Source: Nitrospirota bacterium
GTDB taxonomy: Bacteria; Nitrospirota; Thermodesulfovibrionia; Thermodesulfovibrionales; UBA9159
Direction: 5' to 3'
Assembly: GCA_021790195.1 (NCBI GenBank)
Contig: JAJYIF010000018.1
Span: 9,446 to 73,445 of the forward strand
DNA length: 64,000 nt
Under the pieces are notes generated by a model that did not search any database, had not been told where the DNA came from, and worked only from the letters and a program-made list of their open reading frames with translations. A program made the translations under genes and the position numbers. This document shows, one piece after another, positions 1 to 64,000 of the stretch (position 1 is its first letter; each line of letters begins with the position of its first letter).

Positions 1-169
1 TGGATGAGTATTCCGAAAGCCACGCGATAAGATACCCCGCAATACAAAACAGTAGGGCGCGTCTTAATCCAAGATGCATCGAGCAGCCGAGAAGGTATAT
101 CAGGAGGAAGGCAAAAACATAAGGCCTGAGGAGGAGGGTATTCAGGGCCAGAAACGGAAGAGATTCCAT
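1..169 (-). CDS. Integral membrane protein, N-terminal part only (runs off window start); resembles carotenoid-biosynthesis-protein-type membrane proteins
   Basis: Own translation of minus strand from ATG 169-167: MESLPFLALNTLLLRPYVFAFLLIYLLGCSMHLGLRRALLFCIAGYLIAWLSEYSS, open to the window edge; start overlaps the hpnH stop (TGATG). Confidence 0.4.
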   Translation of the reverse strand, partial: MESLPFLALNTLLLRPYVFAFLLIYLLGCSMHLGLRRALLFCIAGYLIAWLSEYSS

Positions 170-1173
170 CAGGTCTTTTTCATGTTCCAGAGGGCGAGTC
201 TGACGAGGTCGCGCGGGCTGGAAAATGCGGTCCTCATGACCGTGGCTTCGTAACCGCTGTGCACCATGCAGTCCCTGCACCTTGGATCGAGGCCCGTCTC
301 ATATTTGTCCCAAGGCGTCTTTTCCATGAGCTCGGCGAAGGACTTGTAGTAGGCGTCTGTAATGAGATAGCAGGGGGATTTCCATCCGAGGGGGTTCCTG
401 GTGGGATTGCCCCACGGCGTGCAGCGCATCTGTCTTTTCCCCTGAAGGAAATCGACGTAAAGCGGCGTGCTCATAAAAGGAAAGCGATGGAAGAAATCCT
501 CCATCTCTATGAATACCTTCCTAGCCTCGCTCCTGTCAAGGAATATGTCGTCTTCTACCCTTTCGTAGTTAAAGGCGGGAGCTACGAGGACCCCGTCCAC
601 CTTCAAACTCTTGAGCAGCTCAAATAATCTCTCCAGTTCCTTCATGTCGGAAGTCTTATAGACAGAGGTGTTTGTGCTGACCCTGAACCCCTTCCGCTTG
701 GCCTTTCCTATAACTTCCACCGCTTTCTTGAATGTTCCCGCTTTATTCGTGATGCGGTCGTGCGTCTCCTCAAGACCGTCGAGATGGAAGTTCAGTGTGA
801 GCCTTGGATGCGGCTCAAAATCCTCGATAAAAGACTCAGAGAGGAGACCGTTGCTGCACAGGTAGATATGTCTTTTCAGGCCCAGGATTTCACGCACGAG
901 CGGCTTCAGGTCCGGATAGAGGAGAGGTTCTCCCCCGGTGATTGTTATTACCGGCGCCCCCGATTCGAGAACTGCCGATACGCATTGTTCCAAAGACAGG
1001 TCGGCGGACTGTTCCTTGTTATGGAGCCGTATCCTGTCGCAGCCGGCGCACGCGAGATTGCACCTGTGGGTCGGTTCGAGCATAAGGACCAGGGGAAAAC
1101 GCTTTCTCCCCGAAATGGAACTCTTAAGAAAAAGCGATGTCATCGCCAGATGAAGACTCAGCGGGAAACGCAT
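169..1173 (-). CDS. hpnH: Hopanoid-associated radical SAM protein (adenosylhopane synthase type)
   Basis: 334 aa; CNLACAGCD radical-SAM CxxxCxxC motif near the N-terminus; sits in a shc/hpnA/hpnN cluster. Confidence 0.8.
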   Translation of the reverse strand: MRFPLSLHLAMTSLFLKSSISGRKRFPLVLMLEPTHRCNLACAGCDRIRLHNKEQSADLSLEQCVSAVLESGAPVITITGGEPLLYPDLKPLVREILGLKRHIYLCSNGLLSESFIEDFEPHPRLTLNFHLDGLEETHDRITNKAGTFKKAVEVIGKAKRKGFRVSTNTSVYKTSDMKELERLFELLKSLKVDGVLVAPAFNYERVEDDIFLDRSEARKVFIEMEDFFHRFPFMSTPLYVDFLQGKRQMRCTPWGNPTRNPLGWKSPCYLITDAYYKSFAELMEKTPWDKYETGLDPRCRDCMVHSGYEATVMRTAFSSPRDLVRLALWNMKKT

Positions 1174-1261
1174 CGAATGTGTAAACCTCCGTCAATAAGT
1201 CTATAGTTTCGGCCGTTATGGCGAAACCGACATGGCGCCCAAAAGGCGCACCTGGTGACCG

Positions 1262-2263
1262 CTACCTGCTTACCTCTTTCCTCACGTATCCGTTTCTCCT
1301 GAACCAGATTATCGCCTTTTCCATCGCTTCCTCGACCGGACTTTGAGGCATCTTGAGCTCGTTTATCGCCTTTGAGGGATCGAAGAACATGAACTTTTTC
1401 GCCATCCTGACCCCGGTAAGCGGTATCCTCGGATGCTTCCGGGTCAGTCTCGATACGGCCTCGTCGGCATATGCGGCAAGCAGCACAGGGAAATAAGGCA
1501 GACGGACTTTAGGGGGCCTGAGCTTTGTCATCCGCGCAAGGGTACCAAAGAACTCACTGAGGGTGACATTCTTATTGCCTAGAATATATCTCTGGCCGGC
1601 CTTGCCGTGCTTGGAAGCGAGCCAATGGCCGGCGGCAACGTCCTCAACATCCACAAAATTCAGTCCTGTATTCAGATAGGCCGGGATCCTGCCGTTAAGG
1701 AAATCGACGATCATCTTTCCGGTTGGCGTAGGCTTCCTGTCCATCGGCCCGATGGGAGTCGACGGACAGACGACCACTACCGGGAGGCCTTTCTCGATGA
1801 AGCCGTAAGCCTCTTTCTCGGCCATGAACTTCGACCTCTTGTAGTGGCCCACCATTTCCTTTATGTCCGCAGAACTTTCTTCGTTGGAAGGTTTGCCGTT
1901 AGAGCTCGTAGGGAGGGTCCCGACGGTGCCTGTGTAAATCACCTTTTCCACGTCGAGCTGAAGGGCGGCCCGCATGACGTTCCTCGTCCCCTCGACATTT
2001 ATCTCATACATAGTTTCCGGATCGGGCACCCAGAGCCTGTAATCGGCGGCGAGATGGTAGACCTGCTCACAGCCCCTGAGAGCTCCACGCACCGAGTCGT
2101 AATCCCGCACGTCCCCCGCAAGCGGCTCCACGTCCATAGCCCTGAGCGCCGACGCATCGCTTCCCTCCCTCACAAGGGCCGCAACGCGGAGGCCTTTCCT
2201 GCTTAAAAGTCTGGCCACGTGATATCCGATGAAGCCCGTGGCTCCGGTCACAAGGACCTTCAA
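1262..2263 (-). CDS. hpnA: Hopanoid-associated NAD-dependent sugar epimerase/dehydratase family protein
   Basis: 333 aa; N-terminal Rossmann motif VTGATGFIG; 4-nt overlap with the shc stop. Confidence 0.7.
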   Translation of the reverse strand: MKVLVTGATGFIGYHVARLLSRKGLRVAALVREGSDASALRAMDVEPLAGDVRDYDSVRGALRGCEQVYHLAADYRLWVPDPETMYEINVEGTRNVMRAALQLDVEKVIYTGTVGTLPTSSNGKPSNEESSADIKEMVGHYKRSKFMAEKEAYGFIEKGLPVVVVCPSTPIGPMDRKPTPTGKMIVDFLNGRIPAYLNTGLNFVDVEDVAAGHWLASKHGKAGQRYILGNKNVTLSEFFGTLARMTKLRPPKVRLPYFPVLLAAYADEAVSRLTRKHPRIPLTGVRMAKKFMFFDPSKAINELKMPQSPVEEAMEKAIIWFRRNGYVRKEVSR

Positions 2264-4302
2264 CTCACCGCACCTTCGCTTGTCAGTTGTGAAAGAAACT
2301 TTCCGAGGGCCATCAAAGGGAAGCAGTTTCTGTAGTTGTGATAATTTATCATGAAATACTTTGGGAAACCCGTACCCGTAAAGGCCTCCTCATTCCAGGT
2401 GCCGTCTGCGTTTTGCGACATGAGGAGATAGTTTATGCCCCGAATTACCTGGTCGCACGATCCCTCGCCCGCCGCTATGAGCGCAAGTATGGCCCAGGCC
2501 GTCTGTGAGGGCGTACTTTCCCCGCGCCACTTCAGGGCGGGGTCTCCATAGGATTCACAACACTCTCCCCACCCGCCGTCCTGATGTTGCATGTTCTTCA
2601 GCCATGCGATCGACTTCCTTATATACGGCTTTCTCATGTCCTCACCTACAGAACTGAGACCCATCAGCACGGACCATGTGCCGTTAATGTAATTCACGCC
2701 CCATCTGCTCCACCAGGAGCCGTCCTGCTCCTGCGTCTTTTCAAGGAAAGCCAAGGCCCTTTTTACCATGTCGTCGGACAAGCCATAACCGAGTTGTCCG
2801 ACAAGTTCAAGCACCCTTCCGGTGAGGTCGGGAGAGCTGGGATCTATCATCGCTTCCAGATCACCGAAGGGAAGCTGATTGAATATCCTCATGTTATTAT
2901 CGACGTCGAAAGCCCCCCATCCCCCGTCTTTGCCCTGCATGCCGAGCACCCATTGGAGGGCCTTTTCCTTATTCTCACGGGAAATGAGGCCTTTGTCCTC
3001 AAAGCGGTTAAGGAGCATCAGGACCACGGCTGTATCGTCTACATCCGGATACCAGTCATTCTGGAATTCAAAGGCCCATCCCCCGGAAGGGAGATCAGGT
3101 CTCTTGACACTCCAGTCGCCTTTTTCAAAAATCTGTTTCGAGGCCAACCATTGACAGGCCTCGACAAGAGAGGGATGGTCCTTGTCCATCCCGGAATAGA
3201 GAAGGCCAAGCGCGGCGAGCGCCGTGTCCCATACCGGAGAAATACATGCCTGCAGGAGAAGTTCGTCATCGGTCTCGATGGTAAACCGTTCGAGCGCCTC
3301 AAGGCCCCTTCTGAACGGCTCGCTGGAAGCACCATATCCCAAAGCTGCAAGGGCGAGAACGGAATTGATCATTGCCGGCTGAATACCGCCCCAGTCTCCT
3401 GTCTTTTCCTGGTGCTCCAGTATCCATCTCTCTGTATATTTCATCGCCCTCTTCCTCAGAGGCCTCAATGGAAAACGCTCCATGATCTTCATGACGCTGT
3501 CAAGGACCAGAAAGAACCTCTTCCAGGAAAGGAAAGGCAGGCGCTTAGCCGTGATCGGCGGCCGCCTGGAACGGTCTTTATACAGCTCATCGATTCCCTC
3601 GCTTTCGCGTATCGCTCCGAGCGGCTTTATCTCAAGGACAACGGAGAGAGGGACTATGGTGGACCTTGCCCAGCTCGAAAGGTTATAAATGTTGATGGGA
3701 AACCAGTGAGGAAGGAGATTTATCTCGGGCGGAATGGAGGGGATGGCCTTCCAGTCGAATTCCCCGAAAAGGGCGAGAAATATCTTGGTGAAGACACGCG
3801 ACGCTTCGACCCCGCCCTTTCCAAGGATGAACGCCTTTGACTTGAGCAGGCGCTCATCGCTTGCCGGGAGACCCGCGAGCTTCAGGGCAAAATACGCCTC
3901 TATGGTTGTGCTCAGATCGCCCTCGCCTCCGTAATGGATCGACCATGTGCCGTCGCTCCGCTGATGTTTCAGTATGTGATTTGCCATTTTCCGTTCCCTC
4001 TCTGCATCGTTCAATCCGAGGAAGCGGAGCAGCATGAGATATTCGGAGGTCATGGTCACGTTCGATTCCAGCTCGTACCACCAGTAGCCGTCGTTATGTT
4101 GTCTGTCTATGTAATATGAGTGAGTCCTCCGGATAGCCTGCGAGACGCCTTCAAACAACCCGTTGAAGTCGGATGTTGTCAGTGTCAACAAGGATTCGTC
4201 TTTCCGCTCGGTCGCAAGCATTAAAGAGTCCTCTCTCAGGGGTTGCTTGAAAAGTCTATTCTTCATATCTCCTAAAGGTATCCTTGTCCTTATATTCCGC
4301 AT
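2260..4302 (-). CDS. shc: Squalene-hopene cyclase
   Basis: 680 aa; catalytic DVDDTA motif; repeated QW-type motifs (QxxDGGWG / QNADGTW / QEQDGSWW). Confidence 0.9.
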   Translation of the reverse strand: MRNIRTRIPLGDMKNRLFKQPLREDSLMLATERKDESLLTLTTSDFNGLFEGVSQAIRRTHSYYIDRQHNDGYWWYELESNVTMTSEYLMLLRFLGLNDAERERKMANHILKHQRSDGTWSIHYGGEGDLSTTIEAYFALKLAGLPASDERLLKSKAFILGKGGVEASRVFTKIFLALFGEFDWKAIPSIPPEINLLPHWFPINIYNLSSWARSTIVPLSVVLEIKPLGAIRESEGIDELYKDRSRRPPITAKRLPFLSWKRFFLVLDSVMKIMERFPLRPLRKRAMKYTERWILEHQEKTGDWGGIQPAMINSVLALAALGYGASSEPFRRGLEALERFTIETDDELLLQACISPVWDTALAALGLLYSGMDKDHPSLVEACQWLASKQIFEKGDWSVKRPDLPSGGWAFEFQNDWYPDVDDTAVVLMLLNRFEDKGLISRENKEKALQWVLGMQGKDGGWGAFDVDNNMRIFNQLPFGDLEAMIDPSSPDLTGRVLELVGQLGYGLSDDMVKRALAFLEKTQEQDGSWWSRWGVNYINGTWSVLMGLSSVGEDMRKPYIRKSIAWLKNMQHQDGGWGECCESYGDPALKWRGESTPSQTAWAILALIAAGEGSCDQVIRGINYLLMSQNADGTWNEEAFTGTGFPKYFMINYHNYRNCFPLMALGKFLSQLTSEGAVS

Positions 4303-4315
4303 CGGTTCAAAAGTG

Positions 4316-5197
4316 CTATAGCAGCTCGCCGGCCGTCCTGCGGACCGTCAGCGGCCCTGAAACTTCTTCGTAACCGGTCAGTGTTATCCCGAAAGAATAG
4401 AGCCGGTTTTTCACAACGCTCGAAGTAAGCGCCTCCAGTTCCCTTTTCCCAGCGGATGTCGACGCATCCGGGTGAGCGAAGAACTCGCTCATGGGGCTGT
4501 CGATGAGACCTAAAATTTTCAGAAGATACTCTTCATCAACGTCTTCCGTGCGGGAAAGGCCGTAAACACGACTTGTCGCGCGCATCCCATATTTTCTGGC
4601 TGTCCTTAAATTATAAATACTTAGCATACCAAAAACCGCCCATTCTATGAAAGGCATAAGACCGCGCGAAGGGGAACGCAGTCCCAAAACTACCCCGAGA
4701 GGCTCAGCGGGAAGACGGACCCAGGATATCCCCCGCCTTGAGGCTTGACGGCATACCACATCGAAGACGGCCGGATGCATGTGCAGGTGATGATGGCCGT
4801 TCACAAAGGTCGCATGAATTCCGGCTTTTTCTATCCGGTCGAATTGCGCGTCCACTTCAGCCTCGGCCTGGGAAAGGATGCCGCTTCTCATAAACTTCAT
4901 CCACGCCGAGACCGGACTCTGCTCCATCTGGCCGGTCCGGTCGACAAGGTCCGGTATGGCTGAATTCGGAAGCACAGCCCTCCCGTCGCAAAGGGTCACA
5001 TGCACGCCGACGCAGAGACGCAGGTCGCGCGCGATCTCTACCGCCTCCTCAAAGGCTTCTCCTCCCGCCATCATGCTGGCCGAGGTCAGAATTCCGCTGC
5101 GCCTCGCTTCGGCAATGGCAAGATTGACTGACGTGGAGCGGCCAAGATCATCGGCCACGGTCACAAGAAGTCTTTCCTTCAAGTGAGCGTTATCCAT
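4316..5197 (-). CDS. hpnK: YdjC/ChbG-family deacetylase, hopanoid-associated HpnK type
   Basis: 293 aa; N-terminal ADDLGRS and HxHxH-like GHHHLHMHP motifs typical of the YdjC fold; cluster context. Confidence 0.65.
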   Translation of the reverse strand: MDNAHLKERLLVTVADDLGRSTSVNLAIAEARRSGILTSASMMAGGEAFEEAVEIARDLRLCVGVHVTLCDGRAVLPNSAIPDLVDRTGQMEQSPVSAWMKFMRSGILSQAEAEVDAQFDRIEKAGIHATFVNGHHHLHMHPAVFDVVCRQASRRGISWVRLPAEPLGVVLGLRSPSRGLMPFIEWAVFGMLSIYNLRTARKYGMRATSRVYGLSRTEDVDEEYLLKILGLIDSPMSEFFAHPDASTSAGKRELEALTSSVVKNRLYSFGITLTGYEEVSGPLTVRRTAGELL

Positions 5198-5305
5198 GCG
5201 GCTGTTCTAAAGACTGCTTTCAGGACACATATAATGGTCAGCAAGATCAAGTTAAAGTTTAGCAGATCCTTTCTCTTTTACAAGTCGAAGTCCGGATATC
5301 GGGCT

Positions 5306-7948
5306 TCAGTCAATGCGCTTCAGCCGGTTTCTTGACAAATACAGCAGGGCCGGCAGCAGGACAAGCGTCGAAAGCATCAGGAAGGCTAGGCATATTGTGA
5401 GGATCATGCCCATGCTCGCGATCCCCCTGTGGGCGGAAAAGGCGAGGCTGCCGGTGCTGATAAACAACGTCAATGTGCTGAGGAGTATGGCGCGCGCGGT
5501 GCTCGTCCTAAGCATGTTGCCGTCTGCCGGGGGCTCCGTCCAAAAGCGGAGGAAAAAGAGGATGCCGCTATGGACCCCTATGCCCAGGAGAAGGGGCACC
5601 ACTATCACATTGGCAAAGTTGAGGGGTATCCCGGAGAGGACGGAGGCCGCAGCCGTGAGCAGCATCGCCAGAAGAAGCGGGGCGAGTATCAGGCCTGTCA
5701 CAAATAGGTTCCTCAATTCGATCAATAGATAGACGGCTATCACTATAAGGGCTGAAACCGTTGCCTGCCGGAAGGACGAGACCACGGCCTTTCCCGATTC
5801 GTAGATCGTCACGGGCGCGTCGGTTGCATCAGGCGCCACGGACCGCACAGCCCGCACAAAACCGACAAGGGCCTGCCTGTTCATCAGATCCTCCCTTGGA
5901 AAAACCTGGATACGATATCGTCCGTCCGTCGATATGTATTGATCGATCAGCTCCTTCGGCAGGCCGGACATTTCCACCGGGCCGGCTTGCATGGAGGCGT
6001 CGAGCATGTCAAAGAGAAACGGGAGATTGGACAGTAAGGAGCTCTCCAGAGAGGCGAGGAGCTTCGCCCCTTTATCGCGGTCTTGAATTGCGGCCTTGAA
6101 GCGCTGAATGCTTTCGTGCAATCGCCTTGCAGAGGGGTCTTCCGTCTTTGCGGATGACAGAAAGCTCTTTAGCGACTTCTCAAAGTTGTCGAGCGCTGCG
6201 GAGTCTTCCCCGTAGCTCAGGTGCTTCACACTGACGCCCTTCAGTTTTGGAGGCATGAAAAGTCCGAGGTCCGAGATTATCCTCAGCTTTTCCTGCTGGT
6301 CGTCGGGAACAAAGTCAAAGGGCGTAATGACCTGCCTCACTTCTTTGAGGCCTCTCAGTTTGTCGGCCAGACCTTCGGTCTTTTCTTTCCCGTTCACAAG
6401 TATCGAGATCGTCCAGGGAGAAGACTCCGGGTCCTTGAAGAGTTCCTTAATAGCGGCGATCGCCTCGGATTTCTTGTCGTAAAGATTCAGCGGATTGTAG
6501 TCGAAGCGGACCCTTGGAAGAAACACCGCGGAGCCCAGACCCAGCAGGACGGCGACCGTTACAACGGCCTTGTAATGCTTGTAGGGAAGGTCCGTAATCG
6601 TTTTAACACCCGATAAGCCCGGAGACTTGCTCCTTCTCAGTGGCAAGAGCGTCAGAATGGCCGGAAGCAATGTCAGGTTCGCGAAAAAGCTTATGAACAT
6701 GCCGGTGCCCGAGATGAGACCGAGTTCACCGACCCCGGCATATGCCGTGGGTACAAACGAGTAAAAACCTATCGCTATAGTTATACAACTTACGAGCAGG
6801 CTTCTGCCGACTCCCTTTGCGGTCGTGACGATGCTGTTTTCGTGCTGAAGACCGGACCTGATCAATTCCCTGTATCGCAGGCAGAACTGAATGCTGTAAT
6901 CTATGCCGAGACCGATAAAGAGCACGGCGAAGGTGACCGAAATCAGATTGAGGCTGCCGATAAAGGCTATGGCAAAACCGGTGGTCCATATCAGTCCGGT
7001 AATAAGGGTCGCCAGACTAGCAAAGACAAGTCGTCCCGACCTTCCAAGACCGAAATAAAGAATGACGGCTACGAGTAAGAGAGAAACAAGAGTCGCGATC
7101 CCGACCGTCTTTCTGACCTCAATCAGATTTTCCTCGGACAATGCCACGTCGCCCGTGAGGCGGACGGTGACACCCTTTCCTTCGTCGAGCCCGAGCTCCT
7201 TGACGGCGCGGCGGACCGCTTCGAGGGGGACCTCTCCGGAAGAAAACTCCGAGTTGTCCAGGTAGGGCCTCACAATGACGAACTGGTGAAGCTGTCTTTC
7301 AGCCTCCTTTTTCCCGAGCATGATCTCCTGCCATGAAAGACGGTTCGGACGCCCCGTGGCTGCGCTATCGAAGGCCTTGCTCATCCCGTCGAACAGGAGG
7401 TCGAGCCTTTTCTCCGGGACCGCTTCTCCACCCGCCTGCGTCAGCGCTTTTCCGAGCGCCGAAAAAAGTCCCCGGAGACTCATGTCCTGTGAGAGAAGGG
7501 CGAGTAAGGGCTGCGCCTCCGCCAGCTTGTCCCCGAGATCCTCCAGTTCCTTCGTGCTCAGATAGAGGAGCCCGTTCTTTTCAAAGAAACTTCCGCCCCC
7601 CGGCTCTTCCACAGATTTGAACAAGGCCGTCTCCTTCCTCAACCTCTCCGCCAGGAGATTTCGGGCCTCTACCGCCTGCTCGGGCGTTTCACCGTCTATT
7701 ACCGCCACGATCGTATCGGTCTGTTGAGGGAACGCCTTCGAGTAATCCTTCTCCAGCTTGCGGAAGGGGAGTTTCTCGGAGATCATGCTCTCGGTGTCTA
7801 CATTGATCTTGAAATTGACGATAGAGTAGTAGAGTATCCCTGCCGTGCCCAGCGCAACGAGGATCACGACCCACAGGGCATAGCGCTGCATGGAAGAGAC
7901 CCACCATTCGAGCAGTCGCTTCGGATAATCCATTGAGCGTCCGATCAT
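5306..7948 (-). CDS. hpnN: RND/MMPL-type hopanoid transporter
   Basis: 880 aa; two blocks of about 6 TM helices separated by large soluble loops; hopanoid cluster context. Confidence 0.75.
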   Translation of the reverse strand: MIGRSMDYPKRLLEWWVSSMQRYALWVVILVALGTAGILYYSIVNFKINVDTESMISEKLPFRKLEKDYSKAFPQQTDTIVAVIDGETPEQAVEARNLLAERLRKETALFKSVEEPGGGSFFEKNGLLYLSTKELEDLGDKLAEAQPLLALLSQDMSLRGLFSALGKALTQAGGEAVPEKRLDLLFDGMSKAFDSAATGRPNRLSWQEIMLGKKEAERQLHQFVIVRPYLDNSEFSSGEVPLEAVRRAVKELGLDEGKGVTVRLTGDVALSEENLIEVRKTVGIATLVSLLLVAVILYFGLGRSGRLVFASLATLITGLIWTTGFAIAFIGSLNLISVTFAVLFIGLGIDYSIQFCLRYRELIRSGLQHENSIVTTAKGVGRSLLVSCITIAIGFYSFVPTAYAGVGELGLISGTGMFISFFANLTLLPAILTLLPLRRSKSPGLSGVKTITDLPYKHYKAVVTVAVLLGLGSAVFLPRVRFDYNPLNLYDKKSEAIAAIKELFKDPESSPWTISILVNGKEKTEGLADKLRGLKEVRQVITPFDFVPDDQQEKLRIISDLGLFMPPKLKGVSVKHLSYGEDSAALDNFEKSLKSFLSSAKTEDPSARRLHESIQRFKAAIQDRDKGAKLLASLESSLLSNLPFLFDMLDASMQAGPVEMSGLPKELIDQYISTDGRYRIQVFPREDLMNRQALVGFVRAVRSVAPDATDAPVTIYESGKAVVSSFRQATVSALIVIAVYLLIELRNLFVTGLILAPLLLAMLLTAAASVLSGIPLNFANVIVVPLLLGIGVHSGILFFLRFWTEPPADGNMLRTSTARAILLSTLTLFISTGSLAFSAHRGIASMGMILTICLAFLMLSTLVLLPALLYLSRNRLKRID

Positions 7949-7963
7949 TTTCTAAGATTCTCC

Positions 7964-8707
7964 GTGAAAAGTATTCCCAAGCCGGCTTTTTTTGAGTATT
8001 ATAATAACATGAGGGCTGGTGAAAGAAAGGATTGCTGTTACAACAGGGGCAGGCTTTCCCGTTCGACGGACGCCCCGGCTGTGCGGCGCAAAGGTCTCCT
8101 GCTTGTTTCAGGAGCGCTTTTTCTTGTGTGCGCGCTCATCTCTTCCCTTCCCGCGGCTATAGAAAAACCAGGGCCGGCCGATGTAATAAAGAGGTTCAAC
8201 TCGACGCTTCTTGAGTCGATGAAGAAGGCCGACGAGCTTGGTTATCGGGGCCGCTACAATCTTCTTGAACCCATCATCAGGGATTCCTTCGCGCTCTCTT
8301 TCATGGCCGACCAGAGTGTAGGAAGATACTGGAGGGGCCTGAAGGAGGAGGAGCGGAAGGCGTTTCTGAAGACATATACCGAGTGGACGATCGCTACATA
8401 TGCGGCCCGCTTTGACGGTTATTCAGGAGAAAAGTTCGAGACCGTCTCGGAGTCGGGACCGGAGAGGGGCATCGTCACGGTTCTGAGCAAGATCATCGAG
8501 CCGGAAAAAGATTCGGTGGACTTTTATTATAAACTCCGGAAGATGGATAACAAGTGGCTCATCGTCGACATTCAGATGTCGGGAGTAAGTCAGCTCGCTC
8601 TTACGAGGGCCCAGTTTGTGAGCGTGATCAAGAACAAGGGCTTCAACAACCTGGCGGCGATGCTGCGAAAGAAGATCGAGGCATTTGCGAAAGGAAAGGA
8701 ACAATGA
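7964..8707 (+). CDS. hpnM: MlaC/Ttg2D-like periplasmic lipid-binding protein (HpnM type)
   Basis: 247 aa (true start may be internal); signal-like hydrophobic segment, then an MlaC-like core ending KWLIVDIQMSGVSQLALTRAQF; divergent from hpnN. Confidence 0.6.
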   Translation: MKSIPKPAFFEYYNNMRAGERKDCCYNRGRLSRSTDAPAVRRKGLLLVSGALFLVCALISSLPAAIEKPGPADVIKRFNSTLLESMKKADELGYRGRYNLLEPIIRDSFALSFMADQSVGRYWRGLKEEERKAFLKTYTEWTIATYAARFDGYSGEKFETVSESGPERGIVTVLSKIIEPEKDSVDFYYKLRKMDNKWLIVDIQMSGVSQLALTRAQFVSVIKNKGFNNLAAMLRKKIEAFAKGKEQ

Positions 8708-9579
8708 AAACGAGATTCCAGGGAAATGGCTCCGGCAGGCAGACTGCGGGAAGATGTTTCGAAAAGATTTCGTTGGGTTTGGTTCTGATGTTTTTCCTTC
8801 TATTGCCGGTTATTGTTTATGCTGAGACACCTTCGTCTTCCGGTGCAAAAGAAGGGGCTGTCGCAGGAGAGGCAGGTCCTGGAGGCGCGGATATTTCAAA
8901 GAAGGATGGGGCGGACGTGACGGACGCGGCTGCGGAAAAGGAGACCGGGCCTGAAGAAATTGCTCCTGAAGAATCTATACCGGACCCTCTTGAGCCCTGG
9001 AACCGTGCCATGTTCACGTTCAACGACAGATTGTATTTCTGGGTGATGAGGCCGGTGTCCAAGGGATACAACGCGGTTTTCCCGGAGCCGGTACGCGTTT
9101 CCGTGAATAATTTCTTCAGCAACTTATCGACGCCTGTCAGGTTCGTCAATTGCCTTCTTCAGGCCCAGCTGAAGTGCGCGGGCATTGAGCTCGCCCGTCT
9201 GAGTGTCAACAGCACTATCGGTTTCGGCGGCCTTTTCGATGTGGCCAGGTATAATTGGCACATGGAAAAGCAGGACAAGGACTTCGGTCAAACCCTCGGG
9301 TCTTACGGCATAAAGGACGGCTTCTATATCATCTGGCCCTTCCTCGGGCCCTCGTCTTTAAGGGACACCGTCGGAATGGTGGGAGACGGCTATCTGACTC
9401 CGTGGGATTACCTTACGCCCTGGTACAACGCGGCCGGCGCCGACGCGGGTAATTACTTTAATGAGAATGCGTTGACTATAGACGATTACAAGGATTTCAA
9501 GGAATCGGCCATCGAGCCGTACGTAGCCCTCAGAGACGCCTTCTTCCAGCATAGGCAGAGCCTGTATAAGAAAGAGTAG
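8704..9579 (+). CDS. mlaA: MlaA/VacJ-family outer-membrane lipoprotein
   Basis: In-frame ATG at 8704 overlaps the hpnM stop (ATGA); DPLEPWNRAMFTFNDRLYFWVMRPVSKGY is the VacJ signature region. Confidence 0.7.
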   Translation: MKTRFQGNGSGRQTAGRCFEKISLGLVLMFFLLLPVIVYAETPSSSGAKEGAVAGEAGPGGADISKKDGADVTDAAAEKETGPEEIAPEESIPDPLEPWNRAMFTFNDRLYFWVMRPVSKGYNAVFPEPVRVSVNNFFSNLSTPVRFVNCLLQAQLKCAGIELARLSVNSTIGFGGLFDVARYNWHMEKQDKDFGQTLGSYGIKDGFYIIWPFLGPSSLRDTVGMVGDGYLTPWDYLTPWYNAAGADAGNYFNENALTIDDYKDFKESAIEPYVALRDAFFQHRQSLYKKE

Positions 9580-9656
9580 GCATTTGAAAGACGGACGCAG
9601 CCCATTGATTGGTATCTTAGAAGATAGAACTCATATAAAATTACGGGAATATTCCG

Positions 9657-9738
9657 CGCAAAGACGCCAGGTCGCAAAGGAAGAAAGATTGCCTCGATGA
9701 GCATAAGCTCGGAATGTCTTCCCTTTGCGTGCTTTGCG
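9657..9738. terminator. Long imperfect palindrome between convergent genes (candidate bidirectional terminator)
   Basis: Left arm cgcaaagacgccaggtcgcaaaggaag pairs with right arm cttccctttgcgtgctttgcg; lies between the mlaA stop and the IPTL-CTERM gene stop. Confidence 0.35.
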
Positions 9739-9775
9739 TGAGAATTTCTTTGCATCCGGCTTTGCCGGGTTGGGA

Positions 9776-10495
9776 CTACGCGTTGTCTTCCGCCGCGTGT
9801 TTCTTCTTTCTCAGTAAGTAGATTGAGCCTGCCGCTGCAAGCGCCATGAAGATTATCATGCCCCATTCCGTCATAGTGGGCACGGTAGTCGGCGGGTCGA
9901 TTATATCCAGCTGATTGACCGCAAAATCATCATTTGGAGTTGCAGAGGAGACCACGCTGTATTCGATTCTCTTGATTGTAGGAGAGGTGTCCGCAGCTCC
10001 GAGGAAGATGGCAGAGTTATCCGCGTTTCCGTTTGAATTGCCGTTGAAGTTAAACGTGCCTATAAGATTATTTGACGCATCATATACATTGATAGTCGCC
10101 GTAAACGCACCGTAGAAATCTGCCTGGATCTGGGCCCCGGCCGCACTCACCGGCTTATCAAATGATATCACCATAGGCCCGTTGTCAATGTTGGTCCAGA
10201 GGAGACGGTCGCCGGCGGCAAAATTGCCGCCCCAGCCTGAGCCCTGATCAACCCTCAGAAAGTCGTTTCCGCTCGGCATAGAGACAGTGGCCGTAATGAC
10301 CCCGTTGTTTGAATTGATATTCGAGGGATCGGTGACGGTAGTGGATGTAGGCCCGAAGAGACCCCAGTCTATAAAATCGTTCCCGGCCAAGGCGGCGCGG
10401 CTGGTAACGACAACGGGTGCGGCGGAAGACTGCGAAACTGGATAAAGAATACCGAATAGAGCGAGACTTATAATGAACGAGAAAAATCTATTCAT
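9776..10495 (-). CDS. Secreted protein with C-terminal IPTL-CTERM-type sorting signal
   Basis: Start chosen at MNRFF (AGGAGG 5 nt upstream); signal peptide; C-terminus VPTMTEWGMIIFMALAAAGSIYLLRKKK = motif + TM helix + basic tail. Confidence 0.6.
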   Translation of the reverse strand: MNRFFSFIISLALFGILYPVSQSSAAPVVVTSRAALAGNDFIDWGLFGPTSTTVTDPSNINSNNGVITATVSMPSGNDFLRVDQGSGWGGNFAAGDRLLWTNIDNGPMVISFDKPVSAAGAQIQADFYGAFTATINVYDASNNLIGTFNFNGNSNGNADNSAIFLGAADTSPTIKRIEYSVVSSATPNDDFAVNQLDIIDPPTTVPTMTEWGMIIFMALAAAGSIYLLRKKKHAAEDNA

Positions 10496-10530
10496 GGCTC
10501 CTCCTGTCATTGATGATTTCAGGTACGTTA

Positions 10531-10842
10531 TCACTGGGCATTCACGACAAGTGTCAGTATGAGGTGCCCTCCGCTCACGCTGCGGTAAGTTATTGTCACG
10601 GACTTCCCGATCAGGCCGTTGATATTTGAAAGAGAGATCCCCTCTGGCAATCTGGAAACCGCCGCAAGTCTGAACCCCTCTTCATAGCCCTGAAGAAAGA
10701 TAGTGTAATTCTGAATACTGACGACAACACCGGTGATGGCTGGCTCACCAACAACTGCATTGACAGGACCGGCAGATATGGAAGCGAACGCGATCACGGT
10801 GAGGACTACGGCAATGAGCGCTATCCTCGTTCTTGGCTGCAT
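10531..10842 (-). CDS. Small secreted or membrane-anchored hypothetical protein
   Basis: Start chosen at MQPRTRIALIAVVL (AAGGAGG upstream); stop overlaps the downstream IPTL-CTERM ORF region. Confidence 0.4.
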   Translation of the reverse strand: MQPRTRIALIAVVLTVIAFASISAGPVNAVVGEPAITGVVVSIQNYTIFLQGYEEGFRLAAVSRLPEGISLSNINGLIGKSVTITYRSVSGGHLILTLVVNAQ

Positions 10843-11184
10843 AATTATCGACCTCCTTTGACGTCTATGAAAGCGTTGGGACAAAAACTTGTGTATATTA
10901 TCAAAAAAACAATTTTCATTTCAATTCAAGAAGACATATCATTTTTTTCGGAGAATTAGATGCGCGGTTTATTTCTTCATATTTTCTTCAAATTCTTTTT
11001 GTAAAGTTGAATCATATCGTTCCACGCGGGCCCAGGGTCTGACCCCTCCTGACTCTGGGCCTGCCCCCCCCCACAAGAAAAAACAGCGCTGACCAATTTC
11101 AGACAAGACCATTTCAGGAGCACTGTTACGAAATGCAAAAAATGCTTGTCAATCAGAAATCCAAGAAGAACAGAAGAGGAAAAC

Positions 11185-11259
11185 TGGAGCCGGGGAGGAG
11201 ACTTGAACTCCCGACCAGCTGATTACGAATCAGCTGCTCTACCACTGAGCTACCCCGGC
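11185..11259 (-). tRNA. tRNA-Thr (anticodon CGU), CCA encoded
   Basis: Reverse complement GCCGGGGTAGCTCAGTGGTAGAGCAGCTGATTCGTAATCAGCTGGTCGGGAGTTCAAGTCTCCTCCCCGGCTCCA folds as a cloverleaf: 7-bp acceptor, GCTC/GAGC D stem, GCTGA/TCAGC anticodon stem with loop TTCGTAA, GGGAG/CTCCT T stem. Confidence 0.9.
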
Positions 11260-11406
11260 ATACTGAAGCATGAATAGTTTACACGCTTTCGATGTTAAAC
11301 CTCAATATCCTTATCCTTGAGGACACGTGCACTGGAAAGGACCGTTCAAGCCGACAGTATCGTGATATAATAATGTAAAAAGAAGGGACAGAATAAGAAC
11401 GATATA

Positions 11407-13959
11407 GTGGATTTCCATGAGCTCAGTGAACTCATAAGGCAGGGTTATGGCGGACGACAGTTAACGGCCCTTTACACAGAAAAAATAGATTCTCTTGTAA
11501 AAGAACTTTTTTCCTCCGTCTTTGGTATTTCTCCCGGCTCTTCCTCAAGTAAAGAAGATAAGGCTTCAGAGCAGGGGCTTTGTCTCATGGCCCTCGGCGG
11601 CTACGGGAGAGCAGAACTTGCACCGCATTCCGACGTTGATATCATGTTGTTTGCATCCGATAGGTCCTATGCTGAAGGGGCCCGTCAACTGCTTTACAAG
11701 CTCTGGGACGCTAGGCTCGACATAAGCCACTCCTTCAGGACCGCGGACGATTGCATCAACGAGGCAAGGAAGGACATCAGGACAAGGACATCCCTGCTTG
11801 AACACAGGTTCATCGCCGGAGACAGCTCTCTTTACAGGTTCTTTAAGGAGACCGTATATCCGGAGGTCGCTTTCCGGAACCAGCGAAGCTATGTCACCAA
11901 CAAGCTTAAGGAAGTGGAGGCGCGCCATAAGAGGTTCGGCGATTCTGTTTTCATGCTTGAGCCGAACGTCAAGGAGGGGAAGGGCGGACTTAGGGAAGTT
12001 CATACGGTGTTGTGGCTGGCGAGCCTGGCCTTCAGGGTAAGACACTTCGGCGAGCTCACTAAAGTGCTCAACCCTTACGATTTCCAGCGTCTCCGCAAGG
12101 CGTATGATTTCATGCTCAAAGTAAGGTTTTGTCTCCACCTGCTGAGCGGAAGGCGGAACGATACTCTTTCCTTTGAATTCCATGAGCCGGTGGCCCGTCT
12201 GCTCAATTTCCGGGGCTCGAAAAGTTTTTACGCTTCCGAGCGGTTTATGAGATACCTTTACCTTAAGAGTGCGGTCATAGACGACGTTTCCGCCCACGCC
12301 CTCGATATGTGCAGCATGCAATACATCCGTTTTTCGCTGCCCGTAACAAAGAAGAGGATGACCGAGAATTTTTCGCTTTCGAGGGACAGGATCGTCCCCA
12401 TGAGAGAGATCGCCGGCAATGCGGACATGGTCATGGAGGCGTTCCATGTAATGTCCAGGACCGGAAAGAAGTTCAGTCCTGCTTTGCGTGACGAGATAAA
12501 GAAGAACCTCTTTCGTATCACTGACCGGGCAAGACATTCGCAGCGGGCAGTAGAGTCTTTTCTGTCGGTACTGCGCGGGCCGAGGGTATATAATACCCTG
12601 AGGGAGATGCACCGCAGCGGCGTGCTCGGAAGGTTTATTCCGGAATTCGGCGCGCTGAGCTACCTCGTGGTATACGAGCCGTTCCACAGATATACCGTTG
12701 ACGAACATTCGCTCCGGGCCATAGGGAAGCTGGAGGAACTGGCTGCTACGAAGTACAAGAGCATGGAGCATTTGGCCGCGATATTCCGGAGGATAAAAGA
12801 AAAGGAGGCCCTAGTCCTTTCACTGCTCCTTCACGACGTGGGAAAAAGGCGGATCACGAGGAAGCAGAAGTTCCCCGAGCGAGATGCGCCCGGGTGGCAT
12901 CATGAGGGCGAAGGCTATAGAGAGGTCAAGAACATCACGGAGAGGTTCAACCTCGGGGTGGCTATGAGAAACAGGATAGAGTTCCTTGTGAAGAACCACA
13001 CCCTGATGTCCGTAACGGCGTTCAAGAGGGAGACGGACGATGCAGAGGTAATAGCGCAGTTTGCGGATGAGGTCGCCGACAGGGAAAACCTCGATCTTCT
13101 CTACCTTATGACATATGCCGATATGGCCTCCGTGGGTCCCGACTTCTGGAGCGACTGGAAGAGCTACCAGATAAGGGAATTATATGAATCAACGCTGCGC
13201 AGTCTCGATGGGTTAGCCGGGCATGGTCCCGGTCAGATAAGCTGCAGGCCCGGAGAGAAGGGGGAAGATATAAAAGGCCTTCTTTCCCTTATGCCCGGGA
13301 GGTACGTAATCTCCACGAGCGCGGAAAAGATCGCAGAGGATTGTGAGCTAGCCTCCGAAGTGGCGAAGAGCAATTTTGGCGCGAAGGTAAGCTCCGCCGC
13401 CGGAGGGACTGCGGAGATCACAGTGGGCGCATGGGACAGGCCCGGCCTTTTTTCGAGTATCGTCGGCGCCCTCTCGTCCCTGGGTATGAACGTCTGCAGG
13501 GCGAGGGTCTATACCGGGAGGAACGGCCTGGTGATCGACAGGATCCAGATTTCGAATTGGCGGGATATCTGGTGGGAAGGGATAGAGAAACTTGTCATAG
13601 AGACCCTCAGAAACGCGGTGACTTCGGGATATGCTCCGCCCGGAGCCAATCAAAGGGAGAAACGGCCTGAAGCTTCCGCTGTGTCGGGCTTCCACAGGAG
13701 GTTCCCTCCGTTCCTGGAAATCGACAATGAGACCTCAACCGAATACAGCATACTCGAATTTTTCGCTCAGGACAGGATCGGGCTCCTGTATGATGCAACC
13801 AGTCTTATGTTCGAGAAAGATATTGATATAATATCAGCGAAGATAAACACCGAGGCAGGCATTGCTCACGACAGCTTCTATGTTCAGCGCAGGGGCGGAA
13901 AGATAGAGGACGTAAGCGCCTGCGGGCTTCTCTTGTCGTTATGGGAAAGATTACGATAA
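11407..13959 (+). CDS. glnD: [Protein-PII] uridylyltransferase / uridylyl-removing enzyme
   Basis: 850 aa; nucleotidyltransferase motif GGYGRAELAPHSDVD, HD domain (LLHDVGK), two C-terminal ACT-like repeats. Confidence 0.85.
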   Translation: MDFHELSELIRQGYGGRQLTALYTEKIDSLVKELFSSVFGISPGSSSSKEDKASEQGLCLMALGGYGRAELAPHSDVDIMLFASDRSYAEGARQLLYKLWDARLDISHSFRTADDCINEARKDIRTRTSLLEHRFIAGDSSLYRFFKETVYPEVAFRNQRSYVTNKLKEVEARHKRFGDSVFMLEPNVKEGKGGLREVHTVLWLASLAFRVRHFGELTKVLNPYDFQRLRKAYDFMLKVRFCLHLLSGRRNDTLSFEFHEPVARLLNFRGSKSFYASERFMRYLYLKSAVIDDVSAHALDMCSMQYIRFSLPVTKKRMTENFSLSRDRIVPMREIAGNADMVMEAFHVMSRTGKKFSPALRDEIKKNLFRITDRARHSQRAVESFLSVLRGPRVYNTLREMHRSGVLGRFIPEFGALSYLVVYEPFHRYTVDEHSLRAIGKLEELAATKYKSMEHLAAIFRRIKEKEALVLSLLLHDVGKRRITRKQKFPERDAPGWHHEGEGYREVKNITERFNLGVAMRNRIEFLVKNHTLMSVTAFKRETDDAEVIAQFADEVADRENLDLLYLMTYADMASVGPDFWSDWKSYQIRELYESTLRSLDGLAGHGPGQISCRPGEKGEDIKGLLSLMPGRYVISTSAEKIAEDCELASEVAKSNFGAKVSSAAGGTAEITVGAWDRPGLFSSIVGALSSLGMNVCRARVYTGRNGLVIDRIQISNWRDIWWEGIEKLVIETLRNAVTSGYAPPGANQREKRPEASAVSGFHRRFPPFLEIDNETSTEYSILEFFAQDRIGLLYDATSLMFEKDIDIISAKINTEAGIAHDSFYVQRRGGKIEDVSACGLLLSLWERLR

Positions 13960-16900
13960 AGAAGATAATTGTTCTGTCCGCGCTCGCCGTGGTCTTCGGC
14001 GTTGTCTTCTTTCTTTCAAGAGGCCCGAATGTTTCGAATTTTCTGAAGGGGATAGTACTGCCCGAACTCTCCGCTGCGACAGGACGGCAGGTCACGGCCC
14101 GTAGGATATATGTCAACATCTTCCCGCTCTTTGTCGAGGCGAGGGACCTCAAGGTGATCGAAGAGGGAAAGGAGATCCTGAATGTGCCCCGGGTCAAGGG
14201 GTATGTGGACCTGTCCGGCCTTCTGAGAAAGCGGCTTGTTATGAGGAGACTGGTCGTGAAGGGGATCGACCTGAAGACTGATGCTGTCAAGCTCGAAGAG
14301 ATTATCTCGAATGTCAGGAAATACATCGAATTGCCGAGGAAGACCCCGGTCAAGGTCGTAGTCAGGGCCGTGGCGCTGGAGGACGGCAAATTCGTCCTGG
14401 GTTATAAAGGAGGGCTTTTCAGCGGGAGCGGATTCAGCGGAGAAGCGGTACTCAGCTCCCGGGAGAATTTTCTCAGCCGAAGACGCGCCGCACCGAGGAT
14501 AAGCTTTGCACTGAAGGAACTCGCCTCTACGGTGAAAGGATGGCCTGAGGTCAAGAGCGAGATCAAAGGGGCCTTTTCGATCAAAGACGGCTCGGTGGAG
14601 GTGAAGGCGCTCCAGATAGGATTCTATGGTTCCATGATAAACACAAGCGGCACATTGCTTTCAAAAAGCGGATCGAGTCTGAGTGTCCGCCTGGGCCTTC
14701 TCACGGAATCCTTCAAGAGGATATTCAGTCTGAAGCAGCCGGGTGAGGGAAACGTTTCCGCAAAGGGGACAATACGACTTGCCAAGGACGATCTCGCGAA
14801 TTCCGTTCTGGACCTGGAGGTCAAAGGGAACTTATATGTCCAGACCCTTCTGGAGCTCCTGAAGGTAAATGAACCCGTGAAGGGGCCGGTCGATTTTGCA
14901 GGCTCGATGAAGGGGCCACTGAAGAATATTGTCGGGGAAGCCAGGACGCGTCTGAAGAAAGGCGATCTCTACGGGGTCCGGGTCGACGATCTCAGATGTC
15001 TGGTCAAGTATTCCGGCGGCAGGCTCGACTTCGAGGACGGCAAGGCCTCTTTGTATAACGGCACGGCGGACGCAAATGCCGTTGTGTCTGTAATGGGCGA
15101 TGGGTTCTATTCATTGAACGTGGGTTTTTCCGGCGTCGACAGTCCGCCGGTGCTCGACCTAATCGGATGGAAGCCGGCGATTCCGTTAGGAAAGGTCAGG
15201 GGTGACCTGCACACGTCAGGCACCGAGTTCGATCCCTCGGGCTCGTTTTTGTACGAAAGCAGCCGGCCCGGCAGGGACTTTATCGGAAGAATAAAGAAGA
15301 TAAGAGGGGCTTACAGCCTGAATAAAAGAGTGATAGCCATCGCGAGAGGCTCCCTCAATACCGGCAAGTCCCTTATAGATTTCAGCGGGAACATTGACCT
15401 GGATGACCGCAGGCTTTCCATGTCTGCTCAGATGAAGACGTCCGACATCCTAGACCTTACAGGGCCGGATTATCAGGACGTGACGGGTTCCGGAGAGTTT
15501 GCCGGAACAGTAACGGGCGCCTTTGATGATCCGACAATAAGCGGCAGGGCAAAGCTGGCCGCCGCATCTTACGAAGGTTACGGGCTGGGTGACGTGACCG
15601 CGACCGTGGATTATAGAAAGAACCTTCTCGAACTCAGGGACCTGTCTGCTGTCGCCGGCGCCGGCCCTGAGAATTCGTCCGTTCTCACGATGAAGGGGAC
15701 TGTCAGGTTTCCCGAGAGCAAAGAGCTCTTCGATTTCAAGAAACATTTCTACGACCTGTCATTGACTATGAAGAACGGCGATCTTCAGAGATTTGTCGGG
15801 ATCGTTTATAGGGGTAAGCTGAAGCAGAAGCCCAGTGGAAGGTTTGACGCTGTCACGACGATCAAGGGGTTCGGACCTCAGCCTGTTTTCAAAGGCATCG
15901 GACGCATATCGAACGCCGGCATGGGCAAATTCGGCGTTGATTCCGCGTCTTTTTCTTTTTCGTACGACTACCGGAAATTTACGATCGAAGACGGACTCGC
16001 AAGAAAGGGCGACTCCACACTGTCCGGAAAAGGCAGCATATCCCACGACGACAGGTTCAGCCTCAGGATATCGTCCGGCAAGGTATACCCAAAAGATATA
16101 GTTTCTCTCAAGGGTCTTCCGCCGGATGCTTATGTAACATTCCGGGCCGAAGGCGAGGGCACGTTCGACAACCCCGCAGGGAGTCTGGAAGGCATGATTC
16201 ACGGGGGCAGGCTGAAAGACACCGACCTCGGCGAGGGAAAGGTTTCCGTCCTGGTGAAGGAAAAGGTCCTTTCGCTGGATATGAGTTTTCTCAACAACAA
16301 GGCCGCCCTTACAGGAAAGATGAATCTGACGGACGGGCTGCCGTGGACAGGGCGCCTTGATCTTAAATCCGGGAGGTACGACTATCTCGTGAGCCCCTGG
16401 TTAAAGGAGGTCCCGGAAGATTTCATTCTTAGTTTGAGGGGCTCGGCAGCCATGGCTGGGGACAAGGACCATTTTTCCGCAAAGGTGGTCCTCAGCCAGG
16501 TGGGCACCACTTTTTACGGCAACAATCTCACAAACGACTCCGACATCAATTTCGAGGTGACCGACAGGAAGGTGGTCCTTTCAAATGTCGGACTCAGGAG
16601 CGGAAGCGGATCGTTCAGAATGTCGGGAAGCATGGAAATCGGAAGGGAATACAATCTGGATGTGGAAGGCAATTCCTCGCTTGCTCCGATTAAGGGTCTG
16701 TCAAAGAAAATAGACACGGTGAGGGGAGATGCCGGGTTCGTTTTCTCGGTCACCGGCAAGTGGACCAACCCGAGGATAGACGGCGGTGTTACGGTCAAAA
16801 ACGCGATCTTCGGCGTGAAGGACCTGCCTTACCGGATCAGCTCTCTGAATGGATATCTCTACATGGACGGGGACAGGATCGTGATAGAAAAACTCTCGGG

Positions 16901-17924
16901 AAAACTGGCCGGCGGAGATGCGGATATAACCGGGGTCGCCCTGCTCCAGGGCTTTTCCCTGAAACGGTTTTATGTCAATGCGGCAGTGAGCAATATCGGG
17001 GTCGTCATCTCCAAGGATTTTACGGCCAATTTCGACGGCAGCCTGGTCTACACCGGAACTCTTGATTCCCAGACCCTGGGCGGAGACGTCAGGATCAATC
17101 GCGCCGCCTACAGGGAGCCGGTCGAGTGGCAAAGCTGGCTCCTGAAGGCAAAGCCTGCAGAGAAGCCAAGGGGCGAGATAGGGGCCTTTCAAAAGACCAA
17201 CCTCAACATAAGGATACAGGGCTCGGACGATGTCGTCATAAACAACAACATTGCTAGGGCATCTCTCAAGGTCGACGTGGTCCTGAGAGGTACGATCTCA
17301 GACCCCCTGATCTTCGGCCGGGTCACCACAAAGACCGGGATCGTCTACTTCAGGAACAATGAGTTCAGGATCCTCAACGCGAGCGCCGACTTCGCTGACC
17401 CCAGGAGGATCAACCCCACGATGGACATCAGTGCGGAGACCACGATCCAGGGATACACGATAAGGATGGTGCTCGAGGGACAGACGGACCATTTTACAAT
17501 GCTGCTGAGTTCGAACCCTACGCTCGAGGACGTAGATATCCTCAGTTTGCTCACCGTGGGAACTCTCTCCGGCGAGTCGAAGGGCATTCAGGGAGGGATT
17601 GGGACAACCGCCGCAACATCGTTCCTGTCCGGGCAGCTCCAGAGCGTGGCCCAGGAAAGGCTGAGAAGCCTTACGGGGATAGACAGGATAGGCGTGGAGC
17701 CCTACGTCTCCCGGACGACCGGAAAATCCGAGCAGCGTCTGACGGTTTCAAAGAGGCTTATGGGGGACAAGCTTTCCGTGACTTATTCGACCGCCCTCGG
17801 CTCCGTCGCCACGGACGTGATCAGGCTGGAGTACAATATCGGGAGCAACGTCGCTCTTATAGGAGAGCGAGACGAGACCGGGGGTTTCGGAGGAAGCGTG
17901 AAATTCAGGTTCGGTTTTAGATAG
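13941..17924 (+). CDS. tamB: TamB/AsmA-like translocation and assembly module protein
   Basis: 1327 aa; single N-terminal TM anchor, long beta-rich repetitive body, DUF490-like C-terminus; immediately upstream of bamA. Confidence 0.75.
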   Translation: MGKITIKKIIVLSALAVVFGVVFFLSRGPNVSNFLKGIVLPELSAATGRQVTARRIYVNIFPLFVEARDLKVIEEGKEILNVPRVKGYVDLSGLLRKRLVMRRLVVKGIDLKTDAVKLEEIISNVRKYIELPRKTPVKVVVRAVALEDGKFVLGYKGGLFSGSGFSGEAVLSSRENFLSRRRAAPRISFALKELASTVKGWPEVKSEIKGAFSIKDGSVEVKALQIGFYGSMINTSGTLLSKSGSSLSVRLGLLTESFKRIFSLKQPGEGNVSAKGTIRLAKDDLANSVLDLEVKGNLYVQTLLELLKVNEPVKGPVDFAGSMKGPLKNIVGEARTRLKKGDLYGVRVDDLRCLVKYSGGRLDFEDGKASLYNGTADANAVVSVMGDGFYSLNVGFSGVDSPPVLDLIGWKPAIPLGKVRGDLHTSGTEFDPSGSFLYESSRPGRDFIGRIKKIRGAYSLNKRVIAIARGSLNTGKSLIDFSGNIDLDDRRLSMSAQMKTSDILDLTGPDYQDVTGSGEFAGTVTGAFDDPTISGRAKLAAASYEGYGLGDVTATVDYRKNLLELRDLSAVAGAGPENSSVLTMKGTVRFPESKELFDFKKHFYDLSLTMKNGDLQRFVGIVYRGKLKQKPSGRFDAVTTIKGFGPQPVFKGIGRISNAGMGKFGVDSASFSFSYDYRKFTIEDGLARKGDSTLSGKGSISHDDRFSLRISSGKVYPKDIVSLKGLPPDAYVTFRAEGEGTFDNPAGSLEGMIHGGRLKDTDLGEGKVSVLVKEKVLSLDMSFLNNKAALTGKMNLTDGLPWTGRLDLKSGRYDYLVSPWLKEVPEDFILSLRGSAAMAGDKDHFSAKVVLSQVGTTFYGNNLTNDSDINFEVTDRKVVLSNVGLRSGSGSFRMSGSMEIGREYNLDVEGNSSLAPIKGLSKKIDTVRGDAGFVFSVTGKWTNPRIDGGVTVKNAIFGVKDLPYRISSLNGYLYMDGDRIVIEKLSGKLAGGDADITGVALLQGFSLKRFYVNAAVSNIGVVISKDFTANFDGSLVYTGTLDSQTLGGDVRINRAAYREPVEWQSWLLKAKPAEKPRGEIGAFQKTNLNIRIQGSDDVVINNNIARASLKVDVVLRGTISDPLIFGRVTTKTGIVYFRNNEFRILNASADFADPRRINPTMDISAETTIQGYTIRMVLEGQTDHFTMLLSSNPTLEDVDILSLLTVGTLSGESKGIQGGIGTTAATSFLSGQLQSVAQERLRSLTGIDRIGVEPYVSRTTGKSEQRLTVSKRLMGDKLSVTYSTALGSVATDVIRLEYNIGSNVALIGERDETGGFGGSVKFRFGFR

Positions 17925-17929
17925 GTACG

Positions 17930-20596
17930 ATGGAACTTACGAACAGACAGACTTTTTTTTTGGCTTTTGCGTTGCTTCTTTTTATGGCGGTTCCGGCGAT
18001 TGCCTCGCAACCGATCGAAAAGATCGATGTGGAAGGTCTCGCCTCCATCAGCAAAGAAGAGCTCCTCGGCCTCCTTGATCTCAAGGTCGGCGAAGTGCTC
18101 GATCCCCTGAAGGTCCGAGAGGGGATAAAACGGGCCTTCTTCAAAGGGATATTCAATGATATAGAGGTCTACGCCAATGCAGCCCGCACGGACGTGAGAA
18201 TTGTGGTGCTGGAAAGGGACCGGATCAGGAGCGTCGAAGTAAGCGGCAACAACTTCTTTTCGTCACGCGAGATACGGAAAATGTTTGAGTTTAAGGAGGA
18301 TGACATCCTGAGGTATGACCTTCTTGACGGAGCCGTGAAGCGACTGAAGGAGAAGCTTGCCGAAAGAGGGTTTCCGTACGCCATTGTGACGGCTACAGTG
18401 AAGAACACATCCAAGACCTATTTCAAGGACATCGCTCTTACGGTCGAGGAAGGACTGCCTCTCCTGATAAAGCAGATCCTGGTACATGGAGCGCCTGAAG
18501 CAGAGGTGAGGCATATAGTCCATGTCTCAGACGGCGACAGGTATGACCAAAAGGCTGTGCAGAGCGATATGGACAGGATAAGCGAGCATTATAAAAGCCT
18601 CGGTTATCTCAACCCGGTCGTTTCCTATAGGTTCGCGGACGGACGGCTCGACATCGACGTTAACATGGGCAAGAAGCTCCGGATGAACTTCGACGGCAAC
18701 ACGGTCTTCAGCTCCAAAGAGCTCTTGAAGGAAATGCCGTTCCGGGATGCGGGGGCAGTCCGGGACGATCTGGTCGAAGATGCTACGCGCAAGATAGTCT
18801 CTCTCTATTACGCCAAGGGATATTCGTCGGCCCAGGCGGCGCCGGTTATGTCGGAAGCGGACGACACCATTACGCTGAGCTTCTTTATTTTCGAGGGAGA
18901 ACAGGTCAAGGTGGGCGAGCTGAAATTCCCCGGCATGACCCTTCCTGAGAAGAACCTCAAGGCAGTCCTGCCTCTTAAGGAAGGGGACTACTATGATCCG
19001 TCTCTCCTCTCTTCCGACGTCGATATGGTGAGGGAGTTTTATGTCGCGCTCGGTTACCTTTCTGTAGTCGTCGAGACCCCGGGCGTGGAGATAGAGAAAG
19101 AAAAAGCGACGATAACGATACCGGTCAAGGAGGGGCCGAAGACGGTGATAGGCAAAGTGGAGGTTTCAGGCGCGGTCTCGGTGCCGCGTGAGGAAATACT
19201 GAAGGCCGCCAGACTGAAGGAGGGCTCGCCTTACAACGAGGTGGACATAGCTGACGCGAGACAGAGGGTCATCGACCTTTATTACGAAAAAGGCTTCATC
19301 GATGTGGCGATAAACGCGGAGGTCAAATTTTCAGGAGAGAGCGCCGATATCACCTTCAGCATACGCGAGGGGGAAAGGACTTTCTTCGGCAAGACGATAG
19401 TGACGGGAAATGTCGAGACAAAGACAGTGGTCATCGAGAGGGAATTGCTCCATAAGGAATCCGGCCCGTTCAACTATAATGTTCTGGCGAAGGAGCGGCA
19501 GAGACTCTATAGGCTGGGACTCTTTACGGAGGTGCGGATAGAGCCGCTCGATCCGTACGATCATAAGCGCGATATCCTCATCGAGGTTACGGAGGGCAAT
19601 GCTGGCTCTGTTGAGTTCGGGATCGGGTACAACAACTACGACAAGGTGAACGGTACCGTCGATATCGGATACAAGAACCTTTTCGGTATGAACCGCCAGA
19701 TATCTCTGAGGGTCGGCTATAATTCCCTTGAGAAGCTCTATGCCATCAATTATGTGGACCCGTGGTTTCTGGCAAGGCATCTTTCGTTCAAGGGGACCCT
19801 TTACCGCAATGAGAGGGAAGAAAAAAATATCGACACCAAAGTGATCATGTACCGTTACAGGAAATACGGCATCTCGCTCGGGGTCGAGAAGCAGCTTACA
19901 GACGCGATGAAGGGAAGTCTCTATTACGATTACGCCGTATCGAACACCTTCGAGGTGCAGCCCGACATCGTCCTCACGGACAGGGACGCCGGGAGACTCG
20001 GCATCAGCAGCATAAGTCCCGGCGTCACTTACGATACCCGCGACAATCCCTTCGAGCCGAGGAAGGGCGTACTCGCCGGGTTCACGGTCAAGCTTTCCTC
20101 CTCTGCGATCCTTTCCCAGACGAACTTCGCGAAGGCCGTGTTCAATGGCAGCGTCTATCAGGAGATCTGGGGGCCCTTTGTGGGAGCAGCCGCTTTGAGG
20201 TTCGGCGTGGCCCAGGGATGGGGCCACGACACGATACTTCCGCTGGTCGAGAGGTTCTTCCTCGGAGGAAGAAACAGCGTTAGGGGATACGCCCAGGACA
20301 CCCTTGGTCCGAGAGGCGCCAACGGCAATCCGACCGGAGGAAACGCTTTTGTAGAGACGAACCTCGAACTACGCACCTTTCTCGGAAAGGGCATAGGCGT
20401 CGTCACTTTCCTGGACAGCGGCAACGTCTGGCAGAGAATCTCCGACATAGACGGGACGATTAAACACGCAGTCGGGATAGGTCTCAGGTATGACACTCCC
20501 GTGGGGCCTTTCCGCCTCGATTACGGCTATAAGCTTAAGAAAGAACCCGGTTTGAGCAGGGGAGAGCTGTTCTTCAGCATAGGGCAGGCGTTCTGA
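17930..20596 (+). CDS. bamA: Outer membrane protein assembly factor BamA (Omp85)
   Basis: 888 aa; signal peptide, multiple POTRA-like repeats, C-terminal barrel with FLGGxxSVRGY and terminal ...FFSIGQAF. Confidence 0.9.
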   Translation: MELTNRQTFFLAFALLLFMAVPAIASQPIEKIDVEGLASISKEELLGLLDLKVGEVLDPLKVREGIKRAFFKGIFNDIEVYANAARTDVRIVVLERDRIRSVEVSGNNFFSSREIRKMFEFKEDDILRYDLLDGAVKRLKEKLAERGFPYAIVTATVKNTSKTYFKDIALTVEEGLPLLIKQILVHGAPEAEVRHIVHVSDGDRYDQKAVQSDMDRISEHYKSLGYLNPVVSYRFADGRLDIDVNMGKKLRMNFDGNTVFSSKELLKEMPFRDAGAVRDDLVEDATRKIVSLYYAKGYSSAQAAPVMSEADDTITLSFFIFEGEQVKVGELKFPGMTLPEKNLKAVLPLKEGDYYDPSLLSSDVDMVREFYVALGYLSVVVETPGVEIEKEKATITIPVKEGPKTVIGKVEVSGAVSVPREEILKAARLKEGSPYNEVDIADARQRVIDLYYEKGFIDVAINAEVKFSGESADITFSIREGERTFFGKTIVTGNVETKTVVIERELLHKESGPFNYNVLAKERQRLYRLGLFTEVRIEPLDPYDHKRDILIEVTEGNAGSVEFGIGYNNYDKVNGTVDIGYKNLFGMNRQISLRVGYNSLEKLYAINYVDPWFLARHLSFKGTLYRNEREEKNIDTKVIMYRYRKYGISLGVEKQLTDAMKGSLYYDYAVSNTFEVQPDIVLTDRDAGRLGISSISPGVTYDTRDNPFEPRKGVLAGFTVKLSSSAILSQTNFAKAVFNGSVYQEIWGPFVGAAALRFGVAQGWGHDTILPLVERFFLGGRNSVRGYAQDTLGPRGANGNPTGGNAFVETNLELRTFLGKGIGVVTFLDSGNVWQRISDIDGTIKHAVGIGLRYDTPVGPFRLDYGYKLKKEPGLSRGELFFSIGQAF

Positions 20597-20599
20597 ATA

Positions 20600-21145
20600 A
20601 TGAAGACTGCAAATTATAAATTGAAAATTATGATCCTCCTTTCACTCTTCACTCTTCACTTTTCACTCTTCACTTGCGAGGCTAACGCCGAGCTGATCGA
20701 CCGGGTTGTCGCCTTTGTGAATGACAGGGCCATAACGCTGAGTGAGCTCAAGGAGACTTATGAGCGGACCAGGAAGCTCCAGCCCGATATCACAATGCAA
20801 GAGGTCTTAAATACGATGGTCAACAGGCTTTTGCTCCTGAACGATGCCAGGAGACTGAAGATCGAGGCAAAGACCGATGATGAGATTCTTAATGAATATG
20901 AAGAACTGAAGGTGAGGGCATTGGTCAGAGTGAGGGAAGAGGATATTGAAAGCTATTACAAGAAGAATGAAAAGGAATTCGGGGGGGCGCCGTATGAGTC
21001 CGTGAGGGACAAGATCGAGACGCTACTGACCGAGGAGCAGACCAATGAGCTTCTCAAGAAACAGATCGCCGAGCTGCGCTCAAAGGCGTATGTGAAGATA
21101 CTGCTCAATGCCCCGCCCGGGAACGGTGGGACTGGTCGGCCCTGA
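20600..21145 (+). CDS. SurA N-terminal-domain-like periplasmic chaperone
   Basis: 181 aa; signal peptide then LIDRVVAFVNDRAITLSELKE, typical of SurA_N; follows bamA by 3 nt. Confidence 0.5.
   Translation: MKTANYKLKIMILLSLFTLHFSLFTCEANAELIDRVVAFVNDRAITLSELKETYERTRKLQPDITMQEVLNTMVNRLLLLNDARRLKIEAKTDDEILNEYEELKVRALVRVREEDIESYYKKNEKEFGGAPYESVRDKIETLLTEEQTNELLKKQIAELRSKAYVKILLNAPPGNGGTGRP
20651..20685 (+). repeat. Imperfect heptanucleotide tandem repeat (5 units) inside the signal-peptide coding region
   Basis: TCACTCT TCACTCT TCACTTT TCACTCT TCACTTG read directly from the sequence. Confidence 0.8.
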
Positions 21146-21436
21146 AATATGGGACGGCTCAAAGCTTTCTTGTTTCGACACCGTAATGTAAATTTCTAAT
21201 AAGCACTTTGACACATGTCGTCACAGTCGGCATTTATTGATCCCGGCTTCCAGATCATGATATCCCGTCGATTGCAAGAAAGGTTTTGAGTCGTGCCTGC
21301 CCGTTATGCAACAAAGTTTAAGAGTGATAATATGGTTCAGTAGTTTCCACCTGTCCCCAAGAAATACCCATAGAGGGTGATTTACTTCTTTTGTCGAACC
21401 TACTATTATTGAACCAAATCGACATTATCGCGGGGG

Positions 21437-22093
21437 ATGAAGATCATGGAAAATCCGAATCAGAGGCTCCTCGATTTCTTTTCGACGAATTTTAGGCCTG
21501 GCCTCGTCGCCCTTGTAGGAGCCAACGACCCGATAGGTCTGGCCATAAGGGAGGCGCAGCGTCTTATCACAAAGGACCGAAAGCCCTCTCTTTGGTCCCA
21601 CTGCTTTCTACTTGGGGATCTGCGGCTTGACAGGAGAGGCCCCGGAGACAGCACAGCAAGGAGCCCGTATATATTCGAAAGTGATCTCAATATCGAGGTC
21701 TTCAAGCCGATGGTCCGCAATGGCGCACAGGAAAACTGGATCGGCAAATGGTGTGGTGATAAGGTGGAAAATGCCGCGCTCATTGATTTCGGACTCTCGG
21801 CCAACGAAAGGGATAATGTTCTGGCCACCGCTCTTCAGCTTGTGGACGAGCAGATACTCTATCCGGTTCAGGAGCTCCTGGGGACGTGGCTGGCAATAAT
21901 TACCGGAAAGCAATGGCTGCCTAATCCTCTGAATGATCCCCACGCTATGTATTGCAGCGCCTTTGTAAGGTATTGCTACAAGCTGTCTGGAAGAGATTTT
22001 CTTGGCGACGAAATAGCCATCTCGAACACCACCCCCGAAGATGTGGCGCGGGCCGGGATTCAGGCCGGGAAGATCACTTATTTCAGCGGATAG
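21437..22093 (+). CDS. Hypothetical protein, possible permuted papain-like (YiiX/C92-like) hydrolase
   Basis: 218 aa; His-before-Cys arrangement: LWSHCFLLGD ... IFESD ... HAMYCSAFVRYCY; preceded by 290 bp of non-coding DNA. Confidence 0.35.
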   Translation: MKIMENPNQRLLDFFSTNFRPGLVALVGANDPIGLAIREAQRLITKDRKPSLWSHCFLLGDLRLDRRGPGDSTARSPYIFESDLNIEVFKPMVRNGAQENWIGKWCGDKVENAALIDFGLSANERDNVLATALQLVDEQILYPVQELLGTWLAIITGKQWLPNPLNDPHAMYCSAFVRYCYKLSGRDFLGDEIAISNTTPEDVARAGIQAGKITYFSG

Positions 22094-22150
22094 CATCTTT
22101 AGGAGGATTGCAGAGCATTTCTATTAACAACAGCGACCTGGGGAGGAGCT

Positions 22151-23242
22151 ATGCCTATCAAGAGGGTGTTTGTCAGCGATGTCCACATGAGTCCGGGCTG
22201 GAGCCTGGGGAAACCGGGCTGTTATGACTGGTTTGATAAAGATGAGGCCGCAGCTTTTGGCGGTTTTCTGGCAACCTTAACTAATGACAATTCTGTCCGG
22301 GAAGTCATTCTGCTGGGCGACTTGGTGGACGGTTGGGTATATCCTATCGAAACCCAGCCACCCAAATACGAAAACATAGCGGATGCGCCGCACATAAGCG
22401 GCATTATGAGGAATTTGCGGGAGCTTGCCAGGATGAAGAAAGTCACCTATGTCATGGGCAATCACGACATGACGCTGATGGAAACAGAGCTTGACAGTTT
22501 CAGGCAAAGCGTCTTTGCAGGCATAACCTTTCAGGATACATACGACACCGCTGACGGCATCCATGCCGAACACGGACACCAGTACGCCATGTACAATGCG
22601 GTCGATCCCAGGCATGAAGTTCCCATCGGCCATTATATTTCACGCCTGGCCGCGACTGTGTCGGAGAGAAAACAGCATTTCTATATCGCAGCCGAAATAG
22701 AAATGAGGTTTCCTTCAACGGGCGGCTACAATGTGGATGCCAGGGGAATCATAAAGGACCCCCTCGTAAATGCCCCTCTGACTTATCTGGCGGATGAACT
22801 GGGGAACGTCGATGATGACACTTCCATAACTACGCTCGACGGCGGCGTCATAACCCTGGGAGAAGTAAGGCGGCAATATGCAAGATTGGGGATTGACTGG
22901 GTGGAAAGCCATGGCCTCTTGGGCGGCATCCGTTCAGTCTGGAGAGAGGCCGTGGGTCTTGACGGCGTGGCATATAGCATAGCGCAGAAGCTTGGCAAGA
23001 AGATTATAATCTTCGGTCACACCCACAGGAAAGAGAACACATATTTGAGAGCACCTTCTCCCATTGTTTCACCGGGGCCGGGGGAAGAGCCCTTTGCTGT
23101 TTATGCCAATTGCGGGGCGTGGTGCAGCAAGATCGAGCCGACTTACGTCGTAACTGAATACGACGAAGAGGGCGGGAAGCATACGGTGGCCTTGGAATAT
23201 CTGAAGAAAACGATGCCTCCCGAGATTACCGAAATTTCTTAG
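22151..23242 (+). CDS. Calcineurin-like metallophosphoesterase
   Basis: 363 aa; motifs VSDVHM, GDLVDGW, GNHD, HGHQY, GHTH in canonical order. Confidence 0.7.
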   Translation: MPIKRVFVSDVHMSPGWSLGKPGCYDWFDKDEAAAFGGFLATLTNDNSVREVILLGDLVDGWVYPIETQPPKYENIADAPHISGIMRNLRELARMKKVTYVMGNHDMTLMETELDSFRQSVFAGITFQDTYDTADGIHAEHGHQYAMYNAVDPRHEVPIGHYISRLAATVSERKQHFYIAAEIEMRFPSTGGYNVDARGIIKDPLVNAPLTYLADELGNVDDDTSITTLDGGVITLGEVRRQYARLGIDWVESHGLLGGIRSVWREAVGLDGVAYSIAQKLGKKIIIFGHTHRKENTYLRAPSPIVSPGPGEEPFAVYANCGAWCSKIEPTYVVTEYDEEGGKHTVALEYLKKTMPPEITEIS

Positions 23243-23265
23243 TTTTCACTGTTCGACGGTAACCT

Positions 23266-23985
23266 CTATCGAGGACGTGTACGTTTTTCCGCGACTTCCT
23301 CCATCAGTTCTGTCTGTATCTCCTGGATTTCCAGGAGCCGCTGCCACTGACTGTTAAGTAGATGATCTATCTTTTCATGCAGGTGTCTGATCTCCAGCTC
23401 CGCCTTCAGATTCACCTTGTAATCATAATCGGCCCTCAAACGGTCTTTTTCTTCCTGCCTGTTCTGACTCATCATGATGACCGGCGCCTGAATGGCCGCA
23501 AGACAGGACAACACCAGATTGAGAAAGATGTAGGGGTAGGGGTCAAACGGTCTTCTCAGAAAGAAGGTCGTATTTACTATTACCCATAATAGAAGCACCA
23601 GGGCGAAGATCCCTATAAACCGCCAGCTGCCGCCGAAATCCGCAATCTTGTCTGCCAGCCGCTGTCCCAGCGTCAGCTGACTGTCATATTCGGCGTTGAG
23701 ATTCTTTGAAAGCAGCTCCTGCTCGTGTAGGCTCCTGACAACATCAGCCTCGATCTCCGTCAGCTCGCCCCTGTCTTGCTTTATGACGTCTGTCAGATAA
23801 TCGTTTCTGAACCGGTTCAGGTCCGTAATGCAGACGTAACTGTTTGGCGTCCAGTCGGGACAAGCCGCTTTGATTCTCTCCGCAATCACTCCGCGCACCA
23901 GAGACGCCGGCATTATTTCGCATATCTTCTTTTCAGATTTGCAAACCTGGCACGTCACTGTCTTATAGTTCTTATTTGGCATCAA
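23266..23985 (-). CDS. DUF1003-family membrane protein with N-terminal Cys-rich segment
   Basis: 239 aa; FGGSWRFIGIFALVLLLW ... PYPYIFLNLVLSCLAAIQAPVIMMSQNRQ ... coiled C-terminus; N-terminal CQVCKS...C...C. Confidence 0.65.
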   Translation of the reverse strand: MMPNKNYKTVTCQVCKSEKKICEIMPASLVRGVIAERIKAACPDWTPNSYVCITDLNRFRNDYLTDVIKQDRGELTEIEADVVRSLHEQELLSKNLNAEYDSQLTLGQRLADKIADFGGSWRFIGIFALVLLLWVIVNTTFFLRRPFDPYPYIFLNLVLSCLAAIQAPVIMMSQNRQEEKDRLRADYDYKVNLKAELEIRHLHEKIDHLLNSQWQRLLEIQEIQTELMEEVAEKRTRPR

Positions 23986-24198
23986 ACTTCTCCTTTCTCC
24001 GGAACCCTTCTTCCCGCACCCATGTTATTGGAGCCGCACCGCACGATTATATCATGTCGAGGTCATGAGTTTTCATAAGAACGAGCCGGGCTGTCCCCCA
24101 AAAATACCCCGGCATGGGTATTGCCTTTACGCTCCCTGATACATATACTCGCATAGGCGGTCGCATCGGACGAGAATTTCAGGAGGGGAAGGTCTTCT

Positions 24199-25749
24199 GT
24201 GGAAACGTCTTTTAACGAGGCCGAGAAAAAGAAGAATATAAGGCTGGCCCTGGGCGTCGCAAGCCTTGGTTTCCTCGGGTTCTTCTGCATATATTTGATC
24301 TTCATCGGGGCGATTTTCCTCTTCCCTCATTGGTTTTTCAGCCTGTTTCCATTTCCCTCGCTATCGGATGACGTTGCCGGTCTCCACGGGAAGCTGTTGA
24401 TCTTTTCGAAGAACATTGACTTCAGGGACCGGGACGCAATAGAAGGTCCTCCGAAAGAACTCGCAACCTTGAGGATTTATGACGGCAGTTCCCTTTCTGA
24501 TGCGGTAAAAGTGAAACAATACAGCTCCTTTTATCCTACGGAGAGTAAGATCTATTTTTTCGACAGGGGACTATACAGGACCTTTGACGGTGAGAAGTGG
24601 GAAGAATATAAGAATGACTCGATCGGAAGCAGCCCCAGGGGCGCTGTCGGCGCCGGAAGCGTATGGGTCCTGAGCACGGTCAGAAACAGGACCGTCTTGA
24701 ATCTCATTTCGGACGGGGAAGTGAAGGAGATATCGCTTCCGGACGATGAATCAACGGACAAGCCCGGCATATGTACATCCCGGATTGTATCAGACGGCAA
24801 CTCACTCCACCTTTTCAGGAAGAGCGGAAGCACGGTTTCCTGGGACCGTTACGACGGGAAGGGGTGGAGTCAACATCAGACTTTCGGAGGAGTCGGCAGA
24901 TACAAGGTTATTGCGTATAAGGACAGGATATATTTCGTGGGAAGCCCCGGCTACGGCAGGGAATCTTCGTTGATACTCAGAATCTACGACAAGGGGACAT
25001 GGTCGGAACCCAAAGACATTCGCATAAGAGACACGCTGTTCGGCTCAACGCCCGCGGTTTTCAACGGCGACATTATTATCTTCCAAAGGAATTTTGTTTC
25101 GATCAAGTACTACATTCTCGGCGAGAAGAACGAGAACGCGCAGGGTCCTTTCACTATTCAGAGCAGTTTCCCTTTCTCCGGCGGTCCGGCCAGGTTCCTC
25201 TGCCTTGTATTTCTGCCTTATATAATCTTCTTCGTATTTATCTTCTCCATGTCGGCCCTTATCAGCAAATTCAAACTGAAGACGTGGAGGTCCGGCTCCG
25301 AAGAGTACGAATTCGCAAGCCTTATCAGACGCGCCCTCGCGAAAGTCATAGACACAATTGTTGTGACGAGTCCGGTGTCGGTAGCGGTTTTCGTCCTGTT
25401 CAGGAGAGGCGATTTTCTTGATAACCCTTTCCTGTTCATGGGCTCTATTCTGATCCTGATCACATCCTTGATACTCGGCGGCTTCCTTTATCACTCGCTG
25501 CTTGAGGGAGTGTGGGGGAAGACCTTGGGGAAAAAGCTCTGCGGGATCGTCGTGCTCGGCGATGACTTTACCCGATGCACCGTCTTGAAGGGGTTCCTGA
25601 GAAATCTTCTCAGGGTCATCGACTGTTTGTTCTATTATCTGGTGGCCGTGGTGTCTCTCGCAGGCACCATGAAGTGGCAGAGGCTCGGGGACATTGCGGC
25701 AGGGACGGTGGTCGTGAGGCTCCGGCCGGAAAAAAGTGCGCGGTTATGA
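24199..25749 (+). CDS. RDD-family membrane protein fused to a large beta-repeat extracytoplasmic domain
   Basis: 516 aa; N-terminal TM, repeated [FY]DGxxW blades (FDGEKWEEY, YDGKGWSQH, YDKGTWSEP), C-terminal RDD region (RRALAKVIDTIV ... WQRLGDIAAGTVVV). Confidence 0.6.
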   Translation: METSFNEAEKKKNIRLALGVASLGFLGFFCIYLIFIGAIFLFPHWFFSLFPFPSLSDDVAGLHGKLLIFSKNIDFRDRDAIEGPPKELATLRIYDGSSLSDAVKVKQYSSFYPTESKIYFFDRGLYRTFDGEKWEEYKNDSIGSSPRGAVGAGSVWVLSTVRNRTVLNLISDGEVKEISLPDDESTDKPGICTSRIVSDGNSLHLFRKSGSTVSWDRYDGKGWSQHQTFGGVGRYKVIAYKDRIYFVGSPGYGRESSLILRIYDKGTWSEPKDIRIRDTLFGSTPAVFNGDIIIFQRNFVSIKYYILGEKNENAQGPFTIQSSFPFSGGPARFLCLVFLPYIIFFVFIFSMSALISKFKLKTWRSGSEEYEFASLIRRALAKVIDTIVVTSPVSVAVFVLFRRGDFLDNPFLFMGSILILITSLILGGFLYHSLLEGVWGKTLGKKLCGIVVLGDDFTRCTVLKGFLRNLLRVIDCLFYYLVAVVSLAGTMKWQRLGDIAAGTVVVRLRPEKSARL

Positions 25750-25762
25750 CGGAGGTGGAACG

Positions 25763-26560
25763 ATGAAGATGACTTGCAGGAAGTGTAAGAAGCCGTATTT
25801 CTTTGACGAAGCAAAGATGCCCGAAGAAGGCATTATTTTCAAATGTCCTCGCTGCGGGAACAACCTCGTGTTCAAGAAGGATTCAGCCTCCGACGATCTC
25901 AGTGTACCGAAAGGTTCCGGAACAAACCCTCTGGTTTACGGCTCCTATGCCGGAGCGCTCGGAGGACTCGGCTGCGCAGTCCCGGTCCTCATGACGACCC
26001 TGCTCGGGATCGGCATTATGTCTTTGGGAGTGCAGGTGAGCGGGTATACCGCGGCTGCGGCCCTCGTCCTGGTGCTCTTGAAAATGCTGTCCTTCGGTAT
26101 TCTCATAGGGATGTCTCTGTCTTATGTCGGCGCAAGAACAGAGATCGATGTCTGGTCGGTCAAAGGGGGACTGATCGGCGCGCTTATCGGCGTCATCATC
26201 GGTCTCGCTGGCGGGCTCTTTGTCGCGACATTCATGGGCGGCATTCTGGGCCTCGCCGTTATCTTCGGCTCTGTTCTGGGCGGGCTCATCAAGGCCGCGC
26301 TCGTGTCGGCCGTTGTAATACTCGTCAGGAGGTTTGTCTTCCCGGATGAGAAGGGCTCCCTCTCCGCTGCCCTTTCAGGACGGCAGACGGCCTTTGTGGG
26401 GGTGCTTTTCTTTGTCATGGTCTTTACCATCGGCATGGACGTAAAAGGACTTTATCAGGCGAAATTCGCCTATAACGAATCGGCGAAGCAGATGAGTTCC
26501 GAGGGACTGATAATCAAAGAACAGGATAGATCGTCCAACGAGCGGGGGACCTCGTTATAA
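25763..26560 (+). CDS. MJ0042-type zinc-ribbon protein with glycine-rich multi-TM region
   Basis: Start at ATG 25763 (GGAGGTGG upstream); MKMTCRKCKKPYFF...FKCPRCGNNLVF zinc ribbon; several G/A/L-rich helices; ends at TAA shortly after a G5 run. Confidence 0.6.
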   Translation: MKMTCRKCKKPYFFDEAKMPEEGIIFKCPRCGNNLVFKKDSASDDLSVPKGSGTNPLVYGSYAGALGGLGCAVPVLMTTLLGIGIMSLGVQVSGYTAAAALVLVLLKMLSFGILIGMSLSYVGARTEIDVWSVKGGLIGALIGVIIGLAGGLFVATFMGGILGLAVIFGSVLGGLIKAALVSAVVILVRRFVFPDEKGSLSAALSGRQTAFVGVLFFVMVFTIGMDVKGLYQAKFAYNESAKQMSSEGLIIKEQDRSSNERGTSL

Positions 26561-26661
26561 GCGGCACGATCGTCAACTCCTCGGGGAATGACAAGACCGG
26601 ATGGATAGCTGTTGCAGAGCTGCTTGATGACAGCGGCAGCGTCCTGAAAAAGGCGACCCTC

Positions 26662-26919
26662 GTGAACGGCATTCAGATGTTCAGTGTCAAAGACACCGAA
26701 ATTCTCAGGAGGAGGGGACAAAATATCCAAAGGCCGGATCCGTCCGAAGTGGCGAACAGGATGGTCATCAAGAAAGGCGACTCTGTGCCGTTCGAAATCG
26801 TATTCGTCGACCCTCCCGACTATAAGGATTATGCCCTGAACCTGAAGAACCTCGATCAGGAGAGCATGAAAGAGATCATGGCCGATACCCTCAAGGGTCT
26901 GAAAGATATCAGGAGGTGA
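26662..26919 (+). CDS. DUF3426-like beta-sandwich segment, probably the frameshifted C-terminus of the preceding gene
   Basis: This frame is open upstream of the listed Met from at least 26542 (AGDLVISGTIVNSSGNDKTGWIAVAELLDDSGSVLKKATLVNGIQMF...); resembles the domain usually fused to MJ0042 zinc ribbons. Confidence 0.45.
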   Translation: MNGIQMFSVKDTEILRRRGQNIQRPDPSEVANRMVIKKGDSVPFEIVFVDPPDYKDYALNLKNLDQESMKEIMADTLKGLKDIRR

Positions 26920-26949
26920 CGGGACAAGGGAGTCCGGGACCGTCCGGTA

Positions 26950-27411
26950 TCAATTCCCCCGCAGTCTTAGGATTACCGCTGCTTCATCGCATTCCGGGAA
27001 TTTCGGACACCTCAGACACTCGCCCCATATCTTCTGAGGCAGCTCGGATTTGTCGATGTCTGCGAAGCCCAGCTTCCTGAAGAAATCCGGGTGGTATGTG
27101 AGGGCAAATATCTTCTTTATCCCCAGTTTCCGGGCCTCCCCTATGCAAGCCTTTACAAGCTTCCTGCCGATGCCGGTCCCCTGTGAGTCCGACCTCACGG
27201 ACAGAGACCTTATCTCGGCGAGGTCCTCCCAAAGGATGTGCAGCGCGCACACGCCTTTTATCTCGCCTCCGTCCTCGCAGGCGTAAATATCCCGTATGTT
27301 CTCATAAAGATCGTTCAGGGAACGGGGTATCATCTCGCCCTTCCTCGCAAATTCGTTTATGAGTTTATGGATCGCCTTGATGTCCGCAATATTAGCTTTT
27401 CTTATCAGCAA
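26950..27411 (-). CDS. GNAT-family N-acetyltransferase (short amino-acid N-acetyltransferase type)
   Basis: 153 aa; acetyl-CoA motif QGTGIGRKLVKACIGEARKLG; C-terminal CLRCPKFPEC. Confidence 0.7.
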   Translation of the reverse strand: MLIRKANIADIKAIHKLINEFARKGEMIPRSLNDLYENIRDIYACEDGGEIKGVCALHILWEDLAEIRSLSVRSDSQGTGIGRKLVKACIGEARKLGIKKIFALTYHPDFFRKLGFADIDKSELPQKIWGECLRCPKFPECDEAAVILRLRGN

Positions 27412-27985
27412 AATATTCTATCCCCCTCCTGATCGCTTCTCTGTTGCCTTCGATCGTCTTTCCTCTCTTGGCTGCAGTCAGCTTCTCAAGGGCGCTAAGG
27501 ACGTTCCCGGTCTTCAGTGCCCCGGTCACCGCGACCAGGGCGCCGAGCATGACCATGTTGGCGGACCTGACGCGGGAGGCAGAAAGGGCGGCGCCTTCTC
27601 GCGAAGGAGCGTCTTCGCCTATGGAGGAAGCAATGTCACTGGCCGGGATGCCCACGGCGCGGATATCCGGCCTTAGTTCCGAAGACCCGACAAGAGATGA
27701 GTCAAACAACATGACCCCTTCCTGCTTAAGTCTCGGCTGGAACTTCTTCAGCGACGCCCCGTTCATCACGATCAGCACATCCGGATTCCTCAGGATCGGC
27801 GAGCCTATAAGGTCGTCCGAGATTATAACCGTGGAGTTGGCAGTGCCGCCCCTGACTTCGGCGCCATAGGAGGGAAAACATGTGACTTCCTTCCCTTCAA
27901 GCATCCCCGCGTAGGCGATAAGTCTGCCGAGCAGGAGTATGCCCTGCCCGCCTGAGCCGGCAACCAATATCCCGGTCTCCATCAC
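27392..27985 (-). CDS. 2-oxoacid:ferredoxin oxidoreductase, gamma subunit
   Basis: 197 aa; N-terminal ILVAGSGGQGILLLG motif; 4-nt overlap with the beta subunit. Confidence 0.8.
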   Translation of the reverse strand: MMETGILVAGSGGQGILLLGRLIAYAGMLEGKEVTCFPSYGAEVRGGTANSTVIISDDLIGSPILRNPDVLIVMNGASLKKFQPRLKQEGVMLFDSSLVGSSELRPDIRAVGIPASDIASSIGEDAPSREGAALSASRVRSANMVMLGALVAVTGALKTGNVLSALEKLTAAKRGKTIEGNREAIRRGIEYFADKKS

Positions 27986-28755
27986 TCCTGAACGCCCTCA
28001 CCGCCCGCAGAGGTCTCTGCAAACTTGTCTTTAAGAACTCCGAGTTTGAATATGCGCATCATGTCCGTCCGCATCCATTTGACGGAGTCCTCGGGGGAGA
28101 GTCCCCAGTCGGTCGGGCAGGGCGAAAGTATCTCGATGAGACTGAAGCCCTTATTCTCCATCTGGTATCTGAAGGCCTTTTCGATGAGGGCCTTTGTCCG
28201 GAGGAGGTTCTTAGGTGAATCGACCGATGTCCGCGCAATCAGGGAGGTGCCCTCGATTGTGGCCAACAACTCCGAGACATGAAGCGGATAGCCGGTCAGT
28301 TTCGCTTCTCTGCCCTTTTGTGTTGTAGAGGTCCTCTGGCCGATAAGGGTGGTGGGCGCCATCTGGCCGCCGGTCATCCCATAGGTCGCATTATTCACAA
28401 AGAATACGGTAATATTCTCCCCCCTTGCGGCAGCGTGAATTATCTCGGAGGTGCCTATCGCGGCGAGGTCCCCGTCCCCCTGATACGAAAAAATGATCCG
28501 GTCGGGCAGGACCCTCTTCATCGCGGTCGCGGCCGCCGGAGGGCGGCCGTGGGCGACCTCCAGCGTGTCGAAATCAAAATAATCGTATGCAAAAACAGCA
28601 CAGCCCACAGGGGCTATGCTGATCACCTTTTCACGAATACCAAGCGCGTCGATGCCTTCGGCCACGAGCCTGTGTATGAGGCTATGTCCGCAGCCCGGGC
28701 AGTACCTGAACGGCGCCGGCTTGAGACTCTTTGGTCTTTCAAAGGCCGTCTTCAT
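27982..28755 (-). CDS. 2-oxoacid:ferredoxin oxidoreductase, beta (TPP-binding) subunit
   Basis: 257 aa; YCPGCGH and GDGD...NNATYGMTGGQ thiamine-diphosphate motifs. Confidence 0.85.
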   Translation of the reverse strand: MKTAFERPKSLKPAPFRYCPGCGHSLIHRLVAEGIDALGIREKVISIAPVGCAVFAYDYFDFDTLEVAHGRPPAAATAMKRVLPDRIIFSYQGDGDLAAIGTSEIIHAAARGENITVFFVNNATYGMTGGQMAPTTLIGQRTSTTQKGREAKLTGYPLHVSELLATIEGTSLIARTSVDSPKNLLRTKALIEKAFRYQMENKGFSLIEILSPCPTDWGLSPEDSVKWMRTDMMRIFKLGVLKDKFAETSAGGEGVQE

Positions 28756-29684
28756 TCGCTCATCTCCTTCAGCAGGCCTTCGAGCAGCCCGTAATCGCTC
28801 GCTATGATTTCCTGAAAACCGAAAAATTCCATGAGTTTAATTGTAAGCAGAATACCGGGGATAATCAAGTCGGCCCTGCCCGGATCAAGACCGTCAACTT
28901 TCATCCTCCTCGAAAGAGGCAGGCGGACGAGCATGTCTTTGAGCTTGTAGAGTCTTCCTATGTCCGTCTTGTGCATATGTATCCTGCTCGGATCGTATGT
29001 CGCAAGTCCAAGGTCCAGAGATGCCAGTGTCGTTATCGTACCGCCGGTCCCCACGAGTCTGACAGCCCTGGATCCGGATGTGTACTTCTTTCCCGCGAGG
29101 CCCACTTTCGGGAGTTGTGTCTCTATTTCCTTTTCGAGGGCCTTCAGGTCAAGTTCGGAAGGCGGATCGGCCCTTATAAACCTCTCGAGGAGTTTTATGA
29201 CGCCAAGGTCCAAAGAACCGTATGACGGCGTACCGGTCCGCTCCGGATCGAAGCTGATCCATTCAGTGCTTCCCCCGCCGATATCTATAATCAACGAAGG
29301 GGCGAGAGGCTCTCTAAATCCGAGCAGGACCCCTTTTGAGGTGAGCTCGGCTTCTTTTGCGCCGGAAATGATCTCGATCTTCGTCCCGGTTTCCTGAAAA
29401 ACTTCATCGAGGAAGTCACGGCTGTTAAGGGCCTCCCTGAGTGCGCTGGTTCCGACTGCGCCGATGCGCATTGCTCCGTATTCTCGGAATATCAAGGAAA
29501 AACTCCTGAGCACAGACACGGACCTCTTCATGTTCTCTTCCCTTAGGGTCCCCGAATCCCCGATACCCTCGGCAAGTCTCGTAACGACACGGTCCGTGCA
29601 GAGGCGCGACAAGGAATTACCGCGGACTTCTCCGATGAGCATTCTTATCGTATTGGAGCCTACATCAACGGCAGCGGATCTCAT
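28752..29684 (-). CDS. Ppx/GppA-family phosphatase
   Basis: 310 aa; AVDVGSNTIRMLI and IIDIGGGSTE ASKHA-fold phosphate motifs. Confidence 0.8.
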   Translation of the reverse strand: MRSAAVDVGSNTIRMLIGEVRGNSLSRLCTDRVVTRLAEGIGDSGTLREENMKRSVSVLRSFSLIFREYGAMRIGAVGTSALREALNSRDFLDEVFQETGTKIEIISGAKEAELTSKGVLLGFREPLAPSLIIDIGGGSTEWISFDPERTGTPSYGSLDLGVIKLLERFIRADPPSELDLKALEKEIETQLPKVGLAGKKYTSGSRAVRLVGTGGTITTLASLDLGLATYDPSRIHMHKTDIGRLYKLKDMLVRLPLSRRMKVDGLDPGRADLIIPGILLTIKLMEFFGFQEIIASDYGLLEGLLKEMSE

Positions 29685-29792
29685 GGCAAGTGCCTTATTT
29701 TAACATATTGCCCCGAGAATACTTTCTCAGGACCGGCTTGCGGGAGTGTATTTTAAGTTAAAAATATTCGTTTATTATGTTAAAATTGGCAC

Positions 29793-30215
29793 ATGCAACG
29801 CCAAAAGGTGATAGCGAGGTTCGTTGATGGGAGAGTCCTGAAGACTTATGTCCTTGATTTTTCGCCGTATGACGAATTTGTTACGGTTGAGGACGAAGCT
29901 AGAAGCGTACAAAGGCTTAAGGTCGACGAGCTGAAGGCGATTTTTTTTGTGAAGTCGTTTGAGGGCGATAAAAACCGCAGCGACAAGAAGGCCTTCGTAT
30001 GGAAGTCTTCGACGGGGAAAAGAGTTTTCGTGAAATTCAAGGACGGTGAGTATATGACCGGGTATGTGGAGGGCGACATTCCGTGGAAGAAGGGTTTTTT
30101 TCTCGAACCCGGCAAAGGAAAGGGTTTCTTTCTCATCCCCGTGGATGAAGAGGGCAATAACCTGAAGGTTTTTGTGGTTGCAAGCTCGGTCTGGGACGTG
30201 ACGGTGCTCGGGTGA
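29793..30215 (+). CDS. Hypothetical protein made of two copies of a small beta-rich module
   Basis: 140 aa; VIARFVDGRVLKTYVLDF...LKAIFFVKSF versus VFVKFKDGEYMTGYVEGD...LKVFVVASSV. Confidence 0.45.
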   Translation: MQRQKVIARFVDGRVLKTYVLDFSPYDEFVTVEDEARSVQRLKVDELKAIFFVKSFEGDKNRSDKKAFVWKSSTGKRVFVKFKDGEYMTGYVEGDIPWKKGFFLEPGKGKGFFLIPVDEEGNNLKVFVVASSVWDVTVLG

Positions 30216-30880
30216 AAAAAGCTCTTCCGAGGTCTGCAGCGGCACGGTCTCTTTTTATCGTTGCCCTTATCTTGTATATATCCGTTCCGGTGCTCGCCGG
30301 GTCCGCGCCCGACTCCGAATCAGCAGTAGAGAAGATCCAGAAGGCCTACGGGAATATCAAAGACATAAAGGGGAGCTTTGTGCAGAAGAGCTTTATCAAA
30401 GACCTCAAGCGGACCGATACTTTCAGGGGGACCTTCATGATAAAGCTGCCGTCGAAGATGAAGTGGCAGTATGGCGGGGGAGGAAAGCATACCGAGGTCA
30501 TTATCGACAACGACGAGCTGCTGATCTATCAGAAGGATGAAAAGCAGGTGTTGAAGGGGAGGTTCGACAGGGGCAGCTACGGCCAGGCGCCTATTGCGCT
30601 TCTGGGCGGGTTCGGCAGCATAAAGAACGAATTTGAGGCGTCAGAAAAGGACGGCAGGCTTTTTTTGAAACCCAGGAAACCCATGGGGAACGTGGCTTCT
30701 ATTGAGATAGTCCCCTCGGAGGGGGAATTTCCTATCGGCTCCCTGTTGATAACGGACAAACGGTCGAACAGGATAGAAATCACGCTTAAGTCAGTGACCG
30801 TCAACACTGGGATAAAAGACTCCGCGTTTGCGTTTCCCGTGCCCAAAGGCGTCAGCGTCTATGAGTATAACCAGCCATAA
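30212..30880 (+). CDS. lolA: Outer-membrane lipoprotein carrier protein LolA
   Basis: 222 aa; signal peptide; FxQ...F.G.f.ikkP.k.rW.Y-type LolA N-terminal pattern (GSFVQKSF...FRGTFMIKLPSKMKWQY). Confidence 0.7.
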   Translation: MKKALPRSAAARSLFIVALILYISVPVLAGSAPDSESAVEKIQKAYGNIKDIKGSFVQKSFIKDLKRTDTFRGTFMIKLPSKMKWQYGGGGKHTEVIIDNDELLIYQKDEKQVLKGRFDRGSYGQAPIALLGGFGSIKNEFEASEKDGRLFLKPRKPMGNVASIEIVPSEGEFPIGSLLITDKRSNRIEITLKSVTVNTGIKDSAFAFPVPKGVSVYEYNQP

Positions 30881-31884
30881 TGCTCATTCTCGGAATAGAC
30901 ACGTCGTGTGACGACACCTCGGCGTCTGTCGTTGAAGACGGCGTAAAGATTGTTTCCAACATCGTTTCGAGCCAGGAGGCCATCCACAGCAAATACGGAG
31001 GTATCGTGCCCGAGCTCGCTTCGCGCAGGCATATCGAAATGATATGGCCTGTGGTCCGGGAGGCGCTGCGTCGCGCGGATACCGGATTAGACGACCTTTC
31101 GGCAGTTTCGGTCTGTCACGGTCCCGGGTTGATCGGCTCTCTGCTCGTGGGCTGCTCCTTCGCGAAAGCCGTCTGTTTTTCGAGGGGACTCCCCCTGGTT
31201 TCCGTGAACCATCTCGAAGGTCATATTTTTTCGTGCTTCCTGTCCGATAAGGAGGCGCATGAATCAGGCCGTCCGGAGTTCCCTTTTATAGCCCTGATCG
31301 TGTCCGGAGGCCACACGAGCCTTTACCGGGTCGACGGGTTTGGGCTTTATAAAGAACTGGGCCGGACAAGGGACGACGCTGCGGGCGAAGCGTACGACAA
31401 GGTATCGAAACTCCTCGGACTCGGTTATCCCGGCGGACCGGTAATCGACGCAATGGCGAGACAGGGCGACCCACGGGCAGTAGATCTCCCGCGCGCTTAT
31501 CTTCCGGAGGACCTTGACTTCAGCTTTAGCGGTCTGAAGACTGCGGTAATGAATTATCTGAAGGGAGCAAAGGAAGTCCCGGTCTACGATATCTGCGCCG
31601 GTTTTCAGCAGGCAGTGGTAGATGTCCTTGTGAGGAAGACTGAATGGGCCGCGCTGAGAGAGGGGGTGGGCACGGTCGCGGTTGCCGGCGGCGTGGGCGC
31701 GAACAGTCTATTGCGAACGGACCTGGCCCGGATGGGCGAGAAAAACGGGGTGCGGGTGTTCTTCCCGCCCATACCGCTCTGCACCGACAACGCGGCCATG
31801 ATAGCGGCCGCCGGGTATCAGCACTTCATTTCCAACAAGCTCGCTGGCATGGATTTGAACCCTGTAGCGTATCTACCGCTCTAA
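30880..31884 (+). CDS. tsaD: tRNA N6-adenosine threonylcarbamoyltransferase
   Basis: 334 aa; ILGIDTSCDDTS, HLEGH and SGGHT motifs of the Kae1/TsaD family. Confidence 0.9.
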   Translation: MLILGIDTSCDDTSASVVEDGVKIVSNIVSSQEAIHSKYGGIVPELASRRHIEMIWPVVREALRRADTGLDDLSAVSVCHGPGLIGSLLVGCSFAKAVCFSRGLPLVSVNHLEGHIFSCFLSDKEAHESGRPEFPFIALIVSGGHTSLYRVDGFGLYKELGRTRDDAAGEAYDKVSKLLGLGYPGGPVIDAMARQGDPRAVDLPRAYLPEDLDFSFSGLKTAVMNYLKGAKEVPVYDICAGFQQAVVDVLVRKTEWAALREGVGTVAVAGGVGANSLLRTDLARMGEKNGVRVFFPPIPLCTDNAAMIAAAGYQHFISNKLAGMDLNPVAYLPL

Positions 31885-31936
31885 AGTCCTTCCGGTCTCT
31901 GCACTCCGGGCTCTCTTTTTGTTATTATAGAATACA

Positions 31937-33979
31937 ATGAGGGGCTATATTGTAATCATAGGCATCCTTGCGATCATTATTTCTTCATTGATAACTTTGA
32001 ACATTTCGTTTCAGCAGACCCTTCAGATGGAGATGGCCGAGCAGTTCAACAAACAGCAACTGCTTCTGGCAAGCGCCGAGGCATCGAACATCCAGACCTA
32101 TATTAACAACACAAGGGACAGGATGGTCCACGTCGCACAGGTAGTCTCCGCAATCCAGATTCGGAGCCGGAAGGATTTTGAGTGGCTGACAAGCTGGATA
32201 TTCAAGGGCATCGGCGATGTGAGGAGGGTCGTTTTTTTCCTGGATGGCAACGGCAAGGCCCTTTTCACTGAGGGAGGCCTGACGTCCGAAGGCTCCTACA
32301 GCAAGGACGACCTCATAAGAATGGCGAAGAGGTATTGTCCGTCGGACGTCTTAATAAAGCAGGACAAGAAGAGGGTGAACCTCGTCGCTCCGGTGTGTCG
32401 ATCGGGGCAACTTGTCGGGGCCGTGCTGGTCAATCTTTCCATACGCGACATTGCTAAGGAATTCCTGGAGCCTATAAAATCCGGATCGAGGGGGTATGCA
32501 TGGATGATGGACGACAAGGGCGACCTCCTTTATCATCCTACCCAGCCGGGGATGGTCGGCAAGAACCTTTACAAGACTGACGCCTCGTGCTTCAAGTGTC
32601 ACAAAGGCTTTGACGTGGAGAAAAAGATCATCGAAGGGGGAGGCGACTACTATGGAAAGTACGTGGCGCCGTCTGGTCAGGACAAGATACTCGCGTTTTC
32701 ACCGGCGTCCGTAGGCGATTCGAAATGGATAGTAGTCGTGTCGGCGCCTTATTCGGAAGTCACTGTCTCGATACAACGGTCCATGAAATTTTACTCATGG
32801 CTTATTATCTTGATTTTTGTCACTATGAGCCTGGCGTCTGTGATGATGGTATTTTTTTATAGGAAAAGGGTGAAAACAGAGGAGATCGAGAGGCGCCAGA
32901 AGGAGCTCGAAAGCTACGCCGGGGATCTGGAGCGGAAGGTGAACAAAAGGACCGCAGAGTTGTCCGCCGAGAAAGAGAAGCTTAACACTGTAGTAAGCGC
33001 CATAGGGAGCGGCCTGGTTCTTCTCGATACCCAGGGGAAGATTCAATGGTCGAACCGGACCATGAATGAAATGGCGGGGAGGGACGTTACCGGGATCTAT
33101 TGCGAGGAGCTTTGCAGGGACTGCACGGTCATCGGCTCATATGCGGTGGACGATATGCAGACGGAGATCGTCTCGAACCTTTTCGGAAAGAGAGACAGGT
33201 ATTATCAGGTGACGACTGCTCCGGTGAAGGGGACCGAGAGGGACGTGCACGGGTATATCAGACTGATTCAGGATGTGACCGAGATGAAGACGATGGAGGA
33301 GCAGATGATGCACTCAGAGAAGCTTGCCTCTCTCGGACGCCTGACCGCCGGGATAGCCCATGAGATTGGAAACCCCCTGACATCGGTGTTTTCCTTTGTT
33401 CAGATCCTCAGAGAGATGGAGCAGGACGAATTCAAGAAAGAGAGCCTTGGCACGATCTATTTTCATATAAACAGGATTGCGGACATACTGAAACACCTAT
33501 CCGGCTTTTCCAAGGCGCCGCAGGTGGAGCTGAAGCCATGGAAGGTGAACAGCCTCATAGAATCTTCGCTTTCTCTCATTCAGTATGACAAGAGGGCGAA
33601 GGACATTGCAATTGTGAGGGACCTCTGGCCGGACATGCCGGAGATCACGACAGACGGCAATCAGCTCTCGCAGGTCATCGTAAATATTGTGCTGAACGCC
33701 GTGGATGCAATGCCGGGGGGCGGGACGCTGACCATCCGGAGCAGGGTAAGGCACGGCAATATCGTGATTGAGTTTGAGGACACGGGGGTCGGGATACCAA
33801 AAGAGAATCTCGGAAGGATCTTTGATCCCTTCTTTACGACCAAGGAAAAGGGGACCGGCCTCGGCCTGGCTGTGAGTTACAGCATAATCAAGAAACTGAA
33901 CGGCAGCCTCACTGTGGAAAGTGAGCAGAACAGGGGATCGAAGTTTGTGATCACCCTTCCCGCGGACGGAGCGAAATGA
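31937..33979 (+). CDS. Sensor histidine kinase: periplasmic Cache-like domain containing a CxxCH motif, PAS, HisKA, HATPase
   Basis: 680 aa; two TM helices flanking about 270 aa; CFKCH at 32588-32602; H-box [11 protein letters not shown]; N, G1, G2 boxes. Confidence 0.85.
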
Positions 33980-35331
33980 AACCGAAAATACTGGTGGTCG
34001 ACGACGAAAAGGACATCTGCAGGGCGCTGGAGTTTCTCCTCAGGAGCGAAGGACATGCGAGCTCTGTCGCTTACGGAGGGGAAGAGGCGCTGGAGAAACT
34101 GAAGAAGGAGCATTTTGACGTTGTCATTACCGATCTCAAGATGGACAGGGTGGACGGCGTTGCGGTCCTCGAAAAGGCCAAGGAGCTCAGCTCCGACACC
34201 GCAGTAGTGATAATGACCGCCTTTGCATCGGTGGAATCAGCGGTAGAGACCATGAAAAAGGGGGCCTCTGACTATATCGTGAAACCGTTCCTCAACGAGG
34301 AGATCAAAATAACCATCCGGAGGATCCTTGAGCAGAGGAGGCTCGTGCAGGAGAATATCGCCCTAAGGCAGCAGTTGAGCCAGCACATGGGGTGTATGGA
34401 ATTCGTCGCCAACTCTGAAGCGATGCTCAGCGTAATGACAACGCTCGAAAAAGTCATACCCACCAAGAGTAACATCCTTTTGCTGGGAGAAAGCGGCACC
34501 GGCAAGGGACTTATCGCGGAGATGGTACACTGTAACAGCCCCAGAAGAGACAAGCCGTTCATATCGATTAACTGCTCTGCCATCCCGGAGGGCCTTCTCG
34601 AGTCCGAGCTTTTCGGATACAAGAGAGGCGCCTTTACCGGAGCTGTGGTCGATAAGACCGGGCTGATCGTCATGGCAAATCAGGGCACTCTTTTCCTTGA
34701 CGAGATAGGCGATATGGCCCTGAACCTTCAGGCCAAGCTCCTGAAGGTGCTTGAATCTTCCGAGGTCACCCCTCTCGGCGATACGAGATCCAGGAGCGTC
34801 GATGTCAGACTAGTGACGGCAACTAACCAGGACCTTGAGGAGAGGATAAAGAACAAGATGTTCAGGGAGGACCTCTACTACAGACTGAACGTCATAGAGG
34901 TGAGGATACCTCCCCTGCGCGAGAGAAAAGAGGACGTGCCCATGCTCATCAATTATTTCGTCAAGCGGTATTCGGCGGAGAACAACAAGCCGCTGAAAAG
35001 GGTCGACGGGAGCGCGATGGGGGTCCTAATGAGATATTCGTGGCCTGGCAACGTGAGAGAGCTCAGAAATGTGATCGAGCGTGCGGTGGTGCTTAGTCCC
35101 GGGGACGTGATAAAGGCCTCGGACCTGCCGGACAAACTCAGGAAGGAAGAAGCCCCGGCGGAGGGACAGCATGCGTCGCCCCTGAAACTTTCCGTTTCGG
35201 AGTACGAAAAGTCCCTTGTAATGAACGTTTATCATGCGCAGCGAAAGAACAAGGATGAAACCGCGAAGATACTGGGAGTGGACCTTGCCACCCTTTACAG
35301 AAAACTTAAGAAATACGGGATAGAGGATTGA
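33976..35331 (+). CDS. Sigma54-dependent response regulator (NtrC family)
   Basis: 451 aa; REC (VVDDE...D), AAA+ with GESGTGKG and GAFTGA, C-terminal Fis-type HTH; 4-nt overlap with the kinase. Confidence 0.9.
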   Translation: MKPKILVVDDEKDICRALEFLLRSEGHASSVAYGGEEALEKLKKEHFDVVITDLKMDRVDGVAVLEKAKELSSDTAVVIMTAFASVESAVETMKKGASDYIVKPFLNEEIKITIRRILEQRRLVQENIALRQQLSQHMGCMEFVANSEAMLSVMTTLEKVIPTKSNILLLGESGTGKGLIAEMVHCNSPRRDKPFISINCSAIPEGLLESELFGYKRGAFTGAVVDKTGLIVMANQGTLFLDEIGDMALNLQAKLLKVLESSEVTPLGDTRSRSVDVRLVTATNQDLEERIKNKMFREDLYYRLNVIEVRIPPLRERKEDVPMLINYFVKRYSAENNKPLKRVDGSAMGVLMRYSWPGNVRELRNVIERAVVLSPGDVIKASDLPDKLRKEEAPAEGQHASPLKLSVSEYEKSLVMNVYHAQRKNKDETAKILGVDLATLYRKLKKYGIED

Positions 35332-35630
35332 AGAAGGGATTCTACATAGGCGCGATTTTCGGAGGCCTCCTGGGGGTCATTATCTCCCTGAGCATGGACC
35401 TCATCCTCGGGGACTCGCTTGGGGGGGGCTGGAGGGACGCGGTCGCTCACGACCTCGGCGCATTGACCGGCGTGGCGTTCGGAAAGAACTCCTTTATTGT
35501 CATCATCGGCGCTGTGCTGGTAATCGCTTTAATCGCGGCCTTCGGCGCGGCCATCGGAGGCGTCTTCGGGGCCATGGTCTCCAGGCTGCTCTCCTTTCTT
35601 ACAAAAGAGCAGTCCGACAGGAACGTCTGA
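35328..35630 (+). CDS. Small glycine-rich membrane protein
   Basis: 100 aa; predicted TM helices rich in G/A/I; ATGA overlap with the response regulator stop. Confidence 0.45.
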   Translation: MKKGFYIGAIFGGLLGVIISLSMDLILGDSLGGGWRDAVAHDLGALTGVAFGKNSFIVIIGAVLVIALIAAFGAAIGGVFGAMVSRLLSFLTKEQSDRNV

Positions 35631-35663
35631 GTCTTTAACGGTCGTTTTGTGTAGAGACCGACA

Positions 35664-37025
35664 TCACTCTATGGCGAGATTCTTTATCTTCTTCCAGAGC
35701 GTCACCCTGCTGATCCCCAGATGCTTTGCCGTCAAGGTCTTGTTGCCTTTAAACAGGGCAAGGGCCGAGCGTATTTTTTCCCGGTCGCTGAGACTGTTGC
35801 TGGTCTCGTCCTTCTTTGTCTGCAGTATGTAGTCCGGCAGATCTGAGGCTTCTATGTTATCGCCCCGGCAGGTGATCGCGCAGTGCTCGAGGGCATTGAT
35901 GAGCTGACGGACGTTTCCAGGCCAACTGTAATTTTGCAGGAGCTCAAGCGCGTGTGCGCTTATCCTCTTGATCTCTTTGTTGTTGACGACCGATATCTTC
36001 TTAAGGTGATGAAAAGCGAGGACGGGAATGTCTTCGGTCTTCTCGCGCAAGGGAGGTATCTTGATGAAAATGGAATTTATCCTGTAGAACAGGTCCTCCC
36101 TGAACTTCTCCTGCGAGACAAGCCTCTGCAAATCGTGATTGGTGGCCGATATCAATCTGACATTCACCGGAATAGATCTGTTCTCTCCCACACGCTCCAC
36201 TACTTTTTCTTCGACTACTTTCAGGAGTTTCGCCTGCATGATCTGAGGCATGTCTCCTATTTCATCGAGAAAAATGGTCCCGTTGTGGGCCGCCTCAAAC
36301 CTGCCGACGCGATCGCTGATGGCCCCCGTGAAGGAGCCCTTCTTGTGGCCGAAGAGCTCGCTTTCGAGGAGGTGCTCGTTGAGAGAGGCGCAATTCACAT
36401 TGATGAACGGCCCGTCTTTCCTGCGGCTGAGGGAATGAATCGCATGGGCCGCGAGGTTCTTGCCCGTTCCGCTCTCCCCGCAGATCAAGACAGGGGCCTC
36501 GCTTGCAGCTGCGTTCCGGATCTGTTCGTAAAGGTCCTGCATGGGCTGGCTTTTCCCGAGGAGACCCATAAACCAATAGTCTTTCCTCAACTCGCGCTTC
36601 AGCTCTTCGAGCTCGAGCTCCTTCATATATAACGAAGTGATGTCGGTCATCGTCTCTACGGCGCCGACAATCTCGCCGGAGTTGTCCCTGAGGACGACCG
36701 CGTTTTTCAGCAAATAGACGGCCCTGCCGTTATGGGCCCTCATCCTGCATCTCTTGTTGCATATGGAGCCCTTAGTGAAAAGATCACAGCTCCTCTGCCT
36801 TCCCCCTTCGGTCAATATGACGCAGGTGTCGGAGTCAAGCAGGGTGCATGGTTTGCCGATTATCTCGTCTTTTGAGTAACCCGTTATCTCTTCGGCAGCT
36901 TTATTGAAGAAGAGTATGTTGCCGTCAAAATCCACCACCATGAGACCGTCCCTCATGGTGTCGACAATATTCATCAGGAAATTTGAATCTTTCAGCAGCG
37001 TCTCTAACATATTGCATGCATTCAA
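35664..37025 (-). CDS. Sigma54-dependent transcriptional activator with N-terminal Cys-rich PAS domain
   Basis: 453 aa; PAS ([22 protein letters not shown]), five Cys within 34 residues, AAA+ GESGTGKN / GSFTGA, Fis HTH. Confidence 0.85.
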
Positions 37026-37029
37026 TATT

Positions 37030-37120
37030 GTTAATTGACAATCTTAAAATGTTAATTAACGTTAATTAACATTAATTAATCATATTAACGCAGATTTGTC
37101 AATACAAAAGTTAATTGAGA
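37030..37120. promoter_or_regulatory. Cluster of palindromic GTTAATTRAC sites (candidate enhancer/UAS for the adjacent sigma54 activator)
   Basis: GTTAATTGAC (37030), GTTAATTAAC x2 (37051, 37061), ATTAATTAAT (37071), GTTAATTGAG (37110), flanked by inverted ATTGACAAT / ATTTGTCAAT. Confidence 0.45.
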
Positions 37121-37163
37121 GATAATCCTTTGAAAAGAAAGAAAAAATAAATTATGGAAAAGC

Positions 37164-37179
37164 AGGCATATGATTTGCT
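37164..37179 (+). promoter_or_regulatory. Sigma54 (-24/-12) promoter upstream of the USP array
   Basis: aGGCATatgatTTGCT: GG and GC spaced exactly as in TGGCAC-N5-TTGC; about 55 nt upstream of ATG 37235 and about 50-130 nt downstream of the palindrome cluster, with A-tracts between. Confidence 0.6.
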
Positions 37180-37234
37180 AATTTAAGAAGTTAACAACGG
37201 AAATCTTAACAGGGATAATTTGAGGGGTGGAGAG

Positions 37235-37801
37235 ATGAAGAAGGTGTTAATCGCGGTCGACGAAACGAAGTCCTCAAGGGCTGTGCTGACAACCTTCCAC
37301 AATTCCGTGCAGGAGCCCGAAGAGGTGGTTCTTATGCACGTGGAGAGACTTGAAGGCCATTCTCTAATGATCGATATGCTGGGCGAAGCCGAACTGTCGA
37401 CATTGAAAGAGTCCGTTTCCGGAACAGAGCATAAGGAGGCCCTGGATAGAAAGGCGAGTGATATCCTCGGCTATTATGCCAGGCAACTCCAGGACAGCGG
37501 GACGTTCAGAATAAAGACCGTCGTCAGAGAAGGCATTCCCGCGGAGGAAATCCTGAAAGTTGCGGACGAGGAAGGCGTTGAGCTGATAATCCTCGGACGC
37601 AGCGAAAGAAAAGGGATCGACAAGATCGTCGCCGGGAACATGGGGAAAGAGGTGGCCAAGGGAGCTAGGGTGCCCGTGCTTATGGCCAGGATGCCTAGCA
37701 TCTGCGAGGCGCCTTATACGTGGAGGGACGCTCTTGCGGCTGTCTCGGTTACTTCTGCGGTGGTCCTCTGTCTGTTTATATTGGGATTGATTCTACGGTA
37801 A
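37235..37801 (+). CDS. Universal stress protein (UspA family) with C-terminal TM anchor, paralog 1
   Basis: MKKVLIAVDETKSS...LMHVE...GVELIILGRS...G..A..V....VPVLM; hydrophobic C-terminus. Confidence 0.8.
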   Translation: MKKVLIAVDETKSSRAVLTTFHNSVQEPEEVVLMHVERLEGHSLMIDMLGEAELSTLKESVSGTEHKEALDRKASDILGYYARQLQDSGTFRIKTVVREGIPAEEILKVADEEGVELIILGRSERKGIDKIVAGNMGKEVAKGARVPVLMARMPSICEAPYTWRDALAAVSVTSAVVLCLFILGLILR

Positions 37802-37830
37802 GGATTGTGTTTAGGAAAAAGGAGGGGGAA

Positions 37831-38418
37831 GTGAAAAAGGTATTGGTAGCGGTGGATGATGTGAAGGGATCGAAGTCGGTGCTGGCGATGTTCAATCACC
37901 TGGTCAGATTGCCTGAGGAGATAATCCTTCTTCATGTAGAAAGGCTCGAAGGGAGCTCGCTGATGATAGATATGCTCGGAGAGGCCGAGCTTTCAACGCT
38001 GAGGGAAGAGCTGAAGGACTCGGAGCACAAGAAGAAGCTGGACATGAAGGCCGGGCAGGTACTCGAGTTTTGCAAGGCAAAGCTGGAGGAGAACGGCCTG
38101 ACCGGAATAAGGACCATGGTGACTGACGGGATCCCCGCAGAGGAGATCCTTAAGGTCTCGATGAAAGAGAACGTTGATCTGATAATCCTGGGCTACGGCC
38201 GCAAGAAGGGGCTTAACAGGTTTATAGCCGGGAGCGTGGCCAGAGACGTAGAAAACAACGCAAAGGCGCCGGTGCTTGTGTCAAGAAGACCCGCGATATG
38301 GGAAGAGGCCTCTATCTGGATGGATGCTTATTATGCCGTCTCATTCTCCACTGTTGTTATCGTGGTAATGTTTTTCCTCGGCATTATCTGGGAGAAGGTG
38401 TTTCTATCTATCAAATGA
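37831..38418 (+). CDS. Universal stress protein with C-terminal TM anchor, paralog 2
   Basis: GTG start after GGAGGGGG; VKKVLVAVDDVKGSKS..., same architecture as paralog 1. Confidence 0.75.
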   Translation: MKKVLVAVDDVKGSKSVLAMFNHLVRLPEEIILLHVERLEGSSLMIDMLGEAELSTLREELKDSEHKKKLDMKAGQVLEFCKAKLEENGLTGIRTMVTDGIPAEEILKVSMKENVDLIILGYGRKKGLNRFIAGSVARDVENNAKAPVLVSRRPAIWEEASIWMDAYYAVSFSTVVIVVMFFLGIIWEKVFLSIK

Positions 38419-38440
38419 AGGATTGTATCTGGAGGAACAA

Positions 38441-38947
38441 ATGAAAAAGATATTGGTGGCAGTAGACGACACAAAGGATTCGAAATCTGTATTGACAGTA
38501 TTCAATAACCTGGTCAGGCCTCCCGAGGAGGTTATCCTTCTCCATGTGGAGCGGCTCGAAGGCAGGTCTATGATGCTCGATATGCTCGGGGAGGCGGAGC
38601 TTTCAACATTAAGGGAGTCCCTGAGAGGGACCGAGTACAAGGAAGAGCTTGACCGGAAGGCGGAAAAGATCCTGAATTACTACAAGAAGGAATTGGAAAG
38701 CGGCGGCCTGATCACCGTCAAGACCGTAATAAAAGAGGGGATCCCCTCGGAGGAGATACTCAAGACCGCTGAAGAAGAAAATGTCGAGCTCATAATCACC
38801 GGCTGCGGCGGGAGCAAGGGCATCGACAGGCTCGTCAGGGGCTGTGTCAGCAAGGACGTGGAAAGGGGCTCCGCAGTGCCGGTGCTTGTGGCAAAAGGAA
38901 CTGTTGAAGAGACCAGCGGTCTGCGCGAGGCAACTCTGGCAGCGTAA
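38441..38947 (+). CDS. Universal stress protein, paralog 3 (soluble)
   Basis: MKKILVAVDDTKDSKS...; GGAGG upstream; same motifs. Confidence 0.8.
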   Translation: MKKILVAVDDTKDSKSVLTVFNNLVRPPEEVILLHVERLEGRSMMLDMLGEAELSTLRESLRGTEYKEELDRKAEKILNYYKKELESGGLITVKTVIKEGIPSEEILKTAEEENVELIITGCGGSKGIDRLVRGCVSKDVERGSAVPVLVAKGTVEETSGLREATLAA

Positions 38948-39072
38948 GTGAGGAGCGAAATAAAAAAAGAAAGGAGAACAAGTCAAAGGCAGGAACAGGT
39001 CGAAAAGACCAAGGGGGTTTTAACGTTGCGCATTGAGCGTGCACATTACTAATTAAGAAGGAGGAGGAATAG

Positions 39073-39597
39073 ATGGAAAAGGTGTTGATCGCAGTTGACG
39101 CCACAGGAGGGTCGCCAGGGATAATGTCACTGCTCCGGGAGGCGGTGTCGGAGCCCAAAAATATTATACTGCTCCACGTCCAGCAGCTGGAAGGCAATAC
39201 TTTGATGACCGCCATGCTCAGCGATTCCGAGATATCGACCATTAAGGACTCGATCAAGGGCACTGAGCATAAGGAGGCCCTCGACAGGAAGGCGGTGAAA
39301 GTCCTCACCCATTATAAGAAGGAGCTCGAAAGTGTCGGCTTCAGGGGCATCAAGACTGTAGTGAGAGAGGGACATCCATCCGAGGAAATCCTGAGGGTCG
39401 CGGAAGAAGAACATGCGGACCTCATAATCGTGGGCTGCAGCGGAAAGTCGCGCCTGCAGAGATATGTCACCGGCTGTGCGTCCAGAGAAGTGGAGAAGAA
39501 CGCGAAGGTGCCCGTGCTGATAGCCAAGGGCGTGGGCATGGGCTGCGGAGAGCACGATCACGTATGGAACGGGAGGGAAGCATATGTTGCCAAGTAA
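39073..39597 (+). CDS. Universal stress protein, paralog 4 (soluble)
   Basis: MEKVLIAVDATGGSPG...; AGGAGGAGG upstream; same motifs. Confidence 0.8.
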   Translation: MEKVLIAVDATGGSPGIMSLLREAVSEPKNIILLHVQQLEGNTLMTAMLSDSEISTIKDSIKGTEHKEALDRKAVKVLTHYKKELESVGFRGIKTVVREGHPSEEILRVAEEEHADLIIVGCSGKSRLQRYVTGCASREVEKNAKVPVLIAKGVGMGCGEHDHVWNGREAYVAK

Positions 39598-40684
39598 CAT
39601 CCTTTCCGCGCTGTCGGCGGTCATTGTCGGTCTCATGTTCGGCTTCGTCTTGCAAAGAGGGCGGTTCTGTCTCAACTCCGCCTTCAGGGACATCATCTTC
39701 GTAAAGGACCTCACTTTCTTCAGGGCATATTTACTCTGCGTGGCTGTCGCGGTGATAGGGACGAATCTCCTGGATCATTTCGGACTCCTCAGGGCCTTCG
39801 ACGAAACTACGGGGCATTATGAGAAGGTCGAACTGATGCGCCAGAGCTTTCTCCCCCTCGCCAACGTCGTCGGCGGCTTCCTCTTCGGAATAGGGATAGT
39901 CCTTGCCGGGGGGTGCGCAAGCGGCATCGTTTACAGGGTAGGGGAGGGACAGGTTTCCACAATAACGGCTATTATAGGCTTTTTCATGGGTGTTGTAATG
40001 ACGACCCAGGGACTGCTGAGCCCCATATATACTTACCTTAAGAGCTTTACCGTCGCGGTAGGGGGCAAGACAAATCCTGCGATATGGGACCTCTTCGGCG
40101 GCGGTGAGACAGCGCGATGGATTACGATCGGCGTATTCTGTCTCGCCCTTCTAGTTATTGTGATGATGGGCAAGCCGTCCTTCGGGAAGAACTCGAAGGC
40201 CTTTTCCTGGGGCCTTACGGGTCTACTTATAGGACTGCTTACAGTGGCGGCGTGGGTCGCCTCTTCCTATTTCGGGGGCGTCCCGAGGGGGCTCGCCATT
40301 ACCACGCCTATCAGAGAGTTCTTCAACGCCGTCCTCTACAAGAGCTCTCACTCCCCCTTCCCGGAATTCAGCTTCCTGGGAATATTCACAGGCACATGGG
40401 GCGTATTTTTTATCTTTGCGGTCCCCTTCGGCGCCCTGATGAGCGCGATCGCCCTAAAAGAATTCAAATGGAAGATCCCACAGGCAAAGGAATTCCTTAC
40501 CGTTCTGTTCGGGAGCATACTGATGGGGGTGGGCTCGGTCATCGCCGGTGGCTGAAACGTCGGTCACGGGGTGACAGGTATGTCAACCATGGCTCTCTCA
40601 AGCTTAGTTGCGATAACTTCCATAGTTCTTGGTAACTGGACAATGGTTTATTTTAAGTTCATAAGACCCATGAATGCGGATTGA
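39584..40684 (+). CDS. YeeE/YedE-family (Sulf_transp) sulfur/selenium-compound transporter, read through in-frame TGA at 40553-40555 (candidate selenocysteine)
   Basis: FGFVLQRGRFCLNSAFRD, LAGGCASG, then VIAGG-TGA-NVGHGVTG; the frame continues 42 codons encoding the last TM helix; family call is strong, the read-through is inference. Confidence 0.6.
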
Positions 40685-40716
40685 ACGGCTGCGGGGGGGC
40701 GGGTTTCGGCCTGCCC

Positions 40717-41373
40717 CTATTCTATCTTTATTATCCCTCTGTGAATAGCGAACTTTATCAAACTGGCCCTGCTGCTGATGTCGAGCTTTTCGCTCAGGTT
40801 GGTCTGATGCGCTATGACGGTCTTCGTGCTTATCGAAAGCATATCCCCGATTTCCTTGTGCGTGTATCCTTCGGCAAGGAGTTTCAGGACCTGCTTTTCC
40901 CTGTCGGTGAGCTTGTCGTAGGGATCCTCCGCGGCCGCTCCCTTGTCTTTCCCAAGGTAGCCTGCGACTACGTTTGACGCGATCGAGGAAAAGAGGTAGA
41001 ACTCTCCATTGCTGACCGCCCTTATGGCGGAAATCAGGTCGCTTCCCACTGCCCGCTTGAGCAGGTATCCCAGGACCCCCGCCTTCAGAAAACGCGCTAT
41101 GTACTCCTTGTCGTCGTATTGAGTGAGCACAAGGATCTTTATGTCCGGGTTGATCTTTTTGAGCTCAACTGTCGCCTCCAGACCGCCGAGCTTCGGCATT
41201 GCTATGTCCATAAGGACGACATCGGGGTTGAATTTCTTGGATTTCTCTATTGCCTCAAGACCGTCGGACGCTTCGGCAATCACCTCTATGTCTTCGGTGA
41301 GCTTGAGGAACGCGACAATACCCTCCCTCACCAAGGCATGATCATCGGCGATAAGAACTCTTATCTTACGCAT
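40717..41373 (-). CDS. NarL/LuxR-family response regulator
   Basis: 218 aa; REC domain (IADDH...D) plus C-terminal LuxR HTH (LTDREKQVLKLLAEGYTHKEIGDMLSIS.KTV). Confidence 0.9.
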   Translation of the reverse strand: MRKIRVLIADDHALVREGIVAFLKLTEDIEVIAEASDGLEAIEKSKKFNPDVVLMDIAMPKLGGLEATVELKKINPDIKILVLTQYDDKEYIARFLKAGVLGYLLKRAVGSDLISAIRAVSNGEFYLFSSIASNVVAGYLGKDKGAAAEDPYDKLTDREKQVLKLLAEGYTHKEIGDMLSISTKTVIAHQTNLSEKLDISSRASLIKFAIHRGIIKIE

Positions 41374-43285
41374 CTGAAGCTACTCTTTGTTTAAAGGCGG
41401 AACAGTTATTTCGCCTTTCTTCGGGACAATCCATAATCTCCCAGCAGGGTTGTTCTTTAGTCGACGCCTCAGCGCCTGCTTCTTTAGTTCTTAGAGGGAT
41501 CGTCAAGCTGATCCATGTGCCGCTTCCAGGCAGGGAGCATATCTGCAATTCCCCGTCAAGGAGTGAAGTCCTCTCCTTCATTCCCATGAGCCCCAGCCCC
41601 CTGCCGTTGTCGGCCGAATATCGCAACATAGACTGGACGTCAAATCCCTTTCCGTCGTCCCGGATCTCGATATTGACGGCGCTGTCTCTAACCTTGAGCG
41701 CTATAAAAACATTCCCGGCCCCTGAGTGTCTTGCGATATTGATAACGGCCTCCTGTATGATCCTGAACAGCGTGATCTCGGCATGCGGGCTGAAACGCGC
41801 GTCCGTCTCGGCATCGACGGTCAATGAATATTGGATCCCTTTTTCTCCCAGGTGTTTGTCAAGAAGCCACTTGACCGCCGTCGCTAGGCCTAGGTCATCA
41901 AGTATGGCAGGCCTCATGTTCTGAATGACATTATGAATGCCGTCTATGGTTTTCAGTGTGATCCCCCTCATCTGTTCTATCTTTTCCCGGGTGATCTGCT
42001 CCGGATACAGCTTGCAGATATCGAGCTTTATGAGAAAAGCGGACAGGTCCTGCAGGATCTCATCATGGAGTCCCCTGGCTATCCTCTTCCTCTCATCCTC
42101 CTGTGAGGAAATGATACGTTTGAGAAGGCTTTCGACCTTCTGGCGGCTTTGCCGTATCTGCCCGGTTCTCTCTATGACCCGTTGCTCCAGCTCGATGTTA
42201 TGCCTCTGGATGCTCTCGAGAGACTCCGAGAGTTTCATCCTCATAATATCGAAACTCTTGCTGAGTTTCAATATCTCGTCGCTCCCCAGATTCCCAACTG
42301 GCACCGAGAGATCTCCGGATGCAATCTTATCCGCCGAAGTTATCAGGAACCTGAGCGGCCTGACTACGTTTATGCTCATCCCGACCGAAAAAAGGATTGA
42401 CGTGCCGATAAATATAATAACAAGAAGGAGGAATTTCTTTTTCAGGGCGATTGAAGGAGAAAAGATATCGTCCTCAGACTGCCCCACAACCACGCCCCAT
42501 TTGGCCAAAGTCAGAGGGACAACCGCGAGACGATCAAGCCTTTCTTCTCCGGAAGCGTCAAGCGAAGACACGCGCCCGCTTTCCACAATCCCGGACTCTC
42601 CTTTTCTTATCATGCTGCCCAGTTCGGCGCCATGGATATGGCGCCGAAGCGCGCGCGAAGGATTGGCCGAAGCCACCACTACATCATTCGAGTCGACGAT
42701 CTCTATGTAAATAGTCTTGTCGATCTTGGCGCTTTGCAGGATCTGATTAAAAAAACGGTCCGTCGGGCCCAGAATACCTCCGACAACGCCGACGATCCTG
42801 CCTTCGCTGTCCCTCAGCGGGGTCATCATGAATACTACCTTCTTCTTTATAGGCTCAATTGTATAGACATTGGATATCACGGGCCTTCCGTTCAGGAGCA
42901 CGTCATTGACGTAATCAATGTAAGTGAGATTAGAGAAATACTCTACATGAGGCGGATAAGTGAGCACCTCGTTGCCGTGTTTGTCAAGAAGGAATACTCC
43001 CTCAGTGAAAAGCGAATATTTGTACACGTTTTCGAGCATTCTTTTTTCGGTCTCCCGGTCGCCGTTCTTGAGGTTGATTTTCCCCGAGAGGGAGACGTCG
43101 TGGAGCCTGCTAAAATTATTGTTCAGAAAAACTTCGATGTAATTTGCGATAATCCTGGCAAGCGCGAGCCTGTTCTGCAGAGAGCGCTCGATGCTCTCAT
43201 GGATTGCTATCGAGCTTATAACCCCGAGTGTGGCCGTTATTATGATCACGTTAAGGATTATAGCGATTATTATCTTTCTCAGCAT
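41366..43285 (-). CDS. Sensor histidine kinase (HisKA_3/NarX type) with Cache-like periplasmic domain, HAMP and a C-terminal Cys/Trp motif
   Basis: 639 aa; H-box RIARGLHDEILQ; HATPase; C-terminal PCWEIMDCPEERRNNCSAF. Confidence 0.85.
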   Translation of the reverse strand: MLRKIIIAIILNVIIITATLGVISSIAIHESIERSLQNRLALARIIANYIEVFLNNNFSRLHDVSLSGKINLKNGDRETEKRMLENVYKYSLFTEGVFLLDKHGNEVLTYPPHVEYFSNLTYIDYVNDVLLNGRPVISNVYTIEPIKKKVVFMMTPLRDSEGRIVGVVGGILGPTDRFFNQILQSAKIDKTIYIEIVDSNDVVVASANPSRALRRHIHGAELGSMIRKGESGIVESGRVSSLDASGEERLDRLAVVPLTLAKWGVVVGQSEDDIFSPSIALKKKFLLLVIIFIGTSILFSVGMSINVVRPLRFLITSADKIASGDLSVPVGNLGSDEILKLSKSFDIMRMKLSESLESIQRHNIELEQRVIERTGQIRQSRQKVESLLKRIISSQEDERKRIARGLHDEILQDLSAFLIKLDICKLYPEQITREKIEQMRGITLKTIDGIHNVIQNMRPAILDDLGLATAVKWLLDKHLGEKGIQYSLTVDAETDARFSPHAEITLFRIIQEAVINIARHSGAGNVFIALKVRDSAVNIEIRDDGKGFDVQSMLRYSADNGRGLGLMGMKERTSLLDGELQICSLPGSGTWISLTIPLRTKEAGAEASTKEQPCWEIMDCPEERRNNCSAFKQRVASDA

Positions 43286-43352
43286 CTATCGTAATAGATC
43301 GAAACGAGTTGTTCTGCGTCAGCATGAGCGGCAGGGAGGACAGACCGTTTCT

Positions 43353-44066
43353 TCACCTGCGCTGCAACTCCCTATTCTTTGCACCCGCCTCGTTTTCCGG
43401 CTCCGCAAGCCGTCTCTCAAAGCGTTTCTTTTCGCTGTATCCAATGAATATGCTTTTGTCAAGGGGAAACACGTCCGGGCTGAACATGGAATCGTAGATA
43501 TGCCAGATGGCAACGAGGAGAAAAATCAGCATCGCCTCGTTCGTATGAACGACCTTTGAAGCCGGGATGAATTGTCCCGGGAAATATTTGGTCGCTGCCA
43601 CGGGGAACCAGAGAATGAAACCCGTGACGATCATCTGAATGCCTCCCAAGAGAATAAGCCAGTAAATAAACTTTTCCTTGTAGTTGTATCTGGCGCGCAC
43701 AGCCGGTCTATCGGCAATGCCTATGTAATATCTGACGTTATGCAGTGCGTCAACGAAATCGTTGAAGTTTACGAGCATGGAAGGCTCCCACTGTCTGTAG
43801 ACGATGCCCCAGAAATTCAAGAGGACGTGCTGCGCGACAAGAGCGGTGAAAAGCGCCCCTGCAAGGTGGTGAAGAAACCTTACGCTGTCGATGCCGCCTA
43901 GTACGGCGATAAGGGACTGTGAGACTCCCAGGGCATAAAACTTTTGGGAGAGCCCGGTCGCCGCCAGCGCCGCAAATAGCGCGATAAGCGCAATGTGCTC
44001 TATGATACGGTAAGCGCTGAACCTCCTGACATATTCTTTATCGCCCGACAGTTTGCCGTAAACCAT
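43353..44066 (-). CDS. Membrane b-type cytochrome (FdnI/HydC-like, Ni_hydr_CYTB family)
   Basis: 237 aa; four TM helices with conserved His (IIEHIALI, FLHHLAG, HTNEAML, AIWHIY). Confidence 0.7.
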   Translation of the reverse strand: MVYGKLSGDKEYVRRFSAYRIIEHIALIALFAALAATGLSQKFYALGVSQSLIAVLGGIDSVRFLHHLAGALFTALVAQHVLLNFWGIVYRQWEPSMLVNFNDFVDALHNVRYYIGIADRPAVRARYNYKEKFIYWLILLGGIQMIVTGFILWFPVAATKYFPGQFIPASKVVHTNEAMLIFLLVAIWHIYDSMFSPDVFPLDKSIFIGYSEKKRFERRLAEPENEAGAKNRELQRR

Positions 44067-44081
44067 AGCCTATCCTCCTCC

Positions 44082-45668
44082 TCACCTGCTTGCAAAGTAC
44101 CGCCATATGTCCAGAAAAACCTGGAACAACAGGCCGATCACCATCAGCGGCATCATGAGCTTGTAGAATTCTTCAACGATGAAAACCAGAGGAGCGACTC
44201 TAAGGCTCGGCTTATAATGAGACAGCCATGCATCAGGAAAGTTCTCGGTTGCGTTTGTATGGCATGTATGGCATCGTTTCCGGAGATTCTTCTTTATGGT
44301 AAGCAAGTCGGCGCCGGAAACATTAGTGATGCCGTGCGTTCCGTGGCAGTCGGTGCAGACCGCCATGGGACGATCCGCCCGGTAACGTTTCTGAGCTTCT
44401 TTCCTGTAAAGGCCGAGCGTCACGCCGTGAAAATCGGCGAGATAGCTCTTTACTACGTCGACAGACAGGCCGTATTTGCCCATGATCGCGGCGTTCGAAT
44501 GGCATTTGCTGCACAGGTCCGGTATATAATCGTGAAACTCCGATGATGAGGGATCTTTGATGCTGTGGGAAGAGTGGCAGTCAATGCAGATCGGGACGTC
44601 TTTGTTGTTCTCTTTGAACAGGGCGCTGCCGTGCACGCTCCTCGCATATATTTCGTAAATCCCGCTGTGGCAGGCTTTGCATTTCTGCACCACTGACAGT
44701 CTGCTCCTGCTGAGCGACAAGACCGCGTGCGACCCGTGGCAATCTATGCAGGTTGGCGCATCAAGCCTCCCCGAGTTGAGCATCGAATAATGTATGCTTT
44801 CGGATATCTTCGAATACTTGTCGAAATGGCACCGTTTGCAGATCTCGGCGGATGAAAGTCGGTAGGTTCGCTCAGAGCTGAACCGCCTGTCAGGGTGCTC
44901 CTGCGCCGAGAACCCGAAGTGGCAGTCGGAGCAGCCGACGTTTCTGTGGGGAGAATCTCGGAACTCGGCAACGTCGACGCGGATCGATCTGAATTCTCCG
45001 TTCCTGAAGCGCATACGGTTCTCAAAGGCATGGCAGCGCAGGCAGTAATTATCTTCAGACGTTGAAACGTTGCCGCCGGTGATACGGGCAACGGCATGGG
45101 CGCTGTGGCAATCGGTGCAAATGACCGCCTCTCCGGATCCTTCTTTTTTGAACAATGCCTCGTGGATGGCTCTGGACCTTATGACCCGGTCGGTATGGCA
45201 GTGGCGGCACCCGTGCGACTCTCTGATCCTGTACTGGAGTTTATTCCTGAAGGCGCGGTCCGGGTGGCTTAGGGCGGAGAAATCCACATGGCATGCGGTG
45301 CAGGGGAGCGACCTGTGGACCGACTTGTCAAGTGCCACGGAATCGACATAGGTCGAGACGAAGTCTCCATCAGGGAATTTCTTAACCGAGTTTTTTTCGC
45401 TATGACATCTAAGACATTGTCTCTTCTCTTCCCCTGCCGCTCTCTCCTGGGCGTAAGAGGGACGGGCATGAAGAACCAAACAAAAGATGAACACCACATA
45501 TAGTATACACTTCGCGGCTCTCACGCCGTCCCCCCTTTGTGATAAACGATATCGAGATCCAACTGCGGAGAACAGGAGTCCTTCTCCGAGAACACCCGCT
45601 TCTATCTTATCATCTTTCTCCATAAAAAATAATTTTGCAGGCGTGTCCGACATTCTCTCTCCCGTCAA
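44082..45668 (-). CDS. Multiheme c-type cytochrome, 13 CxxCH motifs, C-terminal TM helix
   Basis: Counted CLRCH, CTACH, CRHCH, CTDCH, CLRCH, CSDCH, CKRCH, CIDCH, CKACH, CIDCH, CSKCH, CTDCH, CHTCH; N-terminal hydrophobic segment; C-terminal MMPLMVIGLLFQVFL. Confidence 0.85.
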   Translation of the reverse strand: MTGERMSDTPAKLFFMEKDDKIEAGVLGEGLLFSAVGSRYRLSQRGDGVRAAKCILYVVFIFCLVLHARPSYAQERAAGEEKRQCLRCHSEKNSVKKFPDGDFVSTYVDSVALDKSVHRSLPCTACHVDFSALSHPDRAFRNKLQYRIRESHGCRHCHTDRVIRSRAIHEALFKKEGSGEAVICTDCHSAHAVARITGGNVSTSEDNYCLRCHAFENRMRFRNGEFRSIRVDVAEFRDSPHRNVGCSDCHFGFSAQEHPDRRFSSERTYRLSSAEICKRCHFDKYSKISESIHYSMLNSGRLDAPTCIDCHGSHAVLSLSRSRLSVVQKCKACHSGIYEIYARSVHGSALFKENNKDVPICIDCHSSHSIKDPSSSEFHDYIPDLCSKCHSNAAIMGKYGLSVDVVKSYLADFHGVTLGLYRKEAQKRYRADRPMAVCTDCHGTHGITNVSGADLLTIKKNLRKRCHTCHTNATENFPDAWLSHYKPSLRVAPLVFIVEEFYKLMMPLMVIGLLFQVFLDIWRYFASR

Positions 45669-46921
45669 TGCGTGCCTTCATATTCCGGCAGTTCGCGCGT
45701 TACAGGAAATCTGTTCAGTATCCACCTGAAAACGAGTATATGGAGCGTGACCATCGCCATGATCATCATAATCTCGGTCCCCGGCGGGATAATCCGGTGC
45801 AGATGTCCGGGCAAGTGCCAGTTGAAAGCGATCAGGTTGACGTTCACCCTGTTCAGCAGAATCCCGAACAGTGCAAACAGGGCGGAGAAACGTATCAGCT
45901 TCAGACTTTGAGATTTCACTCCTGCAGTGAACAAAACCATCGGCATTGCCACAAAACCGAGCAGCTCAACCAGGTACCAATAACCGTACGGAGTCGTCAG
46001 GAGTCCCCAGCGATCATCCTGTGCCAGGGCGAGCACCTTCAGGGCGAAGTAGACGTACATGGACAATGCGGCCCCTTTGCCTAAACTGAGGGTTAGCGAG
46101 GGCGTGCTCGATATGAACTTCGCGTCGCATTTGTCCCTGAAATAACGTACGGCCACGAAGGCAAGGAGAATCGCAAACGACATGGCGGCGTAGACCGCCG
46201 AGCTGAAAAACAACAGTGGAAGATGTGATGAGTACCATAAGGGGTGAAGCTTGCCCGGCGTCAGGAGATACATGGCGCCGAGGGCCGACTGGTGAACCGT
46301 AGAGAGGATAACCCCGCCGATAATCAGCGCTACTGTTGTGGAAACGGCCCATCTGTGAAGACGCCTCGATCCCAGCCACTCAAGGATGGCCGGAGAGAAC
46401 TCCAGAAGCTGCACAGTACAGTAAAGAGCTACGTGCCAGGCCACGATGAAGAGGACCGAAGACGGGCCGAGATTAACGAGCATCGGGTAATATATGCGCC
46501 ACGGCCGCCCCAGATCGATTAGCAGGTATGAGGCTGCGAAGGCGTACCCTAACATTCCGCCGAGCACGGCGAGACGCACCAGAGGCCTGTAAGACTTCAT
46601 GCCGAACAGGTAATAAGCCGCTGCCACGACAAAGCCCGCGGCGAACAGCGGCTCACCCGCGAAGATTCCCCAACTCAGGAGGAGTCCCCAGGGATATTCG
46701 CTGGTGGCGTCCATGACGCTCGCAAGTCCTCTTGTGTATCTCATTATGAACACGGGCGCTGAGGCGACAAGGATCGCAACGGCGGCCAGATTGAAAGGCG
46801 TCGCCAGAGAGCGGGCGTACTCGGATACGCTCATCCCCATGAACAGCTTATCCATGAACCAGTTGCGGAATTCCGCAGAAGACGCAGACGATTGAGCGGT
46901 GTATTGAATGCCGTTATCCAT
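45665..46921 (-). CDS. NrfD/PsrC/HmcC-type integral membrane quinone-interacting subunit
   Basis: Start chosen at MDNGIQY (AAGGAGGGG upstream); about 8-10 TM helices; sits next to a 4-cluster FeS subunit. Confidence 0.75.
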   Translation of the reverse strand: MDNGIQYTAQSSASSAEFRNWFMDKLFMGMSVSEYARSLATPFNLAAVAILVASAPVFIMRYTRGLASVMDATSEYPWGLLLSWGIFAGEPLFAAGFVVAAAYYLFGMKSYRPLVRLAVLGGMLGYAFAASYLLIDLGRPWRIYYPMLVNLGPSSVLFIVAWHVALYCTVQLLEFSPAILEWLGSRRLHRWAVSTTVALIIGGVILSTVHQSALGAMYLLTPGKLHPLWYSSHLPLLFFSSAVYAAMSFAILLAFVAVRYFRDKCDAKFISSTPSLTLSLGKGAALSMYVYFALKVLALAQDDRWGLLTTPYGYWYLVELLGFVAMPMVLFTAGVKSQSLKLIRFSALFALFGILLNRVNVNLIAFNWHLPGHLHRIIPPGTEIMMIMAMVTLHILVFRWILNRFPVTRELPEYEGTH

Positions 46922-47909
46922 TGTTCCCCTCCTTGTGCTGTCTTTCCGGTTCTGTCGGGTCGCCCTTGCGTGTTGCGGCATATATGAGACCGAAGATCGC
47001 AGGGAACGTCGTAAAGATCACCGGAACCGTGGACAGATAACCCTTTGTGAGCTCTATGAGCGGCTTCTTCGGGAGATTAGTCGGGAAGCCCAGTTGCTCG
47101 AAAGGCACGCCCGAGATATAGAGCCATGAAGTGCCCCCGACTTCGTGCTCGCCGTAGATGTGGCTTACATATTTATCGGGGTGCTCGGCGATTCTCTTCC
47201 GGGCAAGCTTCAGGAGATCCGCTCTCTTGCCGAAAGTGAGCGCGCCCGCCGGGCACGCTTCCGCGCAGCCGGGAAGTTGACCTTTCTTGATCCTGCCGTA
47301 ACAGAGAATGCACTTCATTATCTTGGGCTGCAGGGCGCTTTCATAGTCATAGCCAGGGATATTGAAGGGACACCCGATAACGCAGTAACGGCAGCCGAAA
47401 CAAAGCTTTTCATTATAAATGACCGGACCTTCTGGTGTTTTTGTATACGCATGGATGGGGCATGCCGTGGCGCACGCCGGCTCTAAACAGTGGTTGCACT
47501 GGATTTTCCGATAAACCGGCCTGCTAGGATCCCCAGGATTCTCATACCGGTTGACGACGGTGAGGGCTTTGGCATTGGGCCAGCGCCGCTCGTTGAAGAC
47601 TGAAGCGTCGTCAAAGGGTTTTTCGGGCGCCGGCATCCGATTGACTTCGTTGCACGCGCGTTCACAACTCCTGCAACCGACGCAAGCGGTGAAGTCCGTC
47701 AGCATCCCATAGCTTTTGGGCCAGCCCTCGAACTCGGGCGCGGCCCCGGCGCGGGCTGGGAGACCGAGCGCAGTGCAACCCGCCAGCATCGATATAGAAA
47801 GAAAGCTCCGCCTGGAGAGCCGGGCGGAACGCCCTGCGGCATCCTGCGCAGCGCCGCCACCGGGGTCCTCCGACCGGTTCTTCTTGATCTTGATCTTAAT
47901 CATAAGCAT
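46914..47909 (-). CDS. Tat-exported four-cluster [4Fe-4S] ferredoxin subunit (NrfC/PsrB/HmcB type)
   Basis: SRRSFLS twin-arginine motif; CVGCRSCERAC, CNHCLEPACATACP, CFGCRYCVIGCP, CILC...CAEACP. Confidence 0.85.
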   Translation of the reverse strand: MLMIKIKIKKNRSEDPGGGAAQDAAGRSARLSRRSFLSISMLAGCTALGLPARAGAAPEFEGWPKSYGMLTDFTACVGCRSCERACNEVNRMPAPEKPFDDASVFNERRWPNAKALTVVNRYENPGDPSRPVYRKIQCNHCLEPACATACPIHAYTKTPEGPVIYNEKLCFGCRYCVIGCPFNIPGYDYESALQPKIMKCILCYGRIKKGQLPGCAEACPAGALTFGKRADLLKLARKRIAEHPDKYVSHIYGEHEVGGTSWLYISGVPFEQLGFPTNLPKKPLIELTKGYLSTVPVIFTTFPAIFGLIYAATRKGDPTEPERQHKEGNNG

Positions 47910-47938
47910 GACCTCCTTATATTATCCGGCATTGTGCT

Positions 47939-48409
47939 TCATCTAGTCTGCGTGTGACATGTCTTGACGCATCCTTCCGGCGAGGAACCCAGTTCTCCGA
48001 CGCCGATGTGGCACTCGAAGCACTTTTTATGAAAAGCTACTTTCAGTCCAGGCATCTCCGGCGTATCGGGAGAATAGTCCGTATGGCATCCGCTGCACGG
48101 CAGAAAACCGTTTTTTACTGAAGCCTTGAATTGACCGGCGCTCAGCGAATGGCACTCGCCGCACATTGCCCTTGTCTTGTCGTTGTGCTGGTGATGACAC
48201 TTCCCGCAGCTGCCCGCCAGGGACACGTGCATCGAGTGGTCGAAAGTTACCGGGCCGTAGCGATTCTGAAGATACTTGATGATGATGACGCCGGGGGCGT
48301 CGGTTCCTTCAGCTCTCGCCGAAAAAACATCCGGGACCGTAATTATTCCGGCGGTTATCAGGATCGCGCAAACCAGAAGCAATAATGTTTTGACAGAGTG
48401 TCTTTTCAT
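47939..48409 (-). CDS. Small periplasmic class III (c3-type) multiheme cytochrome
   Basis: 156 aa; signal peptide; CGKCH, CGECH, CSGCH, CFECH plus CVKTCH (CxxxCH). Confidence 0.8.
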   Translation of the reverse strand: MKRHSVKTLLLLVCAILITAGIITVPDVFSARAEGTDAPGVIIIKYLQNRYGPVTFDHSMHVSLAGSCGKCHHQHNDKTRAMCGECHSLSAGQFKASVKNGFLPCSGCHTDYSPDTPEMPGLKVAFHKKCFECHIGVGELGSSPEGCVKTCHTQTR

Positions 48410-48443
48410 CTTTCTGCTGCCTCCTTTTGCGGGACTGTTATTC

Positions 48444-48836
48444 TTAAATTCGCTGCCCGGGTTCGCCGCCTTTTGCCTTCTTCATTTTTTTGCGGCCTGC
48501 GAAATAGGCTCGCACGGGACTCCAGCCTGCGGATGTCACGGTGGAGACCCCCTTGCTGAGAGGCACCGCCATCCCCTGGACAAAGAGGAACGGCAGGGCA
48601 GCGAGATAGAACACACCGAATACCGGGGCCAGCGCTATGTTACGGACCATCCGGGCGACCCTTTCTCTGCTCTGTGTTTTGAGGAACCCGGCGTCCTCTG
48701 CCGCGGATTTCAGTAGTCCCTGAAACGGTCTTGGCTTCAATATCTCGCAAAAGATGATAAAGCCGAGAACAGAAAGAAGCGCTATCCCATACTGCATTGC
48801 GTTGACGTTACTGACAAAGTCGAAAAGCGTGTGCAT
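48444..48836 (-). CDS. Small membrane protein, paralog family member P4
   Basis: 130 aa; TM helices; C-terminal GWSPVRAYFAGRKKMKKAKGGE shared with three upstream genes. Confidence 0.55.
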   Translation of the reverse strand: MHTLFDFVSNVNAMQYGIALLSVLGFIIFCEILKPRPFQGLLKSAAEDAGFLKTQSRERVARMVRNIALAPVFGVFYLAALPFLFVQGMAVPLSKGVSTVTSAGWSPVRAYFAGRKKMKKAKGGEPGQRI

Positions 48837-48901
48837 ACAGCACCTCCTTGTTTGTTATACACGGCCGCCGAGGACGGCCTGATATTGTGCTCCTTCCAGT
48901 C

Positions 48902-49276
48902 TCATTTCTTCCCGCGGCGCTTCCGCTTCTTCGAGTGTCCGGAGAAAAAAGAGATGGTGGGTTTGTACCTGAACCAAATGTGAGCAAGCGCGCTCCCCAC
49001 GAGTCTTTCGCATTGACAGCTCAGGAAGAACAGTATCCTGTAAAGCGCATACAGCAGGACAAAAATCACTGCGCCGATGCCGTAGGGAAAGGCCATGGAA
49101 AGCGCCAGAGCAAACAGGAACATAGGGATCAGGAGATAGCTTTCGGGGAGCTTGAAGTACCATTCCCTCCTGTCTCCCGGGAGGAAACCGTCAGCATTGA
49201 GAACAATCTTCTTGTTTTCGTTGGGTTCCCAATATGTCCCCTTCTTCACCTCTTGTTCGCCTCTAAAGAGAAACAT
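48902..49276 (-). CDS. Small membrane protein, paralog family member P3
   Basis: Start chosen at MFLFRGEQE (one nt after the P2 stop); KKGTYWEPNENKKIV..., FLFALALSMAFPYGIGAVIFV, WFRYKPTISFFSGHSKKRKRRGKK. Confidence 0.6.
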   Translation of the reverse strand: MFLFRGEQEVKKGTYWEPNENKKIVLNADGFLPGDRREWYFKLPESYLLIPMFLFALALSMAFPYGIGAVIFVLLYALYRILFFLSCQCERLVGSALAHIWFRYKPTISFFSGHSKKRKRRGKK

Positions 49277-49277
49277 A

Positions 49278-49724
49278 TCACACATCCTTTCTCCGCGCGG
49301 CCTGTGAGCTGGCTCTCTCACCCGTGATGCTCCGCGTTCCACGGCGGACGCTCTTCTTCCTCTTTTGTGATCCCGAGAAATTCGCCCTCGATGGGTTCCA
49401 ATTGAAGAACAGGCTTCCTCCGTCAAACCTGCTGCAAATCCTGATGCCGGTCATTGCGACGGCTGTGAGTCCTGCGATGAGGGGGACCAGCCATAAGATA
49501 AGAAACACGCCTATCCCGAAGAGCGGCAGGAACATCACGAACGTCATTCCGACGAGAGGCGCAAGGACGAGGAGGGCTGCTGGCGACATCTTCATGTAAC
49601 GTCGGTCCTCACCGCCCGGAAGTGCGCTGTCCTCAAGCACGTTGACCTGCCGGCCGTTCGCGGGATTCCAGTACGATCCCTTTCCTACGATCATGCCTCC
49701 CTTATAGATGATCATTTCCTTCAC
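49278..49724 (-). CDS. Small membrane protein, paralog family member P2
   Basis: 148 aa; GKGSYWNPANGRQV..., FLPLFGIGVFLILWLV, FNWNPSRANFSGSQKRKKSVRR. Confidence 0.6.
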   Translation of the reverse strand: MKEMIIYKGGMIVGKGSYWNPANGRQVNVLEDSALPGGEDRRYMKMSPAALLVLAPLVGMTFVMFLPLFGIGVFLILWLVPLIAGLTAVAMTGIRICSRFDGGSLFFNWNPSRANFSGSQKRKKSVRRGTRSITGERASSQAARRKDV

Positions 49725-49861
49725 TTCCTTTCATTGAATTTTCATATACCCCGCAGTCTCTGCTGCGGGAACCTTGCGTCATCGGGGTGCAGCGTGTTGA
49801 AGACCCCTGCCGACCCATGGGGTAAATACCCTGTCGTGTCGCACGAGCGAAGTGAGTTTGT

Positions 49862-50263
49862 TTATTCAACGTCGTTCCTGTTGACCTTCGTTTCCTGGCT
49901 CGCGGACTCTTCTCCTTTTCTCCTCTTCCTGACCTTCTTACCGGCCATGTAAGCCGTAGTGGGCGCATAACCGAAGGTAGCGCTCCTTCCGAGCATGTTC
50001 TTCACAAGGGTGAAACACATGAGTCCGGCCCCGCAAAGCGCTCCGACAAGAGCGATGAGCCAGACGAAGATCACGATCCCAAGCCCATAGGGGAATACTA
50101 CCGACAATGCCAGCGCGAAGAGAAAGAGGACAAAGAATGCGGTCCGTGTCCAGAGCCTTGACACCCTGTTTCGTGCGGACAGCCTTCCGCCCCTGTCGAG
50201 TTCGCCGCTGTCGGCAGATAATGCCGGCCCTTCTTCCATCGCCTTATGACCGTGTGCAACCAT
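49862..50263 (-). CDS. Small membrane protein, paralog family member P1
   Basis: 133 aa; FLFALALSVVFPYGLGIVIFVWLIAL, FGYAPTTAYMAGKKVRKRRKGEE. Confidence 0.6.
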   Translation of the reverse strand: MVAHGHKAMEEGPALSADSGELDRGGRLSARNRVSRLWTRTAFFVLFLFALALSVVFPYGLGIVIFVWLIALVGALCGAGLMCFTLVKNMLGRSATFGYAPTTAYMAGKKVRKRRKGEESASQETKVNRNDVE

Positions 50264-50407
50264 TGTCTGATCCTCCTTTCATTGTTCTTGATTGCAGCAT
50301 ATCAATTTTCAATGGGAATGATAATTGGAACTAATTCCTATATTGACGGGAAATCTTTCCTATTCGAATAAGGAAAATGTCCGGGCTAGCGAAAGGGGCG
50401 GGTGTCC

Positions 50408-50959
50408 TCAGCGGATCATGCTTTCCGCTATCTTAATGAGCTCAAAGGGGGAAGACATTAGAAGGATCGTGTGACGCAGATCCCCTTCATACCACGTTAT
50501 CCTGCTGCAAGGCAGTTTTACGTCGCATATGCCGACCTGCAGGACGGCGTTCCTGCCTTTCAACATGTACGGGATCTCCTCTTTCAATTCAGACAGCCTG
50601 ATTCTCTGAAGCTGCGTACCGCGGTCACGCAGGGAGGATTGGATCACGATTAACGCAGTTGCCTCGGCATCTTCGGCCCTGAATTCCATTACGACGGCAC
50701 TGAAGGGTTTCTTCTGCGCGACGATGAGGGATGGCGGCCAGGAAATGCCTTGCGGGAAATACGTGGGGACCAGGATGTTTTCGAACCCGAGGGAACGTTT
50801 TGCCTCCTCGATACTGTCGTATCGCCGGGCAAAGTCCTTCTGCGCCGGAGAGGGCAGGCGATTGGCAATGGCCAGAAGCGCTATCAACGCCCCTGCCATA
50901 ACGATGAACCAAAGAAGACCGCGCACCGTTTTGCCTGTCTTGCCTTCCCGCATTTTCAT
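50408..50959 (-). CDS. Membrane-anchored hypothetical protein (single N-terminal TM; possibly DUF4367-like)
   Basis: 183 aa; start abuts the M56 gene stop; N-terminal LLWFIVMAGALIALLAIA helix. Confidence 0.4.
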   Translation of the reverse strand: MKMREGKTGKTVRGLLWFIVMAGALIALLAIANRLPSPAQKDFARRYDSIEEAKRSLGFENILVPTYFPQGISWPPSLIVAQKKPFSAVVMEFRAEDAEATALIVIQSSLRDRGTQLQRIRLSELKEEIPYMLKGRNAVLQVGICDVKLPCSRITWYEGDLRHTILLMSSPFELIKIAESMIR

Positions 50960-51976
50960 TCACACGACAAAGTAATTTATGCCTACGATAAACGCCATGG
51001 TCACGAAATATTGCACACCCCATTGAAAGTCGATCGCTCGGCCGACTCTGATTCTTGTTGCCCTGCTTTTCATAAGGGCGTTGTGGCTGTGATGTTCGAT
51101 CGCCGCCGCGAGGCCTCGGATTGTCCCACGGCCCTCATCGGCGACATAATCCCCGGATTCAGGACGCAGCATATCGACAGCTTCAAAGAGGGCCTCGGGC
51201 TTGCCGGTTAGAGCTACTGCGATATCGTCGCACACCTTTTCTTCCTCATCGACCAGCTTTCTGAATTCTATCATGGCAACAGGATTGTAAAACATCATCG
51301 CCCTGAGGATGTATGCAAAGATAAGCACCGGTTTTCTGCTCCTCCGGATGTGGCCGATTTCATGGGCAAAGGCCGCCTGCAGATGGTCGTTGCTGAAAGA
51401 TTTTACCATTCCCGAGGAGACATATATCCTGGGTTTCAAGCCTGTGGAGGAAAAGAGCTCAAGGTCATCGTCGTCAAGTATTTCAACGGCGTCTTCGCGG
51501 AGAGGCAGGTCCTCAAGCGCTTTTGCCACTTTTGTGGTCAGGGCTTCGTCTGCATCCTCATGGGCCGGTCCGGCAGCCCCCCGTATCTGTTCGATCATAT
51601 TAAATGCTATAGGCACGAGTTCTTGAATAACGAAGACGGCGGTGGACAGCGCCAATATGACGGCAAACGCCGCAAATACTGGAATGCCGTCCCACAGCTC
51701 TAAGAGAAACCATTTATTGCTGTCCAGCAGAGTGTCCAGCCTGAAATACATCCCTCCTCTGCCGGGGAATAGCAGTTGATAGAGCGGAAAGGATACGACC
51801 GGCAAGAGGATGACCATGAAGCGAAACCTTTGCTTGACATGAGGCGTTTTCATGTCCCACGCGATGAGCGCACAGTCAACGAGAACAGAGGCAATTATTG
51901 AATGAAGCACGGTTTGAACAACATACATTCCCAAATACGAGGAAATGAAAGTATTCACATTCCAAAGCGTCTTCAT
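50960..51976 (-). CDS. M56 (BlaR1-like) membrane metallopeptidase
   Basis: Start chosen at MKTLWNV; TM helices; zinc motif AFAHEIGHIRR and downstream EEKVCDDIA. Confidence 0.65.
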   Translation of the reverse strand: MKTLWNVNTFISSYLGMYVVQTVLHSIIASVLVDCALIAWDMKTPHVKQRFRFMVILLPVVSFPLYQLLFPGRGGMYFRLDTLLDSNKWFLLELWDGIPVFAAFAVILALSTAVFVIQELVPIAFNMIEQIRGAAGPAHEDADEALTTKVAKALEDLPLREDAVEILDDDDLELFSSTGLKPRIYVSSGMVKSFSNDHLQAAFAHEIGHIRRSRKPVLIFAYILRAMMFYNPVAMIEFRKLVDEEEKVCDDIAVALTGKPEALFEAVDMLRPESGDYVADEGRGTIRGLAAAIEHHSHNALMKSRATRIRVGRAIDFQWGVQYFVTMAFIVGINYFVV

Positions 51977-52086
51977 AAACTTACCTAATAATAACAAATT
52001 TTTGCTGCGGAATATCTGTGGAAGATAAATATGAAGGAAAGCCCAAACAGGCAAAGGACTGCATCGTGCCCGGGAGGAGCAAAGAA

Positions 52087-52800
52087 TTAGGTCTTGGTCT
52101 TCAAAGTCCTCATCCTCGCGATCTCTTCGTGATAACCGTAGATGTGGGCGCCCGCGCTGTAGGCATACATCGGCCCGTCAGCCAGTCCGGCCTCGCTTGC
52201 AACGAGTTTCTTGAGGAGCTGAATCCCGCCGAGGTTTGTGGGAAAACCCGCCCACAGGTCCCACGAGCGGAAATAGCAGCTTACCGTGAGGATCAATTTC
52301 CCCTCTTTAGGGACTGCCTTGAAATCGAGGAGTCTTAAACACGGCGGATCGAGCTTTCCGTCGTTCCCGAAGCAGACGTCATGGTCCTCGGGCGTGCCGA
52401 TCTCCACTACCGCCTGATTGGTGAGAGGGGTTTTCTTCAGGGTCTCAATAACCCTCTCAAGCTGGGTGCCGCCTTTCGGCATGGGGTGGTGTATCCTGCT
52501 CGCATATTTGTAAGTTTCATTTTCGGCCAGGGTGGGGTCCATCAAATAATAGACAAAATAATCCTCTATATATTCCATGGTGGTGGGCGCAGGGATTCCG
52601 AGTCCGGGCGGCATCACCGGGACCATTTCTATGCCGGGGTATTCGATATACACGGCGATGCCGGTGTACTGCAGGCGATACTGCTCATTCTCGAAGGAGC
52701 CCTGCTGTATGTCCTGTGTATAGGCGTGATCGAAGAGGTTATATATTAATTGAAACCACGCGTCCGATATGGTCTTTGCATTTACACAAAACGGAACCAT
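52087..52800 (-). CDS. Divergent thymidylate-synthase-fold protein (archaeal-type ThyA-like)
   Basis: 237 aa; DPPCLRLLDF (nucleophile Cys region) and YFRSWDLWAGFPTNL (RSxD...G.P.N) motifs. Confidence 0.55.
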   Translation of the reverse strand: MVPFCVNAKTISDAWFQLIYNLFDHAYTQDIQQGSFENEQYRLQYTGIAVYIEYPGIEMVPVMPPGLGIPAPTTMEYIEDYFVYYLMDPTLAENETYKYASRIHHPMPKGGTQLERVIETLKKTPLTNQAVVEIGTPEDHDVCFGNDGKLDPPCLRLLDFKAVPKEGKLILTVSCYFRSWDLWAGFPTNLGGIQLLKKLVASEAGLADGPMYAYSAGAHIYGYHEEIARMRTLKTKT

Positions 52801-52990
52801 GTTGCCCTCTCTTTTTGTCCCTTTTTGGATCGAAATATCTTATCATATTTCTGGATTATATGGGCATGGCTGAGATGCACCTAAGATAACTCCCCCATCC
52901 CCTCTTTCCTCAAGAGGGGAGTAAAACGGAAGATAATTGAAGGGCGGACAAGTTTATGGAATAAAGTTCTGTTCTGCCTGACAATTACAC

Positions 52991-53019
52991 TTGACACAAT
53001 AACCCAAAACTTTTATTCT
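52991..53019 (+). promoter_or_regulatory. Sigma70-type promoter that would give a leaderless or near-leaderless argH transcript
   Basis: TTGACA (52991-52996), 17-bp spacer, TATTCT (53014-53019); argH ATG at 53026; no Shine-Dalgarno between. Confidence 0.35.
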
Positions 53020-53025
53020 TAGGCC

Positions 53026-54408
53026 ATGAAGAAACTCTGGGGCGGAAGGTTCAAGGAAAATACTTCAGAGACTGTGGAGGCCTTCACTGAGTCCATATCT
53101 TTCGACAGGCGTCTCTGGAAATACGATATTGAAGGCAGTATCGCCCACGCCAGGATGCTCGGCAGACAGGGGATAATCTCAAAGCGTGACTCCGATAAAA
53201 TAGTGTGCGGACTTAAAGAGATAGCGCTGGAAATCGAGAACGGCAAATTCAGGTTTATTCCGGAACTCGAAGACATCCACATGAACATCGAGGCGGCCCT
53301 GACAAAGAAGATAGGCCCTGCGGGAAAGAGGCTTCATACTGCACGGTCCAGAAACGACCAGGTCGCCCTCGACCTCAGGCTCTATCTGCGCGACGAAACC
53401 AATCAGATAATCTCCTTGATAACACTTTTTGAAAAGGGCCTGATAGAGATTGCTGATAACCACATCGACGCAGTGATGCCCGGATACACCCATACACAGC
53501 GGGCCCAGCCTGTGCTCCTTTCGCATCATTTCCTCGCCTATGTCGAGATGTTCGAGAGGGACAAGGAAAGGTTCGTGGATTGCCTCAGGCGGATAAACAG
53601 GCTCCCTCTCGGCGCCTGCGCGCTGGCGGGGACGTCCCTGCCTATAGACAGGGCTTATGTGGCGAAACTCCTCGGTTTTGCCTCGGTTGCGGAAAACAGT
53701 ATAGATGCGGTGTCGGACAGGGACTTCTGCGTCGAATTCCTTTCCGCCTGTTCGATATTCATGGTTCACCTTTCCAGAATGGCCGAAGAGGTTGTGCTCT
53801 GGGCCTCGGAGGAGTTCTCCTTTATCGAGCTTCCCGATGCCTTTACCACAGGCTCCAGCATTATGCCGCAGAAGAAGAACCCCGATGTGGCCGAGCTGGT
53901 CCGCGGAAAGACCGGCAGGGTCTTCGGCTCTCTTGTCTCGCTCCTGACGGCCCTGAAGGGGCTGCCGCTTTCTTATAACAGGGACATGCAGGAGGACAAG
54001 GTCCAGGTCTTCGACGCGACCGACACCGTGAAGGCCTGCCTTGTGGTGATGAACGAGATGTTCCCCCTGATACGGTTCGATAAGAGGAGGATGTTCTCGG
54101 CAGCCTCGGAGACTTTCGCGACCGCCACGGATATCGCCGAGTATCTGGTGAGAAAAGGGATGCCGTTCAGGGAGGCCCATGAAGTGACCGGCAGGATCGT
54201 CCGTTACTGTATCGACAACAGGGAACGCCTTGGCGACCTGAAGATGGAAGACTTCAGACGGTTTTCGCCTCTTTTTTCCCGGGATGTCTACCAGTGTATT
54301 TCGGTTGACGGCTCCATCAAGCTGAAAAAGTCGAGGGGCGGGACGGCGAAGGAAGAAGTGAAGAAACAGATAAGCCGGCTCAGAAGGACAGTGACAAGTA
54401 ATAAGTGA
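53026..54408 (+). CDS. argH: Argininosuccinate lyase
   Basis: 460 aa; WGGRF start, TARSRNDQ, GSSIMPQKKNPD signature. Confidence 0.92.
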   Translation: MKKLWGGRFKENTSETVEAFTESISFDRRLWKYDIEGSIAHARMLGRQGIISKRDSDKIVCGLKEIALEIENGKFRFIPELEDIHMNIEAALTKKIGPAGKRLHTARSRNDQVALDLRLYLRDETNQIISLITLFEKGLIEIADNHIDAVMPGYTHTQRAQPVLLSHHFLAYVEMFERDKERFVDCLRRINRLPLGACALAGTSLPIDRAYVAKLLGFASVAENSIDAVSDRDFCVEFLSACSIFMVHLSRMAEEVVLWASEEFSFIELPDAFTTGSSIMPQKKNPDVAELVRGKTGRVFGSLVSLLTALKGLPLSYNRDMQEDKVQVFDATDTVKACLVVMNEMFPLIRFDKRRMFSAASETFATATDIAEYLVRKGMPFREAHEVTGRIVRYCIDNRERLGDLKMEDFRRFSPLFSRDVYQCISVDGSIKLKKSRGGTAKEEVKKQISRLRRTVTSNK

Positions 54409-55400
54409 TAAGTGATAAGTTGAGTAAGGCGGAATTGAATTTCCCGGGTTACGGCAAAGCTGCAGGCAATGCATTATTGCTTGTTACCCGTTACTCGTTA
54501 TTATTTGTTCTTGTGCTTGCTCTGCTTTCCTGCGGTAGGAAGGGGCTTCCGACATTAAAGGCCTTCGAAAAGCCGGAAAGACCCACCGGACCGGCCGCGG
54601 TCCATAAAGAAGACAGGATTATCCTGACCTGGTCTTATCCCGGCAATCTGCGGTCTTCTATAAAAGGGTTTCAGGTCCTGAGGTCCGAAGGCCAGGGTTT
54701 TGAAAGAGAGGCCTTTGTCAAGAGCGCTCAAAGTTCCTTTTCCGATGAGTCCTTCAAGTTCAATGTGACCTACGAATATAAGGTCGTTGCACAGAATATG
54801 AGGGACATCCTGAGCGCAGACTCGGACATTGTCAATATGACGCCGTCCCCTCTGCCCCCGCCGCCTGAAGATGTGCGCTTTGAAATAAAGCCGGGCGGCG
54901 TTGAGCTGGAGTGGAAAAGCTCGGGCACGGACGTTTGCTACAACGTTTATAGGAGTATAGAAAAAAGCAAGTTTGACAACGGTCCGCTTAACACAGAGCC
55001 TGACTGCGCTACTTCTTACATGGACAATTTCTTGTCGCCTGAGAGGTCTGTTTACTATATTGTAAGACCTCTGCACAATACCCCCTCGAAGGACGAAGGT
55101 TATCCCTCAAAAGAGGTCGATGTTAACCCCGCGAATTTTGTGCCTTTGCCGCCTTCAGACGCAAGGGTCGTAAAGACTGAAGACAAGACATATCTTGTAT
55201 GGAAGGAGAGCCCGGAGTCGTGGGTGAGGGGATATCGCGTTTACCGCAAAATCGAGGGAGAAGAGGATTTCACCTTCCTCGGCGAGGCAGTGACGCCCGC
55301 CTTTGCCGATACCGCGAAGATTGGGAAAAAGGCAAGGTACATGATAAAGGCGCTCGGGCCGTCCGCCGAGAGCGAGCCGCTCGTTGTCGATGTCCCCTGA
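54405..55400 (+). CDS. Lipoprotein with three FN3-like repeats
   Basis: 331 aa; lipobox ALLSC followed by GRKGLP; repeats ending W...GF.V.R / YNVYRS / YRVYRK; non-ATG start overlapping the argH stop (exact start uncertain). Confidence 0.55.
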   Translation: MISDKLSKAELNFPGYGKAAGNALLLVTRYSLLFVLVLALLSCGRKGLPTLKAFEKPERPTGPAAVHKEDRIILTWSYPGNLRSSIKGFQVLRSEGQGFEREAFVKSAQSSFSDESFKFNVTYEYKVVAQNMRDILSADSDIVNMTPSPLPPPPEDVRFEIKPGGVELEWKSSGTDVCYNVYRSIEKSKFDNGPLNTEPDCATSYMDNFLSPERSVYYIVRPLHNTPSKDEGYPSKEVDVNPANFVPLPPSDARVVKTEDKTYLVWKESPESWVRGYRVYRKIEGEEDFTFLGEAVTPAFADTAKIGKKARYMIKALGPSAESEPLVVDVP

Positions 55401-55652
55401 CAGGATGGGGTTTATGATTTAGGCTTGCATCATTGCAGGCGGCAATATCGTTCTCGCTTCGTTCAGCCGCGCGATAGATGCTTGAGTAAATTCGTCGCTT
55501 GACAAATCGTAGTTATTTGCTATTGTTAATTTGGAATGACTATTTTGGGCGGGCGATATTTTCCAGTCTTTTCATTCGAGAAAGAAAGCCGCATTTTTGT
55601 GCCAAAAAGCGCAATCTATTTTTCGGAATGGTTTTTTTCGCTACGGTCAATG

Positions 55653-55678
55653 CCGCGATTGGGTGAAAACAATCGCGG
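55653..55678. promoter_or_regulatory. Perfect 9-bp inverted repeat just upstream of a sigma54 promoter
   Basis: CCGCGATTG-ggtgaaaa-CAATCGCGG. Confidence 0.35.
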
Positions 55679-55706
55679 CCTGACCGGGCAAATGCTCAGG
55701 TCATGA

Positions 55707-55722
55707 TGGCATGGCGGTTGCA
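55707..55722 (+). promoter_or_regulatory. Sigma54 (-24/-12) promoter upstream of the large multiheme lipoprotein gene
   Basis: TGGCATggcggTTGCA matches TGGCAC-N5-TTGCW at nearly all conserved positions; 177 nt upstream of ATG 55899. Confidence 0.6.
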
Positions 55723-55898
55723 GTTAGCGAGATGAAGACATTTAAATAAGGGGGTGGTGGAGAGGTGATTGTTGCAGTAGCTGTCAACTCTGATCCGTAA
55801 TGTTTATTCAAAACAACAAATGATCTTGTCATTATCAATCTGAGTGTGTGTTTATTGTTGAATTTTTTATGACAAACCAACAGAAAGAGGAGGAAGAA

Positions 55899-58739
55899 AT
55901 GAAGCAATGTTCTGTTTCAGGCATTAAGCTTTTCGTGTTAGCAGTCTTGGTTCTTTCGGCTTTTTCTCTTATGTTAGGTTGTAGCGGTGACGCCGGCTCT
56001 ACGGGTCCCGCGGGTCCCGCAGGACCTTCTGGTCCAGCGGCGCCCACTACAGGAACTATTTCCGGGACCGTGACGACATCCACGGGTGTTGCCCTTGAAG
56101 GCATTCAGGTGAGCGCTTTCAGCAACAAGACGGTCTCAAAGGTCGCCTCAGACAGCGCTGAGAATTATAGGCAGGCTATGGCCCTTCAGGCGAGTGCTAC
56201 CCCGGTTGCAACGGCGACCACCGACAGCAGCGGTAACTACTCAATGAACAACGTGCCGCCGGGTAGTTGCACTATAAACTTTTTCGATCCTAACGGCCAT
56301 TTCACAATAGGGTCTATAAACAATGTTCAGGTGATAGCCGGCTCTTCGATCATAGCAAACGCCGGCATGGGAAGCGCAACGCCTGTGACCGAGTCGGCCG
56401 GCGGTCAGACTTCGGTCGCAGTGGCGAGCTCCGACAATGAAGTGGGATATGGCAACACGATATCTCTTACCGCATCCGCCACAAGTCCGATATCCGGAGC
56501 TACGTTGACTTATACATGGTCAGGGGCGACGCAAGGCAGCACTCCTACAACCGCTACCGCGACCATGCCTACCCTTGCCAAGGCTATGGGCGGCACTCCC
56601 GCGCCGTCAAACGACCCCGGAGGATATGTAGCTCCGCAGCCGATGGAAAACCGTTTCGGAGTGCTCCCTACGACCGCAGACACGCGCGGCACCGCAAGTC
56701 CTAATGTTACCGTGACCGACGGTATGGGCGGCTCGGTATCCGTCACAGTTACGCTCTACGCAACCGGCGTCCAGCCCGGGGTTATGGATGTCGCTATAGG
56801 CGTCCCCGTCTATCTCAACAGCGGTCACGACAGCGGTAATTCCTGGTCGATGACCGTTCCTACCGGCTCATCGGCGACCCTTTTCAACGCCAATACGCGG
56901 AACGCGTGGTTTAAGCCCGATATCACCGGCAAATATACGTTAACGGAAGGCTCCAACTCAATGGCTATATATGCCGGCAAATGGGTTGGAGTCATAGCAA
57001 ACGGCGGTTATGTTACAAAGACCGTCACGGCGGACGAGGTCGGGATATGGGCCGGCGCAGCAGGAACATATACCAACTGGCCTTTTGTCACGCCTGATTC
57101 AGGCTGCACGACATGCCATCTGAACAATGTTGTAGTCAACGGCCTGACGGCCGTCGATGAGTTCACGCCGTGGGCCCAGACCGCGCACGCCACGTTCTTC
57201 TCCCGCGGATTGGAAGGAATTACGTCTAATAACGGCACTTGTCTCACCTGCCACACCGTCGGCTACGATCTGTCGCCGAGCGCCGTCAATGACGGTTTCG
57301 ACGACATGGCCAAGTTCGAGAACTTCATCTATGCAAAGACTAGCACTACCAACCCTAACGCCTGGCAGAACATGCTGATCAAGGCCCCGAGGACCGCGAA
57401 GGTCTCGAATATACAGTGCGAGAACTGTCATGGTCCGCAGGACACCGGACCTAACGGCGCACATATCTCGGGGCTGTCCGGAGGGACCTCCGGCGCCGTC
57501 GGAGGAACAAGGGTCAACTATTCTGCGGAGGTATGCGCTACGTGTCACGCCTCCGGCACCGGACATCACTTCTATTCGGAGTGGGTTAATTCCATCAATC
57601 CGGAGTCTAGTTCGGCCAATAAGGGCCACTCCCATCTGGGGCAGATCGATGCCACCGGTTATAGCGGTCACGCACAGTCGACCAACGTCTCATGTTCGAG
57701 GTGCCACACGGCAGAGGGATTCACAGCATATGTTGACCAGCTTTCAGCCGGCAATCCGGCGGTGCTTCCTTCAGACGCCATCGTATGGACCAAGAACAAC
57801 GCGCATGTACAGACCTGCACAGGGTGTCATGACCCGCATGACGATACGAACCCGAACCAGCTGCGTCTGTATGATTCGATACCGATGACCATGGCCGGTT
57901 TCGGCGTATCCGGTATGGGGAAGGGAGCTGTTTGTGTGGCCTGTCATAATATCAGGAATGGTGTACAGTGCAACCTGCCTCTGACCTCTGTGGGCACATG
58001 TCCGAGCGGCGGCGTTCAGAGCGGCGCGCCTTTCCTTCACGAGGACAACGATCCTGTTGCTGCTACTTATATGGATACTCCTCATGACAACGCCTCCGCC
58101 GACGTCTTCATGGGCCGCAACGCCTTCTTTGTGAGCGGACTTCCGATGCTTTCGAAGCATGCCGCAGTCGAAGATACCTGCGTGGGCTGTCACATGACGA
58201 ACCAGCCGGCGACTCATCTGTCTCACGGAGCAACTGCTGTCAGCTCCCATCAATTCTATATTCTGGACTCGGACAGGAAGATGTCCACTATTCTTCCCGG
58301 ACGCCTTGGTCCGAATGGCGTCGCTTTCTGTGCGAACTGCCACAGCACCAGCGTTGACGGCGAGGCGCTGGTTACAACTGTCGAAAACAGTCTCGCGACT
58401 CTTGCGGATAAGATGGCGGCCAATCTTAAGTCCAGGGTATTAGGAACGACCATCTACGTCGGCAGTAGCCACACTGCGGTCGCGGTAAGCGACTCGACGG
58501 TCGTGACCTTGCCTGAAGACTCGACGAACTTCAGTTTCACTAACGGCTCGACAACGGTTTCAGGCGGTCTTTCTACCATAACCACCGATTCTGCCGGCAC
58601 TACGCTGGTGTTCAGTACGAACGACATATTGAAGAAGGGCCTGTGGAACTACATACTCATCTACAGAGACCAGAGCAAGGGCATCCACAACCCGACCTTT
58701 GTCAATACGGTTCTGAGCAATACGCTCGCTCAGTTCTGA
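55899..58739 (+). CDS. Large multiheme c-type cytochrome lipoprotein (9 CxxCH) with collagen-like linker and CarboxypepD_reg-like domain
   Basis: Start at ATG 55899 after AGAGGAGG; lipobox MLGC; GPAGPAGPSGP; TGTISGTVTT...SGNYSMNNVPPGSC; CTTCH, CLTCH, CENCH, CATCH, CSRCH, CTGCH, CVACH, CVGCH, CANCH. Confidence 0.8.
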   Translation: MKQCSVSGIKLFVLAVLVLSAFSLMLGCSGDAGSTGPAGPAGPSGPAAPTTGTISGTVTTSTGVALEGIQVSAFSNKTVSKVASDSAENYRQAMALQASATPVATATTDSSGNYSMNNVPPGSCTINFFDPNGHFTIGSINNVQVIAGSSIIANAGMGSATPVTESAGGQTSVAVASSDNEVGYGNTISLTASATSPISGATLTYTWSGATQGSTPTTATATMPTLAKAMGGTPAPSNDPGGYVAPQPMENRFGVLPTTADTRGTASPNVTVTDGMGGSVSVTVTLYATGVQPGVMDVAIGVPVYLNSGHDSGNSWSMTVPTGSSATLFNANTRNAWFKPDITGKYTLTEGSNSMAIYAGKWVGVIANGGYVTKTVTADEVGIWAGAAGTYTNWPFVTPDSGCTTCHLNNVVVNGLTAVDEFTPWAQTAHATFFSRGLEGITSNNGTCLTCHTVGYDLSPSAVNDGFDDMAKFENFIYAKTSTTNPNAWQNMLIKAPRTAKVSNIQCENCHGPQDTGPNGAHISGLSGGTSGAVGGTRVNYSAEVCATCHASGTGHHFYSEWVNSINPESSSANKGHSHLGQIDATGYSGHAQSTNVSCSRCHTAEGFTAYVDQLSAGNPAVLPSDAIVWTKNNAHVQTCTGCHDPHDDTNPNQLRLYDSIPMTMAGFGVSGMGKGAVCVACHNIRNGVQCNLPLTSVGTCPSGGVQSGAPFLHEDNDPVAATYMDTPHDNASADVFMGRNAFFVSGLPMLSKHAAVEDTCVGCHMTNQPATHLSHGATAVSSHQFYILDSDRKMSTILPGRLGPNGVAFCANCHSTSVDGEALVTTVENSLATLADKMAANLKSRVLGTTIYVGSSHTAVAVSDSTVVTLPEDSTNFSFTNGSTTVSGGLSTITTDSAGTTLVFSTNDILKKGLWNYILIYRDQSKGIHNPTFVNTVLSNTLAQF

Positions 58740-58767
58740 CAGTGGGCCGTAGTTTGTAATCTCGTCC

Positions 58768-58805
58768 GGTTTACCGGCGGACACTGACAAGTCCGCCGGT
58801 AAACC
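58768..58805 (+). terminator. Strong hairpin after the large cytochrome gene
   Basis: GGTTTACCGGCGGAC-actgacaa-GTCCGCCGGTAAACC (15-bp perfect stem) followed by tgttctgctg. Confidence 0.6.
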
Positions 58806-58869
58806 TGTTCTGCTGTAGGAGGAGCATTTGCCGCTCCTTCGAATCGATCTAAACGCTTGACAAAAATTC

Positions 58870-58898
58870 TTGACAGCGAAGACGATTGTCCATATACT
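58870..58898 (+). promoter_or_regulatory. Near-consensus sigma70 promoter for the beta-barrel and periplasmic cytochrome genes
   Basis: TTGACA (58870-58875), 17 bp, TATACT (58893-58898). Confidence 0.55.
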
Positions 58899-58919
58899 TT
58901 TTGCTATGTTGTACATTTG

Positions 58920-60269
58920 ATGAATAAACGCGTAATGAAAGGGGGGAGCTGTTTGAAAAGAAACCGATTGTTGCTTGGAAGAGAGGGCAGGCCGCAGTTA
59001 TTGCGGATGGTAATTATGATTGCGGCGCTTCTTGGTCTTCAGTCATTTTTTCCGCCTGCCTCTTCGGCGCTCACTCTTAACGGAGAGTCGAACACTTATC
59101 TGAGTTTCAGGGAGACCGCGGACAAGAGTAAAATCGTTCCCCTCTATGAATATCTCGACCTGTCTCTCGACAACATAGGCGACAACAGGGTCTCTTTCCA
59201 TTCAAGCGGATGGGGGAAGGCGGATTTGGGGGACGAAAGCTATGGCAAGAGATACGACGCCGACCTTTTGTACGCATACCTGAGTTTCAAGAACGATAAG
59301 AACAATACCACAATCAATCTGGGAAGGGTCCTTGTCTTTGAAGGCGTTGCTGCGGAAAAGGTCGACGGCTTTTACGCAAGGACCGACATAAAGTACGGTT
59401 TCGGCGCTTCCGCGTATGTAGGGAGGCCTGTCGAGACCGAGTCTAACGGCGTTTCAGGCGATCTTATTTACGGCGGAAGGCTGTCTTACGAAATCCCTTC
59501 CATCGTTGTCCTGGGGGCATCATATCTCAAGGAGAACAGCGGCAGCTCCGATTTCAGGGAGGAGGAAGGCGCGGACATATGGCTCAACCCCGTGAGACAA
59601 GTGGTCATAACCGGAAGGTCTTCGTACAATTCGATGACAAACGGCTGGATGGAGCACACCTATTTCCTTTCCTTGGGGCCGTTCAGTAATCTCAGGCTGA
59701 ACTCAGAGGTATCGTGGATAAGCTACAAGGATTACTTCTCGTCTGCTACCACCGACGTTTTCAAACTGATGACGGGCATCCTGGACCCGGCTGAGAAGGT
59801 CCTTATACTAGGCCAGGAGGCCGCATATTCCATAAACGAAAATTTGACCGCCTCGGCCGACTACAAACATTACGATTATGATCTGGCTGGAAACGCGAAT
59901 TATTATGGAGGCAAGCTTTCTTACGCTGTCCTGGGGAAAGGGGGCGCCGGAGTTTCCTTTCACCGGATGAGCGGCGCCACAGACAAGCTGAGATATAACG
60001 AGTACAGGGTTTATGGTTTTAAGAAATTCGGCAGGGCTGATCTTACGCTTGACTTCCTCGACGTTGACTACGACAGCGAAATAGACGGCATGAAGAATAC
60101 CTATGCGGCTTCATTAGCCATAGGCTATAATTTCAGCAACAAAGTGAAGACTGTCGCCGACGTGGATTATTCCCGCAATCCCAATTTTAACAGGGACGTA
60201 AGAACGTTTCTGAGTCTTGTCTGGCAGTTCGATTCCGCGTTCGGCGGAGAAACAAAGGGGGTAAGATGA
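58920..60269 (+). CDS. Predicted outer-membrane beta-barrel (porin-like) protein
   Basis: Signal peptide (...IAALLGLQSFFPPASSA); alternating-hydrophobicity strands rich in Y/G/S/N; near-C-terminal RTFLSLVWQF; start uncertain (ATG 58920, ATG 58935 or TTG 58953). Confidence 0.5.
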   Translation: MNKRVMKGGSCLKRNRLLLGREGRPQLLRMVIMIAALLGLQSFFPPASSALTLNGESNTYLSFRETADKSKIVPLYEYLDLSLDNIGDNRVSFHSSGWGKADLGDESYGKRYDADLLYAYLSFKNDKNNTTINLGRVLVFEGVAAEKVDGFYARTDIKYGFGASAYVGRPVETESNGVSGDLIYGGRLSYEIPSIVVLGASYLKENSGSSDFREEEGADIWLNPVRQVVITGRSSYNSMTNGWMEHTYFLSLGPFSNLRLNSEVSWISYKDYFSSATTDVFKLMTGILDPAEKVLILGQEAAYSINENLTASADYKHYDYDLAGNANYYGGKLSYAVLGKGGAGVSFHRMSGATDKLRYNEYRVYGFKKFGRADLTLDFLDVDYDSEIDGMKNTYAASLAIGYNFSNKVKTVADVDYSRNPNFNRDVRTFLSLVWQFDSAFGGETKGVR

Positions 60270-60712
60270 AACACATGAAGACGATGACACTTGCGGCGCT
60301 CCTGGCTGTTTCTTTATTAAGTGTTTACTCTTGCGCCGGCACAAACAGTCTGGCGAAGACGCATCCGGTCGAGATCAAGGAGCTTGCTGAAGCTGTCTGC
60401 AGCAATTGTCATACTAATGAATGGGCCGCCTTTGACCATGTGGGCGACTTCCTGACGAGACATAAGGCTTTTGCGGCCCAGAAGAAGCAAGCTTGCGAAG
60501 TCTGTCATGCCGAGTCCTTTTGCACGGACTGCCATGCCAGCAAGGCCGGACTAAGCCCGAGCGACAGGTATAAGGACTCCCCGGAGATCTCCTATCCCCA
60601 CAGGGGAGATTATCTGACCCAGCACATGATCGACGGCCGGGTCAACCCGGCCCTCTGCATGAAGTGCCACGGCCGCCAGAACAATGAGAGGTGCAGAGCA
60701 TGCCACAAATGA
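60266..60712 (+). CDS. Small multiheme c-type cytochrome (5 CxxCH), probable lipoprotein
   Basis: 148 aa; VYSC lipobox-like; CSNCH, CEVCH, CTDCH, CMKCH, CRACH; ATGA overlap with the barrel gene. Confidence 0.8.
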   Translation: MKHMKTMTLAALLAVSLLSVYSCAGTNSLAKTHPVEIKELAEAVCSNCHTNEWAAFDHVGDFLTRHKAFAAQKKQACEVCHAESFCTDCHASKAGLSPSDRYKDSPEISYPHRGDYLTQHMIDGRVNPALCMKCHGRQNNERCRACHK

Positions 60713-61635
60713 ACAGAATGCTGATATCGGTTTTTTTTCTCTTCCTGGGACTTGTTCTGTTGGGCGGCTGCGGCAGTTCACCCAACTCGTCGTCTACAAC
60801 GGTCAGCCCGGTCCAGGCGGCACATCCGGCAGGCTGGCTCCCTGCGGGGCATGTCGCAGCCGCGGAATCAAGCTTGTCGTCCTGCACCCAGTGCCATGGC
60901 AGCGATTTTTCGGGAGGGATTTCGACGGTTGCCTGCACCAAGTGCCACCTGGGCAATGAGCAAGTCATCCATCCTCTCGATTGGGACAATCTTGTGGGGA
61001 CAAAACACGCGGAATATGTCAGGAGCAAAGGCGACTCTGCCTGTTCAAATATATATTGTCATGGCGCGGACTTGAACGGGGTGTCCGGCAGCGGCCCGTC
61101 GTGTTCGAGCTGTCACCTTGGCGGCAAGGGTTCAGTTCATCCTCAGGATTGGGGATCGCTTGCCTATTCGAAGCACTCTGCCTATGTGGCCCAATATGGA
61201 ACAGCAGCCTGCTCGAACGTGGTCTGTCACGGCGCGGACCTGAGCGGAGTGACCGACAGCGGCCCGTCGTGTTCCAGTTGTCATCTCGGCGGGCCGAACT
61301 CTGTTCATCCCCAGGACTGGGGGGCTTTGACTTACGTAAGACACATGGCCTATGTCTCCCAGAACGGAACAGCGTCCTGTGCCAACGGCGTTTGCCATGG
61401 CGCGGACCTGAGCGGAGTGACCGACAGCGGACCGTCGTGTTCCAGCTGTCACCTCGGCGGGCCAAGCTCTGTTCATCCCCCTGACTGGGCAAGTGATTTC
61501 CTGCAGCACGGCACGTATGTAAATACTAACGGTGCAGGCTCTTGCAGAAATGCAGTCTGCCACGGACCGGACCTGCAGGGAGTTGCGGCAAGCGGGCAGA
61601 GCTGTTTCCTTTGCCATCAATTTTCCATTCCATAA
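60709..61635 (+). CDS. Repeat-built multiheme cytochrome lipoprotein: CxxxxCH...CxxCH modules (10 heme motifs)
   Basis: ATGA-coupled start MNRMLISVFF; lipobox LGGC; CTQCH, CTKCH, then four units each with CSNIYCH/CSNVVCH/CANGVCH/CRNAVCH plus CSSCH/CSSCH/CSSCH/CFLCH. Confidence 0.8.
   Translation: MNRMLISVFFLFLGLVLLGGCGSSPNSSSTTVSPVQAAHPAGWLPAGHVAAAESSLSSCTQCHGSDFSGGISTVACTKCHLGNEQVIHPLDWDNLVGTKHAEYVRSKGDSACSNIYCHGADLNGVSGSGPSCSSCHLGGKGSVHPQDWGSLAYSKHSAYVAQYGTAACSNVVCHGADLSGVTDSGPSCSSCHLGGPNSVHPQDWGALTYVRHMAYVSQNGTASCANGVCHGADLSGVTDSGPSCSSCHLGGPSSVHPPDWASDFLQHGTYVNTNGAGSCRNAVCHGPDLQGVAASGQSCFLCHQFSIP
60967..61635 (+). repeat. Tandem 168-bp (56-codon) coding repeats, about 4 units
   Basis: Equivalent CAT (His of VHPxDW) codons at 60970, 61138, 61306, 61474, i.e. 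an exact 168-bp period; units 2 and 3 nearly identical in protein. Confidence 0.85.
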
Positions 61636-61650
61636 GTGGGATAGTGTGTA

Positions 61651-61695
61651 AAGGTGGATTGAAGTACGGAAGATCTCCGGACTTCAGTCCACCTT
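61651..61695 (+). terminator. Long hairpin plus T-rich tail after the cytochrome operon
   Basis: AAGGTGGATTGAAGT ... ACTTCAGTCCACCTT followed by ctttgtc. Confidence 0.55.
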
Positions 61696-61820
61696 CTTTG
61701 TCGGAGTTGAAGGTCCTCATAGGGTCACTTATGAAGTATATTGACTTTAAAATGATGCATCAGTTAGTCTAAACGCAATCTTTTTCCCTCTTGATCATGG
61801 TACAACATTTCACACTGTAG

Positions 61821-62414
61821 ATGGCCTGGATGAAAGACAAGATACTCAAAGCCTTTGAAGAGAGCATCAGCGTAAAAGACAGATTCGCAAAGGAGAGCGT
61901 CGAGACTATAGTCGAGGCGGCGAGACTTATTGCCGATGCCTTCAATGACGGCAGAAAGCTGCTGCTTTTCGGCAACGGGGGAAGCGCGACGGATGCCTCT
62001 CACATAGCCGCAGAGTTCGTGAACCGTTTCAAGAGAGAGAGGCCCGGGCTTCCGGCCATTGCCCTCAACACCGATATGGCTGTCATAACTTCGATAGCCA
62101 ACGACTATGACTACTCGGAGATTTTTGCGAGGCAGCTTAAGTCGATCTCGGAAGAGGGGGATGTTATAATCGCGATCAGCACGAGCGGCGGCTCGAACAA
62201 TATTTTGAAGGCCATGGATGTCGCTAAGCGAAGAAAACTCAGGACCATTGTTTTTACAGGGACCAAGGGAGAAAAGCTGGCCTCTAAAGCAGAATATGCC
62301 TTCATTGTGCCTTCAGATAACACCCCGCGGATACAGGAGACGCATATTACCCTCGGTCATGTCCTCTGCCAGATGGTGGAAGAGATACTCTTTGAGTCCC
62401 CGAGGAAGAGATGA
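61821..62414 (+). CDS. gmhA: D-sedoheptulose-7-phosphate isomerase (SIS domain)
   Basis: 197 aa; LLLFGNGGSATDASHIAAEF, AISTSGGS motifs. Confidence 0.8.
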   Translation: MAWMKDKILKAFEESISVKDRFAKESVETIVEAARLIADAFNDGRKLLLFGNGGSATDASHIAAEFVNRFKRERPGLPAIALNTDMAVITSIANDYDYSEIFARQLKSISEEGDVIIAISTSGGSNNILKAMDVAKRRKLRTIVFTGTKGEKLASKAEYAFIVPSDNTPRIQETHITLGHVLCQMVEEILFESPRKR

Positions 62415-62456
62415 TCGGGCCTTCGTAAAGTCCGTCTTTCTGCAGGGGCCGCGAGA

Positions 62457-62960
62457 ATGATAATACTTGGTATGGACCCGGGATTGGCAAACACGGGGTT
62501 TGGGGCCATCAGGTGCGAAAGAAAGGTCTCCTCACTGCTGAGATGCGGGTATATCAGGACCTCGCCGAGGGAGCACGTCTCCAAGAGACTCTGCCAGATC
62601 CATTCCGATTTGAACTATCTGATGCGGACGCTGCGGCCCGACCTTGTGGCCATAGAGAATGTGTTCTCTCTTGTAAGATATCCGAGGGCCGGGATATTGT
62701 TGGGGGGCGTTATGGGCGTCATCTATCTGTCTGCTTCCCAGAATAGCGTGCCCATGACCGAAATCACGACAAGAGAGGTGAAGAACGCCCTGGTCGGATA
62801 TGGTGCGGCCGATAAGGGACAGGTGAAAAAAGCGGTCAAGAAGCTCCTGAATATTTCCGAGGTCAAGTCCTTCCACGCTTCCGATGCACTTGCGGTCGCG
62901 CTGGCGGCTTTTTACAGAAACCCGGAAAAGACGATCCACCACAGAGGAATAGATGAATGA
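62457..62960 (+). CDS. ruvC: Holliday junction resolvase RuvC
   Basis: 167 aa; ILGMDPGLANTGFG start, C-terminal HASDALAVAL. Confidence 0.9.
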   Translation: MIILGMDPGLANTGFGAIRCERKVSSLLRCGYIRTSPREHVSKRLCQIHSDLNYLMRTLRPDLVAIENVFSLVRYPRAGILLGGVMGVIYLSASQNSVPMTEITTREVKNALVGYGAADKGQVKKAVKKLLNISEVKSFHASDALAVALAAFYRNPEKTIHHRGIDE

Positions 62961-63035
62961 AGACAGAGAAGCGAAGAAGGGGAACTCCTTGATTTCACGA
63001 TTTGGAATTTGCATTGTTCCTATAAAGGAGGCGCT

Positions 63036-63653
63036 ATGATCTCCTATCTGAAAGGCACATTGAAAATCAACCGCGCGTATGAGGACAGGATCACCCTTGT
63101 TGTAAACGGAATAGGGTACGATATCCTGATTCCTGCATATGCAATGAACAGGCTCAAGGGCAGGGCCGACGGAGAAGAGCTTGAGCTATATGTTTCGTTC
63201 AATCAGACCGAAAGGCAGCCCAAGCCCGTGCTCGTGGGGTTCGAGTCTTCGCTTGACAAGGAATTCTTCGAGCTCTTTATATCTGTCGAGGACATCGGCC
63301 CGACCGCGGCCATAAGGGCACTGACGAAGCCTGTCAGGGAGATCGCCGGGTTTATTGAAGAAAAAGATGCCAAGGCCTTGAGGGGATTGAAGGGCATCGG
63401 CGAGAGAAAGGCCGAAAAGATTATAGCTGCGCTCAAGGGAAAGGTGGCGAAATACGCTCTTATGCAGGAAGTTGAAGTTGCCGCAGGTGTGGCTGAGGAC
63501 TTCAGGAAAGAGGTAGAAGATGTGCTTGTGAATCAATTGGGGCATAAGCCGGCGGAGGCGCGCAAGATGATAGAAGAGGCGATGAAGAGGGACCCGCGCA
63601 TAGTCTCCTCCGGGGAATTATTCGAGGAAGTCTACAGGGGCCAGAGGCAGTGA
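63036..63653 (+). CDS. ruvA: Holliday junction branch migration complex subunit RuvA
   Basis: Start at ATG 63036 (AAGGAGG upstream); MISYLKGTL, HhH motif [11 protein letters not shown]. Confidence 0.9.
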
Positions 63654-64000
63654 TACACGAAGAGTCGGACAACATCCCGGAGGTCCTCAGGGAGAAGAGT
63701 TCCCTCGACGAAGAGAGCAGTGTCACCCTGCGGCCCGGTCGTCTGGATGAGTATATAGGTCAAAATGCGATTGTCGAGACCCTCAAGATCGCGATTGAGG
63801 CGGCGCTTCAAAGGAAGGAGCCGCTCGACCACATACTGTTCAACGGCCCGCCTGGTCTCGGAAAGACGACCCTGGCTCACATCATAGCGAACGAGATGGG
63901 CACCAGGATCATAACCTCTTCCGGTCCTGCCCTCGAAAAGGGCGGCGATCTGATGGGCATCCTGACACATATGGAAAAGGGAGACGTGTTCTTCATAGAC
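63650..64000 (+). CDS. ruvB: Holliday junction ATP-dependent helicase RuvB, N-terminal part (runs off window end)
   Basis: Own translation from GTG 63650 (overlaps the ruvA stop): ...[58 protein letters not shown]. Confidence 0.9.

Follow-up and report, generated by a model that had tools for sequence, protein, structure and literature searches.

The findings in this study indicated that positions 39584-40684 of the window (the whole 64,000-nucleotide stretch of Nitrospirota DNA analysed here) very probably encode a full-length, 366-residue YeeE/TsuA-like transporter in which the UGA at 40553-40555 is decoded as selenocysteine (Sec). This reading was supported by the pairing of Sec and Cys forms among the orthologues, selection on the tail that follows the UGA, an RNA constraint specific to the Sec forms, a hairpin of the bacterial SECIS (bSECIS) type, and the use of Sec by related organisms. 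The gene represents a new, well-supported example of an already catalogued selenoprotein family and not a new category of selenoprotein. An initial annotation had drawn attention to the in-frame TGA; the coordinates and sequences that it gave were all correct, and both of the upstream motifs that it named, RGRFCLNSAF and LAGGCASG, were found. The features on which the argument depends were as follows.

37220-39597, plus strand: four tandem universal-stress-protein (Usp) genes upstream of YeeE, the last of them at 39073-39597.
39584-40684, plus strand: full YeeE/YedE gene (PF04143, TsuA-like) according to the read-through translation, 366 residues and a stop, with the proposed Sec as residue 324.
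39668-39670, plus strand: codon of Cys29 in the LA loop, equivalent to StYeeE C22 (translation and 6LEO alignment; motif RGRFCLNSAF).
39914-39916, plus strand: codon of Cys111 in the LB loop, equivalent to StYeeE C91 (translation and 6LEO alignment; motif LAGGCASG).
40553-40555, plus strand: UGA very probably read as Sec, residue 324 (6LEO alignment and orthologue codons).
40556-40681, plus strand: 42-codon tail after the Sec codon, which encodes the short helix that follows the LD loop and then the final transmembrane helix.
40562-40594, plus strand: helix B, the best SECIS candidate by fold, filter and Sec-specific conservation.
40563-40575, plus strand: helix A, the hairpin GUCAC-GGG-GUGAC of the initial annotation, with a fold of -3.5 kcal/mol and an uncertain role.
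40695-40718, plus strand: terminator-like hairpin with a T-rich tail, directly 3' of the extended stop and not of the internal TGA.
40717-41373, minus strand: response-regulator gene convergent to YeeE, with no room for another gene between the two.

Read from the window sequence, the YeeE open reading frame (ORF) extended from 39584 to 40555 on the plus strand, with its terminal TGA at 40553-40555 placed directly after the residues VIAGG. Past this TGA, the same frame was open for 42 sense codons (NVGHGVTGMSTMALSSLVAITSIVLGNWTMVYFKFIRPMNAD) up to a TGA at 40682-40684, which bore out the length of the extension originally claimed. The open frame alone was weak evidence, as a frame of 42 codons stays open by chance in about 13% of cases. 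Read-through reduced the gap to the convergent gene from 161 to 32 bp, where 160 to 32 bp had been reported. The last Usp gene (39073-39597) overlapped the start of YeeE by 14 nt, and the four Usp genes and YeeE therefore probably form one operon. Since TGA was the ordinary stop of 19 of the 38 Pfam-supported genes in the window, it has not been reassigned genome-wide, and a scan of the window for other TGA-split ORFs gave none that was credible besides the YeeE gene.

With the TGA read as Cys, the protein matched PF04143 (Sulf_transp) at 227 bits against a cut-off of 27 (E 4e-67), with residues 25-353 aligned to positions 1-310 of the 310-position profile. Because the whole profile was matched across the TGA, the YeeE/YedE domain does not end there. 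A PDB sequence search aligned residues 12-361 with StYeeE (6LEO, E 8e-36), for which the StYeeE/TsuA structures from Spirochaeta thermophila comprise PDB 6LEO, 6LEP, 8J4C and 8K1R. In this alignment, residue 324 corresponded to StYeeE Cys293 within the shared motif AGGC-N-(I/V)-GH; E. coli YeeE has its equivalent in Cys302, and the residue belongs to the LD loop, at position I of thiosulfate. The cysteines C22, C91 and C293 of StYeeE lie in loops LA, LB and LD, spaced by approximately 7 Å along the pore; the thiosulfate bound at the periplasmic "position I" is in contact with C293, and function was abolished by C293A in StYeeE and by C302S in E. coli (PMC7449682). At these three loop positions the window protein had Cys29, Cys111 and then the TGA, at a site that is Cys in 71 orthologues. 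The in-frame TGA therefore does lie at the second GGC cysteine of the family, as proposed from the sequence. The tail aligned to StYeeE residues 294-330 and includes the last transmembrane helix, in agreement with the final helix that had been expected of it.

The window protein resembled StYeeE and E. coli YeeE, which function in thiosulfate uptake, in its full-length homology, its three loop cysteine positions, and the motif GGC(N)(I/V)GH at the LD loop. It differed from StYeeE in having Sec, not Cys, at the C293 position and in its loop-LC arginine, which the pairwise alignment placed two residues away. Scores on the two NCBIfam TsuA/YeeE equivalog models fell below their cut-offs (NF052577, 212.9 against 400; NF041049, 133.2 against 645). 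The protein is thus a homologue and not a certified TsuA equivalog, and its likely substrate, thiosulfate, is a deduction from homology only. A further difference from TsuA/YeeE was that no YeeD/TsuB (TusA-like) partner gene adjoined the window YeeE; none was seen in L073 or L087 either. These two Sec-form loci, which belong to other clades, showed no conserved gene context and had no TusA, DsrE or rhodanese partner. The neighbours of the window YeeE were Usp genes and a two-component system.

Orthologues separated into forms with Cys and forms with TGA at the site. Protein neighbours were taken from a collection of 5.8 billion proteins, in which three of the closest clusters ended at 323 aa (97, 87 and 85% identity) and many full-length proteins of 364-366 aa and 75-83% identity read AGGCNLGHGVTG at the site. 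The database proteins P0001, P0019 and P0020 were all 323 aa long. DNA of the 323-aa forms (L001-L004) had the TGA in the identical codon position and, after it, a conserved tail of 41-42 codons. A scan of one genome per species gave 80 loci, nearly all labelled as Nitrospirota or Thermodesulfovibrionia metagenome-assembled genomes (MAGs); it yielded 71 distinct Cys orthologues, with TGC or TGT at the site, and added the TGA forms L031, L054, L059, L060, L062 and L073. A DNA-pattern scan of metagenomes added L085-L089, with the TGA and the tail in five of five. Against the 71 TGC/TGT orthologues there were thus 14 other distinct sequences with TGA and a conserved tail (L001-L004, L031, L054, L059, L060, L062, L073/L089 and L085-L088), which supplied the Sec and Cys orthologue pairs that the initial annotation had proposed to look for. 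MAGs with a TGA form include JAWOJY01, JAKBYX01, JAJYJK01, JAKAHV01, JBKBUA01 and MTOX01. Truncation with no conservation downstream, which it had named as an outcome that would speak against Sec, was not seen, as the tail was kept in all 14.

In a neighbour-joining tree, constructed without bootstrap support, the TGA forms occupied at least three separate places. One was the window clade, whose sisters were the Cys forms L005 and L055; another was L031, nested in a Cys clade; and the remaining one was a deeper, mostly-TGA clade in which one Cys form (L050) was nested. Identity between the window clade and its Cys sisters was 80-83%.

The tail was conserved in all Sec and Cys forms. Pairwise dN/dS over the 39 tail codons compared was 0.01-0.2, and synonymous differences (pS) beyond codon +14 were near-saturated, at 0.6-0.9. 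This combination of low dN/dS and high pS beyond the hairpin indicated that the tail is translated in this frame. Closer to the TGA, synonymous divergence behaved differently in the two groups: at codons +1 to +14 it was 0.41 in well-diverged Sec-Sec pairs, against 0.73-0.74 in the flanks, and 0.72 in Cys-Cys pairs, against 0.76-0.79 in the flanks. Synonymous constraint was confined to the Sec forms and to the first 42 nt past the TGA. It was strongest at the third positions of codons +5, +6 and +9 to +12, in the arms of helix B. In those Cys forms whose peptide, GHGVTGMSTM, is identical, the codons were mostly GUU/GUA and UCC/UCG/UCU, which break the stem. At codon +9, the Sec forms had Met, Val or Ala (GCG), and they need AUG or GUG where the Cys sisters of the window clade have Phe. 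A SECIS inside the coding sequence would thus limit the choice of amino acids (Met, Val or Ala(GCG) versus Phe at +9) as well as that of codons.

Helix B and helix A overlap and are mutually exclusive. Helix B consists of a lower stem in which 40562-40566 pairs with 40590-40594, an upper stem in which 40569-40576 pairs with 40581-40588, and the apical loop GGUA (40577-40580), 21 nt after the UGA. The 33-nt element had a folding energy of -12.3 kcal/mol (z -2.96 relative to shuffles) and a constrained local fold of -8.2 kcal/mol, and helix B had a probability of 0.91 in the predicted ensemble of the window. The first 60 nt taken as a whole folded no more stably than shuffles (z -0.3), and Rfam gave no SECIS or other RNA family in a scan of the window at the gathering threshold or in a permissive scan of 40530-40690. 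According to the bSECIS model, the upper stem has at least 4 bp, the apical loop comprises 3-9 nt, the first two of which include a G, the distance from the UGA to the loop is 16-37 nt, and the minimum free energy is -7.5 kcal/mol or lower (PMC13188914). These rules were applied by a script of our own and not by bSECISearch. Helix B in the window conformed to them (loop GGUA, 5-bp stem, 21-nt spacing), as did 14 of the 14 distinct Sec forms, every one through the homologous hairpin. Only 5 of 71 Cys forms passed with any hairpin, and 1 of 71 with the homologous hairpin; the background was 19%, with 40 of 208 control Cys codons in window genes passing.

The apical loop of the Sec forms had GG at loop positions 1-2 or 2-3 and began 20-21 nt after the UGA in 14 of 14, and the five upper-stem pairs were better kept in Sec forms (4.6/5) than in Cys forms (2.4/5). 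Since the encoded peptide hardly varies among the Sec forms, covariation within them was weak, and a single compensatory change (U-A to C-G) was seen. The fractions of paired cells within the Sec forms (86.6% versus 84.3%) were likewise too invariant to separate the two hairpins. A known SECIS of similar form is that of E. coli fdhF, the sequence of which was verified against 5,419 E. coli genomes. It lies, as helix B does, inside the coding sequence directly downstream of the UGA, and it has a 4-nt loop beginning GGU on a short upper stem with an irregularity (bulge or mismatch) two pairs above the base; the upper stems read GG(U)UGCA-GGUC-UGCACC in fdhF and GG(G)UGACA-GGUA-UGUCA(A)CC in the window. 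The two differed in that the loop lies 18 nt after the UGA in fdhF and 21 nt in the window, where a G·A mismatch takes the place of the bulged U and SelB binding is putative.

The Sec machinery was searched for both around the gene and in relatives. Neither the 64-kb window nor the other approximately 11 kb of the 75-kb contig yielded selA, selB, selC or selD, Pfam annotation of the approximately 48 window ORFs gave no sel genes, and ARAGORN gave no tRNA-Sec in the window or in 13 Sec-form loci. When E. coli SelA, SelB and SelD were searched by tblastn against the 1.2 Mb of collected loci, the only real match was a selD in L007, a MAG with a Cys-type YeeE that is 75% identical. A selB-like match in L061 was rejected as an IF2-like GTPase domain internal to a 771-aa ORF, and a match in L044 was rejected as an 82-aa fragment. 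The L007 selD lies 2 kb from YeeE, has an in-frame TGA at the catalytic Cys position, and when read through scored 339 bits on TIGR00476; among its homologues, 120 of the 120 matches listed were N-terminally short. The selD TGA was present in six of six distinct genes inspected (L007, L094, L097, L098, L100 and L101), two of which lie in the MAGs DYJL01 and JACQZF01. Sec-type selD occurred in three related Nitrospirota MAGs with a Cys-type YeeE (QZJG01, DYJL01 and JACQZF01) and in two further related contigs, and these SelD look-ups led to assemblies other than the MAG of the window. The related selD genes combined the in-frame TGA with a hairpin of their own, AGGUCC-GGC-GGACCU, with its loop 17 nt after the UGA. 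Two Thermodesulfovibrio genomes are listed as Sec users (Peng et al. 2016, supplement). Because relatives carry Sec-type selD and Thermodesulfovibrio is listed among the Sec users, this Nitrospirota lineage decodes Sec, and decoding in the organism of the window would presumably depend on SelB.

A TGA in this position could also be a real stop. The product would then end after 323 residues, as a truncated protein or as that of a decaying pseudogene, without the third essential cysteine and without the last helix. Gene callers do annotate 323 aa (P0001, P0019, P0020), and TGA was the commonest stop codon in the window. Such a stop is nonetheless very improbable, as the tail is conserved in frame in the 14 other TGA sequences under the low dN/dS described above (0.01-0.2), the TGA coincides exactly with the cysteine without which StYeeE and E. 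coli YeeE do not function, a stop there would cut off the Pfam domain at about position 280 of its 310 profile positions, and the terminator-like hairpin lies after 40684. Still harder to credit is that TGC or TGT was misread or misassembled as TGA, in favour of which it can be said that the codons are one base apart and nothing else. The exact 323-aa ORF occurred on four contigs, including the ENA metagenome assembly ERZ27233560 and the NCBI MAG GCA_027371615.1 (DAHXMS01), which excludes a base-calling error, and the same TGA codon recurred in many divergent orthologues. Production of the tail without selenium is somewhat less remote, yet improbable. The UGA might be read by a near-cognate Trp or Cys tRNA, or the tail might arise from an internal start, with the conserved RNA only promoting read-through or re-initiation. 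The Sec machinery of this genome is putative, and an ATG does lie 9 codons after the TGA, both of which would suit such a reading. On the other side, the orthologues carry Cys and not Trp at the position, the hairpin agrees with the SECIS model of the SelB type and is similar to that of fdhF, and relatives encode a Sec-type SelD. Codons +1 to +8 were also conserved like the rest of the tail, and the putative ATG was GCG (Ala) in L086 and GTG in others. Decoding of the UGA as Sec therefore remained the preferred reading.

Within that reading, the SECIS might be helix A (40563-40575) or its extended form (40557-40566 paired with 40572-40581) instead of helix B, an arrangement that we considered unlikely, although it was the most serious of the competing explanations. 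The initial annotation had regarded the hairpin GUCAC-GGG-GUGAC as compatible with a minimal SECIS and as extendable to 40559-40579; the hairpin exists at 40563-40575 (-3.5 kcal/mol), and the extension was absent from the minimum-energy fold. Helix A was perfect in the window clade (5/5 pairs), it was preferred by the predicted ensemble of a 57-nt context in 4 of 14 Sec forms, and its extended 10-bp version was dominant in the predicted ensemble of L059, L060, L087 and L088, all from clade B. Its sequence (GGUCA..GGG..UGACC) resembles the related Nitrospirota SelD SECIS (AGGUCC-GGC-GGACCU), and its arms showed some Sec-specific synonymous conservation. However, its loop starts 11-12 nt after the UGA (12 nt in the window), outside the 16-37 nt of the model and closer to the UGA than the loops of the lineage SelD (17 nt) and fdhF (18 nt); in geometry, the SelD element is closer to helix B. 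Helix A was also broken in L062, L073/L089, L085 and L086, in all of which helix B was intact, and the strongest Sec-specific constraint fell on the third positions of codons +9 to +12, in a 3' arm that helix A does not share. In addition, with the UGA in the A site, a stem that begins 7 nt past it would be located within the mRNA channel of the ribosome and should be unwound, which is one reason for favouring helix B. Helix A is probably not the SECIS, and helix B was favoured over it with reasonable, though not full, confidence.

With Sec inserted by means of helix B, a ribosome that has reached the UGA would leave an mRNA hairpin just outside it, formed by the upper stem and loop at 40569-40588 with GGUA 21 nt after the UGA, and this hairpin would recruit SelB with Sec-tRNA(Sec). 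Translation would then proceed through the last transmembrane helix and stop at 40682. Sec would take the place of the cysteine that StYeeE has in its LD loop (C293). Because that position sits at the periplasmic mouth and contacts thiosulfate, the selenol could be the first of three chalcogen residues (Sec324, Cys111 and Cys29) by which a sulfur substrate is passed along the hourglass pore. By analogy with StYeeE, the protein would import thiosulfate or a related sulfur (or selenium) anion, with the selenol as the putative first acceptor at the mouth, and Sec may offer a kinetic or redox advantage there.

It had been left in doubt whether a Sec form of this transporter had been catalogued, and such forms have been. 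A "YeeE/YedE family" selenoprotein was listed with 5 sequences in 5 organisms by Peng et al. (2016, ISME J, Supplementary Table S3), YeeE/YedE (thiosulfate transporter) appears as a selenoprotein family in the review by Zhang et al. (2022, PMC9312934), and the 2026 Zhang review gives WP_012471001.1 as the representative, with the Sec motif GUxSG (PMC13188914). The family name was absent from the main text of the source papers that are cited for it, the 2016 paper holding it in the supplementary table only. None of these three publications describes the Sec site, the SECIS or the Nitrospirota clade of YeeE, and the Sec site of WP_012471001.1 is described neither in the cited source papers nor in the deep-Sep or 2015 YedE papers. 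Sec-containing transporters other than YeeE/YedE have also been catalogued. The catalogued YeeE/YedE selenoproteins resemble the window protein in having the same PF04143 domain and one Sec per protein, and in being bioinformatic predictions only.

Compared by its printed motif, the catalogued GUxSG does not fit the present site (GGU-N-V-G-H) and does fit the LB-loop motif GGC-A-S-G of the window protein and of StYeeE (C91). For this reason, WP_012471001.1 may have its Sec at a different cysteine, or it may be a divergent or half-size member of the family. That the LD-loop Sec site (C293) is distinct from the catalogued site is a tentative suggestion, and we regard it as doubtful. If it were true, Sec would have replaced Cys at two of the three cysteine positions of the pore, repeatedly so at the LD loop. 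This would argue for transient covalent S-S or Se-S chemistry in YeeE, a persulfide or thiosulfonate relay, and against the model derived from the crystal structure, in which S-H-S hydrogen bonds guide the substrate. From the L031 mosaic it would further follow that a Sec codon and its SECIS can move between paralogues as a cassette, by gene conversion, to which a chimeric assembly of L031 would be the alternative.

Exchange between Sec and Cys is typical of nucleophilic, redox-active cysteines. Its occurrence at the thiosulfate-binding residue offers a testable hint that the role of this residue is that of a nucleophile, as opposed to a hydrogen-bond donor, and the window clade and its 80-83% identical Cys sisters provide a natural variant pair for such experiments. 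Gene callers truncated the protein at 323 residues in every database copy seen, with the loss of the essential cysteine-equivalent and the last helix; truncated YeeE genes of this kind merit re-annotation as full-length selenoproteins.

YedE is a presumed selenium transporter that does not belong to the selenoproteins. YedE/FdhT, a selenium-metabolism membrane protein, shares the Pfam superfamily and a link to selenium with the window protein, which gave partial, sub-threshold matches to the corresponding models (85 bits against 350 for NF033796 and 45 against 200 for TIGR04112).

Across most of the YeeE gene, DNA of L031, a related locus carrying the TGA (Sec) form, was 51-74% identical to that of L003, a second Sec form (L031:7040-7250 compared against the L003:990-1200 region), and over the last 180 nt identity stood at 86-87%, with no differences in the ~60 nt surrounding the TGA and the candidate SECIS hairpin. 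The L031 residues encoded 3' of the TGA, ALSSLVATVSIIL, were those of L003, unlike those of the Cys-type relatives of L031. Judged from these alignments, the pattern looks like gene conversion in which the Sec codon and SECIS would have been transferred as one cassette, or alternatively like a chimeric assembly. Two to three paralogous YeeE genes occurred per MAG in JBAIXS01 (L013, L015, L045), JACRHD01 (L027, L039) and JAWOKY01 (L077, L081), all of them Cys-type; with several paralogues per MAG, Sec and Cys copies could therefore share one genome and exchange sequence.

The sole Cys-type gene nested in the mostly-Sec clade was L050 (10979-11020), where the hairpin was wholly gone, with no trace left (GGC CUU ACG GGC GUC UCC), as would be expected if a Sec-to-Cys change relaxes the RNA constraint.

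An in-frame TGA was also present in selD of related Nitrospirota, at the following positions:

L007:13130-14158, selD with in-frame TGA
L094:2953, selD with in-frame TGA
L097:2878, selD with in-frame TGA
L098:1698, selD with in-frame TGA
L100:3926, selD with in-frame TGA
L101:3953, selD with in-frame TGA

In all of these genes the TGA lay at the catalytic site (AGG-U-AAKLGP) and was followed by a conserved hairpin, AGGUCC-GGC-GGACCU, with its loop 17 nt past the UGA. Database gene calls begin 3' of the TGA, and the SelD proteins are therefore annotated as N-terminally truncated. In L007, selD was located 2 kb from a Cys-type YeeE; this proximity is probably incidental, as the conserved synteny is selD-HEAT-scpA.

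Upstream of the window transporter, the following features were located:

37191-37219, promoter-like site
37220-39597 (+), four tandem universal-stress-protein (Usp) genes, immediately 5' of the transporter

The last Usp gene and the transporter start codon overlapped by 14 nt, which suggests that the Usp genes and the transporter form an operon. The gene order Usp-YeeE-response regulator was also present in L001, another Sec form.

Elsewhere in the window, a cluster at 43353-48409 (-), adjoining a histidine kinase and response regulator pair, encoded a cytochrome b561-like protein, a 528-aa multihaem cytochrome c, an NrfD-type membrane subunit, a 4Fe-4S protein and a small c7-like cytochrome. 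These genes make up a quinone-linked redox module in which a catalytic molybdopterin subunit is not evident. MtrC/MtrF-like multihaem cytochrome domains were found in two (+) ORFs, 55848-58739 (963 aa) and 60691-61635 (314 aa), whose predicted products recall proteins of extracellular electron transfer, here in a Nitrospirota MAG. A gene set of hopanoid type occupied 169-4302 (-):

169-1173 (-), radical SAM/DUF3463 protein
within 169-4302 (-), NAD-dependent epimerase-like gene
2260-4302 (-), squalene-hopene cyclase

Follow-up and report, generated by a model that had tools for sequence, protein, structure and literature searches.

Small membrane proteins encoded at the head of an Hmc-like multihaem cytochrome operon in a Nitrospirota bacterium: candidate accessory subunits

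In the window (the whole 64,000-nucleotide stretch of DNA that was analysed), four small genes stand in tandem ahead of a group of cytochrome genes, and the locus raises the question of what their products are and whether they belong to the redox complex encoded behind them. All four minus-strand ORFs described in the first-pass annotation were present, every motif quoted for them was found as written, and the spacings given were correct, with a gap of 1 nt from P2 to P3 and of 34 nt from P4 to the c3 cytochrome gene. The four genes were as follows:

49862..50263, minus strand: P1, family member of 133 aa with the predicted hydrophobic hairpin FLFALALSVVFPYGLGIVIFV and the C-terminal motif ATFGYAPTTAYMAGKK, then an acidic/Ser tail
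49278..49715, minus strand: P2, family member of 145 aa with a G-S-Y-W...LPG beta domain, the predicted hairpin FLPLFGIGVFLILW and FFNWNPSRANFSG, then a basic tail
48902..49276, minus strand: P3, family member of 124 aa with a G-T-Y-W...LPG beta domain, a predicted hairpin and WFRYKPTISFFSGHSKKRKRRGKK
48444..48836, minus strand: P4, chimera of 130 aa with an HmcD-like N-terminal TM helix (MHTLFDF...LKPRPF), a cytoplasmic helix, the family hydrophobic segment and the GWSPVRAYFAGRKK motif

The P2 ORF had been listed as 49278-49724 from a GTG; the alternative ATG at 49715, giving 145 aa, is the likelier start because orthologues begin with MIIxxGG or MVIYKGG. A GGAGG-like ribosome-binding site (Shine-Dalgarno) was located ahead of each of the four genes. 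P1 to P4 are real genes under purifying selection: dN/dS for the small-protein genes was 0.07-0.23 and not near 1, the value that had been named at the outset as speaking against them; the more divergent of the pairs compared had saturated or nearly saturated synonymous sites. Two plus-strand ORFs overlapping the array (48276-48716 and 48848-49327) were rejected as genes and regarded as antisense artefacts, since the minus-strand frames that they overlap are conserved and have low dN/dS.

The genes following the array on the same strand were:

47939..48409, minus strand: tetrahaem c3-type cytochrome with 4 CXXCH, resembling TmcA and the C-terminus of HmcA
46914..47909, minus strand: HmcB-like 4Fe-4S protein, periplasmic, carrying the Tat motif RRSFL
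45665..46981, minus strand: HmcC-like NrfD-family membrane subunit, its true start probably an internal Met near 46921
44082..45668, minus strand: multihaem cytochrome c (13 CXXCH) with signal peptide and a TM anchor at the C-terminus
43353..44066, minus strand: FdnI/HydC-type cytochrome b (PF01292)
41366..43285, minus strand: sensor histidine kinase (dCache-HAMP-HisKA_3-HATPase)
40717..41373, minus strand: NarL/LuxR-type response regulator (REC-GerE)

The order array, tetrahaem c3, HmcB-like, HmcC-like, ~13-haem cytochrome and cytochrome b was retained at all 16 of the 16 GTDB species-level loci with downstream sequence, and the c3, HmcB, HmcC and multihaem genes also followed an array in MAG loci labelled 'Deltaproteobacteria' and 'Gemmatimonadota'. 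There were also simpler clusters, in which a single family gene directly preceded a multihaem cytochrome and a cytochrome b without NrfCD-type genes. Literature searches returned nothing specific on the cluster in Nitrospirota, and the MccSep selenoprotein was set aside as unrelated to it. Upstream of P1, a conserved regulatory region was recognised with these elements:

50296..50375, minus strand: conserved regulatory region with operator and promoter elements
50375-50357, minus strand: palindrome TTCCTTATTCGAATAGGAA
50362-50349 and 50340-50323, minus strand: two TAGGAA-N-TTCC units
50305-50296, minus strand: -10-like element TTGATATGCT

The TAGGAA/TTCC operator and the -10-like element precede the first family gene in both the full and the simpler cluster type, and P1-P4 come first in the transcription unit of the operon, following these conserved predicted operator and promoter elements. 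A scan for consensus promoters and terminators gave nothing above shuffled expectation, and no Rfam elements were found in 47800-52200. The proposal of the first-pass annotation that the array leads a redox operon is strongly supported by conserved synteny, the conserved promoter, the dN/dS values and two natural gene fusions described below.

In anaerobes that drive the cycling of sulfur and metals, complexes of the Hmc, Tmc, Qrc and CbcL types transfer electrons between the quinone pool and the periplasm or extracellular space. The operon resembled that of the Hmc complex (HmcABCDEF) of sulfate reducers in gene content: both encode a multihaem cytochrome of the periplasm, an FeS protein exported by Tat, a membrane subunit of the NrfD type, a small hydrophobic peptide and a cytochrome b in the membrane. 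It differed in that the cytochrome is split into 4-haem and 13-haem proteins, as against the 16-haem HmcA, and in that the HmcB-like (402.6) and HmcC-like (388) proteins both scored below the equivalog cut-offs (420 and 550, respectively). The cytochrome b is of the FdnI/HydC type (PF01292) and not a NarI-type HmcE, no HmcF-like (cytoplasmic) gene was found in the operon, and the cluster adds the small-protein array, an upstream gene pair (M56 and X183, see below) and its own two-component system. In CbcL of Geobacter sulfurreducens, a multihaem c domain and a dihaem cytochrome b of the HydC/FdnI type are fused; the minimal partner of the small-protein family is a multihaem cytochrome c with a PF01292 cytochrome b after it, two polypeptides that are likened, by module combination only, to a split form of CbcL. 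We know of no small-protein partner described for CbcL.

Pairwise blastp gave 1e-16 for P1-P3, 9e-16 for P2-P3 and 3e-8 for P1-P2, far above chance, and by this comparison the three proteins are clearly paralogues. Profile A6, built from distant relatives only and without window sequences, picked out P1-P4 and no other among the window's 829 ORFs. The earlier view of four paralogues stood for P1-P3 by both approaches and in part for P4, which shares the second hydrophobic segment and the C-terminal motif only (residues 73-129 match the profile, E 1.2e-7 to 3e-7). An N-terminal beta domain of ~45 aa (G-G-x-x-V-x-x-G-x-Y-W ... L-P-G ... Y-x-K/R-x-P) was present in P2 and P3; it has diverged in P1, where the G-x-Y-W...LPG motif kept by P2, P3 and most relatives is missing, and an HmcD-like helix takes its place in P4. 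All four proteins carried a hydrophobic segment, interrupted in its centre by a Pro/Gly turn of the form FLPF-G-I or FPYG-G, and the C-terminal motif aromatic-x-P-x-x-A/S-Y/F-F/M/L-x-G followed by a Lys/Arg cluster, P2 having N at one position instead of Y/F. A C-terminal sorting signal (PEP-CTERM or LPXTG/sortase type) was rejected on the order of elements: such signals run motif, TM helix, basic tail, and in P1-P4 the hydrophobic segment comes before the motif, with the basic cluster straight after it.

Of the TM hairpin first described, the hydrophobic segment with its turn was confirmed in P1-P4, while the hairpin topology is a prediction; the hydrophobic stretch is just ~30 residues in the wider family. 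AlphaFold2 predicted a beta domain of four strands at pLDDT ~80-85, then two helices, and the overall confidence of the models of family proteins was moderate (pLDDT 73 and 67). Foldseek detected no structural relatives of the P3 model in the PDB at E <= 0.001 (best 0.22), and Pfam and NCBIfam scans gave no match for the four proteins or for ten distant relatives. No Pfam or NCBIfam model covered P1-P3, so that the initial statement of no recognised family is right for these three; it overlooks the N-terminus of P4, which probably belongs to the HmcD lineage.

Sequence comparison marks P4 as a hybrid of a predicted HmcD-type N-terminal helix and the family C-terminal module. Its assignment to HmcD rests on transitivity, because P4 matches protein P0235 (E 3e-25) and its homologues match the HmcD model. 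The P4 of the window is itself too diverged to match that model directly and gave no hit, either at full length or with its N-terminal 50 aa. Among P4 orthologues, the best match to NCBIfam HmcD NF045712 was E 1.6e-8 (34.3 bits, cut-off 34) and covered the N-terminal helix; further homologues gave 2e-6, 3e-6 and 4e-5, and 6 of 31 family members matched at E <= 1. A precomputed Pfam match to PF28260 (DVU_0533), recorded as 'weak', was present on P0235 and in locus L109. HmcD, the small hydrophobic subunit of the Hmc complex in Desulfovibrio vulgaris, lacks a cofactor motif and has been assigned no function (PMC10924467). P4 is likewise a small membrane peptide without cofactor motif or assigned function, and its gene shares an operon with HmcB-like and HmcC-like genes. 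P4 fails the description of a single-helix hydrophobic peptide of ~40-50 aa: it has 130 aa against the 38 positions of the HmcD model (NF045712), with three more predicted helices and a basic tail; what it has beyond the HmcD-like helix includes a cytoplasmic helix, another hydrophobic segment and the basic C-terminal motif. Its gene lies ahead of the cytochrome genes, whereas that of HmcD lies after hmcC. Literature searches on HmcD function returned nothing specific. The HmcD lineage would reach Nitrospirota as a larger chimeric protein.

P4, with its HmcD-like part joined to the family C-module, is the first of the two natural fusions. The second, P0532 (594 aa; JGI, ENA), combines the family N-domain and helix, a multihaem cytochrome and a C-terminal TM helix with a basic tail; in this protein the hydrophobic stretch must cross the membrane once. 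At locus L035, where three family genes precede the cytochrome, the cytochrome anchor has a family-like helix. Through both fusions the small-protein family is linked to components of the complex.

At 50% identity the family falls into 312 clusters, and its metagenomic matches number more than 565; the sources with names were mostly Nitrospirota. Tandem arrays contained 2-6 paralogues. Tandem-fused duplicates and coiled-coil variants also occurred, which argue for oligomerisation and a same-side topology. Invariant or near-invariant columns of the family alignments contained no Cys and no His, and conserved Met was also absent; cofactor binding by haem or FeS ligation was ruled out because none of these ligands is conserved in any family alignment.

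The leading reading, which we hold to be about evenly balanced between right and wrong, is that P1-P4 are cofactor-free integral-membrane accessory subunits of an Hmc-like or CbcL-like quinone-linked multihaem cytochrome complex. The lack of conserved Cys or His suggests a structural or assembly role. Each small protein would insert as a helical hairpin with both ends cytoplasmic, and the distinct, order-conserved paralogues may form a hetero-oligomeric helix bundle. This bundle would pack on the membrane parts of the complex, namely HmcC, the cytochrome b and the anchors at the tails of HmcB and of the multihaem cytochrome, with the motif aromatic-x-P-x-x-A-Y-F/M-x-G-K-K serving as a putative interfacial hook on the cytoplasmic face. 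The role proposed is assembly, stabilisation or oligomerisation, and electron transfer is not proposed. CydX (cytochrome bd), CcoQ (cbb3 oxidase) and PetG/L/M/N (b6f) are short cofactor-free membrane peptides that stabilise the complex of their own operon, and P1-P4 are also cofactor-free membrane proteins encoded within the operon of a complex. They differ from these peptides in having no sequence relationship to them, in being larger (124-145 aa) and in 2-6 tandem paralogues, with a predicted cytoplasmic beta domain and the conserved basic C-terminal motif. To our knowledge, the small hydrophobic subunits of Hmc-, Tmc-, Qrc- and CbcL-type complexes, HmcD included, have never been given a function; a sizeable unannotated family that travels with these complexes and is fused to their components in two ways offers testable candidates for missing subunits in structural work on them.

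Immediately upstream of the regulatory region lies a conserved gene pair that was absent from the first-pass annotation:

50408..50959, minus strand: X183, protein of 183 aa, made up of an N-terminal TM helix plus a ~150-aa domain with two Cys
50960..52054, minus strand: M56/M48-type membrane zinc peptidase with a HEIGH motif and no BlaR1-type sensor domain

The M56 gene product matched PF05569 at 41.5 bits (cut-off 31) with an intact HExxH in the form HEIGH; X183 had no known family matches, and its gene always followed the M56 gene. A PDB sequence search with profile A6, X183 and the M56 protein gave no match. The M56 domain (PF05569) with its HExxH is a likeness to BlaR1/MecR1; the differences are that the 364-aa protein has no C-terminal, extracellular penicillin-binding sensor domain and is paired with a separate membrane-anchored 183-aa protein. 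On one alternative, P1-P4 are substrates or regulatory partners of M56 and X183 acting as a split BlaR1-like sensor-protease, and cleavage in the region of the conserved cytoplasmic C-terminal motif, at the motif or close to it, would set their abundance and thereby the assembly or expression of the respiratory complex. Of the 17 species loci with upstream sequence, 16 had the pair directly upstream of the first family gene; simpler clusters had it there too, and a remnant of it persists at locus L113. Active sites of M56/M48 proteases face the cytoplasmic membrane surface (BlaR1, Ste24), the location also predicted for the conserved motif, and the protease has no obvious canonical substrate, since no BlaI/MecI (Penicillinase_R) repressor gene was found among the neighbours of the M56 gene. 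Against this, conservation of the motif is just as high where M56 and X183 are missing in cis (L020, the first L035 cluster and singletons), and one cluster has the pair beside a multihaem cytochrome without a family gene. The pair also sits before the operator and promoter, so that it is probably a separate transcription unit from the array, and on this balance the protease alternative is considered unlikely.

It is likewise improbable that P1-P4 are general-purpose small membrane proteins, concerned with membrane organisation or stress and duplicated beside the operon with no specific role there. Many distant homologues are singletons in unrelated neighbourhoods, for example before GATase-glnB-glnA, so the family is not obligatorily tied to cytochromes, and the absence of cofactor ligands and of sequence or structural relatives of known function among the searches made would fit such a role. 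The possibility raised at the outset that homologues lie mostly away from redox operons therefore applies in part to the wider family. Conservation of position, order and a promoter shared with the cytochrome genes across divergent lineages, and two independent gene fusions to components of the complex, speak against the general-purpose alternative.

Quite unlikely as a whole is a combined reading in which, in Nitrospirota and their neighbours, previously unrecognised hairpin subunits of this family form the core of Hmc/CbcL-type electron-transfer complexes in the membrane, with abundance or assembly set by a dedicated split BlaR1-like M56 protease and its sensor X183; if this is true, the respiratory complex would be gated by a protease that recognises the conserved C-terminal motif. 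Least probable, and by a wide measure doubtful, is that P1-P4 are not redox-complex subunits and are small membrane modulators of the cluster's sensor kinase with feedback as in MgrB-PhoQ or MzrA-EnvZ: small kinase feedback regulators are typically the first output of a regulon, the array is the first product of a promoter with conserved dyad operators and a dCache/HAMP kinase and NarL-type regulator end the operon, but three to six distinct, order-conserved paralogues per array are not expected of a kinase modulator, L113 has a family gene, multihaem cytochrome and cytochrome b with no adjacent kinase, and the fusion partners are HmcD and a cytochrome, not a kinase.

The Dissulfurispiraceae include magnetotactic bacteria (PMC9376291), and magnetosome proteins were considered and set aside: neighbours examined had no mam-type domains, in many MAGs the family is found with cytochrome operons, and the window is ordinary chromosome. 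With its predicted operator and promoter, two-component system and M56 protease, the locus offers material for studying operon control in uncultured Thermodesulfovibrionia.

Four minus-strand genes for small membrane proteins, P1 to P4, were located at the head of the multihaem-cytochrome operon:

49862-50263, minus strand: P1, 133 aa
49278-49724, minus strand: P2, with GTG as the start
48902-49276, minus strand: P3, 124 aa
48444-48836, minus strand: P4, 130 aa

All motifs quoted for these ORFs in the first-pass annotation were found in the translations, and its spacings of 1 nt between P2 and P3 and 34 nt between P4 and the c3 cytochrome gene were right. A GGAGG-type ribosome-binding site was present 6-9 nt 5' of an ATG for each of the four genes; for P2, the N-termini of orthologues favour the ATG at 49715 (145 aa, MIIYKGG...) over the GTG. 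The description of the four as paralogues held for P1, P2 and P3 over most of their length (pairwise blastp E = 1e-16, 9e-16 and 3e-8), but P4 was alignable only in its C-terminal part. A family profile (A6), built from distant relatives alone with the window sequences left out, recovered exactly P1-P4 and no others from the 829 ORFs of the window, so the likeness is real homology and not compositional chance. P4 matched A6 at E 1.2e-7 over residues 73-129, a stretch that takes in LAPVFGVFYLAALPF (the hydrophobic segment) and the motif GWSPVRAYFAGRKK.

Scans of Pfam-A and NCBIfam gave zero matches for P1-P4 and for ten distant relatives of the family, and the precomputed Pfam column, newer accessions included, was blank for every listed P1-P3 homologue. 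An AlphaFold2 model of P3 (32-sequence alignment, pLDDT 73) predicted a beta domain of four strands (residues 6-46) and then two helices, one at 48-65 and a long one at 70-104, with a tight turn at FPYGIG between them; the C-terminal motif was predicted as disordered. Foldseek of this model against the PDB returned no significant match, nor did a PDB sequence search with A6. The P1-P3 family is unannotated, with no relative of known function by structure or by sequence. The wider-family consensus ran from M..YKGG..V.KGTYWN...G.RV.....G.LPG.....Y.K.P through a roughly 30-residue hydrophobic stretch (GP..GL.Y..FLPF.GI) to SFGWRP.EAYLAGKKK, with no conserved Cys or His at any position of the family alignments.

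The earlier statement that no family could be recognised stood for P1-P3 but not for the N-terminus of P4, which is HmcD-like. P4 had 116 close homologues at 50-68% identity, with a near-invariant N-terminus (MHTLFDF..N..Y...L...GFI.F.E.LKP.PF). A distant member, P0235, and the P4-like gene of locus L109 each carried a weak precomputed match to Pfam PF28260 'DVU_0533'; DVU_0533 denotes HmcD, a small hydrophobic peptide in the Hmc complex of Desulfovibrio (PMC10924467). P4-like proteins encoded in related loci matched the NCBIfam model NF045712 (sulf_resp_HmcD; 38 positions, cut-off 34 bits) in their N-terminal helix, the best at E 1.6e-8 (34.3 bits) and others at 2e-6, 3e-6 and 4e-5, and 6 of 31 P4-family members matched at E <= 1. 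The window's own P4 gave no direct match to NF045712, being too diverged, and its placement in the HmcD lineage is by transitivity, through its homologues. The C-terminal half of P4-like proteins, AAPFIGLAYVVALPF...SFGWRPxEAYLxGKKK, matched the module of the P1-P3 family; judged on this match, P4 is an HmcD-like helix joined to the family's C-terminal module. It is probably a new, enlarged HmcD variant.

Fusions were also found with the cytochromes. The protein P0532 (594 aa; JGI and ENA) joined the family N-domain and hydrophobic helix to a multihaem cytochrome, a C-terminal TM helix and a basic tail; the window's 13-haem cytochrome too ends in a C-terminal TM helix. In L035, a 593-aa cytochrome (8498-10279) followed three near-identical tandem family genes and had a family-like membrane anchor, LIVGPVFGLVYMLYMP. 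The P4 chimera and the cytochrome fusions thus connect the family to components of the complex by two independent Rosetta-stone links. In P0353, too, the family N-domain and helix were fused to a multihaem cytochrome of about 590 aa ending in a TM helix and basic tail.

Gene neighbourhoods were compared in 18 GTDB species-level loci, all Nitrospirota by title where the phylum was given, and in further contigs. The conserved order was M56 peptidase, X183 (a membrane-anchored 183-aa protein outside known families), 2-6 small proteins, tetrahaem c3, HmcB-like, HmcC-like, a multihaem cytochrome of about 500 aa, PF01292 cytochrome b, a dCache/HAMP/HisKA_3 kinase and a NarL-type regulator. The proposed co-occurrence with the redox operon was borne out at species level, with cytochrome and HmcBC genes in 16/16 loci having downstream sequence. 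It applied only partly in the wider family, where simpler cytochrome clusters keep one gene but many members are singletons, some without cytochrome genes nearby; the family therefore extends beyond cytochrome operons. The commonest short array was P1-like, P2-like, P4-like; L018 had two genes only, without a P4-like gene, the window four, and Dissulfurispiraceae up to five or six. Paralogue types held a constant order across arrays, which points to separate, non-redundant roles, for example in a hetero-oligomer.

The simpler cluster (L063, L082, L094; partial contigs L086, L095 and L105 with pieces of it) contained M56, X183, one family gene, a multihaem cytochrome, cytochrome b, kinase and regulator, without P4, c3 or HmcBC. 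In L113 and the first cluster of L035, a family gene accompanied the multihaem cytochrome and cytochrome b with the kinase not adjacent, while L099 and L106 had a family gene and a P4-like gene on their own. P4 (HmcD type) thus goes with the c3/HmcB/HmcC module and the P1-P3 type with the pair of multihaem cytochrome and cytochrome b, a combination that would correspond to the fused form known as Geobacter CbcL. A singleton family gene stood directly 5' of GATase-glnB (PII)-glnA in L028, L061, L093 and L111, with cytochrome genes absent nearby.

The window operon is Hmc-like, yet several Hmc-defining features are missing: the cytochrome is split, HmcB (402.6 against an equivalog cut-off of 420) and HmcC (388 against 550) both score below threshold, cytochrome b is FdnI-type and HmcF is absent.

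In the best-supported reading, P1-P4 are candidate cofactor-free membrane accessory subunits of an Hmc-like/CbcL-like complex, likened to the small supernumerary subunits of respiratory complexes. Each would form an N-in/C-in hairpin, favoured by positively charged termini on both sides and by tandem-fused duplicates that carry the complete family repeat twice in a single chain (P0292, P0302, P0303, P0319, P0367), whose two homologous N-domains should share one membrane side. Two features speak against treating this topology as settled: across the wider family the hydrophobic stretch is short, and in the cytochrome fusion it makes a single span. The tandem duplicates, and C-terminal coiled-coil extensions (LE.LE.EI..RR) in P0313, P0378 and P0511, one from a Nitrospinae MAG, suggest oligomerisation. 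The proteins may form a hetero-oligomeric bundle touching HmcC, cytochrome b and the tail anchors, with the aromatic-Pro-...-Gly-Lys-Lys motif as a putative cytoplasmic interfacial hook. The locus gives concrete subunit candidates and testable regulatory parts rather than a demonstrated new mechanism.

Under the main rival reading, P1-P4 would serve the M56-X183 pair as substrates or partners; the adjacency of that pair to the array (both genes in 16/17 loci having upstream sequence) is nearly as conserved as that of the cytochromes. However, the motif is equally conserved without M56 in cis (L020, L035, singletons), and one M56-X183-cytochrome cluster exists without a family gene. Less likely readings are modulation of the kinase, as by MgrB or MzrA, and a generic role in the membrane. 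The M56/M48 zinc peptidase and X183 genes occupied 50408-52054 (minus strand), and almost all related loci keep this pair 5' of the array; the peptidase had a HEIGH motif, no BlaR1 sensor domain and no BlaI gene nearby. L113 contained a 96-aa ORF, which may be an M56 remnant, and an intact X183 homologue (3236-4097) about 3 kb 5' of the family gene, with HEAT-repeat and PIN-like genes inserted between.

M56 and X183 lay upstream of a conserved promoter-like region in the 144-nt X183-P1 spacer:

50296-50375, minus strand: promoter region, whole conserved stretch
50375-50357, minus strand: palindrome upstream of P1
50362-50349 and 50340-50323, minus strand: TAGGAA/TTCC units upstream of P1
50305-50296, minus strand: -10-like element upstream of P1

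Of the two TAGGAA-N(4-6)-TTCC dyad units, the second ends in TTCCAATT; about 25 nt later comes a -10-box-like TGnTAnGCT element, then a ribosome-binding site. In both cluster types this architecture preceded the first gene of the family (L003, L005, L009, L012, L016, L021, L026, L063, L082, L094, L107, L109, L113). The array accordingly opens a regulated transcription unit, in agreement with the view that it leads the redox operon, and the operon's NarL-type regulator probably binds the dyad units. The P1-P2 spacer (49716-49861, minus strand) was unusually long and folded at an MFE of -48.1 kcal/mol (z -2.4 against shuffled controls), with a hairpin (stem 49750-49769, CCCGCAG/CTGCGGG) without a U-tract; spacer lengths vary between loci and are not conserved.

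Searched with a family profile, 1.84 billion representative proteins yielded 312 clusters at E <= 1e-3, and a degenerate-pattern scan gave >565 confirmed metagenomic stretches. Named source organisms were mostly Nitrospirota (Thermodesulfovibrionia, Dissulfurispiraceae), with one MAG each labelled Deltaproteobacteria, Gemmatimonadota and Nitrospinae. The possibility raised in the first-pass annotation that the ORFs lack purifying selection was contradicted by a dN/dS of 0.07-0.23 in both the P1-P3 and P4 families, taken only from orthologous pairs with unsaturated synonymous divergence.

Two neighbouring genes were unconserved in related loci: a YeeE/YedE-type sulfur-transport gene (39584-40555, plus strand) just past the response regulator, and a thymidylate-synthase-like gene (52087-52800, minus strand) 32 nt 5' of M56 on the same strand. 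A second cytochrome set lay at 55848-61635 on the plus strand. Its 963-aa multihaem protein has MtrC/MtrF-like and CarboxypepD_reg domains; the other members are a 470-aa protein without a Pfam match, a 148-aa ORF and a 314-aa protein whose MtrC/F-like domain match is weak and below threshold. The set may form an outer module for extracellular electron transfer that works with the inner-membrane complex.

Follow-up and report, generated by a model that had tools for sequence, protein, structure and literature searches.

A probable Ext-type porin-cytochrome electron conduit adjoining its own outer-surface cytochrome in an uncultured Nitrospirota bacterium

Four consecutive genes of an uncultured Nitrospirota bacterium, here called A to D, probably form an Ext-type (ExtBCD-like) porin-cytochrome electron conduit that adjoins its own outer-surface cytochrome, and judged from sequence the most likely role of the set is to carry respiratory electrons through the outer membrane, either towards minerals or away from them. 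They lie within a 64 kb stretch of DNA, referred to below as the window, and all four ORFs are present on the + strand. Gene A (55899-58739) encodes a nine-heme lipoprotein c-type cytochrome of 946 aa, gene B (58953-60269) a predicted outer-membrane beta-barrel of the ExtB family with 438 aa, gene C (60266-60712) a five-heme lipoprotein of the ExtC/ExtF family with 148 aa, and gene D (60700-61635) a lipoprotein cytochrome of 311 aa with ten heme motifs. The original prediction had proposed a four-gene porin-cytochrome set from the DNA alone, and this is borne out by the ORFs, by the predicted barrel, by a B-C-D set kept in 41 loci and by homology to ExtB and ExtC; the corrections concern the starts of B and D. 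The reading frame of B is open from 58857. Its most likely start is TTG 58953, preferred over ATG 58920 (which would give 449 aa) because of public gene calls and of a Shine-Dalgarno site, GGGGGAG. For D the best start is ATG 60700.

B had been described as a barrel of about 450 aa counted from 58920, and structure prediction does return a barrel, so the description stands: the AF2 model has approximately 22 strands (pLDDT 80), and every top Foldseek match is an outer-membrane barrel. B is thus, on model and sequence, a predicted outer-membrane beta-barrel and a homologue of ExtB. Searches of Pfam, NCBIfam and PDB gave no sequence match, and the B family profile matches 674 clusters at 50% identity. 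Natural fusions occur in this family, in which the barrel carries a one-heme (N-terminal) or a four-heme cytochrome domain. The N-terminal one-heme fusions recall the layout of Cyc2, likewise an outer-membrane barrel working with c-type heme, but B is larger (about 22 strands vs 16), and a Cyc2-type fused cytochrome-porin was ruled out for B because it contains no CxxCH heme motif.

The order of barrel, five-heme lipoprotein and multi-heme lipoprotein is that of Geobacter sulfurreducens ExtABCD (GSU2645-2642). ExtABCD of Geobacter is genetically characterised and required for electrode reduction, and ExtC and ExtD are outer-membrane lipoproteins in the published model (PMC6148476); the periplasmic placement that the original prediction gave to C and D is an assumption. 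Our Ext reference is a metagenome contig (L047) of a close Geobacter relative and not strain PCA itself; it was found by an exact match to the published GSU2644 primer (the second primer has two synonymous mismatches) and runs from the 3' end of extA through extB and extC into the start of extD; its heme counts and lipoboxes agree with those published. B aligns with its ExtB at 30% identity over 420 aa, full-length (BLASTP, E 6e-46), and C aligns with its ExtC at 36% identity (E 8e-29) with five of five CxxCH in register. Since both are full-length homologues of ExtB and ExtC, B and C are not unlike the Geobacter proteins, and the earlier impression that the proteins look different from those of Geobacter has to be given up for these two. 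The approximately 22 strands predicted for B compare with 18 predicted for ExtB (PMC6148476), although the methods differ.

C contains the five CxxCH motifs that had been expected of a small five-heme cytochrome, preceded by the lipobox VYSC, and five further His are conserved across 44 members of its family, which makes bis-His ligation of all five hemes feasible. From its sequence C is an ExtC/ExtF-homologous five-heme lipoprotein, apparently coupled to B in translation. D holds the ten motifs of the predicted repeat cytochrome, six CxxCH and four CxxxxCH, arranged as an N-terminal two-heme module followed by four repeats of 56 aa, each with one CxxxxCH and one CxxCH. The CxxxxCH/CxxCH domain model TIGR01904 matches it weakly (23 bits vs a cut-off of 27), and homologues are 140 to 683 aa long, their repeat number differing among relatives; by sequence D is a lipoprotein built of two-heme repeats in variable number. 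Its N-terminus resembles that of ExtD in having a lipobox and then a CxxCHG...CxxCH layout, but the resemblance is weak: the 93-aa ExtD fragment matches D of this locus at E 0.035, a weak score, and D of a related locus (L004) at E 1e-7, and ExtD is reported to carry 12 hemes whereas the motifs of D number ten and come in two-heme repeats.

The locus differs further from ExtABCD in its Nitrospirota host, in the sigma54-type motif and OcwA-like nine-heme lipoprotein gene upstream of the barrel, and in the lack of the periplasmic twelve-heme ExtA, no such gene being found between 55400 and 61800. Elsewhere in the window a 13-heme cytochrome (44082-45668) matches the ExtA fragment weakly, at 23% identity (E 4e-6). 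Clusters of extBCD without an adjoining extA are known in some Desulfuromonadales (PMC6148476), and by sequence the A-B-C-D set reads as a member of the Ext-type conduits without ExtA and with an OcwA-like outer cytochrome. Geobacter ExtEFG, compared here by description, likewise opens with a barrel gene and then one for a five-heme lipoprotein, ExtF, which shares 49% identity with ExtC, and some ExtE clusters have an extra ten-heme lipoprotein cytochrome upstream (PMC6148476), the same order as that of A, B and C here. In third place stands ExtG, a twelve-heme protein of the periplasm, whereas D is a lipoprotein repeat cytochrome.

The B-C-D order is found in 41 of 41 related GTDB loci, nearly all of them Nitrospirota MAGs, with short or overlapping junctions, and ExtB and ExtC queries match all of these loci. 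One or two lipoprotein cytochromes with 9-10 hemes and 700-1050 aa nearly always lie upstream, while the surrounding genes are wholly different among loci, and the cultured Geomonas silvestris has an A-like/B/C/D set as well. Nitrospirota and Geobacteraceae alike keep the module together as one unit. That the four genes are mere neighbours with no functional connection is therefore extremely improbable: A and B-C-D do seem to have separate promoters, and the A-type gene is swapped for other large cytochromes in many loci, but B-C-D with its tight junctions is invariant, and in most loci, as in Geomonas, the gene ahead of it encodes a large lipoprotein cytochrome although the flanking genes differ completely.

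The motif count in A gives the nine CxxCH of the predicted 946-aa lipoprotein, together with the lipobox LMLGC. From the N-terminus the protein consists of a signal peptide and lipobox (residues 1-28), a Gly/Pro linker (29-50), Ig-like beta-sandwich domains (about 52-400, roughly 350 aa), a helical heme domain (about 400-850) and a C-terminal beta/helical part (850-946); the AF2 model (pLDDT 87) places helices at 821-847, 910-922 and 932-945. Foldseek matched the model to Ig-like domains of pilins, invasin and S-layer proteins, and OcwA, MtrC and OmcA were absent among the top 50 matches. The lipobox, the linker and Ig-like domains resembling those of displayed proteins suggest that A is a surface protein. 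In Pfam, A also matched CarboxypepD_reg and scored above the threshold of PF22113, the model of MtrC/MtrF domain II/IV (49.5 bits vs a cut-off of 30, split over four stretches). In MtrC and OmcA the hemes number ten, five in each of domains II and IV, with beta-barrel domains on either side, whereas A has nine motifs. In PDB the A family profile found OcwA and NrfA and not MtrC or MtrF, apart from a single match to MtrF in the signal region (E 0.08).

The alignment of this profile with OcwA of Thermincola potens (PDB 6I5B) comprises seven stretches in order with a total E of 4.5e-7, a weak match at profile level only, and takes in seven of the nine heme motifs and a C-terminal helix motif including a conserved G-[IV]-H-N. 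A thus shares with OcwA the nine CxxCH, a heme domain collinear with it, the C-terminal helices and, as far as sequence tells, a place at the cell surface; its lipid anchor, Gly/Pro linker and Ig-like domains go beyond OcwA. The host of OcwA is Gram-positive and has neither an outer membrane nor a barrel, and hemes 2 and 5 of OcwA are five-coordinate, of catalytic type. The heme domain of A is, by sequence, at least as similar to OcwA and the NrfA superfamily as to MtrC. Experiments have established OcwA as an iron-oxide reductase at the cell surface (PMC6703420).

The same family profile matches NrfA and octaheme nitrite reductases, and in vitro OcwA can reduce both nitrite and hydroxylamine (PMC6703420). 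A could accordingly belong to the NrfA/octaheme family, as an enzyme of the surface or the periplasm that acts on soluble nitrite, hydroxylamine, sulfite or tetrathionate, with B-C-D as its electron supply or serving another purpose and with no mineral respiration at all, and its own sigma54-type promoter motif and the hairpin that separates it from B-C-D would fit such independence. We consider this improbable, since a lipid anchor, linker and Ig-like stalk are typical for displayed surface proteins, the gene is steadily placed beside a barrel and an ExtC-type cytochrome across phyla, a motif scan found no CxxCK of the NrfA active-site type in A, and OcwA has very little nitrite activity by the standard of true NrfA (PMC6703420).

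In design, as we propose here, the locus would resemble Shewanella MtrCAB, in which a heme wire runs inside an outer-membrane barrel and a lipoprotein cytochrome sits at the surface. MtrB is a barrel of 26 strands; B is smaller, as had been foreseen, with about 22 predicted strands and 400 aa, and shows no sequence match to MtrB, which was also absent among its top 50 Foldseek matches. No MtrA/DmsE-type ten-heme protein is present among A-D: the corresponding model TIGR03508 does not match C or D and scores 21.6 bits on A against a cut-off of 192. Membership in MtrCAB was ruled out on these grounds, B being without an MtrB match and C and D without TIGR03508.

The original prediction divided the set into two transcription units, A being driven by sigma54 and the others by sigma70. 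A sigma54-type -24/-12 promoter-like element, TGGCATGGCGGTTGCA (TGGCAT-N5-TTGCA; 55707-55722, + strand), lies 177 nt 5' of A and is the single match on both strands of the 64 kb, where 0.06 are expected. In nine independent related loci the motif likewise precedes large cytochrome genes, on the + strand, and the - strand holds 0 matches in 602 kb. Upstream of B, the predicted near-consensus sigma70 site was confirmed as TTGACA-17-TATACT (58870-58898, + strand), which agrees with the consensus in 11 of 12 positions and outscores every other such site in 55300-62000; a comparably strong site precedes four of the 41 related B copies, those of the closest relative (L003) and three others. Separate units for A and B-C-D are thus plausible from the promoter-like sequences, the sigma54 motif being the part kept across loci. 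After A there is a hairpin (58768-58805, + strand) with a perfect 15-bp stem and an 8-nt loop, whose fold has z = -4.6 against shuffles. The stem agrees with the terminator originally claimed, but its tail, TGTTCTGCTG, departs from a canonical U-tract, and a terminator scan did not report the hairpin; it is possibly a terminator or an RNA-stability element. Of the ATGA coupling claimed for the barrel and both cytochromes, the junction of B and C conforms (stop and start overlap as ATGA at 60266-60269), whereas C and D overlap by 13 nt and not by ATGA.

In the mechanism we propose, C would sit in or at the barrel B as a membrane-spanning heme wire, since mature C (about 125 aa) has the size of the plug of a TonB-dependent transporter and five chained hemes would extend approximately 4-5 nm; TonB-dependent transporters have 22 strands and a plug domain. 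D would extend the wire on one face of the membrane, and A, separately switched on through sigma54, would act at the surface as the terminal oxidoreductase, in contact with acceptors that are insoluble or outside the cell, for example oxides of Fe(III) or Mn(IV), humic substances or partner cells. The quinol pool would supply the electrons, which inner-membrane complexes and periplasmic cytochromes would hand on to the conduit. By analogy with ExtABCD and OcwA, we consider outward flow (reduction) more likely.

The same hardware might instead run inward and supply the periplasm with electrons taken outside the cell from Fe(II), Mn(II), reduced humics, a cathode-like mineral or a syntrophic partner; we regard this as unlikely. 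Porin-cytochrome conduits are reversible in principle, and MtoAB and PioAB are conduits that run inward. The B-family barrels with an N-terminal one-heme domain have the layout of the Fe(II) oxidase Cyc2, and the related loci come from groundwater, peat, soil and a deep mine. Metal-oxidising lithotrophs, including Mn-oxidising ones, occur among Nitrospirota, and porin-cytochrome complexes have been proposed there (PMC9040806). Against inward flow, the studied relatives ExtABCD and OcwA reduce (PMC6148476, PMC6703420), and the window holds anaerobe-type genes for 2-oxoacid:ferredoxin oxidoreductase subunits and an Hmc-like inner-membrane complex but shows no link to an oxidase or to carbon fixation. 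The Hmc-like complex near A-D has no linkage to the module in other genomes.

We tentatively suggest, as a possibility rather than an expectation, that a self-contained and horizontally mobile module of four parts serves as the main extracellular electron-transfer device of many uncultured Nitrospirota of soil, peat and groundwater. It would combine an ExtB barrel plugged by an ExtC wire, a length-adjustable lipoprotein of two-heme repeats whose number would set the reach of the wire, and, under sigma54, a nine-heme OcwA-like reductase on an Ig stalk. If true, a surface reductase known from Gram-positives would have been joined to a Gram-negative outer-membrane conduit. At the DNA level the two-heme units of D are visible as a 168-nt tandem repeat (61057-61489, + strand; Tandem Repeats Finder) of 2.6 copies with 80% identity.

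The four genes that the original prediction had assigned to a porin-cytochrome-like set are all present in the same orientation on the forward strand. The first, A (55899–58739), encodes a lipoprotein of 946 aa with the lipobox LMLGC and nine CxxCH motifs. The second, B, encodes a barrel protein without heme motifs; its reading frame is open from 58857, and a start at TTG 58953, giving 438 aa, is favored over ATG 58920 both by the public gene call and by a Shine-Dalgarno sequence, GGGGGAG. Gene C (60266–60712) encodes a 148-aa protein with a lipobox and five CxxCH motifs, and D most likely starts at ATG 60700, giving a repeat cytochrome of 311 aa and a 13-nt overlap with C. The predicted ATGA coupling thus holds for B and C, where the ATG of C overlaps the TGA of B, but not for C and D. 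Six CxxCH and four CxxxxCH motifs are counted in D, and its two-heme units are encoded by a tandem repeat with a 168-nt unit (61057–61489; 2.6 copies, 80% identity).

This gene set belongs to a known kind, the Ext-type porin-cytochrome conduits. In Geobacter sulfurreducens, ExtA is a periplasmic twelve-heme protein, ExtB is an outer-membrane protein, and the two lipoprotein cytochromes ExtC and ExtD carry 5 and 12 hemes; extBCD is at times found with no extA, and additional lipoprotein cytochromes have been published upstream of extE (PMC6148476). ExtC and ExtF are paralogues that are 49% identical (Table S2, PMC6148476). Our Ext reference was L047, a JGI metagenome contig with an exact match to the GSU2644 cloning primer (PMC6148476 supplement). 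Its first ORF has 11 CxxCH motifs and ends in PPVRQR and a stop codon, a match to the GSU2645 reverse primer with two synonymous changes, and it is followed in order by an ORF of 443 aa, a 155-aa five-heme lipoprotein and the start of another lipoprotein cytochrome. L047 thus carries extA'-extB-extC-extD' from a close relative of strain PCA. Its ExtB is 30% identical to B over 420 aa (E 6e-46) and its ExtC is 36% identical to C (E 8e-29) with all five heme motifs aligned, and both match every one of the 41 related loci found in a conservation scan using one genome per species. The N-terminus of ExtD has the lipobox and the CxxCHG...CxxCH layout in common with D; the match is weak for D of the window (E 0.035) and reaches E 1e-7 for D of a related locus, L004. 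Membership of the MtrAB/PioAB type was also considered and rejected, since the MtrB and MtrA/DmsE signals are both absent.

Nearly all of the 41 loci come from Nitrospirota MAGs sampled in peat, soil, aquifers and deep mines; Desulfuromonadaceae or deltaproteobacterial MAGs account for two. All of the loci have the same order behind B, namely a five-heme protein (about 147 aa) and next to it a CxxCH/CxxxxCH lipoprotein (140–683 aa). Upstream of this triad, most loci have one or two lipoprotein cytochromes with 9–10 hemes and 700–1050 aa. The genes around the module are entirely different from genome to genome, being unrelated housekeeping genes elsewhere, and the module is therefore regarded as self-contained. 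A search from the Desulfuromonadaceae copy of B gave named members in cultured Geobacteraceae. In Geomonas silvestris the order is an A-like lipoprotein, a PpiC-type isomerase, B, C, and D; the A-like protein (900 aa, nine CxxCH, CarboxypepD_reg and MtrC-type domain) is 28% identical to A, and the proteins of the triad are 46% (B), 49% (C), and 48% (D) identical to those of the window. As this cultured organism has all four genes, the proposed architecture is directly testable.

Some loci depart from the simple arrangement. The whole B-C-D unit is duplicated in tandem, each copy with its own large cytochrome, in L013 (8001–10616 and 14546–16245) and L037 (3178–5283 and 9648–11829), and two large cytochrome genes stand in tandem upstream of a single B-C-D in L012, L020, and L032. 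A small ORF (about 115 aa) without known domains adjoins large cytochrome genes in two loci from Nitrospirota and in Geomonas (L048, 5370–5717; L049, 9246–9596; L046, 3706–4053); the stretch of the window from A to B shows no counterpart of it.

Protein B itself had no match in Pfam, NCBIfam, or PDB sequences. Its family is large and unannotated, with 277 matches in a word-indexed search and 674 clusters at 50% identity in an exhaustive profile search (190 below 1e-30); a cluster look-up of ten distant representatives for named Geobacter members returned almost no names. An AlphaFold2 model built from 54 family members (pLDDT 80, pTM 0.68) has 22 beta strands behind a signal helix, and its best Foldseek matches in the PDB are all outer-membrane barrels (MOMP, FimD/PapC ushers, OccD/OccK porins, AlgE, FepA; E ~1e-9). 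The refuting outcome named in the original prediction, a structure of B that is not a barrel, thus did not arise. PDB sequence searches with B, C, and D gave nothing meaningful and no naming template, and these three families contain no solved structure. Within the B family, P0250 and P0253 carry a fused N-terminal class-I-like one-heme domain in a Cyc2-like layout, and in P0220 and P0223 a four-heme c3/c7-like domain is attached at the C-terminus through a long linker.

In the C family (44 members including ExtC), the five CxxCH motifs and five further histidines (H33, H58, H66, H112, H120) are all kept, so that bis-His ligation could be provided for each of the five hemes within about 115 mature residues. 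The 56-aa repeat unit of D contains two heme motifs and two more histidines, and relatives of D have from one to eight or more repeats. None of A, C, and D has Asp at position +2 after the lipidated cysteine, and by the E. coli rule, if it holds for this Nitrospirota host, all three would be directed to the outer membrane. The two-membrane envelope of this host is confirmed by genes for outer-membrane protein assembly in the window (13941–20596, +), which encode TamB-like (1327 aa) and BamA/Omp85 (888 aa) proteins and, after them, a SurA-N-like protein (181 aa).

The large cytochrome A matches PF22113 (MtrC/MtrF domains II/IV; 49.5 bits against a cut-off of 30) and CarboxypepD_reg in Pfam, and its 94 homologues are found in Nitrospirota, Anaeromyxobacter, Myxococcaceae, Acidobacteriota, and Chloroflexi. 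In the AlphaFold2 model (pLDDT 87), the signal peptide and its lipobox are followed by a disordered Gly/Pro linker (29–50), beta-sandwich domains (residues ~52 to 400), a helical heme domain (400 to 850), and a C-terminal part made of one long helix, a small sheet and two more helices. Foldseek matched the N-terminal part to displayed surface proteins, namely Gram-positive pilins, invasin, and S-layer proteins; the full-length search is dominated by these Ig-like domains and speaks to them, not to the heme-domain fold. When the A family profile was compared with the PDB, the best heme-domain match was OcwA (6I5B, E 4.5e-7), followed by NrfA and octaheme nitrite reductases, and MtrF was matched at the signal region only. 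The OcwA alignment runs in order through seven stretches, including CENCHG/CEQCHG, CTxCHDPHD/CQVCHASHD, CVGCHM/CVDCHM, and the C-terminal GIHN/GVHN helix. OcwA is a nine-heme cell-surface iron-oxide reductase of Thermincola potens whose structure groups with NrfA, c554, and MccA, not with MtrC (PMC6703420, PMC9250108). From this weak match at profile level, A is tentatively read as an OcwA-like nine-heme cytochrome on a lipid-anchored stalk, which would suggest exchange of surface reductases between one-membrane and two-membrane bacteria.

A mechanism can be proposed from the homology to parts of ExtBCD, the barrel fold, the heme and ligand counts, the lipoboxes, the surface-display architecture of A, the conservation of the module and the natural barrel-cytochrome fusions of the B family. 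By standard geometry a barrel of 22 strands has a C-alpha-to-C-alpha diameter of about 4 nm, and the plug of the 22-strand TonB-dependent transporters, at about 150 aa, resembles mature C in size. Protein C would then form a heme wire inside or at barrel B, D would prolong the heme chain and A would act as terminal oxidoreductase at the surface. Electrons would probably flow outward, by analogy with ExtABCD in electrode reduction and OcwA in iron-oxide reduction; inward flow through the same conduit is possible. On the inner side, an Hmc-like membrane redox operon lies 8 kb away (43353–48409, −) and encodes a four-heme periplasmic cytochrome (156 aa, 47939–48409), HmcB-like and HmcC/NrfD-like proteins, a 13-heme cytochrome (44082–45668), and a cytochrome b; the HmcB-like FeS protein scores 403 bits against a cut-off of 420. 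This operon could feed periplasmic cytochromes from the quinone pool. As a conserved partner of the module it was rejected, with one weak FeS match among the 41 loci.

The sigma54 site predicted upstream of A is present as TGGCATGGCGGTTGCA at 55707–55722, the sole −24/−12 match in 64 kb (0.06 expected). Nine independent related loci have the motif, each time on the coding strand and 5' of a large cytochrome gene, and the opposite strand gave no match in 602 kb. Control of the outer cytochrome by sigma54 is thus well supported by comparison. Upstream of the Geomonas silvestris locus there is a gene for a sigma54 activator. The window encodes two such activators (33976–35331 and 35664–37025), and nothing connects either to the A promoter. 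Between A and B, the predicted terminator hairpin has a perfect 15-bp stem (58768–58805; z = −4.6 against shuffled sequences), but it has no real T-run and the terminator scan was negative. The predicted sigma70-like site, TTGACA-17-TATACT, is found at 58870–58898 with 11 of 12 positions and is the best in the region, and an internal promoter before B is plausible. Sites with at least 10 of 12 positions occur upstream of four of the 41 related B copies, including that of the closest relative (L003), and a conserved sigma70 promoter as a family feature was rejected for this reason. An Rfam scan of 54000–62500 found no RNA element.

No paper connecting ExtABCD with Nitrospir* was found in the literature searched, and the porin-cytochromes that MAG surveys report, in Thermodesulfovibrionia among other groups, are generic ones only. 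What appears to be undescribed is the family's spread through Nitrospirota, the OcwA-like and Ig-stalked character of the partner cytochrome, the conserved sigma54 site and the repeat cytochrome of variable length. The gene set points to Geobacter-style respiration of metals, humics or electrodes, or to electron uptake, in an uncultured Nitrospirota lineage widespread in soils, permafrost peat, aquifers, and deep mines, and thus bears on models of iron and carbon cycling. As the 674 clusters indicate, ExtB and ExtC, which are poorly understood, form a core that is conserved far beyond Desulfuromonadales.

Several further features were observed in the window. Four consecutive universal-stress-protein genes (~37235–39597, +) are followed by a sulfur-transport YeeE/YedE-like gene (39584–40555, +), with a PAS-sigma54 activator on one side of this block and, on the other, a pair made up of a dCache histidine kinase and a GerE-type response regulator. 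Four small ORFs of 127–145 aa with no known domains (48444–50263, −) precede the four-heme cytochrome gene, and a gene for a BlaR1-like M56 peptidase is found near them together with a partner of 181 aa (50960–52054, −). A 331-aa lipoprotein with repeated fibronectin-like segments (54405–55400, +), whose start overlaps the argH stop, is encoded just 5' of the 500-nt intergenic region before A and adjoins the module in no other locus. Within this long leader region, TTGACA-16-TATTGT at 55499–55526 (+), which has an extended TG, forms another sigma70-like site about 200 nt upstream of the sigma54 motif, and the TTGACA hexamer before B occurs twice, at 58857 and 58870.
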